This document shows positions 1 through 64,000 of a stretch of DNA of 64,000 nucleotides, piece by piece. The notes beneath the pieces are model-generated. The model saw nothing but the letters and a program-made list of their open reading frames with translations, did no database searches and was not told the origin of the DNA. This stretch comes from Desulfomonilia bacterium. GTDB taxonomy: Bacteria > Desulfobacterota > Desulfomonilia > UBA1062. Positions within the stretch are counted from its first letter, which is position 1. Every line of letters starts with the position of its first letter. A program made the position numbers and the translations under genes. Location: positions 96,001 through 160,000 of the forward strand of contig CAXXDQ010000008.1 in the NCBI GenBank assembly GCA_963664325.2, read 5' to 3'.

Positions 1-1217
1 CAATATTCTCTCCACGGCTTATGAATTGCGGCACCTTCTCGGCAACAGCGACGCGAAAGTCCTGATTACAATCGATGCCTACAACCGGCGCTATGAAGAC
101 ATAAAAGGCGACCTTCCTTTATGCCGAGAAATCATCACAACGTCCGGCATGAATGTTGAATCGGCATTTACGCTGATTCTGAAAAATAATCCCCAAACTT
201 TCGAGATCCCGGACATAACCCCCGACGATGCCGCTGTTATGATTTATACGGCCGGCTTGACAGGCAAACCTCTGGGAGCTGTTCTGTCCCATCATAACCT
301 GCTGACCCAATCGGAGCTATTGCGCTGGTTTTTTCATGCTGATGAACAGTTCCGCGGCCTGGCCGTGATCCCTTTTTTCCACTCCTTCGGCGCTGTCGCC
401 AACATGCTGGCCATCATGCGCATCGGCGCCAGTGTCGTGCTCCTGGAACGTTTTACCCTTGACAGTATCTTCAATGCCGTCGAAAAAGAAAAAGTGACGT
501 ACACCTGTGCCGTCCCAAGGCTTTTTCTCGGCATGCTTTTTCATCAGGGGGGAGAAAAATACGATATGTCGTCCCTGAAGTTCTGCGTCACCGGCGGCTC
601 CCCGATGCCGCCGGACTTTATTCCCGTTTTCAAAGAAAGGTTCGGCGCCACACTGGTCGAAGGTTACGGTTTGACGGAAGCTTCCCCGGTCTGTACGGTC
701 ACACGCCTCGATCTGCCCCTCAAGCCCGGTTCCATCGGTACGGTTGTCGCCGGCACCAGGGCCAGAATTGTCGATGAATCCGGCCGTGATCTGCCGGTCC
801 ATACGGAGGGCGAGCTGATCATTCAAGGGGACAACGTCATGAAAGGATATTACAAAAACGAAGAAGCGACGCGCCAGGTCATCAAAGACGGCTGGCTGTA
901 CACCAGCGACCTGGCAAAGATGGATGAAGATGGTTACGTTTTCCTCACCGGCCGCAAGAAAAGAATGATCATCACCAGCGGTTTCAATGTCTATCCCCGT
1001 GAGGTGGAAATCGTACTGGAAATGCATCCGGCCGTAGCTGCGGCCAGGGTTAATGGCCAAGGAGGACTTGATGAGAGGGGAAATCGTCAAAGCGCAAATT
1101 GTCCTGCGCCCCCAGGTGTCGGCTGATGAAAAAGAAATCATGCGCCACTGCCGCGTCTATCTGTCGTCCTATAAACTGCCCAGAGAGGTGGAATTCGTCG
1201 AACAATTGGCGGGGTGA
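1..1217 (+). CDS. Long-chain fatty acid--CoA ligase (5' end outside window; frameshift near 1050)
   Basis: AMP-binding motifs IYTAGLTGKPLG, EGYGLTE, GWLYTSD, SGFNVYPREVE; C-terminus continues in another frame (LSSYKLPREVEFVEQLAG, TGA 1215-1217). Confidence 0.9.
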
Positions 1218-1254
1218 AATTGGGACTTTCCCGTCCCGTAAAGCGATAAAAAAA

Positions 1255-1333
1255 TAGCCGGGATCGGAAAATCCCGGCTATCGACAATCGATTATTGAAA
1301 CAGAGGGCAAGTTATTCAAACTGCCCTCTGTTT
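1255..1333. terminator. Two hairpins between convergent genes
   Basis: TAGCCGGGAT-cggaaa-ATCCCGGCTA and AAACAGAGGGCA...TGCCCTCTGTTT with A/T tails. Confidence 0.7.
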
Positions 1334-1342
1334 TGTTTGTGG

Positions 1343-3571
1343 CTACGCCTGGCAGACTTCCACAGGCGCTTTTTCCTCCTCCAGGCCCATGGCCTTCCAG
1401 ACGATTTCGGCAATATCCAGAGCCGTGACGCTTTCTTCCTTGCCGTGGCTCTTGATGCCGTCACTCATCATGGTCAGACAGAACGGGCACCCGACGGCAA
1501 TCGTATCGGCTTTCACATCAATGGCCTGTTTGGCCCGGGCATCATTGATGCGGTCGCCGTGCTCTTCCATCCACATGCGGGCGCCGCCGGCACCGCAGCA
1601 GAAACTCTTGCCGAGGTTTCGTTCCATCTCTACAAGCTGCAAACCCGGAATGGCTTTCAACGCCTTACGGGGCTGCTCATAGACATGGTTGTAACGGCCC
1701 AGGAAACAGGAATCATGATACGTAAATCGTCCGTCAACGGGTTTCCTCAATTTAATCTTGCCCTGGGCAATGAGGTCGGCGATAATTTCCGAATGATGAT
1801 AAACCTCAAACTTTCCGCCGAAGTGCGGATAATCCTTCTTCAGGGCATTATACCCATGGGGGCACGTTGCGATGACTTTTTTGACGCCGTAGGCATTCAT
1901 CACTTCAATATTAGCCTGCGCCATAGTCTGATAGAGGTATTCATTGCCGCCTCTCATGGCCGAATCTCCGCAGCAGCTTTCTTCATTTCCCAGAATCCCG
2001 AAACTGACGCCCGCTGCCTGCAGTACCTTGGCCAGGGCCACGGAGACTTTTTTGCCGCGGTCATCAAAGGATCCGGCGCATCCGACATAGAACAGGTATT
2101 CCACATTCGGATCTTCCGCCAATGTTTTCACACCTAATTCCTTTGCCCAGTCTGCCCGAAGATGCGATCCCACACCCCAGGGGTTGGAATTGTTTTCCAT
2201 ATTCCGGTAAGTCAGTTGCAATTCGGCGGCAAAATCGGCTTCCATGAGGACCTTGTACTGTCTCATGCCGATAATCTTGGGAACGTGCTCTATGGCTGCC
2301 GAGCAGTTTTCCATACAGTACATGCAATTTGTACAGGCCCAGAGTTCATCCAGGTTGATGACCTCACCGACCAGTGCTTTTTCCGTTGGCGCTGGGACGG
2401 GCGGCAGATTGGCATCGACAATCTTATCCAGTTTATCCAGCCACTGCAGTGCCGTTTTCGCCTTGCTGCACTTCGCCTGCTTCGTTTCATCGCCTTCGGC
2501 TTCGCTCACTTCGGCGAGCAGTTCCGCCTTTTTTGCGGCTATGGCAGCCGGTGCTTTCTCTACCCAATAGCTCTTCAGATCCTGAATCATCTTCTTTGGA
2601 GAAAGAGGTTTCCCCGTCAGGTAAGCCGGACAGCCGTCCTGACACCGGCCGCAGCGTGTGCAGGCATCGGCGTCAAAGACCTGTTTCCAGGTAAATTCCT
2701 CCAGGGTTCCCACACCAAAGGCCTCGGCATTTTCAAAGTCCCTGATGGGTTCCACGGTCCCCGTCGGTTTCATCGTGGCCATGAAATAGTTCGCCGGTGT
2801 TGTCACCAGATGGAGCATTCGTGAGAAGGGAATATAGGCGATGAACCCGAGAGCGATAAAGGTATGAATCCACCAAAGCGCTTTGTGCATGGCCAGTGCG
2901 GTTGCCGTTTCAACACCGGCCAAGGCCTTGGCCAAGGTCCATCCGACAAAGGACCAGACTTCCCAGGGGGTCTGCTGCCACGTGACATGTATCCTCATTG
3001 CTTCAATAAAAAAGCCTGTGATGATGATGCCGGCAATCAGTAACAGGACAATGGCATCGTCTGGTGTGGAATCGGATTTTCCCCGATAGCCCAAACGTTC
3101 CGGCTTGGTCAGATAACGCCGGTCAATGGCGATGAATACGCCGATCAAAACGGCCAATCCCGCAAAATCCATAAGAAACGAGAAAAAAAGATAAAATTTC
3201 CCGGTCAGAAAGGGAACGTGGAGCGGCTCGGCTACATGAAATTCCGTGGCATCAAACGCCGCGCCAAAGAAAAGGACAAGAAACCCAAAGAAAATCAACC
3301 CGTGCATGATGCCCGGGAAAAGATCCTGCAAAACTTTTACCTGTAGAAGACCATTGCGCAGGAGATTCTTGATGCGATCGTTTCTGTTATCGGTTCGATC
3401 TTCCGGCTCCGGTTTGCCGATGGCGGACCACATGAGCCAGCGGCGATAGAGTCCGTAAGCAAATATTACAAAGGCGATTCCTGTAAACAAAAACAGAAAC
3501 AGCTCAAAATGCTGAGCATTCCAAAAAACCTCCCTGCCTTCATGGCCTATCTTGAACTGTGATAGCTCCAT
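1343..3571 (-). CDS. Membrane Fe-S oxidoreductase (DUF224/HdrD-GlpC-like; probable ETF:(methyl)menaquinone oxidoreductase)
   Basis: N-terminal TM helices with His residues (NarI-like), CxxCxxCxxxCP, CTNCMYCMENC, two CCG domains (ESCCG, SFCCGAGG); adjacent to etfAB. Confidence 0.88.
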   Translation of the reverse strand: MELSQFKIGHEGREVFWNAQHFELFLFLFTGIAFVIFAYGLYRRWLMWSAIGKPEPEDRTDNRNDRIKNLLRNGLLQVKVLQDLFPGIMHGLIFFGFLVLFFGAAFDATEFHVAEPLHVPFLTGKFYLFFSFLMDFAGLAVLIGVFIAIDRRYLTKPERLGYRGKSDSTPDDAIVLLLIAGIIITGFFIEAMRIHVTWQQTPWEVWSFVGWTLAKALAGVETATALAMHKALWWIHTFIALGFIAYIPFSRMLHLVTTPANYFMATMKPTGTVEPIRDFENAEAFGVGTLEEFTWKQVFDADACTRCGRCQDGCPAYLTGKPLSPKKMIQDLKSYWVEKAPAAIAAKKAELLAEVSEAEGDETKQAKCSKAKTALQWLDKLDKIVDANLPPVPAPTEKALVGEVINLDELWACTNCMYCMENCSAAIEHVPKIIGMRQYKVLMEADFAAELQLTYRNMENNSNPWGVGSHLRADWAKELGVKTLAEDPNVEYLFYVGCAGSFDDRGKKVSVALAKVLQAAGVSFGILGNEESCCGDSAMRGGNEYLYQTMAQANIEVMNAYGVKKVIATCPHGYNALKKDYPHFGGKFEVYHHSEIIADLIAQGKIKLRKPVDGRFTYHDSCFLGRYNHVYEQPRKALKAIPGLQLVEMERNLGKSFCCGAGGARMWMEEHGDRINDARAKQAIDVKADTIAVGCPFCLTMMSDGIKSHGKEESVTALDIAEIVWKAMGLEEEKAPVEVCQA

Positions 3572-3628
3572 ATCGCCTCCAAAAAAATGGGGGAGCGGTT
3601 TTCCCGCCCCCCCTGATGAATGTCATTT

Positions 3629-4606
3629 TTAAGCAAGGAGTTTCTTAACCTCTTTGGTCACTTCAGGGACCACTTTGAAGAGATCGTCGACAACACCGTA
3701 GTCTGCTTTCTGGAAAATGGGCGCTTCGGCATCTTTATTGATAGCGACGATAAATTTCGAAGAACTCATGCCCGCCAGATGCTGAATGGCACCGGAAATA
3801 CCGCATGCGATATAGAGATTGGGGGAGACAACCTTTCCCGTCTGGCCGACCTGATCGGACTGGGGCCGCCAGCCCGCATCGACTGCCGCACGGGAAGCGC
3901 CGACTGCCGCACCCAAAAGGGCTGCCAATTCTTCAAGAATGCCGTAACCCTCGGGGCCTTTCATACCGCGGCCGCCCGATACGATCACATTGGCCTCGGC
4001 CACATCGATCTTGCCCGCCGCTTCTTTTTGCACTTCCACGACCTTTGCTTTTACATCGCCGACAGCAGCGTCAATTTTAATAACCTGGGCAGCCTTGGCA
4101 TTTTCCACGATGGTAAACACATTGGGCCGCAGGGAGGCCATCTGGGGTGATCCTGAAACCACCACTTCACCGAAGCACTTGCCCGCATACATGGGCCGGA
4201 TGGCCAGCAGTTTCCCGCCGTCGATCTTAACATCCGTACAATCCGTTGCCATGCCGGTAGCCAATTTGCCCACCAAAGCCGAAGACAGGTCCTTGCCCAG
4301 GGCAGACGCGCCGAGAAGCAGAATCGCGGGATCGTTCTCTTTCACCACTTTGGCGATAACGGTGGCATAGCCGCCTGTTGAGTAAGGTTCAAGAGCGGCA
4401 TCGTCCGCCACATATACTTTATCCACACCATATTTTCCAAGCTCGGCGGCCATGGCTTCCACACCCGAACCGCACAGAACGGCGCCGACCTCATCACCAA
4501 GCTGATCCGCCAATTTCCTGGCCGTGCTGGCCAATTCGAAACTGACCTTTCTCAAGGCGCCGTCCCTCTGTTCTGCTACTATCCATACACCTTTTGCCAT
4601 TTTCAC
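3629..4606 (-). CDS. etfA: Electron transfer flavoprotein alpha subunit
   Basis: VSGGRG, GASRAAVDAG, QVGQTGK, GISGAIQH motifs. Confidence 0.97.
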   Translation of the reverse strand: MKMAKGVWIVAEQRDGALRKVSFELASTARKLADQLGDEVGAVLCGSGVEAMAAELGKYGVDKVYVADDAALEPYSTGGYATVIAKVVKENDPAILLLGASALGKDLSSALVGKLATGMATDCTDVKIDGGKLLAIRPMYAGKCFGEVVVSGSPQMASLRPNVFTIVENAKAAQVIKIDAAVGDVKAKVVEVQKEAAGKIDVAEANVIVSGGRGMKGPEGYGILEELAALLGAAVGASRAAVDAGWRPQSDQVGQTGKVVSPNLYIACGISGAIQHLAGMSSSKFIVAINKDAEAPIFQKADYGVVDDLFKVVPEVTKEVKKLLA

Positions 4607-4629
4607 TTTCCTCCGTGATCAAGAATGAA

Positions 4630-5413
4630 TTAAATAACCTTTGCCTCTTCCCTAAGGAGCTTCACCAGCTCAGCCGCTTTTCCTTCGGGCGTATCATCAG
4701 CGCAAATGATCTTTCCGGGAGGTCTTGCCGGAGGCGGTACGAATTTAACGACCTTGGACTTCGATTCCCCTGCAATGCCGAGAGCCGCCGCATTCTTCAG
4801 ATCAACCGGTTTCTTCTTGGCCTTCATGATCCCGGGCAGCGAGGCGTAACGAGGTTCATTCAGCCCCTTGGTCGCCGTGGTCGATCACGCAGGGCAGGGC
4901 GGTTTCGATGACCAACTGGGCGCCTTCGATAGGCCTGACTGCTTTGGCCGACGCGCCGCTGATTTCCAGCTTTGACACCATGGTCACCTGAGGAATGCCG
5001 AGGAGTTCGGCCAAAATGGAGCCAATCTGGCCCGGAATCATCGTCAATCGCGCGCTGTCCACAGAAAATGATGAAGTCATAAGGTCATGCCTTTGCTGGC
5101 AGCAGCAAGCGCTTCTGCAGTGGGCATAGGCATCGGCATTGTACAAAGCCGGGTCATCAATATGGATACCCTTCTCAACGCCCATGGCCAATGCGGTGCG
5201 GATGGTCTCCATGGCTCTGGCAGGGCCGATGGATACGATGGTAACATCTCCGCCAAGTTTCTCTTTCAGTTTAAGGGCTTCTTCGACACCGAATTCATCA
5301 TAGGGGTTCATAACCCATTTGATGCCGCCCTCTTCGATTCCCGATCCGTCACCTTTGACTTTGATCTGGGCTTCCGTATCCGGAACTTGCTTTACACATG
5401 CAACAATATTCAC
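4630..5413 (-). CDS. etfB: Electron transfer flavoprotein beta subunit (frameshifted)
   Basis: GTG start after AGGAGG; CVKQVPD, NPYDEFGVEEA; C-terminus MKAKKKP...LREEAKVI in another frame. Confidence 0.93.
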
Positions 5414-5526
5414 ACCTTCCTCCTTCCCGAATGCCGGTCGGCAACCGCCGAAGCGCCATTCAGCGTTATAAAATTGGGTTCTAAAATAAATGGGGGCGGA
5501 TGTGAAAACCGCCCCCGGTATCAATC

Positions 5527-7499
5527 TTACAATCTGTTCTTCACGATATCGTCAACAACCGGATCGGATCGGCCAATGTTGAAGTATCACCCAAGTTGGA
5601 GATATCATTGGCGGCAACCTTTTTGAGGATTCTTCTCATAATCTTGCCGCTGCGGGTCTTGGGAAGTCCGTCGGCCCACTGGATTTTTTCCGGTGTCGCA
5701 ATGGGTCCGATCAACGTCCGGACATGGGCCACCAATTCTTTCTTCAGGTCGTCAGTTTTCTCGATGCCGCTCTTCAGTGTGACATAGGCGTAAATGGACT
5801 GGCCCTTCAGGTCATGGGGATAGCCGACAACGGCGGCTTCGGCCACTTTGGCATGGGCCACGAGGGCGCTTTCCACTTCCGCCGTGCCCATACGATGGCC
5901 GGACACATTGATGACGTCGTCGATGCGACCCGTAATCTGATAGTATCCGTCCTTGTCTCTGCGGCAGCCGTCGCCCGTCACATAGTAACCGGGGAACTGC
6001 TCGAAATAGGTTTCCTGGAAACGCTTGGGATCACCATACACACCGCGCATAATGCCGGGCCAGGGACGTTTGATGCAGAGGGCGCCGGAGGCTTCCGTTT
6101 CCTTGAATTCCTTGCCTTCGTCATCGACCAGAACCGGCTCGACACCCATGAAGGGCATGGTGGCCATACCGGGTTTGATGTCAATGGCGCCGGGCAATGG
6201 GGTAATGAGGATGCCGCCTGTTTCGGTCTGCCACCAGGTGTCCACGATGGGACATTCGCCGCGGCCGATCACATTATAATACCAGTTCCAGGCTTCGGGG
6301 TTGATGGGTTCACCGACCGTGCCGAGGATTCTCAGAGAGGAGATATCGGCTTTTTTCACCCAGTCATTGCCTTCCTTGGCCACGGCGCGGATGGCGGTGG
6401 GGGCCGTATAGAAGATATTGACCTTGTATTTTTCGACCACTTTCCAGAAGCGGCTGACATCGGGATAGTTGGGCACGCCCTCAAACATGACGGAGGTGGC
6501 GCCGTTGGCCAGGGGACCGTAAACGATGTAGGAATGACCCGTGACCCAGCCGATATCGGCGGTGCACCAGTAGATTTCGTTTTCCTTATAGTCGAAGATC
6601 ATCTTGTGCGTATAGGCCACATAAACCAGATAGCCGCCGGTGGTGTGCATGACGCCCTTGGGTTTGCCCGTCGAGCCGGACGTGTAGAGAATGAAGAGGG
6701 GATCTTCCGCATCCATCCATTCGGGCGCGCATTCGGCGGAGGCCTTTGCCATGACATCATCCCACCACAGGTCGCGGTTAGCGTCCCAATTGACTTTGAT
6801 CTTGTCGCCGACGCGTTTCACGACGATCTGCTTTTCAATGGAGGGGCAATCCTTGATGGCGGCATCGGAACTGTCCTTCTGGGGAACGGCCTTGGCGCCG
6901 CGGAACGTGCCGTCGCAGGTCACGAGCAGTTTGGACTGGCAATCCTGGATTCGGTCGCGGAGGGCGTCGGAGCTGAAACCGCCGAAGACGATGGTGTGGA
7001 TGGCGCCGATGCGCGTACAGGCCAGCATGGCAATGGCCAGTTCGGGAATCATGGGCAGAAACAGCGTAACACGGTCGCCTTTCTGGATACCCTGGGCTTT
7101 CAGGACATTGGCGAATTTACAGACCAGTTCGTGGAGCTCTTTGTACGTGATGGCCCGGTCATCGCCCGGTTCGTTGCCTTCAAACTGGATGGCAACTTTA
7201 TTGGCGCGGGTTTTCAGGTTTTTGTCCAGGCAGTTGTAAGAAACATTGAGTTTCCCGCCTTCATAAAATTTCACGTAAACGGGACCCTTTTTGATGTCAA
7301 AGTTATAATCCATAACTTTTTCAAAAGGTTTGAACCATTCGACATACTCTTTGGCGATTTCCGCCCAGAAAGCATCGGGCTCTTCAATCGAACGTTTCCA
7401 AAGTTTGTCGTACGCCTCCCGACCGCTGACATAGGCCATGTTCTTGACCTTTTCCGGTACGGGATAGATATCCTTCAACTGTACTTTTTCATCTGCCAT
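5527..7499 (-). CDS. acs: AMP-forming acetyl-CoA synthetase
   Basis: [32 protein letters not shown]; frameshift in the last ~10 codons. Confidence 0.96.
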
Positions 7500-8023
7500 A
7501 TGATTTCACTACCTCCCATTTTCTATTGCTTTTATTTTTTTTTACGGTTTTTTTGTTCCTTGATTGAATTTAAGCCCGCAAATCCTGAACCTCGGTCACT
7601 GTCAATGCGAAACAATATCGCTGAAAGATTCGAGGGGACAACATCTTGACGCGCTTGCAGTATCTCAATATGCCTTTAGTGTCAAGAAATATTTTGCGAT
7701 TTTTGCCCTTTTCGCCTCCCGAACCGGGAGAAGGGAACGCGTGTTGAAAATACCAATGGCATTGCGCAAATGTGTCTTTATCAACACACCGGACTGTGTC
7801 GGGATTTCCCTTTTTCCGGGAGCCGGCAACACAGTCGATTAACATTCCAATATTAAGATATGCAACAGAGTCCCTATCCGCAGCTATTTATGTCATCATG
7901 AGCGATTCTTTTATTTTTCAGCCAGTTACAACGATCATACCCTTGCTGGCTCCATCATTCGGGGATTGAGGGGGATTCCGGCAATGGTCAATCATCAGCT
8001 GGGTGTCCATGCCATGGTCGTCC

Positions 8024-8039
8024 TGGTACACGTGTTGCA
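8024..8039 (+). promoter_or_regulatory. Sigma54 -24/-12 promoter
   Basis: TGGTAC-ACGTG-TTGCA matches TGGCAC-N5-TTGCW with the required spacing; intergenic, upstream of the porin-like gene. Confidence 0.6.
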
Positions 8040-8275
8040 TTCGACAATTCTGACGAAAGCCTTTTCTTAAGGCGGCAATTTTTGTCGAAAAGCTTGACGA
8101 CAACCGGACGGGGTGTTAAGGTGCCGGGAATTCAAAAAGCGAAAGGGGGAGGATAAAGGCACGGAATCAAAAACATGATTAAGTTGTGAAGCGGACGTTT
8201 TCAGCGTTCTCCCGAAACATGCCCGGGGAGAATCAAACAAAACAAACAAAGGAAAAAGCGTTTTAGGAGGAAAAA

Positions 8276-9895
8276 ATGAAGAGATTTTTATTAGTCATGC
8301 TATCGCTGGGGCTGCTCGCGGCCTTTGCGATGCCCGCTGCCGCCGTTGAGTTCAAGATCGGCGGTACGTGGTATATGCAGGGATTCTACATGGACAATTA
8401 TTCCCTGTTGGACAAGAACACCACGTATCCCTCGGATCCGTCCTGGGGCACCAGCACCTACGCCAACACCAACCGTAAAATGAACCGTGGCGCCATTGCA
8501 ATGTATACGCATAAATTGACACTGCGTCCCATGGTCCAGATTGCGGAAGGTCTTTCCTTCCATATGCAGATGGATGCTTTGGAAGGCGTGATGGGCGATC
8601 CCACCTGGACGAACGGCACCCAGACCAACCAGCGGACGAGCAACCTGACGTCCAGCCGGTCCAGCATCGGCGGCAATGCCGCTCTGGTGCAGGAAAATAT
8701 TGAATTTGAACAGGCCTTCATCAAATTCAAGACCGGTATCGGCCAGTTCACGGCCGGTTATTTCTATCCCACGATGGACTTCTTCGGTACCCAGTTCCTG
8801 CAGCAGCCCTATACCCGGTCCGCCATCTCCTTGACGAACACCTTCGGCCCCCTGACCCTCACCGCCGATATCGTCAAAATGCGTGAATGGAGAAACCGGA
8901 GCTTCTACGGCGGCCAGGCCGGAGCAAATCTCATTACCAACCTGCCCACCAGCTACAATACGGCCCAGAGCAACGGCGTCAACAATGATGCCGACGGCGA
9001 TATATACGGCCTGTACGGTATTTTCAAATTCAAACCCGGCGAAGTCGGTTTGGCTTTTGAATACTGGCGGGATTCCGGGTTCAAGGCAATCCCTGGTTTA
9101 GTGACGAACCCGATCGGCGGCGCTGCCAACACCAATGGTTATGTTCTGCAGCTCAACAGAGTCAACCCCTACACGAAATTACGGTTTGGGCCTGTCTACA
9201 TCGAAGCGGAAGGTTACTACAGCTTCGGTAGCCTGATGAAATGGGAAACCGTCACGGCCGCTGGTGCACAGCAGCCCCCGGATATTACGCTCAGCGCTTT
9301 CGGCGCCTATGTCAATGCCCAGGTCGATGTGAAACCCTTCTTCGCAGGCTTGAAGTTCATCTACAAGAGCGGCGACGACTATAAGAACGCCGACAAGCGG
9401 ACAGGCGGCATTGCGACACTGTACGCCGACGACTACGGCACACCCGTTGCCGGCACCCTGATCCTCTACAATACCGACTATGCCGATCCTCTGGGCTTCG
9501 CCTACGGAAACGCGACGGTTCCCGTTGCGCGCTACATCGACAACGTCTGGTTCTATCAGCTCTATGCCGGTATCAACCCCACGGACAAGCTGAATATTAC
9601 AGCCAGGGTCTCCTACGCAGTAGCAGACCAGAAGCCCAAATCAGCTTACGGTGCCACAGGTGCATTGAAAGACCTGTATGGCAATGCTGTTGCTGCTCCT
9701 GGCATCAAAGAGTACGTATCGGATAAATATGGTACGGAAGTTGACCTCGTTGCCAACTACAAACTGTTTGACAATCTGACCTACACGGTCGGCGGCGCCT
9801 ACCTGTTCGTCGGCGATTACTTCAAGGGATACGATGCAGATGCGAAAATTAAGGACAACTACCTGCTTATGCACAAACTGACCTTAATGTTCTAA
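8276..9895 (+). CDS. Outer-membrane beta-barrel (porin-like) protein
   Basis: Signal peptide (AMPAAA), amphipathic beta strands, GTEVDLVANY and C-terminal Phe; strong SD AGGAGG. Confidence 0.8.
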   Translation: MKRFLLVMLSLGLLAAFAMPAAAVEFKIGGTWYMQGFYMDNYSLLDKNTTYPSDPSWGTSTYANTNRKMNRGAIAMYTHKLTLRPMVQIAEGLSFHMQMDALEGVMGDPTWTNGTQTNQRTSNLTSSRSSIGGNAALVQENIEFEQAFIKFKTGIGQFTAGYFYPTMDFFGTQFLQQPYTRSAISLTNTFGPLTLTADIVKMREWRNRSFYGGQAGANLITNLPTSYNTAQSNGVNNDADGDIYGLYGIFKFKPGEVGLAFEYWRDSGFKAIPGLVTNPIGGAANTNGYVLQLNRVNPYTKLRFGPVYIEAEGYYSFGSLMKWETVTAAGAQQPPDITLSAFGAYVNAQVDVKPFFAGLKFIYKSGDDYKNADKRTGGIATLYADDYGTPVAGTLILYNTDYADPLGFAYGNATVPVARYIDNVWFYQLYAGINPTDKLNITARVSYAVADQKPKSAYGATGALKDLYGNAVAAPGIKEYVSDKYGTEVDLVANYKLFDNLTYTVGGAYLFVGDYFKGYDADAKIKDNYLLMHKLTLMF

Positions 9896-9940
9896 GTTTC
9901 CCTTTGCCTAGCGCATAAGACGCGCAACGCGACATGACAG

Positions 9941-9971
9941 AGCCCCGGGGGCGCACCCCGGGGCTTTTTCT
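9941..9971 (+). terminator. Rho-independent terminator
   Basis: AGCCCCGGGG-gcgca-CCCCGGGGCT followed by T tract. Confidence 0.85.
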
Positions 9972-10121
9972 TTGCTTTGTCCCGGTTTCCTTTTCATCTC
10001 GCCATTGACAAACAGGGGATGTCTCTCTTATAGGTATCCCAGATTTTTTAAATTCTACATTTCAGGCCATGACGGGAAAGTCATGCGAATGGTAATTCAT
10101 TTAGGCTGAGACGTAACGTTT

Positions 10122-11192
10122 ATGCATGAAAATACCGTGCTATGTTTGTTTGTGTTTCTGCCCCTTCTCTTCGGCGGCGGACTCCTGCTCTTTGCCCGGC
10201 GTACAGACCGGAGCGGTCAACCGGTCCGATGGCCCCGGCTCGTCATGGGCAATCTGCTGGTCCTCCTGTTTCTCGTTTCGTTTTTGCCTCCGGCAGGCGA
10301 GATCTATTACCGCTTTTTCTATGATACCACCGATGCCCTTTATTACACCAAGGTCAGCCAGCGCTGGTTCCAGCGACATTGGCACACAAACTCGAACGGC
10401 ATCCGGGACAATATGGAATACCCGGCGCCATTGACGCCGGGCAAGCGCCGCATCACGTTCATTGGCGATTCCTTTACCGCCGGTCACGGCATCCGGGACA
10501 TTGAAGACCGCTTTGTCAATCGTATCCGCCGCGCCCATCCCGAATGGGAGGTGCATATGATCGCCATGCCGGGCTTCGATACGGGCAATGAACTGGAAAG
10601 TTTTACACGGCTGCTGCAGGCCAACTACGAGGTGGACATCGTCGTACTGGTCTATTGCCTCAACGACATTTCGGATATGATGCCGGAATTCTATGACGCC
10701 GTCAATCGCCTGAGAGCCGATGCCCGTCAGAGCGGCTGGCTGCAGCGTAACAGCTATTTTGTCAATATTCTTTATCACCGCCTCAACGTGCGGCGGGAGC
10801 CGATTATGAAGGATTACTTTTCCTTTGTCGGAGCAGGTTACAGAGGCCCCCTTGGGGACCGGCAGAAAGAGCGGCTCAAAGCCCTGCACGATCTCGTTCA
10901 ATCCCATAAAGGCCGGCTCGTCGTGGTGACCTTTCCTTTCCTCAATGCACTCGGTTCCCGTTATGATTACCGGGACGTTCATGCAATGCTGGACCGTTAT
11001 TGGCAGACATTGCACGTGGCCCATCTGGATTTGCTGCCCCTGTATGAACATCTGCCGCCGCAAAAAATGACGATCAGCCCGTATGATGCCCACCCGAACG
11101 AGTATGCCAGCCGTTTGGCAGCCGATGCCATGGATGCCTTTCTGAGCACCCTGCTGACCGGCAAACCTGCCGGCCCGGCAAAAGCGCCTTGA
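10122..11192 (+). CDS. SGNH/GDSL-family hydrolase with N-terminal TM segments
   Basis: FIGDSFTAG, YCLND, DAHPN motifs. Confidence 0.85.
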   Translation: MHENTVLCLFVFLPLLFGGGLLLFARRTDRSGQPVRWPRLVMGNLLVLLFLVSFLPPAGEIYYRFFYDTTDALYYTKVSQRWFQRHWHTNSNGIRDNMEYPAPLTPGKRRITFIGDSFTAGHGIRDIEDRFVNRIRRAHPEWEVHMIAMPGFDTGNELESFTRLLQANYEVDIVVLVYCLNDISDMMPEFYDAVNRLRADARQSGWLQRNSYFVNILYHRLNVRREPIMKDYFSFVGAGYRGPLGDRQKERLKALHDLVQSHKGRLVVVTFPFLNALGSRYDYRDVHAMLDRYWQTLHVAHLDLLPLYEHLPPQKMTISPYDAHPNEYASRLAADAMDAFLSTLLTGKPAGPAKAP

Positions 11193-11239
11193 CCGTCATG
11201 CTGCTTCATGATATTTTAATGCCATAAGGATGATGAATC

Positions 11240-11443
11240 ATGCCCCTTTATGACTTTGAATGCACAAAATGCGGCCATACCTTTGAAGCCTTCTTAAAGA
11301 TGAGCGATCGTTACGATGAGATGCCCTGCCCGCAATGCGGCGCCATAAACCCCAGGAAACTCGTAACCCCCTTCCGGACGAATGCCTGGTCTTCCTTTCT
11401 CGACAAAATGGAAAGAAAAATCAGCCCGGAAAAGTTCAAATGA
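11240..11443 (+). CDS. FmdB-family zinc-ribbon protein
   Basis: MPLYDFECTKCGHTFE...CPQCG. Confidence 0.9.
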   Translation: MPLYDFECTKCGHTFEAFLKMSDRYDEMPCPQCGAINPRKLVTPFRTNAWSSFLDKMERKISPEKFK

Positions 11444-11452
11444 GAGGCTGTC

Positions 11453-13088
11453 ATTAAGAAAATATTCGGCAATCTGAACGGTCTCGGCGCCCAGCAGATT
11501 CGGCGCATCGAACAGATTTACCGGCGCCAGGTCCCGTCCGACCGTATCGTCACCCACGAATTGGCCCGCTACATGACGGAAATTTCAAGGGAGATCAACC
11601 GTCAAATCGGTGTTCTCATCAGCCGCCGCGGGGATATCGAATATGTGCTTGTCGGTTCCCACCAGCAAATTTACATCCCCGGCCTTGACGGATTCCGTTC
11701 CTCTTCTCTCCGTTTTAAGGGATTGCGGCTGGTTCATACCCATTTGCATCAGGAAAAACTGACCGATGACGACTTGACCGATTTGGCCCTCCTGCGTCTG
11801 GATTTGGTTTGCGCCATCGCGGCTGAAGAAGACGGCCTGCCCGGTATTGCCCATACGGCCCACCTGATTCCGGAAAATCCGGAAGGAAAGTACTGGCAAT
11901 TCCTTCCGCCTGTTCGTCCCGCCGATATGCCTGTCAACTTTGCGGCTTTTATTACCGCTCTGGAAAACGAATTCAGCCGTACGCAGAAGAGCCGCAAGGT
12001 AGAAGCCACGGACCGCGCCTTGCTTGTCCGGGTCGAGACTAACACCTCGGGAGAGGGAGATAAATCCCTGGAAGAATTAAAAGAACTGGCCAGATCCTGT
12101 GATGTGGAAGTTTTCGATGCCGTCATCCAGCACCGGGAACACCTGGATCCCAAATATGTCATGGGGAGAGGAAAACTGGCGGACGTGGTCATCAAGGCCC
12201 TGCAAATGGGCGCCAATCTCCTGATTTTCGATCATGAACTGACCTCGGCGCAAGTCCGTTCCATCGCCGATTTTACGGAGATGAAGGTCATTGACCGTAC
12301 CCAGGTTATTCTCGACATTTTTGCCCAGCGGGCACACAGCAGGGAGGGTAAGATTCAGGTGGAACTGGCCCAATTGAAGTACCTCCTGCCGCGCCTGGCA
12401 ACCAAGCATACGGCCCTGTCCCGTTTAACAGGCGGCATCGGTGCCAGGGGGCCGGGTGAAACGAAGCTGGAAATCAACCGGCGGCGGATCCGGGACCGGA
12501 TAAACAACCTGGAAAAGCAGATGAAGGAGATTGAAAAAGCCCGGGGCCAACGACGCGTCAAGCGGGATAGAATGGGGCTTCCCATCATCTCCATTGTCGG
12601 ATACACGAATGCCGGCAAATCCACACTCCTGAATGCGCTGACCCAAAGCCGTGTCTTTACGGAAGACCGCCTTTTTTGCGACCCTGGATCCCAAAAGCTC
12701 ACGCCTGCGCTTCCCAAAGGATACGGAGGCGATCATCACGGATACGGTAGGATTTATCAGAGACCTGCCCCGTGATCTTTTTGCCGCTTTCCGAGCCACC
12801 CTGGATGAGCTCCATGAGGCCCATCTTCTCCTCCATGTCGTGGATATCAGCAATACGGGTTTTGACAACCATATGGCCGCCGTGGCTAAAATACTGGAGG
12901 AGCTTGACATCAAAAGTAAACCGACCATCCTTGTTTTTAACAAGCAGGACCGGTTCCCCGACAGCGAGCTCCTCAATGACCTCTGTATGCGCTATCAGGC
13001 CGTGGCCATATCGGCGCTGGATGAAACGACACTGCCGCCACTCGTAGAGAAGATGGAAGCCTCACTCAAAGCTTTTCATTATGATTGA
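11453..13088 (+). CDS. hflX: GTPase HflX, long N-terminal form (frameshift near 12680)
   Basis: GPGETKLE, VGYTNAGKST, FATLDP, DTVGF, NKQD motifs. Confidence 0.93.
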
Positions 13089-13127
13089 TGGTTTCGGATC
13101 AGTATTGCAACTTTTTCAGGGTACGTT

Positions 13128-14958
13128 ATGACTGAGCGTTCACTTAAAAAGCGACTCCCCGGTTCTCCTGGTCTGTCTGGCCCTTGCCGCGGCCATCGCG
13201 GCACTTTACGGCCAAACCGGGCATCACGCTTTTGTAGACTTCCGACGATGAGGAAATACATCGTTGCCAATCCCCCATGTAAATACGGGGCTTACGGCGG
13301 CCAATATCTTCTGGGCCTTCAGCTCAGCCCATTCCAACAACTGGCACCCACTGACCTGGATTTCCCATATGGCGGACGTCGCGCTTTTCGGTCTGCAACC
13401 TGCCGGCCATCATCTCGCCAATGTTTTCTGGCATACCGTGAACGCCCCTCCTCCTGTTTCTCCTGCTGGTCCGCATGACCGGCATGCTCTGGCAGAGCGC
13501 TTGCGTTGCCGCTTTGTTTGCCATCCACCCCCTGCATGTGGAGTCCGTCGCCTGGGCGGCTGAACGCAAGGATGTTCTCAGTGCCTGCTTCTGGCTTTTG
13601 ACGATTTGGGCGTATCTGCGTTACGTTCAAAGCCGGACTTGGCAGCGCTACGTCATGACCCTGGTCTGCTTCGCTCTGGGTTTGATGAGCAAGCAGATGC
13701 TGGTGACGCTGCCTTTTGTTTTATTACTTCTTGATTACTGGCCATTGGGGCAAATGACTGCGGGGCAGGCGATTACTCCTGTCGGCAGCGGTTCACAGGC
13801 GCAAGAAAGCGCTCCTGTAAAAAGTGACGGGAGGAAAAAAAAGCGGTACCAGAAGCAGCCTGAATCCGTGCCGCAGACGGCAACAGCTGCCGCACCCGTT
13901 GCCGGAATCCCCTGGCATATGTTGCTTGTCGAGGAAAATCCCTTTTTTCATTCTTTCCATACTGGCCAGCGTCATCGTTTTTCTGGTGCAGCTCAAATCC
14001 GGTGTCCTTTATAACCTGAATCCGTTTCCCCTGCCGCTTCGCCTGGAAAATGCAATCATGAGCTATATTGGCTACCTGGGCCAGATGTTCTGGCCCATCC
14101 ATCTGGCCGTCTTTTATCCCCATCCTCTCGATACGCTGCCGTTGTGGAAAACGCTGGGAGCATTTGGCCTTCTGATCCTGGTGACGGCCGCATGTTTCAA
14201 ATGGGGAAGGGGGAAGCCCTATTTAATCGTCGGATGGTTTTGGTATCTCGGAACGCTGGTGCCCGTGATCGGCCTCGTGCAGGTCGGCGTCCAGGCCATG
14301 GCCGACCGTTACACCTATCTGCCGCTCATCGGCATCTTCATCATGCTGGCTTGGGGGATTGCGGACCTTTTCGGGGGATGGTCATACCGCAAATTTTTTC
14401 TAACCGCTCTGGCAGCAGTTATTCTCATCCTGTGCGGTATACAGACATGGAAACAGATCGGGACCTGGAAAGACGCCGTTGCCCTGTATAGCCATGCGGG
14501 CCCGGGCGGTCCCTCACAATTACTGGGCCTACAACAACCTCGGCGCCGCCATTGCTCAGGGAAATCTGGACGCCGCGGAACCCTATTTCTTAAAATCCCT
14601 GGAAATTATGCCCATGTATCCCGGTGCCAACAAAAACATGGCCATCCTCCTCTATAAAAAAGGCCGCTATCGGGAGGCCGTTCCTTTTGCGCAAAAAACA
14701 TTGATGATGCAACCCGCAAACCCGGAATACCTTGTGATCATGGGGTCTCTGTGGTTGAAACTGGGCCGGGTTGACGACGCTGTCGCACAGTTTGAAAAAG
14801 CCCTGCAATTACATCCCGCCTATGCCGATGCCCGTGAGGCGCTTCAGGAAGCGCTGGCGGAAAAGGATAAACAGCGGGGTGAAGGCAAAAAACTAAATAC
14901 GGGACATGGAAAACGGATAGGTCACATAACCCCCTTGTACCACCCGCCATCGATCTGA
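13128..14958 (+). CDS. TMTC-like membrane glycosyltransferase with TPR repeats (multiple frameshifts)
   Basis: [36 protein letters not shown] and C-terminal TPRs. Confidence 0.8.
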
Positions 14959-15715
14959 ATGGCAGCACCGGTTATGTACCCCGCCTGTTCGGATGCCAAA
15001 AAAGCGACCAGGGCGGCGAATTCTTCCGGTGTCCCCCAGGCGCCCCATGGGGATGGCTGCCTCCCATGTCTTCATGACAGCCTCCGGTGAAGTACCTTCT
15101 TTCTCCGAAATCGTCCGGGCCAGTTTCCGCACCCGGTTTGTCAGCGTATAACCGGGACAGACGCTGTTGACGGTGATGCCGTAAGGGGCCAGTTCGTTGG
15201 AAAGACTTTTGGCCAGGCCAATGACACCGGAACGGACCGTATTGGACAGGATCAGGCCGTCAATGGGCTGCTTGACGGATATGGAGGTCATATTGATGAT
15301 CCGTCCCCATTTTTTTTTCTTTCATCACCGGAACGGCTTCCCGGGTCATGATAACAGTGCTGAGCAGGTTCAGACGGAAACCGGCAAGCCAGAGCGCATC
15401 GTCAATTTCCAAAAAAGAAGTGGAGGGCGGTCCGCCGGCGTTATTGACCAGAATATCCAGCGTTCCGAAATGAGCCAGCGCATTACGGACGAAGCGGCGT
15501 GCTTCTTCGGCATTGGTCACATCGGCGGGAATCGCCAGGCATTCACCCCCTGTTTCATTTTCTATGAAGGCAGCCGTTTCCGGAAGAGCCGGATCATCCA
15601 GTGCGCAGATGGCCAGCCGCGCGCCTTCTCTCGATAATGCCAGCGCCGCGGCCCGGCCCAAACCCATGCTGCCGCCGGCAACCAGGGCGACTTTGCCCTT
15701 CAATCCCAGATCCAT
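14922..15715 (-). CDS. SDR-family oxidoreductase (frameshifted)
   Basis: GGSMGLG, NNAGGP, NSVCPG motifs. Confidence 0.88.
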
Positions 15716-16013
15716 AATGCACTCCTTGTTTTTTTGACCCTCTATATCAAATTTCTATTGACATCTCTATTACTTTGATCTAGTGTACGCAGAATTTTCG
15801 GCAGTGAGGTTTCCTGGAACATGAACGGCATGAGCAGTAGTGGGCATCTGGCAAGATTGAACGGATTGTTGCGCCTGTCTCTTCTTTTGATGGGATCAAA
15901 CCCATCACCCGTCGTTTTTTTAGGAAAAGCAAGATACACTCCAAAGCAAACAAATCCTAAAGGCCATGGGTTGAAAATCCGTGGCCTTTTTCAATTTAAA
16001 GGGGATGGATGAC

Positions 16014-16586
16014 ATGATGTATGAAGTGATTTGGCATGGCAGAGGCGGTCAGGGTGTCGTCGTCGCTGCGCAAATGCTGGCGGAGGCCGCTTATTTCGAG
16101 AACTTTAAAGGCGTTACAGCGACACCGACCTTCGGCCCGGAGAGAAGAGGTGCACCGCTGACGGCTTCCACAAGAATTTCCCGCGATCCCGTCCGGACTT
16201 TCTCTCAGATCCAGATGGCGGATATTACGGTGGTCCTTGATGAAAGCCTTTTGAAAGTCGTCGATATTCTCGGTCGTGTCAAAAAAGGAGGTCTGATCAT
16301 CATCAATACGGCTCTACCCGTCGATGCGATCGACCTGAAAGGCGACTTCGATCTTGCCGTTGTCGATGCCGTCTGTATCGCCCTGAAGCATCATTTAACC
16401 AAGGAAGGGGCGCCGGTCGTCAATACGCCTCTCCTGGGGGCCCTGGCCAAAGTATCGGGATGGGTTTCCCTGGAAAATATTGAGAAAGCCTTAAAGCACA
16501 AGCTGTCACGTGAACATTTGGCCCGGAACCTTTCGGCCGCCAAAACGGCCTATGACGAGACGCAAATAAATAACCGGAAGAAATAA
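16014..16586 (+). CDS. 2-oxoacid:ferredoxin oxidoreductase gamma subunit
   Basis: HGRGGQG, FGPERRGAP. Confidence 0.93.
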   Translation: MMYEVIWHGRGGQGVVVAAQMLAEAAYFENFKGVTATPTFGPERRGAPLTASTRISRDPVRTFSQIQMADITVVLDESLLKVVDILGRVKKGGLIIINTALPVDAIDLKGDFDLAVVDAVCIALKHHLTKEGAPVVNTPLLGALAKVSGWVSLENIEKALKHKLSREHLARNLSAAKTAYDETQINNRKK

Positions 16587-16615
16587 TTGCTGTTTAATAA
16601 CGTAAGGATATTTCT

Positions 16616-16912
16616 ATGAATAAAAACAAAGATGAAAATATTTCCGCCATGTGCACACTAGCCGTGGGAGAAGCGGGAAGAACGGGTGATTGGCGGAGCC
16701 TCCGGCCCATCATCGACCATATGAAATGCATTCCCTCGCTGAAGAAAAAAACCGCCTGCATGCTTTGCTGGCTTTACTGTCCCGAGGGCGTCGTCACCGG
16801 CACGATACCTGTGACCATCGACCTCGATTACTGCAAAGGATGCGGCATCTGTGCGGAGGAATGCCCGGCCAAGGCCATCAATATGGTAAGGGAGGATCAA
16901 TGCCATGAGTAA
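16616..16912 (+). CDS. 2-oxoacid:ferredoxin oxidoreductase delta subunit (ferredoxin)
   Basis: TGDWR, CWLYCP, DYCKGCGICAEECP. Confidence 0.93.
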   Translation: MNKNKDENISAMCTLAVGEAGRTGDWRSLRPIIDHMKCIPSLKKKTACMLCWLYCPEGVVTGTIPVTIDLDYCKGCGICAEECPAKAINMVREDQCHE

Positions 16913-18120
16913 TGTTCAGATCATGACGGGAAACACAGCTGCTGCCATGGGCGCCAGGCTCTGTAATGTGCAGGTGGTGGCTGCTTTACCCCATCACACC
17001 CCAAACCTCCCCTGACGGAAATGCTGGCCCAGTATATTGAAGGCGGCCAGATGAAAGCTGAATATGTGCGCGTGGAAGGCGAACATTCGGCCCTTACGGG
17101 TTTGTATTGCGGCTTCTACTGTCGGCGCCAGAGCTTTCACGGCCACAAGCGCCAACGGCCTCCTGTATATGCATGAACAAATCCATTGGGCCGCGGGCTC
17201 CCGCCTGCCCCTGGTTATGTGCTGCGTCAACCGGGGCGTCGGAGCGCCGTGGACTATTTTCAACGATCAACAGGATTCCATTGCTCAGCGGGATACGGGG
17301 CTGGATCCAGATATACTGCCGCAATAACCAGGAAATCATCGATACGCTGATCCAAGCCTACCGGATTGCCGAAGCGGTCTATGTTCCCGTCATGGTCTGC
17401 TACGACGGATTCATCCTGTCCCACACCATGATGCCCGTCGATATACCCGATGCAGCCCTCGTCAAGGAGTTTTTACCGCCTTACCGGCCCCATACATTCC
17501 TCTCGCAGGATGATCCGCGCACCATCAATCCCGTCCTGTTCCCGAACCGGCGCGAAAATGCCGCCGGCATTCTGTGCGATGGCTATATGGAAATGCGTTA
17601 TAAACTCCAGTCGGCCCTGGAAGGCGCCAAAACGACCATCGTGAACACGAATAACCTCTACGCGGAAACATTTGGCCGCGATCACGGCGGCATGCTTTGG
17701 GAGTATATGACGGGAGGATGCGGAAATCGTGATGGGCCGGCATGGGCTCCATCGCCAATGAAGCGACGGTGGCTGCAGATATGCTCCGCGCAGAAGGCAT
17801 CAAGGCCGGTGTCGTCGGGATTCGTGTCTACCGGCCGTTCCCTGCGGAGGACGTGCGGCAGGCCTTTCAAAAAGCCCAAGGTCATTCACTTGTTTGAGAA
17901 AGCCATCAGCTATGGCTATGAAGGCGCCCTTTGTTCTGATTTGAAAGCCGCATTTTACGGAAGCGATGTGAAGGCCCCCATTTATAGATACATTGTCGGC
18001 CTGGGAGGTCGGGATGTGCAACCCGCAGAATTGACCGAAGCTGTTAAATCAAAAATGAATGCCACGCCGGATGTAAAATCGCAAGATCCGATTGCATGGC
18101 TCAATTGCCGTACGGAGTGA
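16905..18120 (+). CDS. 2-oxoacid:ferredoxin oxidoreductase alpha subunit (frameshifted)
   Basis: YPITP, EGEHS, TATSANGL, GLGGRD pieces in successive frames. Confidence 0.9.
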
Positions 18121-18124
18121 AACG

Positions 18125-19093
18125 ATGCCTGAAAATCTCTTTAAAATAAATGAAAAAGAATATATCCTGCCCGGGAACCGCGCATGCCAGGGCTGCAGCC
18201 TGTCGCTTGCCTACCGCATTGCTTTGAAAGCCCTGCGGGAAAATACGATTATGACCGTATCGGCCAGTTGTCTTTGCGTTCTTCACGGACTTTATCCCAG
18301 TACACCCGTCAAGCTGCCCTGGCTTGAACAGTTCCTTTGCCAGCACCGGTGCGACAGCTTCCGGTCTGGTGGCGGGACTGCGGGCGCTAAACCGGGCCGA
18401 TGAAACCGTTGTGGCCTTTGTGGGTGACGGCGGCACATTCGACATGGGCATTCAATCCTTGAGCGGCGCAGCGGAACGGGGAACCGATTTTATTTACGTC
18501 TGTTACGACCAACGAAGGCTATATGAATACGGGAACCCAGCGATCCAGCGCCACCCCCATGGGGGGCATTGACAACGACGACGCCTATTGCCACCAAGCA
18601 GCAGCACAAGAAAGATTTCATCAAGATCATGGAAGCCCATGACATCCCTTATGTGGCAACAGCATCGCCATCCTACCCCGTCGACCTTTATGATAAATTC
18701 GTCAAGGCCAAGAAAATTAAGGGGACTCGTTATATCCATCTGTCCATCCCCTGCCCGCCCGGATGGGGCTATCCTCCGAAAGATACGATTAAGATGGGAC
18801 GTTTGGCCGTGGAAACAGGCATTGCTGCCCTGTTTGAAGTTGAAGACGGGAAATTCCGTTTCACGGGCCGTAGTAAATCCATGGCGGAACGGGGCAACCG
18901 ATTACCCGTTGTGAATTTTCTGGAGAAACAGGAGCGCTTTCAGAAAATGAATCTGGCCCAGATGCAGCAATTTCAGCACTGGGTGGACAGCAAATGGCAG
19001 GAATATATGCGGCGTGGCCCAGGGAATCCGGGGCATGAATTTTCTTTCAGCTTGTGGTGCGAGATTGAACGTTCCGGGGCACTGACCCGATGA
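18125..19093 (+). CDS. 2-oxoacid:ferredoxin oxidoreductase beta subunit (TPP-binding; frameshifted)
   Basis: ACQGC, GDGGTFDMG, YMNTG, PCPPGW. Confidence 0.9.
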
Positions 19094-21208
19094 AGAAGCC
19101 ACGTAAGTCGCTTCCCGGTAAGGAAAAAGAACAGGGGAGGAAGAAACGAATCCCCTGGCCCTTCCTATCCATCGTACTGATATGCCTGGTGGGCATTATC
19201 GCATATTCGGACTCTTTCAATTGCTCCTTTCATTTTGATGACAGCTGGAACATTGAAAATAATCGGTCTATCCGTGACCTTGCTAATTTCAGTGCGTGGT
19301 GGGACTTTTGTTCCCAGCCGTCCCATCGGTTATCTGTCATTTGCCCTGAATTATCATTTCCACCGGCTTAACGTGTGGGGGTACCACCTTGGCTAATTTA
19401 GCAATCCATATCGCCAATGCCGTCATGGGTCTGGTGGCTGATCATGCTGACCATGACGACAGCAGTCATGAGCACCCGGTCCATAAGCAGACATAAACAG
19501 CCCCTGGCACTTTTTGCGGCTTTGCTGTTCGTATCCCATCCGCTGGCCACGCAGGGCGGTAACGTACATCGTGCAGCGGCTGGCTTCATTGGCCACGCTT
19601 TTTTATCTGCTATCGCTGGTTTTGTATGTCCGTGGCAGGCTTGGCGAGACCCGCCATGAAGGAAGGCGCGTTCAATTTTTTGTACCTGGGGGTCCCTTCT
19701 GAGCGCCGTCCTGGGAATGCTGACCAAAGAAATCGTTTTTCACACTGCCATTTGCCATTATCCTGTACGAGTTCTGCTTTATACGAACCGATCCAGGGAG
19801 GATCAATTTTAAAGACCGGAGCATGCTGATCCCCGGCATTATGCTGGGCCTGTTTATCATTATTTTTTTCCTCAATTTCTCCTTTGAGATATTTAATCCG
19901 GTACTCCCCATTCTCGATCAGGGTTATGATTACACCATAACGGCATGGGAATACTTTTGTACGCAGTTTAAAGTCGTCCTGACCTATCTCAGGCTGTTCA
20001 TACTGCCCATCAATCAGAATCTGGACTATGACTTTCCGATTTCCCATCGTCTTTTGGAATGGCAAACGCTTTCGAGCCTATTGACCCTGGCAGGGATTCT
20101 GGCACTCGCAATAGGGCTGTTCCGCAGGTACCGGCTGATTTCGTTCGGCATATTCTGGTTTTTTTTAACCCTGTCGGTAGAATCAAGCATCGTCCCCATT
20201 TCTCAGAATGTGATCTTTGAACACCGGACGTACCTGCCGGGGGCTGGGTTTTTTCCTGGCCCTGACCGGTGCAGTCTTTTATTTCCTATGGGATAGGCTC
20301 AGACTTGTTGCCTGGGGAATTCTCGGGATCCTTGTACTAACCAATACGGTCTTGACCTTTGAGCGCAACAAAGTATGGAAAAAGTGAATATACCCTGGCG
20401 GCGGACTGGCGTAAAAAAATCTCCGAATAAACCCAGGCCGTTATGCCAGTATGGACTGGAAACGGCCAAAGCGGGGAATGCATCCGAGGCGATGGAATGT
20501 TTTAATAAGGCCATTGCAATCAATCCGCACTACCATCTGGCCTACTATTATCGCGGTAAGCTAAAAAGTGGACGCCGGGGATTCCCAAGGTGCTTATCAT
20601 GACTTTACGGAGGCGTTGCGGATTGAGCCCGGAGTTTGCTTACGGACATTATCGTCTGGGCATGGCCCTCGCACAGCAGGGCCATTTGAAAGAAGCTGTC
20701 ATTCACTGCCAGCATGCCGTCCGGCTGAAACCGGATTATGCCAATTTTCGTAACACATTGGGGAATGTTTTGGCTGCTTCCGGAAAAATGGAGGAAGCGA
20801 TTGCTCAAATTGAGGAGGCCATCAGACTGGAGCCTGATGCGGGGGGACGGCTATTTTAACCTGGGCAATATTCTTGCCAGACATGGGAAACCGGCAGAAG
20901 CCATTGCCTGCCTGCAGGAAGCAGTGAAGCTCGATCCTCAGTCAGCGGAATATCATAACAGTCTGGGTGCGGTCCTTGCTTCTCAGGGAAGGATTGATGA
21001 AGCTGTGGACCAGTTCCGGGCATCCCTCCGCATCAACCGGGTGCTGTCATGGTTTATAATAATCTGGGAAGGGCTTGTGGTCCTGCAGGGACGCATTGAT
21101 GAAGCCATTCAGAATTTTCACGAAGCTTTACGCCTTGATCCCGGCTTTAAGCCGGCGCAGGCCAATCTGAAAGATGCCTTAGCGTTGCGGGGGAAAAGTA
21201 AAATCTAA
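19090..21208 (+). CDS. Second TMTC-like TPR membrane protein (multiple frameshifts)
   Basis: FHFDD, HPLATQ/AVTYIVQR, FEHRTYLP, C-terminal TPR array. Confidence 0.75.
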
Positions 21209-22500
21209 TGTCCCAGCGTTTTTCAGAATTAAATCGCATATTTCCGGGCTGACCCGCGATTGGCGGCCATAGCGTCCGCCCCGCTTGTCCCTTGCAGGCA
21301 AGCATTTCCGGATCTTTAAGGGCTGCCGTGATGCCTTGCAAAAGTTCCTCTTCATTGTTAACGGGAACACCGACGCCGATAGATTCCAACAACTTCTTTT
21401 CGTCAAGAAAATCCTCCATGGAAGGGCGTAGAAAACCATTTTCCCCCAGGCTGCAGCTTCGAGGATATTCTGGCCTCCTTTCGGCACCAAGAGCCGCCGC
21501 AAAAACACGATCGTTGCCAGAGCGTAATTTTGAACAGTTCCCCGATAACATCAACAACAACGACCCGTTCCTCCCGTCGTAATCGACCGCTGTTCATCTC
21601 CGTCACCGCGATGCAATCAGGGAAACCGTTTCTTCTGGCGAGATCCGTCACAGCCGTCCCCCTTTCGATATGACGGGGGACGATGATCAGTTTCATATCC
21701 GGATACAGGCCGAGAAGTTCCCTGTATCCTTCAAAACGATAGTTTCTTCACCTTCATGGGTGCTGCCGGCGACACAAAACCGGCTCGCCGGATCGGATAT
21801 GAAACCTTGCCGCCGTTTCTTCAGCCAGCGCTGCCGAAACGCGTGCGGCGAGGCCATCGTACCTTGGCATTTCCCAATACGCTGACCCGTTCCTTCGGCA
21901 TGCCGATTTTATGGATCCTCTCGGCATCTGTCCGGGAGATCATGCCCATTTTGTCAATATGCCGGAGTGTGATCGCCAAAAAAAAACGGGTGGCATGGTA
22001 GCGTTTAAAGGAACGCGGTGAAATACGGCCATTGACCATGACAACCTTGATTCCCCCAGGCTTTGCAGGTCCCGATAAAGTTCGGCCACAGTTCCGTCTC
22101 CGTAAGGACAAAAACAATCCGGACGGACGCGGCGCAGGAGCTTTCGGACCGTCCACGGTAAATCGAGGGGATAATAAATGACGGCAGATGCCTGGGGGAT
22201 GATATTTCGCGCCATTGTCTGGCCCGTTTCCGTGCTTGTGGAGACCACAATACACGCATCCGGCAGTTCCGCCCGCAGGGCGTTCACAATTGGGGCGGCA
22301 GCGGTTACTTCGCCGACCGATACGGCATGGAGCCAGATACGGGGATGGCCATCGGTATTACACATATCCGGCTGGGTTCCCAAGCCGAATTTTGCACCCA
22401 GGCTCTGCCGGTATTTCCCCGTGGCCAGCATCACCACGGCATAGTAAGGGGCCCCGATGAAGAGGGCTAAAAGCAGTAAGATATTATATAGAAGAATCAT
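21179..22500 (-). CDS. waaA: Kdo transferase (frameshifted)
   Basis: IWLHAVSVGE, ETELWPN, NGRIS, VPRH, GGQNILEAA. Confidence 0.9.
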
Positions 22501-22574
22501 CGCCCCATTGACCATAAAAGATTGAAACAGCCGTACACGTTGACAGGATATCACGGATGTTGTATACAATCGAC

Positions 22575-23142
22575 ATGAGAATCATTGCCCCTTCAATACT
22601 TTCCGCCGATTTCAGCCGCTTGGGCGAAGAACTGGCTGCCGTGGAAAAGGCCGGAGCGGATTGGATCCACATCGACATCATGGATGGACACTTTGTGCCC
22701 AATTTGACCATCGGTCCGGCGGTCATCGCATCGCTGCGCAAAATACCCGTCTGCCTTTTGATGTCCACCTCATGATCACCAGCCCGAACGCTTCATAGAC
22801 GCCTTTGCCGACGCCGGTGCCGATGTGATCACGGTTCATGTGGAGGCAGCCAGCCATCTGCACCGCACGATCAATCTCATCAAGAGCAAAAGGCATCAAG
22901 GCCGGGACTGTCGCTGAACCCGTCCACCCCGCTTTCGCAGGCGGAAGAGATCCTCGATGATCTGGACCTTCTCCTGATCATGACGGTCAATCCCGGCTTT
23001 GGCGGCCAAAAAATTCATTGCCTCGATGCTGCCCAAGATTCAAAAGGCGCGCCGGATGATTGACGCCGCTAATGCCAGCGTCATCCTGGAGGTGGACGGC
23101 GGGATTACCGTGGAAAATATAAAAACCGTCTCCGCTGCCGGC
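22575..23142 (+). CDS. rpe: Ribulose-phosphate 3-epimerase, 3'-truncated at junction
   Basis: [38 protein letters not shown]; similarity stops after TVSAAG, lacking the final VAGSA segment. Confidence 0.88.
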
Positions 23143-23277
23143 GACTCCCAGCTCATGAGCAAGCTGGCGCTCTGTAGGCAGCTTGGTGCCCGGCTTGGCA
23201 TGGTTGAAAAAGATCTTCAGGGAAAGGGCTCCCACCACCTGTCTGTAAGGCTGCTGATTCTTTGTGCGCGGGTTCAT
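23143..23277 (-). pseudogene. GntR-family regulator, N-terminal HTH fragment only
   Basis: KPGTKLPTERQLAHELGV, then the frame runs into antisense rpe. Confidence 0.7.
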
Positions 23278-23633
23278 CCCGCTTTACTGACAACTGATTG
23301 CTTACCTTTGCCATTGCATGCCCCTTTCCCTGCACTGCAGTCGCTGCGGATTTTGCCGTAATACGGTTGATGAATTTAACTATACATCATAATTATGGCC
23401 TTTTCCAAGCCAAAAATATACACAGGTATGATTAAAAACCATATAGCTACACGGCCGGCAGTTAATGTTAAACACGTAATCCGGCGGTAATAAATCTTTG
23501 ATGAAAATATGCTTGACTAATGGTTGATCAATTCTTTACCATTTATTTTCATAATACATTTTAATGACAAACGGCAATAAGAACGTAACGACAACATTCT
23601 CATCTCCATATTGCGATTCGAGAAGGGGGTTGA

Positions 23634-25096
23634 ATGCGGGACGTATATATCATCGGGGCGGACACCATCAAGTTCGGCAGATATATGGATAAAAGCATCA
23701 AGGACCTGGCCGCCATGACCGCAACAGGATGTCTCAGAGATGCCGGTCTTGAACAAGGATGCAATCCAGGCCATATGGTTCTCGAACGCCGGCTGGGGAG
23801 ATAAGGGCCAGACCACAATCCGGGGCCAGGTCGCCTTGAAACCCATGGGCATTGACGGCATTCCGATCACCAATGTTGATAATGCCTGTGCAGGCGGTTC
23901 AACCGCCCTGCATAATGCCTGGCTCGGAGTGGCTGGCGGCCTGTACGACATCACACATGGCCATCGGTGCGGAAAAGCTCTATCATTCCAATAAAATGGC
24001 CGTATTCATGGGATTTCTGGGCGGGATCGACGTCGAGAATATCATTCCGATCATCAAAGAACTCTCTGCCTTCAAGCTTACCGATGCTGAAAGGGCTGTA
24101 ATGGAAAACTTCAAGCAGTGTTATCAGGACCTGCCGTCCTCCGACGGTAAAAAGAACGTGAGGCATAAGGAATCGTCCTGGAAGAAATTTCGCGACCGTT
24201 TCACGGCAGCAATAATGCTGGGAGAACGTGTAGGCTATTGACACCCATTTGGCAGCTGGTCAAAATAAGCTCTGGGGACCATTCGCCCTTCATGGATGTC
24301 TACGGCTATGCCGCGCGCCACCATATGCAGCGATATGGCTCGACAGTGGAGCAGCTGGCCATGGTGGCCTCCAAGAATCATTTCAATTCAACGCTCAATC
24401 CCAATGCTCAGTACCCGGTTCGAGGTCCCGGTGGAAAAGGTCCTGGCTGACCGCATCGTGTCCTGGCCGCTGACCCGCGCCATGTGCGCACCCATAGGCG
24501 GACGGTTCCGCTTCGGCCATCCTTTGTTCGGGCGACATGGTTAGAAGGCTTGGTTTGTCCGGACAGGCGGTTAAAAATCAGGGCCTCTATTCTGGGTTCA
24601 GGCAAAAAAACTTCATTTGATTCGGCGGAACCAGAGATCGGAGAGCGCTTGGGGCAAACAGGCTTATGATCGCGCAGGCGCCGGTCCTGGAGATATCGAT
24701 GTGGCCGAGGTCCATGACGCGACGGCCTTTGGCGAGATCCTGCCAGGCCGAGAACCTGGGATTCTGCGCAAAAGGAGAGGGGGGTATCCTGACCGAACAG
24801 GGTGCAACAAGGCTGGACGGTTCCATTCCAATCAACACAAGCGGCGTCTAATCTCTCGCGGACATCCCATCGGCGCCTCCGGCCTGGGCGCAAGGTGCAT
24901 GAACTGGTCACGCAGCTTAGTGGAAACGCAGGGAAACGGCAGGTTAAAAATGCCAGGCTGGCCCTGGCTGGAAAACGGCGGCGGGGCTCTGGGTACAGAA
25001 GAGGCGGCCATGTGCATCCATATCCTCGAGGCCCCCATCCCTCTGAACTCTGTGCGGCTTCGGCCATATGCATGTTTTGTGGATACATGTTTTTGA
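23634..25096 (+). CDS. Thiolase-family protein (SCP2-thiolase-like; frameshifted)
   Basis: [32 protein letters not shown] motifs. Confidence 0.85.
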
Positions 25097-25203
25097 AAAT
25101 ACATTTTATATACAATAAGGGAACCCGCTGATACAAAGAGTTTGCGGTTGAATCGCAGCAGGAAAAATTGAAGGGAGGGTGGCTTGGGCAAGACAATAGA
25201 AAA

Positions 25204-25980
25204 ATGATTCATCCTCATACAACACGGTTGTGCAGACATGTTCAGAAGAGGGACAGGGAAAGACAGGCGCTCTCTCTCCAGAAACTGGAGAGTGGACTTC
25301 AGTCGAAAAGACCATATATGAACGCCGCAGCGTACGCTGGTACAAAATCCGATCAGGTGCCCGAGCACCTTATCCGAAGAATACTTGAAGCAGGGCGCTT
25401 CGCACCTTCAGCCGGCAACTCGCAGCCCTGGAAATTCATAGTGATCAGGGATAAAGCCATACTGGAGGAGATGGAGCGTGATGTTCTGCGGACCTGCAAA
25501 ATCTTTCGCTTTTTCCTGGATTGGAGGAGGGCGGGCCTGATGGGCAAGGTAAACTGGTTCTACAGCCAGATTTTTATAAGGCTCCTGCCCAATGAACTTC
25601 ACCCCATACCGCTGGGGGCTATCTTCCTGATTGCGGAGGGCAAATTGAAACTGTTCCATGATGCGCCCACAGTGATCCTGATACTGAAAGACAGGCGCGG
25701 GGTCGGAAATCCCGATCTCGACTGCGGTATCTGCGGCCAGAACATGGTGCTCACCGCCAGCAGCCTGGGACTGTCAACATGCTGGGTCGGCCTGATTACC
25801 GCCCTCATGAAATCCTATGTCCGCTTCAAGTGGCTGAGGCGTCTGAACATTTCATATCCATATCAACTGGTCGAGGGTATCGCCGTAGGCTATGCCAGGG
25901 GCAATCCTAATAAGACTGTCGAGCGCGAGCTGCACGAAATTGCCTGGTATGAGAGCGGCGGGTGCACGATTACCTATTAG
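25204..25980 (+). CDS. Nitroreductase-family flavoprotein (frameshift near 5' end)
   Basis: ERRSVRWYK (alternate frame), APSAGNSQPWKF, GLSTCWVG. Confidence 0.85.
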   Translation: MIHPHTTRLCRHVQKRDRERQALSLQKLESGLQSKRPYMNAAAYAGTKSDQVPEHLIRRILEAGRFAPSAGNSQPWKFIVIRDKAILEEMERDVLRTCKIFRFFLDWRRAGLMGKVNWFYSQIFIRLLPNELHPIPLGAIFLIAEGKLKLFHDAPTVILILKDRRGVGNPDLDCGICGQNMVLTASSLGLSTCWVGLITALMKSYVRFKWLRRLNISYPYQLVEGIAVGYARGNPNKTVERELHEIAWYESGGCTITY

Positions 25981-25989
25981 GAGGAAGGA

Positions 25990-26346
25990 ATGTCCAGGAT
26001 GAACATTATCGACCGTCTCGTCATACCCACATATGATAATGTTGCATATGCCCATACCGGCCGGGTTACTATCGACCCTGCAAGGTGCAACGGATGCGGA
26101 ATGTGTGTGACCATCTGTCCCGGCAAGGCCCTCTTTATCGCAGGGCATGGTAAAGAGAAGAAGGCCCGGATGGAGCCGGATTTTCCGCAGTGCATGTCCT
26201 GCAACGACTGCGCGGCCATGTGCGACCGCGGGGCCATCTCGGTCAGCATGACCTATGATTTCGGCTACAGGTTCAAGATACTGGACCGATGTGAAATGAA
26301 GCCGCCGCGCCAATTTACCAAGATAAGCCAGGGAGCGGAAAAATGA
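25990..26346 (+). CDS. 4Fe-4S dicluster ferredoxin-like protein
   Basis: CNGCGMCVTICP and CMSCNDCAAMC. Confidence 0.9.
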   Translation: MSRMNIIDRLVIPTYDNVAYAHTGRVTIDPARCNGCGMCVTICPGKALFIAGHGKEKKARMEPDFPQCMSCNDCAAMCDRGAISVSMTYDFGYRFKILDRCEMKPPRQFTKISQGAEK

Positions 26347-28061
26347 CTGAAAACAAATTGAAAGCCGGAATTCATACGGCAAAGCTCGGCTTCAGCATTG
26401 TCCGGTCAATCGGAGCATTCCTCGTTGATGAATGGCGCCGCGGCACCCTGCTGACGAACCTCAAGGGTCTCTCGTCGCGTGATATCAGGGAGGATATGTC
26501 ATGGGCCGAACTCCTTCAGGAACGCGCATGCATCGTGCCTGACAAACCCTTTCTCCTGTACAAGAAGGAGCGTTTCACCTATGCCGGGATGGATGCCAAC
26601 GCCAATCGCATGGCCAATTATCTTCTGAGCCGCGGCGGGGGCAGGGGACTTGGCGTCGGGATCTTCATGAAGAATTCGCCGCGCTTCCTTGACGTGTTCT
26701 TCGGCGCCCAGAAAATCGGAATGTATGTAGTGACGCTCAATCCCGAACTGAAAGGCGACGGGCTCAAATATGTCATAGAACACAGCGACATCAGCTTTCT
26801 TGTCCTGGATGCCGAACTCCTGGACGGATTTACACCGGTCTCCTCAGCCGTGAATCTGAGGGGCGTGATCGTCAACGATATCGAGGAGGAGAATCAGGGT
26901 TTCGGCCTGCCAACCGGTGCAATTAGGCTCTCACAGGCCTACGGTCCCGAAGTGTCGGCTGTTAAACCTGAGGTCCAATACGACAGGAACGATATGTGCC
27001 TGATCATGTACACATCCGGAACCTCGGGCCGGCGCAAAGGGGTCGTGTACCGCTATCGCAATACCGCGGTCAAGAAGCTCTGCATCATGGGCCGCATTCT
27101 CGTGTCATCCGATGATATCTGCTATACCCCGCTGTCCCTGATCCACGGCAATGCCCTGTTCCTGACAGTGACCACGGCCCTGGCGGCCAAGGCCACCGTG
27201 GCGCTGTCGCGCAAGTTCTCGGCCAGCAGGTTCTGGGATGAGGTTCGCGAATATAACGTCACGACCTTCAACACCCTGGGGTCCATGATACCGATCCTGA
27301 TGAAACAGCCGCCACGTCCTGACGACTCAGACAACAGGGTGCGTTTTGTGCTCTCCGCCGCCTGTCCGGCCGAGATGTGGGGTCCCTTCGAGAAGCGTTT
27401 CGGCGTCAAGATATATGAGGGATACGGCGCCGTGGACGGAGGAGGCAAAGGCATAATGAACTTCGGTACTGCACCTGTTGGGTCCCTGGGGAGGCCCATG
27501 CCCGGGATCGGGACTCTGCGCATTGTCGATGTTCAGGGACTTGATGTCCCGCCGGGCGTACCCGGAGAGCTTATCTTCAAGGTCAGCGGTTCAAGCGGCA
27601 AGGTGGAGTACTACAAGGACGCTGATGCCACCAATGAGAAGGTAAATAACGGATGGCTCTATACCGGCGATCTGGTGCGTGCAGACGCAAATGGCTACCT
27701 CTACTTCGTCGGCCGTAACACGGAATCCATGCGTCACGGCGGCGAAAATGTGAGCGCCTATGAGGTCGAGCATGCTATCATGGAGCACCCGGCAGTTGAG
27801 GATGTAGCTGTGTATGCCGTACCTTCGGGTCTGGCCGAGGACGATATTATGGCCTCGATTAAACTTGTAAATAGCGCATCTGTAGGACCTGAGGAACTTA
27901 TTGCCTTTATGCAGGACAAGCTCGAACGCTTCGCAGTCCCCCGATATATACGTTTTGTGGAAGAGTTCCCCATGACCAACACGCACCGCATCATTAAGAA
28001 AGAGCTCGAAGGTATAGGAGTTACACCAGATACATATGACGCCCGGAAGGACAGGGGGTGA
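26343..28061 (+). CDS. Acyl-CoA ligase (CaiC/FadD-like)
   Basis: YTSGTSG, FSASRFWD, GWLYTGD, GENVSAYEVE. Confidence 0.9.
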   Translation: MTENKLKAGIHTAKLGFSIVRSIGAFLVDEWRRGTLLTNLKGLSSRDIREDMSWAELLQERACIVPDKPFLLYKKERFTYAGMDANANRMANYLLSRGGGRGLGVGIFMKNSPRFLDVFFGAQKIGMYVVTLNPELKGDGLKYVIEHSDISFLVLDAELLDGFTPVSSAVNLRGVIVNDIEEENQGFGLPTGAIRLSQAYGPEVSAVKPEVQYDRNDMCLIMYTSGTSGRRKGVVYRYRNTAVKKLCIMGRILVSSDDICYTPLSLIHGNALFLTVTTALAAKATVALSRKFSASRFWDEVREYNVTTFNTLGSMIPILMKQPPRPDDSDNRVRFVLSAACPAEMWGPFEKRFGVKIYEGYGAVDGGGKGIMNFGTAPVGSLGRPMPGIGTLRIVDVQGLDVPPGVPGELIFKVSGSSGKVEYYKDADATNEKVNNGWLYTGDLVRADANGYLYFVGRNTESMRHGGENVSAYEVEHAIMEHPAVEDVAVYAVPSGLAEDDIMASIKLVNSASVGPEELIAFMQDKLERFAVPRYIRFVEEFPMTNTHRIIKKELEGIGVTPDTYDARKDRG

Positions 28062-29110
28062 ATGCAGACTTTATGGAGTATAAATACTTAACCGCCAGAC
28101 AGGTTAACGCTACGCTCTGGGTAGAGATCAACAACCCGCCGGTTAATTTCCTGACCACGGACTTACTGGAGGAGCTTTACGGTCTTGTGAAAAAGGTCCG
28201 TAAGGATGCCTCAATCAGGGTCTTGATCCTCACCGGAGGCAGGGATGATTTCTACATCATGCATTTCTCAATACCAGAACTCCTATTGCTGACCATGCAC
28301 AACCGGAGGTTACTCCTGAACATACTTGTTGAATTCAGACTCACCAGGTTGCTTCTGAGCTATGCCATGACACTGATGAACTGGCTCATGGATTGTTCCC
28401 CCTGGTACGAAGATTTTGTCCTTAAACTTGCGAAACAGATAAGGGGCTATTCAACGAGCGTCTTCCTGTGGCTGCAGATGACAAGGTTCTACCATGCCGT
28501 GGAGCGCCTGAACAAGGTGACAATCGCAGCTATTAACGGCTCCTGCAACGGCGGAGGCACCGAGCTGTCTGCCTGCTTCGATTTCAGGTTCATGATAAAG
28601 GACCGGGACTACACCATCGGCCAGCCCGAATGTCTGGTGAGCATCGTACCCGGGGGCGGTGGCACCCAGCGGCTTCCGCGGCTCCTCGGCAGGGCCAAGG
28701 CCCTCGAAATGATGCTGAGGGGCCATCAACTGACTCCGGAAGTGGCCAAACAAATCGGTCTGATAACAGACATGTTCGATAAAGCGGAATTCTGCAGCAA
28801 GGTGCAGGAATTTGCTGATCTCATGAGCGTCAGGCCTCCCGTGGCCGTCGATGCGATAAAGCAATGCGTGCTCAGAGGCATGAACACAACACTGCGGCAC
28901 GGGCTCAGCATCGAACTGGCGCAGAGCGTACGCTGCCTCGATACCCGGGATACTGTCATGGCCCTGGCTGCCTACGCACAGTATATAAGTGAAAATATCG
29001 ACCCGATTGATTATCAAAACATTAAGAGCCAAGAGGTTAACGATATACTGCGCACGACCATCTATAATCTGGAACAGGCGCGAATATTCAAGGAGTTTGA
29101 AGGCAAGTGA
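28058..29110 (+). CDS. Enoyl-CoA hydratase/isomerase-family protein with long insertion
   Basis: NNPPVN, AAINGSCNGGGTE, PGGGGTQRLPRLLG. Confidence 0.88.
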   Translation: MNADFMEYKYLTARQVNATLWVEINNPPVNFLTTDLLEELYGLVKKVRKDASIRVLILTGGRDDFYIMHFSIPELLLLTMHNRRLLLNILVEFRLTRLLLSYAMTLMNWLMDCSPWYEDFVLKLAKQIRGYSTSVFLWLQMTRFYHAVERLNKVTIAAINGSCNGGGTELSACFDFRFMIKDRDYTIGQPECLVSIVPGGGGTQRLPRLLGRAKALEMMLRGHQLTPEVAKQIGLITDMFDKAEFCSKVQEFADLMSVRPPVAVDAIKQCVLRGMNTTLRHGLSIELAQSVRCLDTRDTVMALAAYAQYISENIDPIDYQNIKSQEVNDILRTTIYNLEQARIFKEFEGK

Positions 29111-29182
29111 GACCTGCATAATTCGGCAGGTATTATTCTGCATATGAATGCAGCGGGGTATGCTTACTGGAAGGGAGGAGTT

Positions 29183-30692
29183 ATGATTTTGCCAAGGGAA
29201 TCCCGATCTTTATTGAACCGCGAACCGTGTTTCGAGGACAGCTATTTGAGCCTGCAGTCCATGCCGCGACTGCCCAGAGGCATGCTGAAAGAAACAAAAG
29301 CCGCCCTTGTCCTTGCCAGGAAATTCAGTAATGAAGTTATCAGGCCCCTGGCTTTGGAGGCGGACCGCCAGACGTACGCTGACCCTGAGTACCTTCCCTG
29401 GGACCTGGTGAAAAAAGCCAATGAATGGGGATTCTACACCATGTTCATCCCGAGGCTCTTCGGTGGACAGGGGTACAATATGCCTTCATCTGCCTATGTG
29501 GTTGAGGAGCTTTCTTCGGCCTGTGTCGGTATCGCCAATGTGGCCTTCGTACACTACCTGGGCGTGGCCGGGATTCTGGCCTCCTGGAATTTTTCCCTGG
29601 CCAACAGGATATTCAGAGAGGTGGCTGAAGGGCAGAAGACCGGCAGGCCCTGTATAATCTCACTCGCCATCACCGAGCCGGGCGCAGGGACTGATGTGGA
29701 GGAGAACGAGCTGATCGACCGGGCGCGCCTGAATTGCCATGCCCAGAAGGTCAAGGGCGGATACATCGTCAACGGCAATAAGATCTTTATTTCCATGGGG
29801 CATGTTTCGACCTGGTGCTGTCTCGTAGCCTATACCGATCTGAAAAAACCATCGGAAAACACCATTGCCTTTGCTGTCAAGACCGGGATCAAGGGCTTTT
29901 CCTTCGGCAAGCACGAGGACAAGATGGGCCAGCGGGTCTGTCCCGCCAGTGAGCTGGTCTTTGAGGACTGCTTTATCCCGGATGAATTCGTACTGAGCTG
30001 TTCCAAGGATATTGAGGCTTCAGGGATGCGAACGTTGCGGGAGGTGGTGGAACAGTACATCCAGTACGTGGTTGAGGTGACCAGACCGGCGGTAGGTGCT
30101 TTCGGCACGGGTGTAGCTAGAGGGGCCTATGAAACGGCACTGAAGTTTGCCAGAGAAACCGAGGTGGACGGCAGGCTGCTAATCAATCATGAATGGGCCC
30201 AGGCCATGCTGGCCGAGATGTATAAAAATGTCGCAGTCGGCCGGCTCGGTTATGCCGAGGCCAACTATGCCAACTCTCTTGCGGGGGGGGATCTACAACA
30301 TTCTGCAGTTGAAACCTGTCTATTATTATCTGAAATATGTACCGCAGGCCATTCTTGACCGCTTGATAAGCCCGCTCTTAGGCTTGAAAATAATGCCGTG
30401 GATCATTCGCAAGCTCTTCGTGGACGGACAATCCATTAAAGAGCAGAGGCGCTGCACCGGGTGGGCTTCCCTGGCCAAGATAGTGGGGACGGATATGGGC
30501 GTTAAAAACAGCCAGATGGCCCTGGAGCTAATGGGCCAGGCCGGCCTGCGGCATGATCGCGGGGCCGAGAAAATCCTGCGGGATTCCAAACTGCTGCAGA
30601 TTTATGAGGGTTCCAATCAATTGAACCGTATCAATCTCTTTGCCAACCTCATCGGCTGTTCATATCCAGAGGTCAGGGTGTTTGAAGAATAA
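29183..30692 (+). CDS. Acyl-CoA dehydrogenase (frameshift near 30285)
   Basis: AITEPGAGTD, NGNKIFIS, KMGQR, LRDSKLLQIYEGSNQ. Confidence 0.92.
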
Positions 30693-30707
30693 ACGGGAGA
30701 AGGAAAT

Positions 30708-31833
30708 ATGTTAACGAGCATAAAATGTGAACTCAAATCGTTTGAGGACCTTGCGCACAGCTTTGCCGTCAAGGAACTCTCAGCCAACCGCGACGCCAAC
30801 GACCGCTACCCTTTCGGGCCGTTCTTTGAGACGGTATTGACCAAGGCCCATGAGGTTGGGATTCTTGGTGCAACACTCCCGGAAAGGTGCGGCGGCATCG
30901 GCCAGGACATGAGCGCCCTTTGTGTTATTCTTAAGCATATCTGCGAGGTGGATGCCAGCCCGGGAGGCATCATCTTCACAAATGCCCTGGCGCAGGAAAT
31001 CATGCTTGCAGCCGGGTCTCATGATATCCTTTCCGGCATCATGACTCAGGCAGCAGATGCCCGGTCGGCCCTGATCGCCTTCCCGGCCTTCTGTAATCCC
31101 TCGGAGACCCGGGGCACTATCGAGGCCGTTAAGTATGATGATTCTTATGTCCTCAATGGAATCCTTGAATATGTCGTCCTTGGTTCTCTGGCAGGTCATG
31201 CCCTGGTGCCGGCGCGCATTACAGGCCGGGAGGGATATTCATTCTTTCTTCTTGACCTTGCGGATGCGGGGCTTTCCGTCAGTGCCCCCATACTCAGCCT
31301 GGGCCTGCTTGCCTGCCCGGCCGTGGACATGAACATTACACGAGTCAAAGGCACGTGCATAGGCAGGGGAAGGCGGGGGCGCCGGGTATTTTGAGCTCGC
31401 TTCCGACCGCATGCACGCAGCCGCCGCTGCCATTGAGTGCGGGATCATGAAGGGTTCCTTTAAGGAAGCCCTGGCTTACAGCAGGGAACGATTCCAGGGC
31501 GGCCGGGAGATCATCAACTGGTCGAGCCTGCGCATGCTGCTTGCCGATATGGCCGTACAGGTCATGATTGCGGAGATGGTTGTGTCTGAAGCCGCCCTGG
31601 CCGTAGAACAGCAGGAACTTATGTGGGCGATATCTTCCAGGGCCGCGGCGCTGCATCTTGCAGAGCTCGCCTGCAAGCTGACAACCGACGGCATACAGGT
31701 CCTGGGCGGAAACGGCTACATGAAGGACTATGGCCAGGAGAAGCGCTTCAGGGACGCCAAACAGGCACAATCCTTCCTTGGACTGGCGCCCATGCGCAAG
31801 CTCGGGCTGGTGAGCACAATCGTCAAAGAATAA
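30708..31833 (+). CDS. Second, divergent acyl-CoA dehydrogenase-like subunit (frameshift near 31370)
   Basis: YSRERFQGG, IQVLGGNGYMKDY, RFRDAK; lacks the IYEG segment. Confidence 0.85.
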
Positions 31834-31848
31834 AAAGGAGCACAGCCT

Positions 31849-32710
31849 ATGCGCAATGCAGTCATAACAGGAGCCGCTTCGGGACTTGGACGTGAACTGG
31901 CGATAGGCCTGGCCAGGCGCGGCTGGAAAATACTCGTCGCAGATGTCAACCATGCTGGCATGGAGCAAACCCTGGCCTTGGTACGCCGGGCAGGAGGAGA
32001 GGGCGAGGTTTTTGATTGTGACGTGTCCAGGAAAGAGGATGTTGAGCGCATGGCGGACTACTGCTTTTCAACCTGGAAACGCGTCGACCTGCTGGTCAAT
32101 AACGCCGGGGTGGTAGCGGCCGGATTTACCGGCGATATCAAGCTTGAGGACTGGCACTGGTGTGTCGGCATCAATTTCTGGGGCATGCTTTACGGCTGCC
32201 ACAGCTTCATCCCGGGCATGAAGGTCCAGGGTGGTTGGACATATCATCAACATAGCCTCCTGTGGAGGGTTGTTCTCTCTGTCGGAGATGGGCCCCTATA
32301 ATGTCACGAAAGCAGCCGTCATTTCCCTGTCGGAAACCATCCGTACCGAGCTGGCACCCCATAATATAGGCGTGACTGTGGTCTGTCCAATGTTCTTCAA
32401 AACCAACCTTCTTGACAACATGCGGTATATAGATAAGTTCCAGATTGAGTTCGCACGTTGTGCCTTTGAACACGGCCGCTTGAGCGCGGAGCAAATTGCA
32501 GAGATGACCATAAAGGCTTATGAAAAGAACCGGCTCTACCTGATCCCTCAATTTACAGGGAAAATCTTCTGGATTTTAAAACGCCTGTCGCCGAGCATTT
32601 TTTATCGTGCCATAGCCTCTGCCATGAAAAAAAGTTACAGCGAGAAGCTTGCCCTCTTCATGACGCCGCATAGGTTTGATGTAGGCATAAGCAAACCCAC
32701 TGAACCCTAA
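31849..32710 (+). CDS. SDR-family oxidoreductase (frameshifted)
   Basis: TGAASGLG, NNAG, YNVTK. Confidence 0.9.
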
Positions 32711-33006
32711 CGGTAATCTTATATATGCGTCATCGAGCGCTTGATATTTTTCACCATCTTCACGATTTGCCATTTTACCAAGAAGATATATAATCTCTAA
32801 CTCCCAATAACTGAGAAAAGTATTGCCCTATAAAGACAATCTTTTTCCAACATGTACCCAGGGAGCAGAATGATAACAAAGAGATAGCATGGCATCTTTC
32901 TTGCTCGTTTACTGTCAGACAAAATTCGGGCGGAAGGGAACCGGATGGAAAATAATGACATTACCAGCGCATTTAATCTGTTGAAGGCAATCTGATCGGG
33001 GGGCCC

Positions 33007-36000
33007 ATGAAGAATTTCCTGCTTGGTATCGATCTGGGATCTGTCTCCCTCAAGATAGTCGTTATGCTCCCGGCGGGTGAGATAATTTATACCTCTTATA
33101 TCCCGACCGGAGGTTAAACCCCAGGAAGCCGCTCTTAATACCCTTAAGGACTTGCACAAATCTTTGGGAGACATCGCATTTGCCGGTATAATCGTAACAG
33201 GCAGCGGCAAGGCCCTGATTGCTGAGTGTCTCGGTTTGCCGAGCCTGAACGAGATTGTCACGCATGCACGGGCTTGCTGGGAACAGTTTCCTGATGTCGG
33301 AAGCATCATCGAGATTGGCGGACAGGATTCCAAATACATCGAGATCGCCCGGCGCGGGGACGGAAGACCGTTCATCGAGCGGCATGCCTTTAACGGCCTG
33401 TGTTCGGCAGGTACAGGGGCCTTCCTTGACCACCAGGCGCAGCGGCTGGGACTGGGCATCGAGGAGTTTTCACTCAAGGCAGCTTCTGCAGCGTATGTGC
33501 CTCCGATTGCGGGAAGATGCTCGGTCTTCGCCAAAAGCGACATGATCCACCTGCAACAGAAGGGGATAACGGGAGATGCCATATCAGCAGGACTCTGTCA
33601 TGCCCTGGCCCGCAACTATATCGCCACCCTCTGCAAGGGCAAACCTCCGGCAATACCAGTGGTCTTTCAGGGGGGCGTGGCTGCCAACCAGGGTATGCGA
33701 AGGGCTTTCGCATCGATCCTGGGCATCGGCGAGGATGAACTGATTATACCCGAACACCACAAGATTATGGGAGCCATCGGTGCCGCGCTGTTCGCACATG
33801 AACAACCGCTGGAAAAACCCATGGCACTGACTGTCGTTGATAAATGTTCTGGTTCAGGTTCCACCCCTCGAACATACAACAAAAAAACCCCGGCTGAGTT
33901 CACCAACCGGGGGAAAAGATTGAGCGGCATGCGCTTAAGGCATCCGAAAGCGCTTATCTCGGGCTGGATGTGGGTTCAGTAACCACCAAGGCAGTGCTTA
34001 TGACCGCACAAGGGGAACTCATTGCTTATGCTAACGTGCCTACCCGCTCCAATCCTATCGAGGCCGGCAGGGAAGTCCTTGTATCCATTGGCAGGGGATT
34101 CGAGAGTCCTCCCCGCATATCAGGTTTTTACGCTACAGGTTCAGGCCGCCACCTGGTCCGCGGCCTCTACGGGGTGGATGGCTGCATAGATGAAATCAGC
34201 GCCCAGGCCCGCTCAGTAAGAGAATTGAACAGGGATGTGGATACCATAATCGAGATAGGCGGCCAGGACTCCAAGTTCATCCGTCTGAAGGATGGAGAGG
34301 TGCATGACTTTGTCATGAACCGTATGTGCGCAGCAGGCACGGGCTCGTTTCTGGCTGAACAGGCCGACCGTCTGAAGGTGGATATCGAGGACGAGTTTGC
34401 TGCACTGGCTATAAAAGCTCAGGCACCGGTGAACCTGGGCACACGCTGCACCGTGTTCATGGACTCGGACCTCGTACATCATATCCAGCTGGGTAAGGAA
34501 AAACAGGACCTGTGCGCCGGCCTGGCATATTCGATTGCCCAGAACTACCTCGATATGGTGGTGCGTTCACGTCCGATCGGTACAAATGTAATCTTCCAGG
34601 GCGGAGTGGCCAGCAATGCAGCCGTGCATGCCGCCTTTGAAGCCATTCTCGAACGGCCTATCACCGTGCACCCTTATCCCACTCATTCCGGCGCCATCGG
34701 GGCCGCTCTGATCGCCAGAGATGAAATGGCCGACAGGGCCTCTTGCTTTTCCGGTTTTATGCATCTCGATCAGCATTATGCTCTGGAGAGTTTCGTCTGC
34801 AGCGAATGCGAAAATGCCTGCGAGATCAAGCGTGTGAAGTCGGAAAGGCCGGCCAGCTTTGGATCAATCTGCGGCAAATACGAGACAGTTCCCCACGGAA
34901 AAAATAGGCCTGAGTCATTGTTTTCCCTGCGTAGGAGATGGCTCTTTGACGATTATCCCGTCCGGACATCTCGGCATGCGCGCGGTGATATCGGACTGCC
35001 CTTGGGTATCGGCATGCATGAACAGCTCCCGTTCTGGAAGACCTTTTTTGCCGCCCTTGGTTTCAACCCTGTTGTCTCCGGCGCAACCACAAGGGCCATT
35101 GCTGAACAGGGGGCGCAGAAATTGCCTGTGGAAACCTGCATGTCTGTCAAGATCCTTTACGGCCATGCCCTGCATCTTGCCGGAAAGGGATACCGCCTCT
35201 TTGTACCTCATACGGCGAAACAAAAGCCCGACGGCGAGAATGAGGCCTGCTTCCTCTGCCCTTATGCCCAGGCCAGCGGCTATATCATCCGCTCAAAGAT
35301 ATGCCGTGAGACGATTATACTCTCCTATCCGGGAGATGCCGCCGATGATGGCTGGGTTCATGCCGCTTCCCGCGCCATGGCGATAGACAAACGTGAAGTG
35401 GCGGGCGCTCTTGAACAGGCGAGGGCCGCCATGCGTGAATTCAAGCGGCGTTGCCGCGCGCATGGGCAGCTGGTGCTTAAGGACCTCAGTGAGTCGCAAA
35501 AAACAGGCATCGTCATTATCGGACGGCCCTATGTACTGGGCGACAGCTACATCACCATGGACCTGTCACGCCAGCTCGAGAGGCTGGGAAACGTGCCCAT
35601 CCCCATGGATTTCCTGGATATGGACAAGATAGAAGTCCCGTCTTTCTTCGAGGACATGCACTGGTACATGGGCCGGCAGGCCCTTAAGGCCGCTGAATAT
35701 GTACGCGGCAATAAAAACCTGGCCTGTATATCGCTGACAACCTTCGGATGCGGACCTGATGCCTTCATATGCCAGTACCTGGAGTCTGTTCTGCAGCATG
35801 CCCCGCACCTTGTCCTGGAGTTCGACGAACACCGCGCCGATACGGGCATGGTAACCCGTCTTGAGGCCTTCCTGCGTACACTCGGGCCTGCCGAACGCTT
35901 CACCCGTGCGGATGTCTACCTCAACAAGGGGCCTGTTTGCAAAGACCGCTCACTGCGTGATTACCGCTATTTCATCCAGCATTTCTCCGACCATGCATAT

Positions 36001-37134
36001 GCCTTTGCCGGGTCTCTGCGGGCTGTAGGCTGTCAGGCTGATGTTCTGCCTGAGACGGATGATTCGTCCATACGTCTGGCCAAGGGCTATGCCCACGGCA
36101 ATGAATGTCATCCCTACCACTCGGTACTGGGCGATCTGCTGCGGCTCGTCGCTCAACCTGGATTCAATCCCGCCGGTGCAGCTTACTTCTCGCCTAAATA
36201 TGACGGACCATGTCTTCTTAACCAGTACGGGACAGCCATCCGTATCATCATGGAAAACATCGGTGCAGGGGATGTCGCTCTGCTCAATATCGGGAACATG
36301 GCCGTCATGGATGAGCTCTTCCCGGTTTATCCCGTTTACCTGGCAAGATCCAGCTATGCCATTGATCGGCTCAGCAAGTGGGCGGCCGAAATCAGGCCCT
36401 ACGAAAGGCGGCACGGTGAGGTCCGCGCGGTGCACCAGCATAATATGGAACTCCTTCTGCAACGGATGCAGCAGCGACGACTTGACGCCGGTATCAGGGA
36501 GGCCGTTGCCAGCATGCAGGCCATCGCGCTGTCAGAACGGCGTGACCTGCCGGTGATCGGAATCGTCGGGGACATTTATACACGCCTCAATGCGCATGCC
36601 AACTTCGGACTTGCCGATAAACTCAACGCAAACGGATTCGAAGTCTGGACATCGGCCCTGATCATGGACGTTGTTCTGCTTGGCTACGAGCAGCGCTCCA
36701 GAGACCTGCTCGATAGGGGACAGCGCCTGAAAGGTATCATTGCCCGGGGATACCTTCCGGCAGCACGCATATTGCGAGCCAGCGTGGACCGCTACTTTCC
36801 TGATATAATCCGTACCCCGCAGGAGTCGCCATTTCCCGATGTCAATCGACGGATCGCTTCCTATATCGACCACCGAGTGGACAAGTTCATCAGCCTGAAC
36901 ATCAACCGCATCGGCGAGTTCCGGCAGGCCGGTGCGGATGGCGTGCTCAATGTCATGTGTCCGGGGTGCATGGTAGGGACTGTAAGCGAGGCCTTTTTCC
37001 CGGAACTCAGGCGGCAATATGCCGATCTGCCCCTGGAGTCGCTTTCCTTCGGTGACCAGCAGAGTACGCATGTCGACAACAGACTTGAGGCTTTCTGTTA
37101 TCTGGTGAAGGAATCCCGGACACGCACCGGATGA
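33007..37134 (+). CDS. CoA-substrate-specific enzyme activase (two BadF/BadG/BcrA/BcrD ATPase domains plus DUF2229-like region; frameshifted)
   Basis: GIDLGSVS, two IEIGGQDSK, CSAGTG/CAAGTG, FGCGPDA, ECHP, CPGCM. Confidence 0.88.
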
Positions 37135-37255
37135 AATGAGAACAAAAATATCTCCTTGACACGGTCTTTTTTGGAGTCCAATTTGATGGCGGATACTAAG
37201 GGGCTTCAGGAAACATTCTACCATTAATCTTTTTAACCGGAAAAGGAGAAAGACC

Positions 37256-37468
37256 ATGGCCGAGAGTGTTTACAAAATCATTGAAGTGGTGGGATCCAGT
37301 AAAGTCTCATGGGAAGATGCGGCGAAAAATGCCGTAGAAACGGCTTCAAAGAACCTGAAAGAACTGCGCATCGCCGAAATCGTGAAACTCGACCTGACTA
37401 TTGAAAACGGTAAAGTGGCTACTTACCGGGCGCGGGTCAGTTTATCGTTTAAATATGTCCCGGATTAA
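37256..37468 (+). CDS. Dodecin-family protein
   Basis: 70 aa, VYKIIEVVGSS..SWEDAAKNAV..YRARVSLSFK. Confidence 0.92.
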   Translation: MAESVYKIIEVVGSSKVSWEDAAKNAVETASKNLKELRIAEIVKLDLTIENGKVATYRARVSLSFKYVPD

Positions 37469-37807
37469 ACATCTCATAACAGTTTGATCCTTTCTTATTT
37501 GAAATAAACATAAATATTTATTGCGCCTGATTTGAACGGATTGTGAAGCGGTTTTATCTGGAACCGCTGTGATTATTTCCATATCTAATCTCAATTAAAG
37601 CTGCAACCTTTACCCGGATTCTCAAGGCAGGAATCTTCCTGACGCATCTTTTGCTAAACCATGGGCACGGCATTTAACTTCTTTTGGCCGTTTTCCCATT
37701 GACATGAACTGCAGTCATGCCCCATGCTTTTCCCACGAAAAGACGATATTATCTCCGACACCTGGATTAACCGGTTCGATCTGAAAATAGTTTTCAAGGA
37801 GATTGAT

Positions 37808-39187
37808 ATGGTAAATAATGGAGTTAAGGAAGCCTTCACTGCCACCATGAAGCCGGACCGGATACCGTTCGGTATCAAACTCAGCTATGGAATAGGGGAC
37901 ATATCCAACAACATATTTATTGTCACTACAGGGATGTACCTTCTGTTCTTCCTGACCAATGTCGTGGGAGTCAACCCGGCCCTTGCAGGCACCATGCTGC
38001 TCTTTCCGAAGCTCCTGGACGTTGTCCTGGACCCCATCATGGGCATGATATCCGACGTCACGCGCTCGCGCTTCGGCAGGAGGCGTGTGTACCTGCTCTA
38101 CGGGGCCGTTCCTTTCGGCGTCAGCTTTTTTGCAATCTTCATCGTCCCGGGATTTCAGGCAGAGTTTGCCAAGGCCCTGCAAGTGTCGCTGCTCTTCGCT
38201 CTGGGATGTACTATTTTTGCAATGGTCAACGTCCCCTATGCCAGCATGGTCCCGGAGATGTCCGACAATTACAACGAGCGGATATCCATAACCTCGTTCC
38301 GCATGTCATTTGCATCCATCGGGGCGCTGCTGGCTGGAGGGTTGACAATGTTGCTGGTAAAAGCGGGCGGAGGCGGTGCGCACGGTTTTCGCCTTATGGG
38401 TGGCGTCTTCGGTGTTATGATTGTTATCTCCTGCCTGGTTTGCTTCTTCGGCACAAGGAAGGCCACCAGCCTGCCTCCCCATAAAGAAACACCGCCCTTG
38501 AAACAGCAGATAAGAATAGTCTTCAAGAACTATCCATTCCTGATGCTGATGTCGAGTTATTTCATGCAGGCGCTTGCCATAGGCGTGATGATGGCCGGCT
38601 TTATTTACTACGTCAAGTATGCCATGGCTCTGCCTGAGACGATCATGAATACTGCTTTCCCCATCTTCATGATAACCGGCTTGCTCTTCATCCCTGTCTG
38701 GCTGGCAGTGGGCAAGCGGCTCGGCAAGATAAAATCCTATTATATCGGGCTGGGCATCTTCACCGTTGCGATGGGGTCGCTTTTCTTTACTGATGCAGCA
38801 TTGCTTTGGCTGTTCTATGCCCAGATATTCCTGGCCGGGGTGGGCTTTTCGAGCTTCCAGCTCTTCCCCTTCTCCATGCTCCCCGATACAGTGGAGTATG
38901 ACCAGATGCAGTCCGGTCTCAGACGCGAGGGAGTGTTCTCGGGGATGTGGTCGGCCGGACAGAAGATAGCCTATTCGGTGGGGCCCCCGATCGTAGGCTT
39001 TGCCCTGGCACTTTCCGGTTTTGTTGAGAAAGGGGTCCAACCAGCCACTCTTAATACAGGTGTGCGTGCGATATTTTGCCTCTTCCCGGCGGTCATGATA
39101 TTGCTCAGCTTTATCCCTTTTAGAAAATACAAGCTCACAGAGGAGGAGTTCGAAAAAGTGAAGGCGAAAATCCTTAAGCCGCAATAG
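37808..39187 (+). CDS. MFS transporter, glycoside-pentoside-hexuronide (MelB-like) family
   Basis: DPIMGMISD.TRSRFGRRR, NVPYASMVPEM, RREGVFSG; about 12 TM segments. Confidence 0.9.
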   Translation: MVNNGVKEAFTATMKPDRIPFGIKLSYGIGDISNNIFIVTTGMYLLFFLTNVVGVNPALAGTMLLFPKLLDVVLDPIMGMISDVTRSRFGRRRVYLLYGAVPFGVSFFAIFIVPGFQAEFAKALQVSLLFALGCTIFAMVNVPYASMVPEMSDNYNERISITSFRMSFASIGALLAGGLTMLLVKAGGGGAHGFRLMGGVFGVMIVISCLVCFFGTRKATSLPPHKETPPLKQQIRIVFKNYPFLMLMSSYFMQALAIGVMMAGFIYYVKYAMALPETIMNTAFPIFMITGLLFIPVWLAVGKRLGKIKSYYIGLGIFTVAMGSLFFTDAALLWLFYAQIFLAGVGFSSFQLFPFSMLPDTVEYDQMQSGLRREGVFSGMWSAGQKIAYSVGPPIVGFALALSGFVEKGVQPATLNTGVRAIFCLFPAVMILLSFIPFRKYKLTEEEFEKVKAKILKPQ

Positions 39188-39773
39188 GGGATATGCATAT
39201 AAGGCTACCCGTTAAAAGGCTTCCATAAAAAGGAATTTACAAGCTCGGTTCGTTGAATTATTTTTAAACACCATCTTTTCGAAGACAAAAAAAATGCAGA
39301 TCATTGACGACCTGCAACATATGAGGAGGTTCTACAGGAATGTAACTTGAAGAACCTGATATTGCTTATAGACATATTTTTAAAAACTTAACACCAATTA
39401 TTTTAATATTTTTATATTTATTTCGTATATCCCCTATGATTTTCAGAAAAGGAATTCGCAAAAAGTTTAAGTATCAAGCATGAAACCGGTTTATCATAAT
39501 GACAGGACTTACGGGAATTCTTGCCGGAAACGCTGATTTGCCGGTCATTGTAATTACCTGGATCATAAATCGCATTCAAGGTTCGATTTGAGCCGGAGCC
39601 TGAATATAACCGGGTCCTTTGCTTAATATGGTTTTACATCTCGCGGGTTAAAGCTTTGTAGAAAAGATTAAGATCTGATCATCATAAAAAATAGTTTTGA
39701 TAGATGGTATTATCGTGGGGATGATTTCCAGAAAAAGAAAGGAGTCAGGTAATTCTACCTAACCCCATGAGGA

Positions 39774-39825
39774 TGTTTGGCGGTCCCAAGGGGATTCGAA
39801 CCCCTGTTACCGGCGTGAGAGGCCA
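39774..39825 (-). repeat. att site: displaced 3' part of tRNA-Glu (52-bp direct repeat)
   Basis: Identical to 51761-51812. Confidence 0.97.
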
Positions 39826-39954
39826 TTACTAGCACCTTTTTCCCTGTTTACCTCAATTTACCTGAAGTGCCTATATGATGGCTAGCAATGCCTATCTAAT
39901 GAATATTTAATTAACTTTACTTTACCTGAAATTACTTGTAAATATCACCTGGGT

Positions 39955-39986
39955 GTGGGGGATAGTGTGGGGGAAGGTGTGGGGGA
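39955..39986 (+). repeat. Three GTGGGGGA repeats, 12-bp period (probable integrase arm-type sites)
   Basis: Same motif occurs twice at 51688-51707 near the other att. Confidence 0.75.
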
Positions 39987-39999
39987 CAGGAGGTCAGAC

Positions 40000-41202
40000 A
40001 TGCCAAAGCAGGTAAGATTTGAAACAAAGTATCCGGGAGTATTTTTCATAAACGCTCAAGGCGAAACTGGTATTGAGAAGGTCTATTATATCCGCTACAG
40101 GAAGAACAGCAAACTTATCGAAGAAAAAGCTGGCTGGCAAAAGCGGGATGATATGACACCTGCCAGAGCGAACAATCTTAGAGTTGAGAGGCTTGAAGGA
40201 CGCCAGAGAACCAATGCAGAGCGCCGGGCAGAGGAAGTGGCTGCAAGAAAGGCGGAAGATTCAACCTGGACATTTAACCGTCTGTTCGGGCGTTATATCA
40301 AAGATAAATCTATTACAGACGAAAAAGAGCTTATTGATAAAGAGATTAAGGATGATGACCTCGATAAGATCGTTGCAGCGATGAAGTTCAAGAAGCCCGC
40401 TCAAATAGACATATCGAGATACAGGAAGTTCATTCAGAAACCCCTAGGAGATAAACAACCTCATGAAATCTTATTGCTGGATATTGACCGGATGCGCCTT
40501 AAATTATCCAAGACTTATAAACCTCAGACCGTAAAGCATGTGCTTAACCTGATAACAAGAATATCGAACTACGGTCACAAGAAAGGTTTATGTGAAGGCC
40601 TTGGCTTCTCAGTACAGAAACCCCGTGTTGACAATGTGGTCACGGAAGACCTTTCCCCTGATGAGTTGAGAAGGCTTCTCATAGCGATAGAGGCAGACCC
40701 GAACTGGACAGTTGCAAACATGATGCTCATGGCCTTGCATACAGGAATGAGGCGTGGCGAGCTTCTTAAATTGAAATGGGATGACATCAACTTCAATACA
40801 GGCTTCATAACGATCAGGAGTCCCAAGGGCGGGCGTGATGCCATGATACCTATAAGCCAGAAGGCCGGTGAGCTTTTAGATTCCATTGAGAGATTAGACA
40901 GCCCGTTCGTATTCCCTGGAGATAAGGGAAATCAGCGCGCACAGATATATCATGTTGTGAGTAGAATAAAAAAACGAGCTGGCTTGCCTAAAAGTTTCCG
41001 GCCCATGCACGGTTTAAGGCACGCCTATGCCTCGATGCTGGCTTCATCCGGGCAGGTTGATATCTACACCCTGCAGAAGCTCATGACGCATAAAGACTTC
41101 AGGATGACGCAACGATATGCCCATCTGAGAGATGAGACCTTAAAGAAGGCGTCAGGTATCGTAGGCGATATTATGGACGATGCAATGGAAAAGACCGGGT
41201 GA
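40000..41202 (+). CDS. Tyrosine recombinase (phage-type integrase)
   Basis: SD AGGAGG; TGMRRGE, SPKGG, HGLRH, MTH, RYAH catalytic set intact. Confidence 0.96.
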   Translation: MPKQVRFETKYPGVFFINAQGETGIEKVYYIRYRKNSKLIEEKAGWQKRDDMTPARANNLRVERLEGRQRTNAERRAEEVAARKAEDSTWTFNRLFGRYIKDKSITDEKELIDKEIKDDDLDKIVAAMKFKKPAQIDISRYRKFIQKPLGDKQPHEILLLDIDRMRLKLSKTYKPQTVKHVLNLITRISNYGHKKGLCEGLGFSVQKPRVDNVVTEDLSPDELRRLLIAIEADPNWTVANMMLMALHTGMRRGELLKLKWDDINFNTGFITIRSPKGGRDAMIPISQKAGELLDSIERLDSPFVFPGDKGNQRAQIYHVVSRIKKRAGLPKSFRPMHGLRHAYASMLASSGQVDIYTLQKLMTHKDFRMTQRYAHLRDETLKKASGIVGDIMDDAMEKTG

Positions 41203-41322
41203 TAAACTCGTTTGATTGTAAATAGGATAATGAACTTACTCCTTAATGACAAACCCGACAAAAGGGACAAAAACCATTTATCACAGTTGAATCAACTTAA
41301 CAAATATGTTAATAACATTCCT

Positions 41323-41658
41323 ATGTCTTGGACGATAGAATATTATAGCGGGAAGGTTCAGGAAGATATTTATTCTCTTCCTGCAAGCCTTCAGGCTCGC
41401 TATATTCATCTATCTGAAAGGATGCTCGTATATGGCGCGAACCTGAAAGAACCACACACAAAAGCGCTGGAAGATGGTCTGTTTGAGTTAAGACTAAAAG
41501 GCAAAGAGGGGATTGCACGTGTTCTTTACTGTACGGCTATTGGAAGCAAGATCGTCATGCTTCATTGTTTCATAAAGAAAACGGATAAAATTCCCAAGAG
41601 AGAACTAGAGACAGCAAAACACCGCATGATGGAGGTGAAGCAGAATGTTAACTCATGA
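41323..41658 (+). CDS. Type II toxin, RelE/HigB (Gp49-like)
   Basis: EPHTKALEDGLFELR, RVLYC, LHCFIKKT.K.P..EL..A..R. Confidence 0.9.
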   Translation: MSWTIEYYSGKVQEDIYSLPASLQARYIHLSERMLVYGANLKEPHTKALEDGLFELRLKGKEGIARVLYCTAIGSKIVMLHCFIKKTDKIPKRELETAKHRMMEVKQNVNS

Positions 41659-41947
41659 TAAATTTGTTAAAAAGATGTTGAGTAACCCGATCGTTAAGGC
41701 CGAATATGTCGCCCTTGAAGAAGAATTTATATTTCTTGATGAATGCCTGAAAGCGCGGAATGAAGCCGGGCTCACTCAAGCGGATGTTGCAGAACGCATG
41801 GGGACTAAAGCCCCGGCTGTAGCAAGGATAGAATCAGGCGGGGGAAGCAAGAAACATTCACCGTCCATAGCCACACTGCGTAAGTATGCAGAAGCCGTGG
41901 GATGTAAATTGAAAATTAAATTAGTACCAAAAAATAAAGCAGCATGA
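41645..41947 (+). CDS. HigA-type HTH antitoxin
   Basis: LTQADVAERMGTKAPAVARIESG, PSIATLRKYAEAVG; overlaps the toxin. Confidence 0.9.
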   Translation: MLTHDKFVKKMLSNPIVKAEYVALEEEFIFLDECLKARNEAGLTQADVAERMGTKAPAVARIESGGGSKKHSPSIATLRKYAEAVGCKLKIKLVPKNKAA

Positions 41948-41973
41948 CACGAACATTCAGGGGATAGGGAAAA

Positions 41974-42702
41974 ATGACAGTCAAAGGATATGACCTCCCA
42001 ATCTCCGAAGAACAATTGTTGGAGTATGTAAAGAACGGAGTGCTTACGCCTGTGGATAAGAATGGGCTCAGAGTCTTCCCTGTCAACATGAATCACTTTT
42101 ATCAGTTATATAATGAACTGAGGGGCGATATTGCAGAACTGGAATATGCAATTTTACAATCAAAAAAGACTAATCAGGAGTTTGAGATTGAAATACGGAG
42201 ATCGTTGGAACTTGATGGGAAAGCCCCCGAAGACTATGTAGCAGTAATAAACAACTTTCTTGAAAAGACACTACCCAGGAAACGGAAAAAGTTTGAGCAG
42301 GACATCAAGAAACTAACCCCGAAAGTAAAAAAACTTGAAAAAGAACTGCATCCAGCAATGGTGTGGAATGGCATTGACAGCCTTCCCCCCGGACTGTGGG
42401 AGCAGAATATCAAGCAACTGATTGACAGCTATTACGACAGGGAACAGATTGAACTATTAAAGCTCAAGGCCCCTGTGGAAGAAACTAATCCCTTATTCAT
42501 CAGCGATTCTCAATTGAGGGGCCAGGAATTGATAGGGAAAAAGGCGATCATGAATTATATTCACATAGGCACTAAAAGTGTAAAAACCTTTAAGCGCTTC
42601 GAAAATGATGGACTACCTGTTCATAGAAGGCCAGGGAAAAAAGGAAGGGGGAGGTTATACGCATTCACAAATGAGATAGCCTTGTGGCAAAGAAGAAAAT
42701 AG
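41974..42702 (+). CDS. Hypothetical protein, coiled-coil with possible C-terminal HTH
   Basis: 242-aa ORF; C-terminal LIGKKAIMNY...GLPV...AFTNEIALW resembles small phage DNA-binding domains. Confidence 0.6.
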   Translation: MTVKGYDLPISEEQLLEYVKNGVLTPVDKNGLRVFPVNMNHFYQLYNELRGDIAELEYAILQSKKTNQEFEIEIRRSLELDGKAPEDYVAVINNFLEKTLPRKRKKFEQDIKKLTPKVKKLEKELHPAMVWNGIDSLPPGLWEQNIKQLIDSYYDREQIELLKLKAPVEETNPLFISDSQLRGQELIGKKAIMNYIHIGTKSVKTFKRFENDGLPVHRRPGKKGRGRLYAFTNEIALWQRRK

Positions 42703-42897
42703 TTGAAGATTGCTATATCCGCAAAAATTTACATTATCCCTGAAAAGCTTGTGTTTAACTGATTCTATCCCATATTAACCCTAAATAAATCTGCTATATC
42801 GGAACCACATCCGAACCCTATCCAAACCACATTAGTTGAATTGCGGTTATTAGGGATGTGTATATGTAAAGGACATCTCAGGAACAAGGAGGATGCC

Positions 42898-43098
42898 GTG
42901 GTAAATGAAATTATGAAATTCATCGATGAAAAAGAAGCTGCAAGGATTACTGGAATTGCAGTCCAGACATTGAGGAATTATCGTCAGAAAAGTAAAGGCC
43001 CCGCATACTGCAAGGTCGGATCATCCATTAGGTATTTCTTGCCAGATTTGCAAGAGTTTATGCTGAAATGCCGGATTGACCCATCGACCAGAGTATAA
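42898..43098 (+). CDS. Excisionase/AlpA-like HTH protein
   Basis: IDEKEAARITGIAVQTLRNYR..GPAYCKVG..IRY; SD AGGAGG. Confidence 0.85.
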   Translation: MVNEIMKFIDEKEAARITGIAVQTLRNYRQKSKGPAYCKVGSSIRYFLPDLQEFMLKCRIDPSTRV

Positions 43099-43100
43099 TC

Positions 43101-43727
43101 ATGACAAGAAATCAAACCCCTCCACCCGTTGGGAGCGGATTGAGGGGGAAGGCAATCGAAAGGGCTCTAAATACTGAAAAAATAATGCCATGCCTCAACC
43201 TTGGTGTCAAGTCTACGTCTCCTATTAAGGAAAGCCTTCAAGCGCATGGCTGGGCGATTAAGAACACTGCGGTCTTATCACCTGAAATGATATACTCACG
43301 GGCTTTTAACACTCTCTCTCCAACAGCATTGCGAGTTCTAATTAGACTCCTTCAAAAACGTCATTGGGAGAAAACAGGCAAAAGGCGAAAGGCCGATATT
43401 AAATATACCAATAATGGACTGATTTTTACATACGCCGAAGCAGCCTGTTTTGGTATACCCCATGCCTCATTCAACCGCGCCATAAAGGAACTTGTGGCGA
43501 AAGGCTTTCTTGTCATTGAGCATCAAGGCGGGAGCTTTTCCCAGGGCAACAAAGACCCCTCGATATACGGTTTGGTTGGTGACTTCAAACATTACGGAAC
43601 CGACAACTATAAACCAAGAGAAAAGCCACCTTTAATTCGGTACAGTAGGGGATTCACAGAATTCAATGAAAAGAGAAAAACGAATTTGTCGCACTCACGG
43701 ATGACTGTTGATAACAGTCAATTATGA
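43101..43727 (+). CDS. Winged-helix protein, putative replication initiator
   Basis: AF..LSPTAL.VL..L...NNG.IFTY...SFNRAIKELVAKGFL; lies after xis; iteron-like repeats at its 3' end. Confidence 0.6.
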   Translation: MTRNQTPPPVGSGLRGKAIERALNTEKIMPCLNLGVKSTSPIKESLQAHGWAIKNTAVLSPEMIYSRAFNTLSPTALRVLIRLLQKRHWEKTGKRRKADIKYTNNGLIFTYAEAACFGIPHASFNRAIKELVAKGFLVIEHQGGSFSQGNKDPSIYGLVGDFKHYGTDNYKPREKPPLIRYSRGFTEFNEKRKTNLSHSRMTVDNSQL

Positions 43728-44010
43728 GTGTCGAAGGGACAAAAACAAGCCGGAGAGGGGTATCAAAAATGGCTGTGGAAAAAAACAAGAGACGGGACCA
43801 GGAATCATCACATAAAGTGTATTTGTGGAAATATTACAGGCTTCAGGCAAATTTCACCTCTCCACAGTCACGGATGAGTGACTTTATATATTATACCAGC
43901 CCCTTGTCCTATCTGTTGGGCCTTTCAGGTTTTGACCTCAGACCAGACATAAACCATGCGCGGGCCGAAAAATCACAATACAGAAACAAAAATAATAAAG
44001 GAGAAAAAAC

Positions 44011-44241
44011 ATGTTGATCGCAGAAATGGAAAAAAACGCATTAGAAGTTATAAGGGTAAGTCTTACCGAATTTCACAACCACAGGTTTGTTGATTGCCGT
44101 GTGTATTACCAGGACGATCAAGGCGAGTGGAAGCCGACCAAAAAAGGCATCGCCCTGAACGAGGGCACTATTGACGGCGTGATAAAGGCCCTGGAAGAAG
44201 GGCGTGTGCAACTTCAATCGGATGAAGGTCCACAGTTATAG
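44011..44241 (+). CDS. PC4/p15 (YdbC-like) single-stranded DNA-binding protein
   Basis: IRVSLTEF...VDCRVYY...WKPTKKGIAL. Confidence 0.88.
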   Translation: MLIAEMEKNALEVIRVSLTEFHNHRFVDCRVYYQDDQGEWKPTKKGIALNEGTIDGVIKALEEGRVQLQSDEGPQL

Positions 44242-44492
44242 GCCGGACACAGTTCCGGTGAAATGAAGGTATCAAGGTGTCGGCTAACTGAAAGCGGTAT
44301 GAGGAGCGTATGCCACGGCCAGCCTGTGCTTACCTGGGCAGGCTTATACCGGGGATGTTTTCAATGCCTTTTATTATATTATTATATTAACAATTTTGAA
44401 TACTAATATTTTATTATTATATAAGCAGATTCCTAATCTCGCAGGAACCTGGGATATTTGACATCCTGCCGGAATAGTAGCATTTAAAAAGC

Positions 44493-44966
44493 ATGAAAAC
44501 AGCAACGACGACAGAACCCAAAAGAAAGATAAGCAAGACGAGACTTGATTGTATGCTGCGAAGACGTAAAATAATCGAGGCATGTCTTGAAGGAAAACCC
44601 TTGAAAGAAACCGCTATTGCAGTGGGTTTATCGCCACGGTCAGCGGGAACACAGGTATCTCAAATATTAAAAGAACCGAAAGTTCAGCAGTATTTTGCCG
44701 AAATATTGGAGACAGAGGGGCTATCTGATAAAATATTGGCAGAAAAGCTCCAATATCTATTGAATGCTCGCAATATCATCTATTTTCAGCACAAAGGACG
44801 TGTTACTGATGAAAGGGATGTTCCGGCTCACGAAACACAACGCAAGACCCTGGAACTGATCGCCCGGCTGAAAGGCCACCTGAAAGAAGCTGATCGGGGT
44901 AGCGTAGATGTCCAGGTCAACCTCATGGGCCTTGTTGTCCAGGCACTAAAGCAGGATCAGGACTGA
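44493..44966 (+). CDS. Putative terminase small subunit-like HTH protein
   Basis: AIAVGLSPRSA...SQILKEPKVQ resembles the TerS N-terminal HTH; C-terminal KTLELIARLKGHL. Confidence 0.6.
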   Translation: MKTATTTEPKRKISKTRLDCMLRRRKIIEACLEGKPLKETAIAVGLSPRSAGTQVSQILKEPKVQQYFAEILETEGLSDKILAEKLQYLLNARNIIYFQHKGRVTDERDVPAHETQRKTLELIARLKGHLKEADRGSVDVQVNLMGLVVQALKQDQD

Positions 44967-45341
44967 TTCTATAAATATGATGAGAGAAACTCGAATTGTT
45001 ACGGAGTAGTAACAATTCAAAGCTAGGGTCATGCTCTGATATGTGTTTTCAAACAAAGTTCTCTCTAGGGTGCTTTAAGCTCATTCTGAGGTCTATTTCA
45101 GGGCTTTCTGTTCATGTCTGATGAGTGCTTGCTTGCAGTGTGGTATGAATGATTGATGACAGTTAGCCACATCAATGGAATCTCTCATACCCCCCCCGTG
45201 GTAGTTGGAATACCCGAAAAACCGGCACTGCCCATTCAAGGAAAACCTATCAATGGGTACGCTACAGGTAGCGCATGCACCTTGTTTTAACACCATGATA
45301 ATATTAACATCTTGTAATTACAATAGGTTGCAGCGTTAAAA

Positions 45342-45369
45342 TGTCCCGATAAGGGTCATTATGTTAAAT
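45342..45369 (+). other. dif-like XerC/XerD recombination site
   Basis: TGTCCCGATAA-GGGTCA-TTATGTTAAAT; right arm identical to the E. coli XerD arm; 11-6-11 spacing. Confidence 0.85.
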
Positions 45370-45845
45370 TGCTATGGCAGTTGGTACATCCGGCAGGATA
45401 CTACCGCCTACCCATTGCAGGCATAGGCAAGGCAGTGTGGCAACAGAATACAATAATGATCTGCTGACAGGTATTCATTGTGGTGCCGAGCCGATGATCG
45501 ATATCAACCCTCCCTACCCACCAAAGGGGGGGGTATGCGGGCCACTAACCCGTCCTTTCAATATTAACAAGATAGCCACAGACTGCGATTCTATTTTTAA
45601 AAATTCCAAAAATAAAGGCAGGAGATTTAGTCTGGATCAATCGACAACTTGTTAAGGTCTCCAGATGAGACCTGCAAAACCTGTCCATTCCAGATAACCT
45701 CAAGATATCTGGACTTTTTATGAGCCTTAAGAAATGAAAACATTCGTGATATACGTTATACTATTGCATGTATGGCTTTCAGTGCATATCTGCGGCAGAA
45801 ACCTATAGTTTTTCAACTTTATATAATGAAGATCCCTTTCGGAGA

Positions 45846-45912
45846 TGATAACGTGCCACGTAACCGGCTGGCGCGTTTTTTGCGCCAGTCCGAGTTGACG
45901 CGGTTGTTCTGG
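45846..45912 (-). repeat. Integron attC site (attC1)
   Basis: Minus strand CCAGAAC-5nt-CGTCAACT...GGTTACG-6nt-GTTATCA; imperfect hairpin with extra C. Confidence 0.75.
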
Positions 45913-46119
45913 CCTTTTTTCATGCCCTGGTGGCTACTGGTAGTTTCAATCGCTTGCTCAGCCTTCACCGTGATCTTGATCCTGGGTCTTGTAGTTGCCT
46001 CTATCGCGCCTTTAGTCCGGCCTGTATCGTAGCTCCGCGGCCGCGCCAGCAGATTTGGCGTCGTCCCTTCGGAATGGTTTTTGATTCTGGCCTTTGTCGT
46101 GGCCGCTATTTATGATTGG

Positions 46120-46181
46120 GCAGAAAGAGCCGGCTCAGCAGCGACGCGTTAGAGGCGACCGACTGAAGCCGAATATTAGCA
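46120..46181 (-). repeat. Degenerate attC site (attC2)
   Basis: Minus strand TGCTAAT-5nt-GCTTCAGT...GCTGAGC-6nt-TTTCTGC; both core boxes mutated; ~60 bp downstream of the preceding gene. Confidence 0.55.
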
Positions 46182-46239
46182 GATGTCATGTTTGGTTAAA
46201 CAACTTGATGATAATCACAGCATGATCCCTTTAGCTCTT

Positions 46240-46715
46240 TCAACCCCCGCCTATATCTTCGGCAACTTCGTCTGTCTTCTGCATTGCAGCTTCATAAATT
46301 AATCTATCCCTTGCATCAGCAAACTCGTAATAGAGATCTCGCGCGTATGTATCATCCATGTTTGGCAGTAAGTTAGTCGCGAAGATAGATGACTTCATTT
46401 CTATTTCTTTAGGGATAACGCCAGCAAAATACTCAGAAGGTTGCTTATTTGAAATCTTCTTGTTAGACGCAGAGGGCTGAAAACAGATATTGACCAGCCA
46501 ATTAATTTCATCAAACTTAAATCCTTTTTTAACTAGGAAGCTTCGGGGGAAGATATGATGATATTCTTTAGCGTTAAAGCAGGATAGCGCATCGCCAATA
46601 TTAATGCGGGCGCCATTCGTAAGATCTTGCGGGTGATTATCTGCCATTAATAATAGAGTTGCCTTTGACCACGGATCGTATCTAGACAAGGGTCTTTTGA
46701 AACTCCCTGGCTTTT
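46240..46715 (-). pseudogene. C-terminal fragment of a DUF262/GmrSD-type protein
   Basis: KEYHHIFP.SFL...N.C...ASSNKKISNK.PSEY; 5' part missing. Confidence 0.65.
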
Positions 46716-46724
46716 GCTAGCATT

Positions 46725-47369
46725 TTGAGTCAGCTTGCGAAAACTCGGTCAAAGTGGTGGGAAATCGCTGGTAATCCCGAAGAACCATTTATGGAGCCAG
46801 TACCTTTAGAAGAATATAAAGAATTTAAAAAATTATTTTACGAACACCAGCTTTTCTTTGACAGCGATTGCCTTTTAGCAATTGACTTGGCCATTAAAGC
46901 TATGACTGATTCCTTCCCCGCCTATGACTTTGACGGACCACTCCAAAAAAAAGAATGTTGGGAATCATATGAGCGGCTTGAGTATATTCGGGATCGCATG
47001 GCCCAAATATTCCAAGAAAAGATCGGAGTTACCTCTGCCAATCAAGCAAAATATGAAATAGCCCTTCTTGCTTTAATAAAATTGCTTAACTCATATCATT
47101 TCTCTATAATTGGACTACCAGTTACAGGTAATTTGAAATTATCCTACCGTGATGAGGCCCATGAAGCTGTGACGAAGGCTAAACAAAACATTGGTGAGCT
47201 AATTACCAAGGCAAAAGAATTTACAGAGTATTTATTAAAAGAAGGTTACTTTCATGAAGCATCAACAACGGCAGATAGATGTCTGGCAATATTAGAAAAT
47301 GATCAATTTAAATTACTATCCAACCAAGTCGCTCCACCCGATCGCGGGCCGCTGGCCCGCTCCGGGTGA
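46725..47369 (+). CDS. Hypothetical cassette protein, probably 5'-truncated
   Basis: 214-codon ORF without a good start/SD, ending inside attC3. Confidence 0.55.
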   Translation: MSQLAKTRSKWWEIAGNPEEPFMEPVPLEEYKEFKKLFYEHQLFFDSDCLLAIDLAIKAMTDSFPAYDFDGPLQKKECWESYERLEYIRDRMAQIFQEKIGVTSANQAKYEIALLALIKLLNSYHFSIIGLPVTGNLKLSYRDEAHEAVTKAKQNIGELITKAKEFTEYLLKEGYFHEASTTADRCLAILENDQFKLLSNQVAPPDRGPLARSG

Positions 47370-47383
47370 GCTTTTCGTTAGCC
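47318..47383 (+). repeat. Integron attC site (attC3)
   Basis: ATCCAAC...GCTCCACCCG...CGGGTGAGC...GTTAGCC; 66 bp; extrahelical C. Confidence 0.88.
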
Positions 47384-47418
47384 AGCCCACAAAAAAGTAA
47401 GCTTAATGGAGGAATGAA

Positions 47419-47668
47419 ATGATATTTGAAATCAAAGGCGGGAAACGGAATGGAGAACGCTTTGAGGCAGATTTTAAAGAAGGAACAAAGCTTTTTAAAA
47501 GAGGATATGTTACTGTGCATGATGTTGCCGCAGATGGATCAGTTATGACCTCAAAAGTTGTTAAGATAGAACCGGTTTTTGAGGCGCAACGAGATGAAGA
47601 GATAGTTGAACTCAAATAAGATAGAGACCAAGATTCCAATTACCGTAAAGACTAAACATAAAGAGTAG
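47419..47668 (+). CDS. Small hypothetical cassette protein (probable frameshift near 47615)
   Basis: SD GGAGG; the alternate frame continues KIETKIPITVKTKHKE to a TAG abutting attC4. Confidence 0.55.
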
Positions 47669-47739
47669 ACTAACCATACCTTGCACTCGGACGGCAATTC
47701 TGCTACACTCTATTACCGCCATTGAAAGCCACGTTAGGT
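47668..47739 (+). repeat. Integron attC site (attC4)
   Basis: GACTAAC...TTGCACTCGGACGGCAAT...ATTACCGCCATTGAA...GTTAGGT; inverse core matches upstream GTTAGCC at 6/7. Confidence 0.8.
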
Positions 47740-47769
47740 ATACTTAATCTTCTTTTTTAGGGAGGTGAT

Positions 47770-48156
47770 ATGAGCGATAATTATTATCAAGAAGAGGAGC
47801 ATCCAGATATATATGAAACCACCAGTATATCAAATGCTCTAACATTTCAGTTTGAAGTAGTACTTACACAAATTCATTCACAATTAGCATCAAGCAAAAT
47901 CATTGTAGTTATTCTCTCCATCTCATTGACTCTTTCCACAATACTGTTTCAAGTACAACCTTATTGGATTTTTAAATCAGAACTCATGAAATTTCTTCCA
48001 GCAACGTTAGTATTAATTATTTTCTGTCTGGTAAACACTCTACTGAGGGTGCTTAAACTTTTTGAAGCAGCCCGAGAAGGAAGGAAAGCTCTATTGAAGT
48101 TGAATCAAGCTAAAGAAGAAGTTCTCTTTTTCGTCAATAATAAGGGCACTCTATGA
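47770..48156 (+). CDS. Hypothetical 2-TM protein (cassette gene 1)
   Basis: SD GGAGGT ~25 bp after attC4; two hydrophobic segments. Confidence 0.75.
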   Translation: MSDNYYQEEEHPDIYETTSISNALTFQFEVVLTQIHSQLASSKIIVVILSISLTLSTILFQVQPYWIFKSELMKFLPATLVLIIFCLVNTLLRVLKLFEAAREGRKALLKLNQAKEEVLFFVNNKGTL

Positions 48157-48677
48157 ACAAGATGGATGCAGAGCTTAGGTCTTTGGTAGCTGTGAATAAA
48201 GAGGCCACTCATATACTAGCATCTATAATCCGATCCTCCAATACAGCTTCAAAACAGTCTAGTTCCACACTTATTGGAACTCTGGGTGGGTTCATCGGTA
48301 TGGGCGTATCTTATGCCTTAACTTTAATCGCACCGATATCTTTACCAGTCGTTAGCGTTTTCCTTACAGGTTTGGGTATTATTATTGCTTTATTGGTTCA
48401 TCGTGGTCCACGAAGATTGAATTTTGAGATGCGACTAGAAGAGAATAGAATCTTAACTGAAGAAATTCTCTCAAGAATAAAGAACTTGCCTAGAAATGCG
48501 CCACAGGAAGTGAAGGATGAGCTATGGCATACTTATCAAACTTTAAATTCTATGCTCGGAAATCAAAGCAAAGATCATCTAGCATTGCCAGCACCAGGAT
48601 CATCGTCAGTAAAAAAAGTGCGTCATAAAGCTATTACAGAGCAGGACAATACTAATAATTCAAAGGTTGATACCTAA
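48153..48677 (+). CDS. Hypothetical 2-TM protein (cassette gene 2)
   Basis: ATGA overlap with the upstream gene; TAA stop lies inside the attC5 inverse core ACCTAAC. Confidence 0.78.
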   Translation: MNKMDAELRSLVAVNKEATHILASIIRSSNTASKQSSSTLIGTLGGFIGMGVSYALTLIAPISLPVVSVFLTGLGIIIALLVHRGPRRLNFEMRLEENRILTEEILSRIKNLPRNAPQEVKDELWHTYQTLNSMLGNQSKDHLALPAPGSSSVKKVRHKAITEQDNTNNSKVDT

Positions 48678-48735
48678 CCAGCCCATCCAGATGGACGCGG
48701 GCTGCCGCCTGCGCTGCTGATGTGCATCGTTGTAG
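48672..48735 (+). repeat. Integron attC site (attC5)
   Basis: ACCTAAC (exact complement of GTTAGGT at the cassette start)...CATCCAG...CTGATG...GTTGTAG. Confidence 0.85.
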
Positions 48736-49064
48736 TCATCTCCGGAAGAGAGTTCTAGTCTAAAAGTAACAAATTGAAATTTATAGTTTTATCATGTTAT
48801 TAATAATTGAAATCGATCTGAAAATAACTCATTTCTTGAGCCTCTCACTGGCTGGTTTGTATTTAAGATATCATCGGAAGACCAAAAGCTATTCTAGTTT
48901 TTTAAAAATGAGGATTTATCCCAGCTATTTGTACTCAGGTTTATGCTTTGAGCGGTTATTGTTTATATATATTCTGTTTCTCAGTTATTGCTTAAGCAGT
49001 AATCATAGCAAAATAATAAGAACCTACCAGTTATGAGCCGAGAGCCACCACGGATACATTACAT

Positions 49065-49505
49065 CTAATCATGAGATTTTCTGTTCCTAATTTCATCAAT
49101 CATTTTCTTGATATCATTCTTAACTGTTGAGGCTATTTTGTTCATCTTCCAAGAAAAATGAAAGAATGCCATTGCCAGAAACAGGCTGCTTAATGCCGGA
49201 ACCCAACACCACAATAATCTTGGCTGTACAATGGTCTGTATAAAAAATCCTGGTATCATCCCCATGAAGAGATGTGCCCATTGTCTATAATGCTTGGCCA
49301 TCTCATCATATTGATTGAAACTGGTTTGAAGACTCTCAAGTTTTTCCAGTTCAGTGTCCATGACAATAAAACCGAGGATGGGTGGGGGGATAGGAATTTT
49401 AATAGGACGCTTTATTGTTAATTTGTTATCGTACATAGGGGTAGTAAGATTATTGTGTTGCCTGCTCAGAATAAGTTTACGATTGGATCTTTTGACATCT
49501 ATCAT
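49065..49505 (-). CDS. Hypothetical membrane protein, probable cassette gene
   Basis: SD GGGAGG; bracketed by GTTACAT (49616-49622) and ATGTAAT directly after the stop. Confidence 0.55.
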   Translation of the reverse strand: MIDVKRSNRKLILSRQHNNLTTPMYDNKLTIKRPIKIPIPPPILGFIVMDTELEKLESLQTSFNQYDEMAKHYRQWAHLFMGMIPGFFIQTIVQPRLLWCWVPALSSLFLAMAFFHFSWKMNKIASTVKNDIKKMIDEIRNRKSHD

Positions 49506-49692
49506 GTCCCACCTCCCTTTTTGGGAATTGGCTATGAACGCCACTCCAAAACGGTATGCAAGGTCTAAATCCCTTGACTCGGGGAGGAAGTTGGCTTAAG
49601 CAGAAAGTGATTTGAATGTAACGTTCTGTTATAAGCCGCCTTCCCGTCCCCGACCGGATCGGAAGGCGATTTCCTTCTTCTTTATAGACGAG

Positions 49693-50061
49693 GATATTTG
49701 ATGATCCGTCAAGGATATCGATCATCACTACATATTCGCCTTTTGGATAACCATCAGGAACAAGCACGACATCATCATCTTCCTCTGATGCCATAACGCA
49801 AACCTTGCCTATATAGCTGAGGGCATTTATAAAAGCCCTGTCGGCAAATACATCGAGCTTCTGCTGTTCGTCGCCAGTTATATTCTTTGCTCCAGCAGAA
49901 CCAAGAATATTTTCTGCAAGCCCCGCCTGCGAAACCTGTGCGGAAACCACCTTGGCAGCCAGGACTATCTGGGTCAACACCGAACTGAAATCCCCTGTTC
50001 CTCCGTAAAGCCTTTGCTCTTCTATTATATGCCTTTCAATAGTCATCAGGATGTCTTTCAT
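49693..50061 (-). pseudogene. fbp: Class I fructose-1,6-bisphosphatase, 3'-truncated
   Basis: GDEQQKLDV, MASEE, D(I)LDGSSNI, then abrupt loss of similarity. Confidence 0.88.
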
Positions 50062-50075
50062 TGATCAGCCTCCAC

Positions 50076-50981
50076 TTATGATTGTATGTTCATGCTCCTG
50101 GCAAGCCAGCCTGTCATCTGGTCAACAACCATTTTCAGAACATCCCTCGGCAGGAAATATTCGCCTGCATTTTCTGACATCCAGCTGGTAATCTCTTCAG
50201 ACGTCAACTCCGCGCTGTTTGTTCTCTTCAATGAATCTTCTATCATCGTCCGGGTCTCAACCGCCGCCTTAATCGATTTGGGAATAAAGGACCTTGCGTC
50301 CTCGCCGGTAAAAGCCCCGTAATGTTCTGCACCATGAAAATCCACACCGTATCCAGCCATTTTAACAAGGCTTGCCTGATACAGATCAAAGTTCGAGTTT
50401 GCAGCTGCAAAAACCAGTCCCCCGAAAGGAATGCCGCCTGCATCAGAGGCAAAGAGGGCTTTTAACTCGGGGACATAAACAGCCATCGAGCATGTGCTGT
50501 GGCCGGGCACCATCATGAATTCAAGTGTCAGGTCTCCGATTCTTCTGGTTTCACCCTCGTCCGGCATGTCATCAACAGGTATTGTATCGAAATCCAATCC
50601 CAGTTCATCTGCCCTATCTGCCAGACCGTTGTTCGAAAGCACCATACGATTAATACCTTTTATCGCATCTATAACAGCAGGCTTGGCAAGCTGAACGGCT
50701 CCTCTGGCTGAAGCCGTTATACTAACCCACGGCCATCGCTTTTTAAAATACGGAACAATGCCTACATGATCGAAGTGCGAGTGATGGATCACCAGACGGC
50801 TTATCGACTTTTCGTAAGTACCTGTATTAGCAATCTGGCTTTGAACGTCAGGAACGATATAAGTCATTCCTCCGCCGAGAATCGCATACTCCGTCCTACC
50901 GTCAAGAAGATAGACGCATGATTCCCTGCGGCCTAAAAGTGTTATTCGGTCGGTTACTTTTCCGGGAGTGTTAAATATCAT
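50076..50981 (-). CDS. Metallo-beta-lactamase-fold hydrolase
   Basis: HSHFDH, PGHS, ASD, EHYG. Confidence 0.88.
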   Translation of the reverse strand: MIFNTPGKVTDRITLLGRRESCVYLLDGRTEYAILGGGMTYIVPDVQSQIANTGTYEKSISRLVIHHSHFDHVGIVPYFKKRWPWVSITASARGAVQLAKPAVIDAIKGINRMVLSNNGLADRADELGLDFDTIPVDDMPDEGETRRIGDLTLEFMMVPGHSTCSMAVYVPELKALFASDAGGIPFGGLVFAAANSNFDLYQASLVKMAGYGVDFHGAEHYGAFTGEDARSFIPKSIKAAVETRTMIEDSLKRTNSAELTSEEITSWMSENAGEYFLPRDVLKMVVDQMTGWLARSMNIQS

Positions 50982-51068
50982 GACGGCCCCTAAATTAAAG
51001 TTTCATCATATCTTGTGAAGATTTTATATTTTAAAAATTTGCTTAGTGCGCCGACAAGATGCATTCGA

Positions 51069-51265
51069 TCAAGGAACCTGGGTAAAACCCTCTTCCTTTG
51101 CAAGCTCGTCAAAATCCAGCGTCAGAGCGTCCATTGTTTCCGCATCCGGTGAAATTTTATCCTTTGTATCAACGGCCTTGATATAATGGCCGCATTCCAT
51201 ACAGAAATATACCTTTACACCGTCAATGACTTCGACATCAAAAAAAGCTGGGTTTTTCATGGTTA
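51069..51265 (-). pseudogene. FdhE-like C-terminal fragment
   Basis: CMECGHYIKAVD...DALTLDFDELAKEEGF; N-terminus missing. Confidence 0.65.
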
Positions 51266-51764
51266 GTATTTCCACAATAAGTGCATTTAACCCTTGGGGA
51301 CCTCCATGAAAACCCATAGAATGTCTATTTGAGAACTCTCTGAGATTTTTTCAAATTCGACCTGTTGACGGAATATCGGTTTAGGCCTGTTTAAGTACTG
51401 CCGTGCTTATAATTACGAAGTGGTCAGCAAGCCACAGCCTCCCACAGCGATGATCCTTTGCGAGGCAATACAAACATCTTCACCTGGGCCTTGAGGGTGG
51501 GTAATACCTGTGGCGGTTATTTAATATCATGCCGGGGGTGCTAAACATAAAATATAAGCTTAGGCAATGAGGTTTGCTAAAATATTTCAGGGGAAGTGGG
51601 ATGAAGGTACTAATTCAGAAATGCCTACTTGTTATCAAAAGTTTCGCCAGAGAAACGGGACTGATTTCTTTCAAAACAAGCCTATGGGTGGGGGATAGTG
51701 TGGGGGACATACCTATGAAAATGAAAAAGGGTTAGGCAAATCTACCTAACCATTTGGAATTGTT

Positions 51765-51840
51765 TGGCGGTCCCAAGGGGATTCGAACCCCTGTTACCGG
51801 CGTGAGAGGCCAGCGTCCTAGACCCCTAGACGATGGGACC
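51765..51840 (-). tRNA. tRNA-Glu(CTC)
   Basis: GGTCCCA...CTGGC-CTCTCAC-GCCGG...GTTCGAATC...GGGACCGCCA; full cloverleaf with CCA. Confidence 0.97.
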
Positions 51841-51850
51841 ATAAAAAATT

Positions 51851-51924
51851 TGGCTGGGGGACCTGGATTTGAACCAAGATAGACGGAGTCAGAGTCCGTA
51901 GTCCTGCCGTTGGACGATCCCCCA
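51851..51924 (-). tRNA. tRNA-Gln(CTG)
   Basis: TGGGGGA...ACGGA-CTCTGAC-TCCGT...GTTCAAATC...CCCCCAGCCA. Confidence 0.96.
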
Positions 51925-51934
51925 GCGACAATTT

Positions 51935-51963
51935 CTTCTAGCGATTGACCTTTTTATTGTCAA
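51935..51963 (-). promoter_or_regulatory. Sigma70 promoter of the tRNA operon
   Basis: TTGACA-17bp-TAGAAG just upstream of tRNA-Gln. Confidence 0.6.
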
Positions 51964-52181
51964 GGTGTTTTTCCATTATCTTTCCCGCCTTTATGAAGGC
52001 GTTGCCTGCCTGCTTCTATTATCAGATTGGCTGCAAAAACACCTATAAAAATAAATACCCATGTCCCGGCCGATATATTGAGGTCTGGCTGGACTTTCCG
52101 GATGATGAAAGAGATCATAACCGAGGCTATGATTGATACTATCATTGATATGCTCAGGTACTGCCAGTCAATCTTTATCAT
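51960..52181 (-). CDS. Small 2-TM hypothetical protein
   Basis: 73-aa hydrophobic ORF with SD-like GAGG. Confidence 0.55.
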   Translation of the reverse strand: MIKIDWQYLSISMIVSIIASVMISFIIRKVQPDLNISAGTWVFIFIGVFAANLIIEAGRQRLHKGGKDNGKTP

Positions 52182-52288
52182 ATTAAAAATAACCTCGCTG
52201 TATACTTGTTTAAAACCCTTGAAAAATCTTGCAGCTGGTCTTGATATGATTATATTTATATTAAAAGATAACTTGTTGGGAAGGGAAA

Positions 52289-53275
52289 ATGCCGGCTAAT
52301 CTTTCACCTGATTATTATGAAGCAGAAAAACGATACAAAGAGGCAAAGACCAGCGAGGCGAGGATTGAAGCACTGCAGGAAATGCTTGCCGTCATTCCGA
52401 AGCATAAAGGGACAGACAAGATGCAGGCAGACCTCAAGCACCGCATCTCAAAGCTGAAGGAAGAATCCCAGAAGAAAAGGGGGGCGGTAAAACAAAAAAG
52501 CATATATTCAATTGACAAAGAAGGTGCTGCTCAGATTGTGATTATCGGGCCTCCGAATTCAGGAAAATCTTCCATTCTGGCCTCTCTGACAAATGCCGAA
52601 CCCGAGATTGCCCAGTTTCCGCATACGACGCATAAACCGCTGCCAGGCATGGCCTTGTTTGAAAACGTTCAGTTTCAGCTTATAGATACACCGCCGCTGA
52701 CAGCGGATTATATTGATCCTTTGATGATGGACATGATACGCCGCTCGGATATTGCAGCTATTGTGCTTGACATAAAATCAGATCTTATAAGCGAGATCGA
52801 GGAAATTCTGGAAATAATGGCTGAAAGCAGGATATTCCCTGAAGGCAGCGAAATACCGGACGGAACTCGCAGACCAGTTACCTTCAAAAAGACCATAATC
52901 CTGGTGAACAAGGTCGATAATGATTTGCTCATAGAAGATTTCAATACGTTTGTTGAACTTGTGGACTTGAAAATAACTGCAATTCCCATATCGATATTGA
53001 ACAGCATCAATCTGGACCTTTTTCTGAAAACGTTATTCGACCTGTCAGGCATCATGAGGATTTATTCGAAGTATCCCGGCAAGGATCCGGATTTGGATGA
53101 GCCGTTTGTAATCTCCAAGGGCAGTACGCTTGAGGAACTTGCCGGGAAGATTCACAAAGAATTTATTACAAAGCTCAAATTTGCACGGGTATGGGGAAAA
53201 TCGGCACATGACGGGCAGATGATACAGCATGACCATGTTTTACAGGATGGAGATATAGTGGAACTTCATATTTAG
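52289..53275 (+). CDS. DRG-like GTP-binding protein with TGS domain
   Basis: IPKHKGT, GPPNSGKS, FPHTT, DTP, NKVD, C-terminal TGS (HVLQDGDIVELH). Confidence 0.88.
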   Translation: MPANLSPDYYEAEKRYKEAKTSEARIEALQEMLAVIPKHKGTDKMQADLKHRISKLKEESQKKRGAVKQKSIYSIDKEGAAQIVIIGPPNSGKSSILASLTNAEPEIAQFPHTTHKPLPGMALFENVQFQLIDTPPLTADYIDPLMMDMIRRSDIAAIVLDIKSDLISEIEEILEIMAESRIFPEGSEIPDGTRRPVTFKKTIILVNKVDNDLLIEDFNTFVELVDLKITAIPISILNSINLDLFLKTLFDLSGIMRIYSKYPGKDPDLDEPFVISKGSTLEELAGKIHKEFITKLKFARVWGKSAHDGQMIQHDHVLQDGDIVELHI

Positions 53276-53639
53276 AGGAAATCCTGCCTGGATAAAAATG
53301 ATGCCGTTCAGGTAAATTATAGAACCTTCCGGCGGTTTTGTTGCAATATCGGAACCGTGGGGATGCATAGTATGTTAATCCCGTGAAGAGAAAGCCGCTT
53401 GAACCGCCCATTCAGGATGAGTCAGCATGTGCCTTTTAACTTGGATATGCTTTCAGTGAAAATCAGCGGAATGCCTGAAATGCAAACCTGCTCTCCGGTA
53501 TAATCTGAAGGGGTTGGAATCCCGGAACAGTCAAATATATATTTTTGGTTAATTGTCCCCTTTTTGTTTGACAGGGGGGGGTTCTTATCTTATATGACGC
53601 CTACCAAAAACAATATCACGGAGGCCCCGATAAGCAGAG

Positions 53640-54812
53640 ATGACACAGCGCGCATTTCTTGAATTCGAGAATATCTCCAAGAGCTTTGGAAATGTTCGTG
53701 CTGTTGTGAACACCTCGCTCTCGATAAAAAAAGGTGAATTCTTTTCGCTCCTCGGGCCTTCCGGTTGCGGGAAAACTACCCTGCTCAGAATGGTTGCCGG
53801 GTTTGAAAAACCTGATACCGGTAAAATCTATCTGAATGGTGAAGATATAACCGATCTTCCTCCGAACAGACGCAAAGTAAATACGATCTTTCAGAATTAC
53901 GCACTCTTTCCCCACCTGACCGTATGGGACAATATAGCATTCGGTCTTAAAATCGAAAAACGCCCCAAAAGAGAGATCGAGGACGAGGTTCAGAAGATAC
54001 TCAAACTCATTCAGATGGAAGACCAGGCATGGAAATATCCGGACCAGATAAGCGGCGGCCAGAAGCAGAGGGTTGCAATAGCAAGGGCACTCATCAAAAA
54101 ACCGGACGTTCTCCTTCTTGACGAACCGCTCGCCGCACTCGACCTGAAATTAAGGCAGCGCATGCTTATAGAGCTTGATCTTATTCATGACGAGGTAGGC
54201 ATCACCTTTGTGTATGTTACTCACGACCAGGGCGAGGCAATGAGCCTTTCGGACAGGATAGCGGTTATGGACAAGGGCATTATTGAGCAGACTGGAGCCC
54301 CTATGGAAATATACGAGGCGCCGAGCTCAAGTTTCGTGGCGGCGTTTATCGGAGATACGAACTTCTTTGAAGGCCAGGTCAAGGATGTCATGAGCAGTGA
54401 TTATCTCAGGATTGACATAGGCGATTTCCCTGATGTCGTGTGCTTCAATGACAAGCAGAGGAAAAAGGGCGACCTTGTCTACCTGAGCGTGCGTCCCGAA
54501 AAAATCCGCATATCCCGCGATAAACCCTCAGACGACTCCCTGCACAACACCGTGAAAGTCCATGTGGAAGATGTCATATACCAGGGCGCCATGACAAGGT
54601 TCTGGGTAAGCACAGGGGAATACCGGCTTGCGGTAATACAGCAGCACAGCCGCTTTCTCCTCGATGAAAAGCCAATACGCTGGAATGAGGATGTCTGGAT
54701 ATCATGGCATGCGGATGACGGGTTCATGCTCGAGCGCTACAGTGAATCGGATGAGGAACTGATGGGTGTTCCTCCCACCCATGTCGGGGATACAAACGGT
54801 GGTGAAGGCTAA
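53640..54812 (+). CDS. potA: Spermidine/putrescine ABC transporter ATPase
   Basis: GPSGCGKTT, FQNYALFPH, SGGQKQR, LLLDEP. Confidence 0.92.
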   Translation: MTQRAFLEFENISKSFGNVRAVVNTSLSIKKGEFFSLLGPSGCGKTTLLRMVAGFEKPDTGKIYLNGEDITDLPPNRRKVNTIFQNYALFPHLTVWDNIAFGLKIEKRPKREIEDEVQKILKLIQMEDQAWKYPDQISGGQKQRVAIARALIKKPDVLLLDEPLAALDLKLRQRMLIELDLIHDEVGITFVYVTHDQGEAMSLSDRIAVMDKGIIEQTGAPMEIYEAPSSSFVAAFIGDTNFFEGQVKDVMSSDYLRIDIGDFPDVVCFNDKQRKKGDLVYLSVRPEKIRISRDKPSDDSLHNTVKVHVEDVIYQGAMTRFWVSTGEYRLAVIQQHSRFLLDEKPIRWNEDVWISWHADDGFMLERYSESDEELMGVPPTHVGDTNGGEG

Positions 54813-55674
54813 TCCCGGGAAAACAAATGAGTGGCTGCTGACGCTGCCCTCACTTGTATGGCTGTCTGTTCTGTTCCTGCTGCCAACAGTCATGATTTTT
54901 GCAATTGCCTTCAAGCCGCCGGATATGTATGGCGGATTTGCCACGGGATGGACCCTGAATACATTGAAAGACCTGGCGCAGCCAAGTTATCCGATAATAA
55001 TATGGCGCACAATTTATCTCAGCTTTCTTACAACCGTTTTTTGCATTCTCTTTGCAACGCCTGCAGGGTACTGTATCGCCAGACTCAAAGGCAAATGGCG
55101 ACAGATATTCCTGTTGCTTGTGGTGATACCGTTCTGGACGAGTTTCCTGGTCAGGATATTTGCATGGAAAGTCCTGCTGCATCCTGACGGAATAATAAAA
55201 AAAACATTGGTTTTTTTGCATATCATCAGCACGGATACGTCGTTGCTGTACAATGCCGGAGCCGTGCTGCTGGTCATGGTCTACAACTTTCTTCCTTTCG
55301 CTATCCTGCCCATTTATGCAGCAGCTGCGAAGTTTGATTTCCAGCTGGTCGAAGCAGCCCAGGATCTCGGGGCGCACAGGTTCCAGAGCTTTATGAAGGT
55401 TTTCATCCCCGGGATATGGCGCGGGCTTGTTACCGCTATTCTGATGGTTTTTATTCCCGCACTTGGTTCATACGTTATTCCTGATATTGTCGGCGGAACC
55501 AGCGGTGAAATGATCGGAAACAAAATAGCCCAGAGGGTCTTCACCGACCGTAACCTGCCTCATGCCAGCGGATTGTCTGCATTTCTGACCATCGCAGTAC
55601 TTATTCCCATGATAGCCGTTCTTATAATGCAAAAGCGAAAGAAAGCAGCCCCGATAATCGAGGAAGAGGCATGA
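54799..55674 (+). CDS. potB: Polyamine ABC transporter permease
   Basis: PFWTSFLVR, EAAQDLGA loop. Confidence 0.88.
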   Translation: MVKANPGKTNEWLLTLPSLVWLSVLFLLPTVMIFAIAFKPPDMYGGFATGWTLNTLKDLAQPSYPIIIWRTIYLSFLTTVFCILFATPAGYCIARLKGKWRQIFLLLVVIPFWTSFLVRIFAWKVLLHPDGIIKKTLVFLHIISTDTSLLYNAGAVLLVMVYNFLPFAILPIYAAAAKFDFQLVEAAQDLGAHRFQSFMKVFIPGIWRGLVTAILMVFIPALGSYVIPDIVGGTSGEMIGNKIAQRVFTDRNLPHASGLSAFLTIAVLIPMIAVLIMQKRKKAAPIIEEEA

Positions 55675-56444
55675 ATAAAAGCAGGCTTCCCCTTGTCATA
55701 ACAGTTGTTGTGCTGGTCTTTTTTTACCTGCCTGTAATTGTTCTTGTGGTAAATTCATTTAATGCTGCAAAATTCGGCAGTTCATGGGAAGGGTTCTCCC
55801 TCATCTGGTATCAGAAGCTTTTCCATCACCGCGAAATATGGGCTGCCGTAAGGAACACAATTCTCATAGCATTCGGAGCAACAGCGCTGTCGGTCGTTAT
55901 AGGCACGACTGCCGCTCTTGCCCTGCATCGGTATCAGACAAGGCTTCAGCAGACACATTATATGCTCATATACACCCCCCTTGTTATTCCGGAGATCCTC
56001 ATGGGCATAGGTCTTCTGCTCTTTTTTGTGGCAATAGGCATGCAGCTTGGGCTTTTTACCATTATGATTTCTCATGTTACTTTCTGCATAAGCTTTGTCG
56101 CCATGGTAGTCCTCGGGCGGCTTCAGAATTTTGATTTTGCCGTTGTGGAGGCTGCACAGGATCTCGGGGCAAGCTGGCCTACAGTGGCATTGAAAATACT
56201 TATCCCGCTACTGTCGCCGGGCATAATTTCAGGCGCACTTCTTGCGTTCACCCTTTCGATTGATGATTTCGTAATAACGTTTTTCGTGGCCGGCCCTGGT
56301 TCAACAACTCTTCCTCTTCGCATTTACAGCATGATAAAACACGGGTCTCCGCCGCTGATCAACGCACTCTCAACAATACTGCTTCTGGTCACATTTGTGG
56401 CCGTGGTAATAAGCCAAAATCTCATAGAGGAGGATGAAATATGA
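55671..56444 (+). CDS. potC: Polyamine ABC transporter permease
   Basis: EAAQDLGA, AFTLSIDDF, TLPLRIYSM. Confidence 0.9.
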   Translation: MNKSRLPLVITVVVLVFFYLPVIVLVVNSFNAAKFGSSWEGFSLIWYQKLFHHREIWAAVRNTILIAFGATALSVVIGTTAALALHRYQTRLQQTHYMLIYTPLVIPEILMGIGLLLFFVAIGMQLGLFTIMISHVTFCISFVAMVVLGRLQNFDFAVVEAAQDLGASWPTVALKILIPLLSPGIISGALLAFTLSIDDFVITFFVAGPGSTTLPLRIYSMIKHGSPPLINALSTILLLVTFVAVVISQNLIEEDEI

Positions 56445-57550
56445 GAAATAAAAGTATTTTGCTTATGGTCATTGTCATTGTGCTTGCCGCGGTGCTGATT
56501 TACTTCCTGTTTACGGACAGGGGGGGCAATAACAGACCTGCTGCCGAAAACAAACCTTCACCTGCCGAGTCGGCAAGTGTTGAGAAGTCCGAACTGTTTG
56601 TCTATACATGGGCTGACTACATCAAGCCGGAACTGGTACAGCGTTTCGAGAAAGAAAACAACTGCAGGGTGACAATCGATACATTTGATTCCAACGAGGC
56701 CATGTATTCCAAGCTTAAGGCCGGTGCGACAGGCTACGATATAATCACACCAAGCAGCTACATGGTTACTCTTTTAAACAAGCAGGGAATGATAATCGAT
56801 CTTGACCACACAAAGATTCCGAATATCTCAAACATCGACCCTGATTATATGAAACTTTCATTTGACCCTGACATGAAATACAGTGTGCCGTACATGTTCA
56901 GTGTAACAGGCATAGGATACCTGAAGAGCAAGGTCAAAGATTTCAAACCGACCTGGGGAGTTTTCGGCAGAAAAGACCTGAAGGGAAGAATGACCATGCT
57001 TAACGATATGAGGGAAACGATAGGCGCAGCATTGAAGTTCCTCGGTAAGAGTATCAACAGTACTGATGAAAAAGACCTGGAAGCTGCCAAGAAGGTGGTT
57101 ATCGGATGGAAGAAAAACCTGGCCAAGTTCGAGAATGAACAATATAAGACCGGTCTTGCTTCAGGTGAGTTTTATGTTGTGCATGGTTATGGAGGCGACC
57201 TGATGCAGGTTCAGTCTGAAAATAAAGATATTGAATTCGCCATCCCCGAGGAAGGGACTTCTGTATGCTTTGACGATCTTGTAATCACTAAGATGGCTAG
57301 GAATGTCGAGCTTGCATATAAATTCATCAATTTCCTGCATGATCCTCAGGTCGCATCGGAAAATACCGAGTTCATCAAATACCTGTGCCCGAACAGGGCA
57401 AGCTATGACAAACTTCCTGCTGAAATCAGGAACAATCAGGCAATTTTTTTGAAACCTGAAATCAGGGCAAAGTGCGAAATCATAAAAGACCTTGGCGACA
57501 ACAATCCAAAATATACTAAGATCTGGGATCAGATTAAGGCTGCACAATAA
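56441..57550 (+). CDS. potD: Polyamine ABC transporter substrate-binding protein
   Basis: YTWADYI, FDSNE, YDIITPS.Y, PEEG. Confidence 0.9.
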   Translation: MRNKSILLMVIVIVLAAVLIYFLFTDRGGNNRPAAENKPSPAESASVEKSELFVYTWADYIKPELVQRFEKENNCRVTIDTFDSNEAMYSKLKAGATGYDIITPSSYMVTLLNKQGMIIDLDHTKIPNISNIDPDYMKLSFDPDMKYSVPYMFSVTGIGYLKSKVKDFKPTWGVFGRKDLKGRMTMLNDMRETIGAALKFLGKSINSTDEKDLEAAKKVVIGWKKNLAKFENEQYKTGLASGEFYVVHGYGGDLMQVQSENKDIEFAIPEEGTSVCFDDLVITKMARNVELAYKFINFLHDPQVASENTEFIKYLCPNRASYDKLPAEIRNNQAIFLKPEIRAKCEIIKDLGDNNPKYTKIWDQIKAAQ

Positions 57551-57557
57551 ATCCTTC

Positions 57558-57599
57558 AGCGAGGCATCCTGATAATCCGTTATGGGGTGCCTCGCTTTC
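57558..57599 (+). terminator. Terminator-like hairpin after potD
   Basis: AGCGAGGCATCC...GGGTGCCTCGCT-TTC. Confidence 0.7.
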
Positions 57600-57831
57600 A
57601 ATTAGAATATTTAAATTCTTTTTTCAGGAAAAATGCCTGAAAAACGCTACAGGGAAAGTTTGATCTGTCCGATTAATCAATGACAAGCTGAAAAAAGATT
57701 AAATATTATGATAACAGAAGAAAAATAAAGTATTATAAAAAAATCAAGAATTGATTGCTTAAAACGACTCCTCACACAAAGATATAAAAGAATACCGGAC
57801 TTGATAAAAAAGGCTGACGGAACTATCGATG

Positions 57832-57858
57832 TTAGCACTCGTCATAAGAGAGTGCTAA
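57832..57858. promoter_or_regulatory. CIRCE element (HrcA operator)
   Basis: Perfect TTAGCACTC-N9-GAGTGCTAA upstream of groES. Confidence 0.97.
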
Positions 57859-57899
57859 CAGAAAATAAAAAAACAACAATTATCAGGAGGTGTTGGTTT

Positions 57900-58187
57900 A
57901 TGAAGATCAGACCGTTGCAGGACAGGGTTCTCGTCAAGAGGCTCGAAGAAGAAGAGAAAACAAAGGGTGGAATTATCATTCCGGATACTGCAAAAGAAAA
58001 ACCGCAGATGGGGAAGGTAATTGCGGCAGGCAAAGGCAAGAAGACCGAGGACGGCAAAGTCGTACCGCTTGATGTCAAGGCCGGGGACAAAATTCTTTTT
58101 TCAAAATATGCCGGAACAGAAGTCAAGGTTGAGGGTGATGAGCTTCTCATTATGAGGGAAGACGACATTCTCGGTATAGTCGAGTAA
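57900..58187 (+). CDS. groES: Co-chaperonin GroES
   Basis: [12 protein letters not shown]...[13 protein letters not shown]. Confidence 0.98.
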
Positions 58188-58200
58188 ACAGGAGGATTAG

Positions 58201-59847
<1,647 letters not shown>

Positions 59848-59866
59848 TCTGATCAGATTTACAACG

Positions 59867-59899
59867 AAAAGGCCTGCCTATCAGAGGCAGGCCTTTTTC
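59867..59899. terminator. Bidirectional terminator
   Basis: AAAAGGCCTGCCT-atcag-AGGCAGGCCTTTT between convergent genes. Confidence 0.88.
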
Positions 59900-59911
59900 T
59901 GTTGATAAAAA

Positions 59912-60580
59912 CTAGAATTTAATTTCGGGTCCTCTGACGTCTCCCTTGATAAGATTACCTTCGATTATCCTCAAGAGATCCCTGATTATATGTTCTTTAG
60001 AAATAATCCTTTTATTCTGGTGCAAAACAATCACGCTTCTCAAAATTATTTCATTCAAGAGACCCGCCAGTATAAATGGATGGACATCAATCAGCTGATC
60101 GGCATCCTGGGCCTCTTTTATCATGTTCATCAATCTTGTTTCCAGTTCACCGTAATCATTTATATTTTTAAGTGCAAGGCTTGAGCTGTTCTTTTTCCTC
60201 TTGTTGTCATTAGCCTCCACCTCGGTAGTAAAAACGTTTATCAGGTTTGAATTGTCGATGTAAAGATCAAGAAGTTTCAGTACCAGTTGTTTCAGTTTCT
60301 CAAGCGGAGATATGTTTTCCAATGAGACTTCGTTATAAACCATCGTTATGTCTGAAATCACATCTGAAACCAGTGCTGCAAAAATCTCTTCCTTGTTCTT
60401 GAAATGGTTGTATATCGTACGCCTGTCAAAACCGGAATATCCGGCTATATCTTCCATTGTAGTACTGCCCAGACCCTTTTTAAAAAAAAGCTCCTTGGCA
60501 GACTTCAAAATGATCATTCTGTTTCTTTTGATCTGTCTTTTTCTTCTTACCAGTTTTTCCTTAAGTAATTCGTCTTCCAT
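59912..60580 (-). CDS. TetR/AcrR-family regulator
   Basis: TTMEDIA...RRTIYNHFKNKEE. Confidence 0.92.
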   Translation of the reverse strand: MEDELLKEKLVRRKRQIKRNRMIILKSAKELFFKKGLGSTTMEDIAGYSGFDRRTIYNHFKNKEEIFAALVSDVISDITMVYNEVSLENISPLEKLKQLVLKLLDLYIDNSNLINVFTTEVEANDNKRKKNSSSLALKNINDYGELETRLMNMIKEAQDADQLIDVHPFILAGLLNEIILRSVIVLHQNKRIISKEHIIRDLLRIIEGNLIKGDVRGPEIKF

Positions 60581-60799
60581 AATTCAGCTTTTTGATCCAA
60601 GTTTATTTTTTTAAAGATGCCAATTCTCCGTCCAACGAGAATGCTATACAGATTCTATTCAAGTATTTCAAATAAATAACTCAATGTTCATGTGACGCTA
60701 CCCATGATCCGTTACCATGTAACAGGCGTCACGAATCTCACACTGGAGTATATCATAATTGTTTCAGCGGATTCCAATAAATTGCCAGGAAAGAAGGTA

Positions 60800-62099
<1,300 letters not shown>

Positions 62100-62162
62100 G
62101 AGGGCCTCCTTATAATTATTATGCCTGGATTATGCAAAAAGGAAAAAGATATAGTCATGGCC

Positions 62163-64000
62163 TTATTTTTCAAGGTATCCATATGTCTCATCAGCAAGCC
62201 TGCCGATTTCTTTTTCATTTTTTATTTTGTTGTCCTTGTCAACGTAATCAAGGGTTTTAAGCTGTTCCATGGCACCTTTGAAGTTCGGAATGCAAAGGGC
62301 CTCCGGCCGCTGGATCTCGTCTTTTTTAAGCATTATTTCAGCTTTTGATTCAAATGCCTTGAAGATATCCTTTGAGCCCGAAACCTTTTTTATGTTTGTA
62401 AATACAACCAGGTATGATTCAAGATAATCCGTGATCAGGCCTGCAAAATCCGAGAGAAGCTGTGAGACGTTTTTCTCGGGAGAGATATTGCCCCAGTGTT
62501 TCTTAAGAATTTTCTTTTCAATCAGATAGCCGAGCGTTTCTTCAAAGGCGTCCTTCTTTATGGAAAACTCCTTTGAAAAAAGGGTTTTAATTCTGTTGTA
62601 CTCATCCTCCAGGGTTTTTTTTGGGAATACCGGGAAGTTTGAGTATAACATTCGAAATGATCGCAAGCGGGACAAGACAGTTGATAATGTTGTTTCTGTA
62701 ATAGGCTACATGGATTCTGCAATCATTGTCCACTTCGTAAATTGCAGGTTCGTCCTCATTTTTATCAACTGAAACAAGACCTCTGCCCTGAAGAAGCGCG
62801 GCTGCTTCGGAAAAGGCTTTGTCAGAGTCTTTTAAAGATTCAGACATGTCATAACCGAATGATTTCAGGTAGTCGGTGTAAATCTTAAAAAGGTTTATTG
62901 CATCGGTTTCATCGATAGCGCCTTTTCTGCTCATAATTGCGGCAGCAAGGACGGAAGTTGATGTCGCTACGGTTTTATTGTTTATTGAACCCAGTATCTC
63001 CCATGAAAGTTCCCGGGTGATTATGCTTTGATCCGCCCCTGACTTCTGTATGGCATCATTTTCTCTGGCAAAGTCCCTTATGGAAAAAGGTTCGGAAAAG
63101 CGCACATAAACTTTTCCATACCTTCGTTTTAATATCCTGCTCGCTTTTATAAGCTGGCTGATATTCTCGTTTTCCTTCTTGCCACCCTTCATTTCCATTG
63201 CATAGGCGTCTTCTTCGATAACGAGGTCATAACCTATGTAAACAGGTACAAAGATAACGTCTTTTTTTACAGAGCCCTGTTTCCATGCATCGACGATCAT
63301 TGAAAGGAGTCCCAGTTTGGGCAGGGCCAGTTTGCCGGATCTGCTCCTGGTCCCTTCCATAAAGAACTCGATGGGGATTTTCTCGGAAAGTAAAGTCCTT
63401 ACATAGGCGGCAAACGTTCTGCTGTACAGCTCGTTTCCCTTGAAGGTTCTCTTTAGGAAAAATGCGCCGCTTTTGCGAAATATCTTGCCGAGGGGGAAAA
63501 ACGAAAGGTTTGCCCCGGCCGCAATGAACGGCACGCCCATCCAGTTGCGATACAGGACAAAGGACAGAATCATATAGTCCATGTGGCTTTTGTGGCATGG
63601 AACATAAACGACAGGCCCCTTGCGCGCCCATTCCTTTACTTTTTTAAGGCTGTCCATATCAATATCAAGGCCATTGTAAATATTATTGAATATCCATGTG
63701 AAGACCTTTTCGAAAACCCTGAGGTAAGACGGGTCCATATCCGATGCCGTCTGTTCCAGGTACTTTTTGGCGGTGTTAAACTTCTTCAGGTTTTCAGGGA
63801 ATGTGACATCTCCGATATATTCCGCCAGCCTTGTGTCCTTTAGTGTAGTGTTTATTATCCAGTCTTTTTTCTTGATAGGCGCACCCGATATGTTTCTGCC
63901 AAGCTGGGCGATCGTCTGTCTCAGTCTGTTTTTAATGTCTTCCGCCGTATCTCCTATGAACTTGTCATCTGATGTCCTGCGGGAATATTCCTGGAGGTTC
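62163..64000 (-). CDS. plsB: Glycerol-3-phosphate acyltransferase PlsB-like (5' end outside window; frameshifts)
   Basis: HKSHMDY, GAFFLKR, FFMEGTRSRSGK. Confidence 0.85.

Follow-up and report, generated by a model that had tools for sequence, protein, structure and literature searches.

The window, i.e. the 64,000-nt stretch of DNA analysed here, contains an island of 11,987 bp between two exact 52-bp repeats at a tRNA-Glu(CTC) gene, Table 1. The repeat corresponds to tRNA positions 29-76 plus 4 nt and therefore takes in the anticodon loop. Its 47-nt core occurs exactly twice in the window, against an expected count of 0 (100 shuffles). Both the repeat over the anticodon loop and a bounded tRNA-Glu element of about 12 kb had been proposed in a first-pass annotation, and both were recovered. 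A terminator-like hairpin (39741-39766, minus strand; terminator scan) lies immediately outside attL, and a further hairpin follows the rebuilt tRNA in the right arm of the element. The G+C content is 0.375-0.454 (windows 39500-49999), compared with 0.55-0.57 further left (33000-36999). In two related genomes, G001 and G003, att occurs just once at the tRNA-Glu(CTC) site and proteins of the element are absent up to 15 kb away, showing that the island is an insertion. Repeats of the GTGTGGGGGA type are found near attL and, in another copy, at the opposite end of the element (repeat families D1-D3); they are candidate arm sites for the integrase.

Table 1. Features of the island and its borders, in window coordinates.
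Feature	Position	Strand	Evidence and remarks
attL, copy of tRNA-Glu(CTC) 3' part (52 bp)	39774..39825		exact direct repeat of 51761-51812
Arm-type repeats	39953..39988		12-nt GTGTGGGGGA-type unit, 2.8 copies; Tandem Repeats Finder, repeat family D2
Tyrosine integrase, 400 aa from ATG 40000	40000..41202	+	PF00589 8.7e-31; phrog_1 1.2e-49
Gp49/HigB-type toxin	41212..41658	+	probable start 41323; PF05973 9.5e-27; phrog_2523 2.8e-36
HTH_3 antitoxin/regulator	41645..41947	+	PF01381 6.2e-12; phrog_1373 1.4e-27
Backbone protein, 242 aa	41974..42702	+	no assigned function
11-nt repeat, 3.1 copies	42796..42829		upstream of excisionase-like gene; Tandem Repeats Finder
HTH_17 excisionase/AlpA-type regulator	42841..43098	+	PF12728 9.2e-8; phrog_66 'excisionase and transcriptional regulator' 2e-9
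Winged-helix protein, 208 aa	43101..43727	+	MarR_2 0.002, weak
97-aa ORF	43724..44017	+	overlaps upstream and downstream neighbours by 4 and 7 nt; ORF list
PC4-like protein (ssDNA-binding fold family)	44011..44241	+	PF02229 7.3e-14
1,238-bp core, 100% identical to C3 element	44068..45305		PC4 3' part, AT-rich spacer, TerS, 340 bp downstream
Small terminase (TerS) homologue, 157 aa	44493..44966	+
Orphan cargo, ~4.3 kb	45368..49692		small ORFs, long ORF-free stretches
Captured host fragment, 1.66 kb	49693..51355	-	first ~123 codons of fbp, whole MBL-fold hydrolase gene, FdhE_C-like 3' end
Right arm	51688..51760		arm repeat 51688-51709, terminator hairpin 51730-51751; repeat families, terminator scan, alignment with relatives' tRNA loci
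attR (51761-51812) within intact tRNA-Glu(CTC) gene	51761..51840	-
tRNA-Glu(CTC)	51765-51840	-	ARAGORN; Rfam agrees
tRNA-Gln	51851-51924	-	ARAGORN; Rfam agrees

From the integrase through TerS there are nine genes, all intact, in the same orientation and closely packed (ORF list). The integrase ORF starts within the arm repeats, at GTG 39955. Its PF00589 match spans profile positions 3-171 of 172, and it aligns free of stops with the integrases of two sibling islands (87% and 81.5% identity), in agreement with the earlier description of the gene as intact. The family match of the Gp49 toxin begins at residue 39 of the ORF (Pfam/PHROGs), and the HTH_3 antitoxin is 94-97% identical to copies adjoining tRNA-Glu(TTC) in G001 and G003, where only toxin-antitoxin remnants are left, with or without an integrase stump. 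No family in Pfam, PHROGs or further profile scans was matched by the 242-aa protein; over its C-terminal 72 aa it shares 57% identity with a protein of 259 aa that occupies the equivalent place in the sibling island of G002, and one further homologue (53%) was found. The HTH_17 protein is 52-64% identical to its counterparts in the C4 and G002 siblings, and the 11-nt repeat in front of its gene is a possible operator. The sibling islands, with integrases 81-87% identical, have different toxin-antitoxin and replication modules: the one in G002, at the same tRNA, has a Phage_rep_O gene and a terminal gene with an HGGxSTG domain and a weak TerS-model match.

The 208-aa protein itself has the weak MarR_2 winged-helix match as its only one, with no direct match to a replication family in PHROGs. 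Its family comprises 640 representative clusters at E<=0.001. A scan of 48 members gave 15 matches to phrog_186 'DnaD-like helicase loader' (best 2.2e-10) and four to replication-initiation PHROGs; in Pfam the matches are MarR_2 (10), HTH_36 (3) and DnaD_N (2). Based on these relatives, the protein is a candidate replication initiator or helicase loader. The 97-aa ORF matched no family in Pfam, PHROGs or further profile scans, and we judge it to be a real gene solely because it is so tightly packed. The PC4-like protein is 46% identical to a solitary chromosomal gene on contig C2. The co-oriented excisionase, winged-helix, PC4-like and TerS-like genes of the first-pass annotation are thus all present, intact and in one orientation.

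Direct matches of the 157-aa protein are weak (Terminase_2 0.0031, below the cut-off; phrog_641 2.8e-6) and confined to the N-terminal HTH, residues 23-86. We found 26 homologues, nine of them at viral loci with 33-55% identity. In all eight viral contigs that were scanned a large terminase and/or portal gene lies downstream. Six of these have a conserved protein of ~490 aa 0.5-3.4 kb 3' of the TerS homologue, followed by a P22_portal gene; these six proteins share 67-81% identity, and two match Terminase_6N. At one other viral locus a Terminase_3 gene starts 5 bp downstream, and at one other there is a 514-aa ORF and a T7-type portal. The annotated TerS of phage MW202743, which adjoins TerL and portal, is matched at 6e-4 over 80% of the query, and the homologue L033 clears the Terminase_2 cut-off. 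A Foldseek search with the modelled protein ranks 3zqq, the SF6 small terminase, in the first two places (prob 0.93-0.97, E 9e-3). We conclude, mainly from gene neighbourhood, that the protein is a real TerS relative; sequence and predicted fold are weak on their own. The earlier TerS-like call therefore stands, as homologues occupy the TerS position in P22-like and other phage contigs.

The same genome has a second copy of this TerS. A block of 1,378 bp (43990-45367) with the PC4 and TerS genes is shared with an element on contig C3 (G000:C3, about 672.9-679.7 kb), and all 16 differences are located at its two edges. An independent short-read unitig coincides exactly with the identical core, with a depth of approximately the sum of both contexts. 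The core is a candidate packaging cassette. The two elements have in common TerS (100% identity), PC4 (95%), the AT-rich spacer and the downstream sequence. However, the C3 element has an unrelated integrase (25% identity), no tRNA target was found for it, and it encodes a primase-helicase of 821 aa (NrS-1 polymerase HBD + DUF3987), the gene being followed by three iteron-like repeats of 15 nt; with integrase, pri-rep and TerS it is nearer to the canonical PICI set. Other TerS relatives in islands are L033, with an integrase and a D5_N primase, and L032, with a resolvase, both beside restriction-type genes. The C3 element, L032 and L033 are small islands without a large terminase, so the homologues are not always parts of full prophages.

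The orphan cargo gave nothing above noise in Pfam, PHROG, NCBIfam or PADLOC, and two of its small ORFs are predicted membrane proteins by inspection. Among 40 relatives there is no DNA match to it, except for short pieces of 45526-45833 in its own genome. The captured fragment matches G000:C3:742082-743745 at 94% identity; in that copy fbp (339 aa) and a 238-aa gene are intact. The other three species of the genus have orthologues at 78-79% identity. The island is a mosaic of the shared TerS block, captured host DNA and orphan sequence. Both the host fbp-MBL copy and the PC4-TerS duplication in the same genome had been missed in the first-pass annotation.

Among the 20 ORFs scanned none matches a capsid, portal, large terminase, tail, lysis, relaxase or primase/helicase family, as had been noted before for structural, lysis, conjugation and primase/helicase genes. 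Matching TerL, portal and coat genes were found neither in the island nor in the whole genome (95.6% complete), so TerS lacks a motor to go with it. Of 122 genomes of the class, the cognate TerL type turned up in one, and only as fragments.

With an integrase, a replication-starter-like gene and TerS but no capsid genes, the island would most likely spread by borrowing a helper phage. We put it at somewhat better than even that the island in tRNA-Glu(CTC) lives as a helper-dependent phage satellite of the PICI type, the most likely reading. Here, the integrase and the HTH_17 excisionase-like protein would excise the island through the 52-bp att sites, with the GTGTGGGGGA-type repeats near both ends presumably acting as arm sites. 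The 208-aa DnaD-like/initiator-related protein may recruit the host replisome instead of a primase-helicase, possibly assisted by the PC4-like protein. The island TerS would recognise a pac site, which probably lies in the 1.24-kb cassette that both elements have in identical form, and an infecting phage whose head module is of P22 type would then supply the large terminase that receives the DNA. As no gene for capsid resizing or capsid morphogenesis was recognised in the island, packing would be by headful, as multimers. The Gp49/HTH pair may stabilise the integrated island, and the right-hand 6.4 kb would be orphan cargo with a piece of captured host DNA. About half of the element looks unselected, consisting of orphan ORFs, ORF-free gaps and two truncated host genes.

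Since the TerS block and its C3 copy are identical, recombination between co-resident elements could also have placed it here passively, without selection for a function. This is part of a less probable, though substantial, explanation, in which the island is a decaying mosaic that keeps its integration module and is no longer moved by phages, with a functionless TerS block from C3. Differences restricted to the block edges point to recent gene conversion, and the truncated genes of the captured fragment, the 4.3 kb of orphan sequence, the relatives decayed in place to integrase-stump and toxin-antitoxin remnants, and a genome without helper-type phage genes all agree with decay. It accounts less well for the nine intact, tightly packed genes and the exact att repeats. 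Further, one relative of the 208-aa protein (86%) and one of TerS (68%) turned up, each on a contig 3,918 bp long, which suggests but does not prove that their linkage exists elsewhere.

Rather improbable, in our opinion, is that no transduction takes place and that the TerS-like protein is a packaging decoy against incoming phages, or a plain HTH regulator. The restriction of direct matches to the HTH and the restriction-type genes beside L032 and L033 fit such a role, but homology to phage TerS covers 80-100% of the length, and the model has a hairpin and long helices behind the HTH domain. In known satellites, moreover, interference and self-packaging are not exclusive. The closest TerS relatives of known context are in phage contigs (L022, 55%), and G062, of the same family, has a decayed TerS-TerL-portal remnant, which would fit a full prophage that has lost its structural and lysis genes. 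This we hold to be very improbable, as a search of the element for pieces of large terminase, portal, coat or tail genes came up empty. All three close-integrase islands (81-100%) range from 6.5 to 12 kb in size and have no large terminase, portal, coat or tail gene, and the second carrier of the identical TerS is also small, with a primase-helicase. Membership of this integrase clade does not imply a satellite, as a 53% identical relative drives a 13.3-kb island at tRNA-Met that encodes TrwC (relaxase) and TrwB (coupling protein, T4CP). Still, conjugative transfer as an integrative mobilizable element is the least probable explanation, given that none of the 20 ORFs matches a relaxase, coupling protein or other conjugation family; an oriT may still be present.

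According to the description of PICIs (including pac-type SaPIs) in PMC10085698, the island shares with them a size of about 12 kb, the lack of structural and lysis genes, and the order of terminal site-specific integrase, AlpA-type regulator/excisionase, replication module, TerS and accessory genes. There, the PICI TerS, homologous to phage TerS, is 'responsible for redirecting the packaging'. Unlike PICIs as described, the island has no primase-replicase, a PICI core gene, but a DnaD-like/initiator-family winged-helix protein and a PC4-like protein; it has no recognisable capsid-morphogenesis gene, its regulator matches HTH_17 rather than the AlpA family, and a toxin-antitoxin pair is directly behind the integrase. 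The satellite-like gene set of the first-pass annotation is supported. Integrase, regulator and TerS are three of five core components, which would make the island a 'Type C' PICI, a class with three core genes that was left out as ambiguous (PMC10085698).

VEIMEs, marine virion-encapsidated integrative mobile elements, are described as concatemers packed in full-size capsids, with TerS homologues closest to those of co-occurring phages and varied replication genes, plasmid-type initiators included (PMC9618062). By that description they resemble the island in being small and integrative, with a tyrosine integrase, AlpA/excisionase and TerS and no major capsid genes; VEIMEs are defined by presence in virions, whereas the island is known from its genes. 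The proposal of a candidate new satellite family was too strong, as the integrase-AlpA/excisionase-replication-TerS scheme without capsid genes is that described for PICIs and VEIMEs (PMC10085698, PMC9618062). The island is satellite-type and PICI/VEIME-like with a non-canonical replication module, not clearly a new family. PICMIs, minimalist islands of Vibrionaceae, share the reduced gene content, the lack of capsid-remodelling genes and, as proposed for the island, concatemer-packed DNA, and are set apart, by their description, by another host group and other core genes. P4-like satellites, cf-PICIs and PLEs are likewise integrative and similar in size, and are helper-dependent, as is proposed for the island. 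No island ORF matches a P4-type primase (alpha), capsid, portal, large terminase or head-tail family in Pfam/PHROGs, a comparison by general profiles rather than by models dedicated to psu, delta, sid and epsilon. PLEs have a serine-type integrase, in contrast to the tyrosine recombinase of the island.

The first-pass annotation described a bounded tRNA-Glu element with a satellite-like gene set, and the exact 52-bp direct repeats, the tRNA calls and the genes from integrase to TerS (a 157-aa protein) bear this out, see the table. The unit enclosed by the repeats is 11,987 bp long. The 47-nt core of the repeat has exactly two copies in the window, compared with none in 100 shuffles. The repeat starts at tRNA position 29 and ends 4 nt beyond the 3' end, i.e. 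the anticodon loop is included, as had been claimed. Since a hairpin lies to the left of both repeat copies, the island carries its own tRNA 3' half and terminator. Copies of a 12-nt GTGTGGGGGA-type unit (2.8 at the left end, one more at the right end) would flank the core on both sides in the excised circle, which is the layout expected of candidate integrase arm sites. The G+C content is 0.375-0.454 over 39500-49999, compared with 0.55-0.57 at 33000-36999. A promoter scan gave no excess of sites, 24 against 26 expected.

Features of the island, its flanks and the related loci. Positions are those of the window or of the locus named in the second column.
Feature	Sequence	Position	Strand	Basis or content
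Conserved flank block	window	39283-39414	-	
Terminator-like hairpins	window	39741-39766 and 51730-51751	-	terminator scan; left of each att repeat copy
att repeat, left copy	window	39774-39825		exact 52-bp direct repeat
12-nt units	window	39953-39986 and 51688-51709		
Tyrosine integrase	window	probable start 40000	+	PF00589, 8.7e-31
Winged-helix gene, 208 aa	window	43101-43727	+	
Block shared with the C3 element	window	43990-45367		inner identical part 44068-45305
PC4-like gene	window	44011-44241	+	
TerS gene, 157 aa	window	44493-44966	+	
fbp-MBL piece	window	49693-51355		
att repeat, right copy	window	51761-51812		exact 52-bp direct repeat
tRNA-Glu(CTC)	window	51765-51840	-	ARAGORN, Rfam
tRNA-Gln	window	51851-51924	-	ARAGORN, Rfam
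C3 element	L014 (G000:C3:668000-687000)	~4900-11700		second integrative element of the genome
15-nt repeats	L014	9219, 9349, 9457		three exact copies
Chromosomal fbp-MBL region	L019 (G000:C3:738000-748000)	4083-5746		
Lone PC4-family gene	L037 (G000:C2:12000-30000)	8497-8748		PF02229, 1.8e-18
Sibling island, tRNA-Glu(TTC)	L015 (G000:C4:579000-595000)	4099-12147		exact 48-bp repeats
Sibling island, tRNA-Glu(CTC)	L016 (G002:C28:8000-22000)	4025-10659		
Gp49/HTH pair with remnants	L017 (G003:C21)	4065-5698		integrase stump, att copy
Gp49/HTH pair	L018 (G001:C73)	4695-5417		
tRNA-Met island	L038 (G023:C56:68500-88499)	1994-15393		60-bp repeats
Arm-repeat-like motif	L035 (G001:C40)	~15178-15272		island-free tRNA-Glu(CTC)
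Arm-repeat-like motif	L036 (G003:C4)	~760-856		island-free tRNA-Glu(CTC)
TerS, TerL and portal fragments	L049 (G062:C236:1-8000)	1859-3885		
Split P22-type portal	L024 (viral contig)	2874-6035		1,053 aa

In the relatives G001 and G003 the tRNA-Glu(CTC) locus has a single att copy, and no element protein is found within 15 kb. Just downstream of the tRNA terminator at these island-free loci there is an arm-repeat-like motif, which may be the scar of an earlier occupancy. The public reads comprised four contig-type runs from one sample and one raw-read run from another. Over 39000-52500, neither the 39826/51813 joint nor a circle junction was seen in the runs X1, X2, X4 and X5. These runs are too shallow to be informative, as the organism is covered about 2-10 times and rare forms are lost from contigs; X5 covers the tRNA parts only.

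From the integrase through TerS all genes lie on the plus strand and are tightly packed. The integrase adjoins attL and is followed by a Gp49/HigB-type toxin and an HTH_3 antitoxin. Over its C-terminal 72 aa, a 242-aa orphan shares 57% identity with its positional counterpart in a sibling island; only one other homologue was found. The HTH_17 protein matches phrog_66, "excisionase and transcriptional regulator", with no match to the AlpA Pfam family listed at E<=0.01. Downstream of it come the winged-helix gene, a 97-aa ORF overlapping both its neighbours, the PC4-like gene, a 251-bp AT-rich spacer and TerS. The earlier statement that structural, lysis, conjugation and primase/helicase genes are not recognisable was correct: none of the 20 scanned ORFs matches structural, lysis, relaxase or primase/helicase families in Pfam or PHROGs. 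Neither a relaxase nor a coupling protein was found in the island, both of which are present in a distant sibling (L038). PADLOC, run on 17 ORFs, detected no defence system among the cargo genes and gave weak hits of the toxin-antitoxin type only, and NCBIfam gave no match for 11 window ORFs.

PICIs are described as having five components: integrase, regulator, primase-replicase, capsid morphogenesis and small terminase, with accessory genes after terS and otherwise no structural or lysis genes (PMC10085698). Of these marks, the island has the edge integrase and a TerS homologue without TerL (the large terminase) or structural and lysis genes. The primase-replicase (pri-rep), a PICI core component, was not found among the 20 ORFs, and an initiator-related winged-helix protein occupies its position. 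A capsid-morphogenesis or size-redirection gene gave no match either, in a set where several ORFs have no known family; SaPIs are also described as being without this component (PMC10085698). The same source counts more than 6000 elements with three components, "Type C", which it sets aside as possibly defective or as other elements. No Pfam or PHROG match in the island points to capsid, portal, large terminase or tail genes or fragments, the mark of a cf-PICI or a defective prophage. The general Pfam and PHROG profiles, as distinct from dedicated satellite ones, likewise gave no hit in any ORF to the P4-like psu-delta-sid, epsilon or alpha primase.

According to PMC9618062, marine virion-borne integrative elements carry integrases, AlpA/excisionases and primase/helicases or plasmid-type initiators, with TerS homologues closest to those of local phages, no capsid genes and packaging of concatemers. 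PICMIs are presented in their abstract as minimal satellites without capsid remodelling. In its gene content the island fits the kind of element described in these papers. What sets it apart is its replication module, together with the PC4 gene. A literature search combining "PC4-like" with "phage satellite" or "small terminase" gave no paper with the first term among the matches listed. The proposal of a new satellite family is not supported, and the island is better described as a mosaic variant of the PICI-type or marine virion-borne kind.

Direct profile and fold evidence for the TerS assignment is weak. The protein scores 18.6 bits against Terminase_2, below the cut-off of 26.1, and its match to phrog_641 (2.8e-6) is weak and N-terminal, residues 23-70. 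Two of its homologues score higher against Terminase_2, 28.3 bits (L033, above the cut-off) and 24.8 bits (L026). PDB searches with the TerS profile (best E 0.094) and with a phage TerL found nothing significant. The AlphaFold model (pLDDT 73.6) consists of five helices, a beta hairpin and two long helices. The two top Foldseek hits of this model are to 3zqq, the SF6 small terminase, with an E-value of 9e-3 and a probability of 0.93-0.97, although the TM-score is only 0.25-0.31. A wide VIA-align search gave generic helical matches only (Z<=7.5).

It is the gene neighbourhood of the homologues that decides the assignment. We found 26 unnamed TerS homologues, and a scan of viral contigs with their alignment gave nine loci at 33-55% identity. 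Eight of these were scanned with Pfam; the ninth, L029, is a short contig that repeats the arrangement of L028 and was omitted. In all eight the homologue is located upstream of the large terminase and/or the portal, which confirms the TerS-like gene proposed for the island. In six loci (L022-L027) a protein of about 490 aa is encoded 0.5-3.4 kb downstream of the homologue. These proteins are 67-81% identical to each other and two of the six match Terminase_6N. A P22_portal gene follows, and the P22 coat comes next in the three contigs that reach far enough. In L030 a Terminase_3 gene begins 5 bp past the homologue, and in L028 it is followed by a 514-aa ORF and a T7-type portal. The phage collection gave a single hit, in the circular podovirus genome MW202743, where the matching gene (E 6e-4, 28.5% over 125 aa) is annotated as TerS and directly precedes the large terminase and portal. 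We conclude that the 157-aa protein is a member of a divergent family of small terminases, one that serves phages with P22-type head modules.

In a tree of 36 TerS sequences, the phage-borne and island-borne copies are intermixed. The window protein and P0002 are sisters (support 98/99) within a supported group of ten rows, to which the phage L026 and the genome locus L031 also belong; the branches are long, which makes the deeper order unsafe. In one of the viral contigs (L024), the match to the P22-type portal is split in two around a LAGLIDADG_3 domain, which suggests an intein or a homing-endonuclease insertion.

The island's own genome (nine contigs, 95.6% complete) contains TerS without its motor. 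Searches by tblastn with TerL, portal and coat of the related phages found nothing in it, and family searches with Terminase_6N and P22_portal were empty, while control genomes respond. Among 122 genomes of the class, the cognate TerL type is found in only one (G062), as fragments. There, parts of TerS, the TerL C-terminal half and the portal N-terminus lie in the canonical order and look like a decayed prophage of the candidate helper type. G062 belongs to the same bacterial family, i.e. such phages have visited it, which does not identify a helper.

The TerS profile is found in five of the 122 genomes: that of the window, with two copies, G024 (the same locus as L032, 100% identical, and counted once) and three weak or fragmentary cases. 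Outside phages the TerS family is located in small islands. In L033, restriction-type genes come after an integrase, a D12 methylase, a D5_N primase-helicase and TerS. In L032 a resolvase adjoins TerS, and T5orf172/ResIII and Eco57I-type genes come next. No phage genes are recognisable near the homologue in L031, and L034 is a mere 48-residue fragment. A tblastn search over 17 loci found no other PC4 gene beside TerS.

The 208-aa winged-helix protein has few close relatives, and a full HMMER scan gives 640 representative clusters at E<=0.001. In an alignment of 48 members, 15 have a match to phrog_186, "DnaD-like helicase loader" (the best at 2.2e-10), and four match replication-initiation PHROGs, including an O-like one. 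The Pfam matches are MarR_2 (10 members), HTH_36 (3) and DnaD_N (2). The window's own protein has no direct match to these replication families, and a PDB search with the family profile gave nothing significant. In one sibling island the same slot holds Phage_rep_O, in another a DUF3987 primase-helicase. A role as an initiator or loader that recruits the host replisome is plausible, though the evidence is indirect. There is no clear iteron array near the gene. A metagenome search with the window's protein found no match; a search with a 56% homologue gave 13 loci, mostly short contigs, and none of the 13 has a TerS, PC4 or integrase of this type. Elsewhere in the genome, a lone chromosomal PC4-family gene (L037), 46% identical to that of the island, is located between genes for a PKD-domain protein and an acyl-CoA dehydrogenase; PC4-like genes are thus not confined to mobile elements in this genome.

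A BLAST search against the own genome shows that the island is a mosaic. The block with PC4, the spacer and TerS matches contig C3 at 98.8% identity; its 16 differences are confined to the two edges, and the inner 1,238 bp are identical. An independent short-read unitig ends exactly at the two limits of the identical part, with a depth of about the sum of the two contexts, so the duplication is real and not an assembly slip. On C3 the block is part of a second element, consisting of an unrelated 408-aa integrase (25% identical to the island's), a 72-aa ORF, an 821-aa NrS-1-HBD/DUF3987 primase-helicase, a 199-aa ORF, PC4 and the identical TerS. Its three exact 15-nt repeats look like iterons. 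The att sites and the target of the C3 element were not found. At the other end of the island, 1.66 kb are 94% identical to a chromosomal region of C3, an internal part of a host operon. On C3, fbp (339 aa) and a 238-aa FdhE_C-like gene are whole, whereas both are truncated in the island and only the MBL gene is whole. The orthologues in the three other species of the genus are 78-79% identical, therefore the captured piece came from this lineage. The 4.3 kb between the two blocks have no relatives and no family matches.

The island is one of a modular set of tRNA-Glu islands. One sibling (L015), 8.0 kb in tRNA-Glu(TTC) of the same genome, has an integrase 87% identical to the island's, a Peptidase_S24 fragment, a HigB/HTH pair, a 265-aa protein, HTH_17 and a 784-aa DUF3987 primase-helicase with a weak Zn_ribbon_DnaG match; its 170-aa end gene has no known family and by hhalign is unrelated to the TerS profile. 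In the species G002 a 6.5-kb island (L016) occupies the orthologous tRNA-Glu(CTC)-tRNA-Gln site. It encodes an integrase (81.5% identical), an RHH/ParE pair, a 259-aa protein, HTH_17 and Phage_rep_O, and its last gene is a 104-aa HGGxSTG-domain gene (44.2 bits, cut-off 29) with a weak match to a TerS model, 8e-5. The chassis may thus carry packaging genes of two kinds, this gene being the second. Beside tRNA-Glu(TTC) in G001 and G003 there is a Gp49/HTH pair 90-97% identical to that of the window, alone in G001 and with a 168-aa integrase stump and an att copy in G003. The toxin-antitoxin pair seems to outlast the island.

The island integrase is found at E<=1e-60 in four of 52 genomes of the family. 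The relative in G023, 53% identical (48% in local tblastn), belongs to a 13.3-kb island at tRNA-Met that also encodes a TrwC relaxase, a TrwB coupling protein and a GmrSD_N protein. This island is an integrative mobilizable element whose integration module is a related one. As the siblings differ in their modules, the integration module is a chassis common to islands with different means of replication and transfer.

Judged by gene content and homology by neighbourhood, the best-supported mechanism is that the island is a helper-dependent satellite, which we consider moderately probable. The main rival is a mosaic island in decay, in which recombination brought in the TerS block as a by-product. 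In its favour are the block shared unchanged with a second integrative element, the truncated fbp and FdhE_C-like genes, the 4.3 kb without relatives and the stripped loci in G001 and G003; against it are the exact att repeats and the tightly packed genes from integrase to TerS. We regard the rival as rather unlikely. More speculatively, the identical 1.24-kb stretch (PC4 3' end, AT-rich spacer, TerS and 340 bp downstream) might be a portable packaging cassette, with a putative pac site and TerS, that moves between integrative replicons; this we think unlikely. If it were so, every replicon that received the cassette would turn into a satellite of one P22-type helper phage, and to be a satellite would be a matter of a swappable module, not of descent. 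The family of tRNA-Glu islands could in that case be seen as a chassis open to fitting for transfer by phage or by conjugation, because it occurs with primase, Rep_O or winged-helix replication, with this TerS or an HGGxSTG gene, or with a relaxase in the distant cousin.

A few pathogens and marine groups have been well studied for phage satellites, but other environmental bacteria hardly at all. The locus offers a concrete, bounded satellite candidate with a verified TerS homologue, a natural pair in one genome with an identical TerS block and differing integrase and replication genes, and sibling islands in which modules have been exchanged. With this set, experiments can ask which of the modules is responsible for helper-dependent transfer. 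Should the island turn out not to be mobilised, it is simply another mosaic tRNA island.

The left flank of the island contains a conserved block that is present in one to three copies per genome. Besides the window's copy, which looks degenerate, 15 loci were seen, one of them in the same genome and the other 14 spread over ten relatives. Rfam gives no match to the block (best E 0.15), and it is not a tRNA. On the minus strand the block has a core of about 45 nt with a 7-bp hairpin and a CCUCCU (anti-Shine-Dalgarno-like) motif, followed by a GC hairpin with covarying sides (three variants) and a run of eight Ts, and looks like a small RNA with its terminator.

What the first reader, a model, noticed from the sequence alone, without database searches (positions are those of the whole stretch)
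45846..49692. Integron cassette cluster (CALIN) as cargo of a phage-satellite-like element, with no IntI
Seen: five attC-like hairpins with RYYYAAC/GTTRRRY-type boxes, standard 5/6-nt spacers and extrahelical bases, plus two degenerate ones. They delimit short AT-rich ORFs. Cassette logic holds: GTTAGGT at the start of one cassette matches ACCTAAC containing its stop codon. The only recombinase here is a phage-type integrase. Established: satellites carry defence hotspots, and attC clusters lacking IntI exist. Inference: the variable locus of this satellite is stocked with integron cassettes, possibly by a host IntI in trans, so the satellite could shuttle cassettes between hosts. I do not know this coupling as a described system in this phylum.
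Basis: partly seen in the sequence, partly recalled or inferred. Interest (0 to 1): 0.88.

Follow-up and report, generated by a model that had tools for sequence, protein, structure and literature searches.

The report
Integron cassettes inside a satellite-like island
Four genuine integron recombination sites (attC) with their small gene cassettes sit inside a 12-kb island inserted at a tRNA-Glu gene, a known kind of integrase-less cassette cluster in an unusual carrier, and the link to the carrier looks opportunistic, not systematic.

Summary
I built an attC covariance model only from sites next to intI genes in other genomes of the phylum. In the 64-kb window its four best hits all fall at 45846-48735 (E 1.5e-5 to 3.5e-3; the next hit has E 1.4). 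Three sites are on the + strand, directly after ORFs, and follow cassette logic. One is inverted and sits on a truncated cassette.

The cluster lies inside a 12-kb island bounded by an 88-nt direct repeat of the tRNA-Glu 3' half. The island carries a tyrosine integrase, an excisionase-like gene, a PC4-like gene and a weakly TerS-like gene. No IntI is in the assembly, but another cassette array runs off a contig end, so an intI may lie in a gap.

A second island in the same genome shares the PC4-TerS module at 98.8% identity and also holds a cassette array. Elsewhere, only 1 of 22 related loci with enough downstream sequence shows an attC, and 2 islands of the same integrase family show none. 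This genome also has at least 7 attC loci outside islands.

Verdict: a real but decayed CALIN, a new member of a known kind. Satellite-specific coupling is not shown.

The parts
39738..39825 (.). Distal island end (attL): direct repeat that includes a displaced copy of the tRNA-Glu 3' half.
   Evidence: 88-nt direct repeat with 51725-51812, 86% identical overall and identical over roughly the last 50 nt.
39955..41202 (+). Tyrosine (phage-type) integrase; not an integron integrase.
   Evidence: PF00589 E 8.7e-31. phrog_1 integrase E 1.2e-49. TIGR02249 gives only 36 bits against a cut-off of 265.
41212..41947 (+). Two overlapping small genes: a phrog_2523 protein of unknown function and an XRE-type HTH regulator.
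   Evidence: phrog_2523 E 2.8e-36; phrog_1373 E 1.4e-27.
42841..43098 (+). Excisionase/AlpA-like HTH protein.
   Evidence: phrog_66 E 2e-9.
44011..44241 (+). PC4-like small DNA-binding protein.
   Evidence: PF02229 E 7.3e-14, above the cut-off. 95% identical to the copy in the C3 sister island.
44493..44966 (+). TerS-like HTH protein (weak assignment).
   Evidence: phrog_641 E 2.8e-6. Pfam Terminase_2 is below its cut-off. The top Foldseek hit is an SPP1-like small terminase, prob 0.96, E 0.023, TM 0.28-0.32, on a model with pLDDT 70.5. 100% identical to the C3 copy.
45846..45912 (-). attC site A, inverted relative to the others. R'' is CCAGAAC and R' is GTTATCA on the minus strand.
   Evidence: R2 34.1 bits, E 1.9e-5. 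Sequence.
46240..46689 (-). 3' fragment of a DUF262 (GmrSD-like) gene: the remnant of a truncated cassette that ends in attC A.
   Evidence: Aligns to residues 392-519 of a 528-aa homologue at 48% identity. All six homologues found are 517-536 aa and carry PF03235.
46725..47369 (+). Cassette ORF of 214 aa, with no family and no homologue found; its stop lies inside attC B.
   Evidence: No Pfam or PADLOC hit. No match in 400 other genomes of the phylum.
47318..47383 (+). attC site B. R'' is ATCCAAC and R' is GTTAGCC.
   Evidence: R2 34.6 bits, E 1.5e-5. It resembles an intI-adjacent site at L057:1395-1459. In the metagenome contigs this bin is 4-8 times deeper than its neighbours, with loose ends at 47325 and 47380.
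47419..47619 (+). Cassette ORF of 66 aa. The cassette spans 47378-47733 if the crossover is taken inside the GTT of R' (position recalled from the literature).
   Evidence: ORF list. No family above threshold.
47668..47739 (+). attC site C. R'' is GACTAAC and R' is GTTAGGT.
   Evidence: R2 24.1 bits, E 3.5e-3. R'' matches the preceding R' at 3 of 4 variable positions.
47770..48677 (+). Two-gene cassette of 128 aa and 174 aa; the second stop lies in R'' of attC D.
   Evidence: ORFs 47770-48156 and 48153-48677 overlap by 4 nt. No Pfam or PADLOC hits. My reading of long hydrophobic stretches in the translations suggests membrane proteins; no predictor was run.
48672..48735 (+). attC site D. R'' is ACCTAAC and R' is GTTGTAG.
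   Evidence: R2 28.2 bits, E 4.1e-4. R'' is the exact complement of the preceding R'.
48736..49692 (.). Last unit, which has no terminal attC. It holds a minus-strand ORF of 159 aa (49065-49544) and a hairpin at 49637-49668.
   Evidence: No R2 hit at E<=10. The hairpin folds at z -2.4 and overlaps a terminator-like call at 49661-49678. No family found for the ORF.
49693..51355 (-). Duplicated chromosomal segment: the 5' 117 positions of fbp (truncated), an MBL-fold gene and an 82-aa ORF.
   Evidence: 94.2% identical over 1665 nt to C3:742082-743745, where fbp is full length.
51725..51840 (-). Proximal island end (attR) within intact tRNA-Glu(ctc), 51765-51840.
   Evidence: Direct repeat. tRNA called by ARAGORN and Rfam. 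G402, of the same genus, has the same architecture with a 6.5-kb island.

Best explanation
The region is a small, decayed cluster of genuine integron gene cassettes (a CALIN). It has three same-strand attC sites that delimit two complete cassettes and end a third, plus one inverted attC on a cassette that has lost three quarters of its gene. It lies in the distal half of a 12-kb integrative island inserted at tRNA-Glu(ctc).

An integron integrase built the B-C-D array at some time. That is shown by the complementarity between each R' box and the R'' box of the next cassette. Where this happened is inferred, with two options. One is in this island, by an IntI acting in trans (attC x attG, then attC x attC). 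The other is in a true integron, from which a fragment was later moved.

The same half of the island has since been reshaped by ordinary recombination. The evidence is the truncation, the inversion, a copied chromosomal fragment, and a module exchanged with a second island.

The island has the gene set of a small phage-dependent element (integrase, excisionase-like, PC4-like and TerS-like genes, with no structural genes found). If it still moves, the cassettes would travel with it as passengers. The association with this element family is opportunistic. It is part of a genome-wide scatter of cassettes in a lineage where integrons are common.
For: attC identity:
- Independent models put their four best window hits in the region.
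- All 28 new R1 hits in the reference loci lie on the strand predicted from the intI orientation.
- Pairing is 80.5% against 85.9% in the references.
- Cassette logic matches at 3/4 and 4/4, with a positive control of 27 of 39 adjacent pairs.
- ORF stops lie in or just before the sites.
- attC B occurs in other sequence contexts in the metagenome contigs.

Location inside the island:
- An 88-nt direct repeat sits at 39738-39825 and 51725-51812, with no third copy between them.
- G402 has the same integrase (81% identical) and the same repeat at the same tRNA around a 6.5-kb island.

Decay:
- The DUF262 fragment.
- The 94% copy of C3:742082-743745, which cuts fbp.
- The PC4-TerS module, 98.8% identical to C3:677898-679274.

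Scatter across the genome:
- attC hits at 9 loci in the own genome, counting the two islands.

Integrons in the lineage:
- IntI is above the cut-off in 136 of 401 phylum genomes and in 3 of 6 genomes of the same family.
- G401, of the same genus, has a partial IntI at a contig end.
Against: - The E-values of the home-made models are rough. Sites C and D are weak with the seed-only model (E 0.037 and 0.23).
- R1 found sites in only 12 of 24 intI-adjacent loci. The model sees only part of the phylum's attC diversity, so absences elsewhere are soft.
- Two islands sharing the PC4-TerS module both carry arrays, and 7 of about 19 strong attC hits lie in about 1% of the genome. This hints at more than pure chance.
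- Island mobility, helper dependence and recombination of these sites by an IntI are all untested.
- IntegronFinder itself was not available.
Confidence: 0.75

Rival explanations
1. Dedicated coupling. The variable region downstream of the TerS-like gene in this family of satellite-like islands is a preferred landing place for integron cassettes supplied by a host IntI. The islands then serve as regular shuttles of cassettes between hosts.
For: - Both islands of this genome that share the PC4-TerS module hold attC arrays.
- One metagenomic relative, L093 (TerS 59% identical), has an ORF ending in an attC 1.3 kb downstream of TerS: 26.6 bits, E 0.0013.
- There is a marginal hit 1.2 kb downstream of TerS in G209 (E 0.43).
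- About 7 of 19 strong attC hits lie in about 1% of the genome.
Against: - Only 1 of 22 related loci with at least 3 kb downstream has a hit (filters were off for only 3 of them).
- Neither the C4 island nor the G402 island, both of the same integrase family, has a hit.
- The position is not fixed. The first attC is 0.9 kb from TerS in the window and 11.9 kb from it in the C3 island.
- Orientation differs between sites.
- The array is decayed.
- At least 7 attC loci lie outside integrase islands.
Confidence: 0.15
2. The array was not built in the island. It is a fragment of a chromosomal or foreign integron array that reached the island by general or illegitimate recombination, or came with the island from a former host, with no IntI acting on the island itself.
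For: - The neighbouring 1.66-kb chromosomal duplicate and the 98.8% identical module show that this half of the island takes up DNA by recombination.
- The first cassette has no recognisable R' box at its left end (sequence).
- Cassette A is truncated and inverted.
- The last unit lacks an attC.
- The four attC sites differ in length (64-72 nt) and in sequence.
Against: - No other copy of 45846-49692 exists in the genome, and no donor array was found.
- Cassette insertion outside integrons by IntI is experimentally established. Per the abstract, excision of inserted cassettes can also modify the chromosome (10.1101/2022.09.11.507474, abstract and passages). That could produce the same scars.
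Confidence: 0.4
3. The hairpins are not attC sites. They are transcription terminators or another repeated palindromic element that mimics the boxes by chance.
For: - The MFE z-scores of sites C and D are unremarkable (-0.68 and -0.41).
- The hairpin at 49637-49668 is terminator-like.
Against: - The four best hits of an independent structure-plus-sequence model cluster here.
- They share the L-box motifs, the two bulges and the box complementarity with intI-adjacent sites.
- None of them is called terminator-like.
Confidence: 0.03

Closest known systems
[quoted passage not shown] 2016, seen only as cited in PMC11389934)
   Same: Two or more attC sites a few hundred bases to about 1 kb apart, each following promoter-less small ORFs, with no intI nearby.
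   Different: One site is inverted and its cassette is truncated. The cluster sits inside an att-delimited island with a phage-type integrase.
SALIN and small CALINs made by attC x attG insertion (preprint 10.1101/2022.09.11.507474, abstract and passages read; published version not read)
   Same: Cassettes lie outside any integron, scattered over the genome as singles and small clusters, with no intI pseudogene beside them.
   Different: No insertion junction of the expected form could be recognised at the left end of the array. The insertion mechanism is inferred, not shown.
CALINs and integrons in phage and prophage genomes (PMC9892861, passages read)
   Same: Cassette arrays are carried by a phage-related mobile element, and divergent attC orientations were also seen there.
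   Different: The carrier here has no structural genes and is a 12-kb satellite-like island. That paper does not contain the word 'satellite' (0 occurrences).
Phage-inducible chromosomal islands and other phage satellites (PMC6092414, seen in a search listing only; features partly recalled)
   Same: Size (12 kb), flanking att repeats, an integrase at one end, excisionase-like and regulator genes, a TerS-like gene, no capsid or tail genes, and a variable accessory region at the far end.
   Different: No primase or replication gene was recognised among the ORFs I scanned (the C3 sister has a DUF3987/NrS-1-like one). The TerS assignment is weak. Induction and packaging are untested.
Integrons carried by integrative mobilizable or conjugative elements such as SGI1 or SXT-type ICEs (recalled, not checked here)
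   Same: Integron cassettes ride on an element that integrates by its own tyrosine integrase.
   Different: Those elements carry complete integrons with intI and resistance cassettes. Here there is no intI, and the cassette genes have no known function.

Membership tests
attC recombination site | Inverse core boxes R'' (RYYYAAC) and R' (GTTRRRY) at the two ends | tested here: met
   AAC and GTT are invariant in all four sites. The variable positions fit the consensus only partly: CCAGAAC/GTTATCA, ATCCAAC/GTTAGCC, GACTAAC/GTTAGGT, ACCTAAC/GTTGTAG. The consensus itself is recalled and matches the reference alignment.
attC recombination site | Imperfect hairpin with L''/L' boxes, unpaired spacers and extrahelical bases on one arm | tested here: met
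   The inner helix pairs in 89.8% of cells, against 92.2% in the references. Both single-base bulges of the model are kept. Spacers are 5/6 nt in A and D, 6/5 in B and 5/5 in C.
attC recombination site | Significant score with an attC covariance model | tested here: met
   The models were home-built from intI-adjacent sites; E-values run from 1.5e-5 to 3.5e-3. IntegronFinder's own model was not available.
attC recombination site | Recombined by an integron integrase | not testable with these tools
   Needs an attC x attI conjugation assay.
CALIN | At least two attC sites close together (threshold recalled as under 4 kb), with no intI nearby | tested here: met
   Sites B-C are 285 nt apart and C-D 933 nt apart, on the same strand. 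The only recombinase within the window region is a non-IntI tyrosine integrase.
Complete integron | intI gene with attI next to the array | tested here: not met
   TIGR02249 reaches at best 84 bits against a cut-off of 265 anywhere in the assembly. The genome has only 5 PF00589 genes, none of them IntI-like. Caveat: the genome is 95.6% complete, and an array is cut by a contig end.
Phage satellite (PICI-like) | Integrase, flanking att repeats, size of roughly 7-20 kb | tested here: met
   The island is about 12 kb.
Phage satellite (PICI-like) | Replication module (primase or replication initiator) | tested here: not met
   No primase or replication family was found among the island ORFs scanned: five core ORFs with Pfam and ten with PHROGs. 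The small ORFs at 41212-41947, 42841-43098, 43724-44017 and 45374-45655 were scanned with PHROGs only. The C3 sister island has a DUF3987 plus NrS-1 polymerase-like protein.
Phage satellite (PICI-like) | Packaging-hijack gene such as terS, and no virion structural genes | tested here: inconclusive
   The TerS-like calls are weak. None of the 10 ORFs scanned matched a capsid or tail PHROG.
Phage satellite (PICI-like) | Induction and packaging by a helper phage | not testable with these tools
   The laid contigs show no excision joints. Contigs cannot show rare forms.

The most novel reading that the evidence does not exclude
Small satellite-like islands with the PC4-TerS module act as vehicles for integron cassettes. 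An IntI of the host loads cassettes into their accessory region. The island, which needs no IntI of its own, then carries them into new hosts inside phage particles. That would link the integron cassette pool to phage-mediated transfer. The support is that two of two such islands in this genome and one metagenomic relative carry attC-bounded genes.
Probability: 0.17. Interest if true: 0.65.

Novelty: new member of a known kind. Interest (0 to 1): 0.4.

Why it matters
Integron cassettes are usually thought to move between cells on plasmids, transposons and conjugative elements. A cassette cluster inside an att-delimited, satellite-like island would be one more route, and one that needs no integron integrase in the carrier.

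This case also shows cassettes spread over many loci of one genome that has no assembled intI. That fits the recently described insertion of cassettes outside integrons. One cassette remnant is a DUF262 (GmrSD-like) gene. The sister island's cassettes include Mrr-like and DUF4145 proteins. Both fit the current view that cassettes often encode anti-phage functions.

As it stands this is a well-documented example, not a new system.

Tried and rejected
- A simple box-plus-fold scanner of my own was too insensitive for counting. I used it only to pick seed sites.
- MFE z-scores do not separate attC sites from background for sites C and D.
I rebuilt it from 41 hits.
- A search for the TerS-like protein as a single sequence in genome contigs found nothing. 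It is rare in the species-representative genomes: 3 of 401 phylum genomes and 4 of 52 family genomes, both counts including the own genome.
- The 214-aa cassette protein has no match in 400 other phylum genomes, so its genomic context elsewhere could not be used.
- PADLOC found nothing in the 6 window cassette proteins or in 4 cargo proteins of the C3 island.
- Left and right flanks of the island lie on different contigs in G401-G403, so an empty site could not be shown. G401 and G403 have other DNA downstream of the tRNA.
- nhmmer with a sequence-only profile found the same loci more weakly and added none.
- Laid contigs and reads showed no island excision or cassette-loss joints. Contigs drop rare forms, so this says nothing either way. 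Run X5 covered only the tRNA.
- Two literature searches that paired integron attC or CALIN with phage satellites found no paper on that pairing. In the PICI papers, 'attC' appears to mean the chromosomal attachment site; that reading is from titles, abstracts and recall, not from the passages. Supplements were closed and may hold such cases, for example the tables of PMC9892861 or of the biobank preprint.

Full report
WHAT IS THERE. The window is G000:C8:96001-160000. Region 45846-49692 is AT-rich (GC 0.34-0.41 over most of it). It holds small ORFs separated by GC-rich imperfect hairpins.

TESTING THE attC CLAIM. IntegronFinder was not available, so I needed a model that owes nothing to the window. 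I located integron integrases in other genomes of the same phylum with NCBIfam TIGR02249. IntI scored above the curated cut-off in 136 of 401 genomes, and in 3 of 6 genomes of the same family. I fetched the DNA on the attI side of 24 of these intI genes, plus one control stretch on the far side of one intI.

Repeats in these arrays showed the expected sites. I aligned 23 of them and wrote the canonical structure onto the alignment: an R''/R' helix, spacers, and an L''/L' helix with two single-base bulges. That gave model R1.

R1 found 51 sites in 12 of the 25 loci. All 28 sites that were not in the seed lie on the strand predicted from the intI orientation. The control stretch gave none. Thirteen loci gave no hit, so the model covers only part of the phylum's diversity. 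I built R2 from the 41 best hits. In this reference set 85.9% of pair cells are standard pairs, against 28-38% when partners are slid.

RESULT ON THE WINDOW. With filters off, R2 gave four hits:
- 47318-47383 (+): 34.6 bits, E 1.5e-5
- 45846-45912 (-): 34.1 bits, E 1.9e-5
- 48672-48735 (+): 28.2 bits, E 4.1e-4
- 47668-47739 (+): 24.1 bits, E 3.5e-3

The fifth hit has E 1.4. R1 ranked the same four first. The four sites pair in 80.5% of cells, and in 89.8% in the inner helix. Eight of 20 pairs change on both sides among them (the alignment is fitted to the model).

Each + strand site lies at or just after an ORF stop. The 214-aa ORF ends inside site B, and the stop of the 174-aa ORF is in R'' of site D.

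Cassette logic holds. R' of B matches the complement of R'' of C at 3 of 4 variable positions, and C to D matches at 4 of 4. All 7 non-adjacent combinations match at 2 of 4 or fewer. In the reference arrays 27 of 39 adjacent pairs match at 3 or more, against 19.5% of 2511 non-adjacent pairs.

None of the four sites is called terminator-like. The candidate at 46120-46181 is not significant (E 5.6). The hairpins at 46020-46110 and 49637-49668 get no hit. So four sites are real, not five plus two, and one of them is inverted.

STATE OF THE ARRAY.
- The inverted site A follows, on the minus strand, an ORF of 149 aa. That ORF aligns to residues 392-519 of 517-536-aa DUF262 proteins. This cassette has lost about three quarters of its gene, at about 46690-46700, where the + strand cassettes begin.
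- No R' box is recognisable at that junction.
- After site D comes a unit with a minus-strand ORF of 159 aa and no attC.
- That unit ends at 49692, exactly where a 1665-nt copy begins. The copy is 94.2% identical to C3:742082-743745 and carries an 82-aa ORF, an MBL-fold gene and only the first 117 profile positions of fbp. The full fbp gene is on C3.
- The cassette proteins match no Pfam, PADLOC or phylum homologue.

THE CARRIER. An 88-nt direct repeat sits at 39738-39825 and 51725-51812. It contains the 3' half of tRNA-Glu(ctc), which lies at 51765-51840 on the minus strand. There is no third copy in between.

Next to the distal repeat lie these genes:
- a tyrosine integrase (PF00589, phrog_1)
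- a small gene pair with an XRE regulator
- an excisionase-like gene
- a PC4-like gene
- a 157-aa HTH protein with weak small-terminase signals

No structural genes, and no primase or replication gene, were recognised among the ORFs scanned.

G402, of the same genus, has a 6.5-kb island with an 81% identical integrase between the same repeats at the same tRNA. This supports reading 39.8-51.8 kb as one att-delimited unit that contains the cassette cluster. The 'satellite' label remains a resemblance.

IS THE COUPLING RECURRENT? Inside this genome, yes. Segment 43990-45367 (PC4 and TerS-like) is 98.8% identical to C3:677898-679274. That copy lies in a 31.7-kb island delimited by a perfect 59-nt repeat (C3:672732-672790 and 704428-704486). 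The C3 island has a different integrase and a DUF3987/NrS-1-like primase.

The C3 island holds a minus-strand array with attC hits at C3:690757, 695116 and 695807 (E 2e-6 to 2e-4), plus a weak one at 694374 (E 0.072). Each follows ORFs: an NTP-transferase plus radical-SAM pair, DUF4145, an unknown protein, and an Mrr-like nuclease.

Outside this genome, mostly no.
- The TerS-like family is small: 26 proteins.
- Of 59 loci fetched with it, 22 have at least 3 kb downstream.
- Only L093 shows a hit at E<=1 with default filters. It is at 11742-11827, 26.6 bits, and a 227-aa ORF ends in it.
- G209 has a marginal hit (E 0.43).
- The two other islands with the window's integrase family, C4:583-591 kb and G402, have none.

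THE GENOME AT LARGE.
- TIGR02249 finds no IntI (best 84 bits against a cut-off of 265).
- PF00589 finds only five genes: two of about 300 aa, which I read as XerC/D-like by length and IntI-profile coverage, and the three island integrases.
- attC hits nevertheless occur at nine loci in all: the two islands, C5:62.6-64.3 kb (3 sites), C7:343.9 kb, C7:1019.7-1021.1 kb (2 sites), C4:666.5-667.0 kb (2 sites), C4:902.6 kb, C4:492.1 kb, and the start of contig C8 (339-396 and 1919-1982).
- The C8 array is on the + strand and is cut by the contig end, so an intI could lie in the gap. The assembly is 95.6% complete.
- G401, of the same genus, has a partial IntI at a contig end and one attC beside it.
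- In Logan contigs of the sample that holds this sequence, the bin with attC B is 4-8 times deeper than its neighbours. Contigs break there, with loose ends at 47325 and 47380. Near-identical attC copies therefore exist in other contexts in that community. No excision joints were seen.

HOW IT MOST LIKELY WORKS.
- Shown: these are attC-bounded cassettes, joined to each other in the way an integron integrase joins them. They lie inside an island with its own unrelated integrase and apparently intact ends.
- Inferred: an IntI of the lineage, now lost or unassembled, either inserted cassettes into the island or built the array elsewhere before a fragment was recombined in.
- On insertion in situ: IntI-mediated insertion outside att sites is experimentally established, as is later excision that alters the chromosome (10.1101/2022.09.11.507474, abstract and passages).
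- On import of a fragment: the truncation, the inversion, the missing terminal attC, the adjoining chromosomal duplicate and the exchanged module show that general recombination reshapes this half of the island.
- Without a promoter-bearing attI platform, expression of the cassettes is uncertain.
- If the island excises and is transferred, the cassettes go with it, and an IntI in a new host could reuse them. This is inference.

COMPARISON AND NOVELTY.
- CALINs are a defined class. Reviews note that complete integrons can mobilise them in trans (PMC11389934, passages).
- Small CALINs and single cassettes outside integrons are common.
- CALINs and integrons in phage and prophage genomes, including divergent attC orientations, are described (PMC9892861, passages).
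- My searches found no paper that places integron cassettes in phage satellites. The carrier may therefore be a new context, but the thing itself is a new member of a known kind.
- The coupling looks opportunistic. The bolder shuttle reading keeps a probability of about 0.17.

Noticed in passing
window 39286-39414: An element of about 130 nt with 80-91% identical copies on several contigs of this genome and of three genomes of the same genus. It has no tRNA or Rfam match.
   Followed up: no
window 45526-45575; also L076, L093, L095, L098, L122, L144: A conserved motif, a G-run followed by TATG and a GC-rich palindrome-like stretch, lies 70-580 nt downstream of the TerS-like gene in 7 of 22 loci examined. 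It might be a packaging site, a promoter or a small RNA.
   Followed up: partly
window 39955-39988 and 51688-51709: Copies of a 20-22-nt G-rich repeat flank the att core at both island ends. One set overlaps the annotated GTG start of the integrase ORF. They look like arm-type integrase binding sites.
   Followed up: no
window 49693-51355 and G000:C3:742082-743745: A recent intragenomic duplication (94% identical) of an 82-aa ORF, an MBL-fold gene and the 5' part of fbp sits inside the island. The fbp copy in the window is truncated after about 117 profile positions.
   Followed up: yes
G000:C8:1-3500 (L160): A cassette array (attC at 339-396 and 1919-1982, with a weak one at 3401-3455, all on the + strand) is cut by the contig start. 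An intI may lie in the assembly gap.
   Followed up: partly
G000:C3:672732-704486 (L076, L079): A 31.7-kb island with a perfect 59-nt direct repeat. It carries a DUF3987/NrS-1-like primase, two sets of Big_5/fn3 surface proteins with FGE-sulfatase genes, a four-cassette array, and NACHT and DUF2971 proteins.
   Followed up: partly
G402:C28 (L152 10056-16657) and G000:C4:583-591 kb (L077): Smaller islands with integrases 81% and 85% identical lie at tRNA-Glu genes. The one on C4 is at tRNA-Glu(ttc). Neither has an attC hit.
   Followed up: yes
window 47118-47568 in runs X1, X2, X4: Depth is 4-8 times that of neighbouring bins, and contigs break at attC B. The same attC therefore occurs in other contexts in that community.
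   Followed up: no
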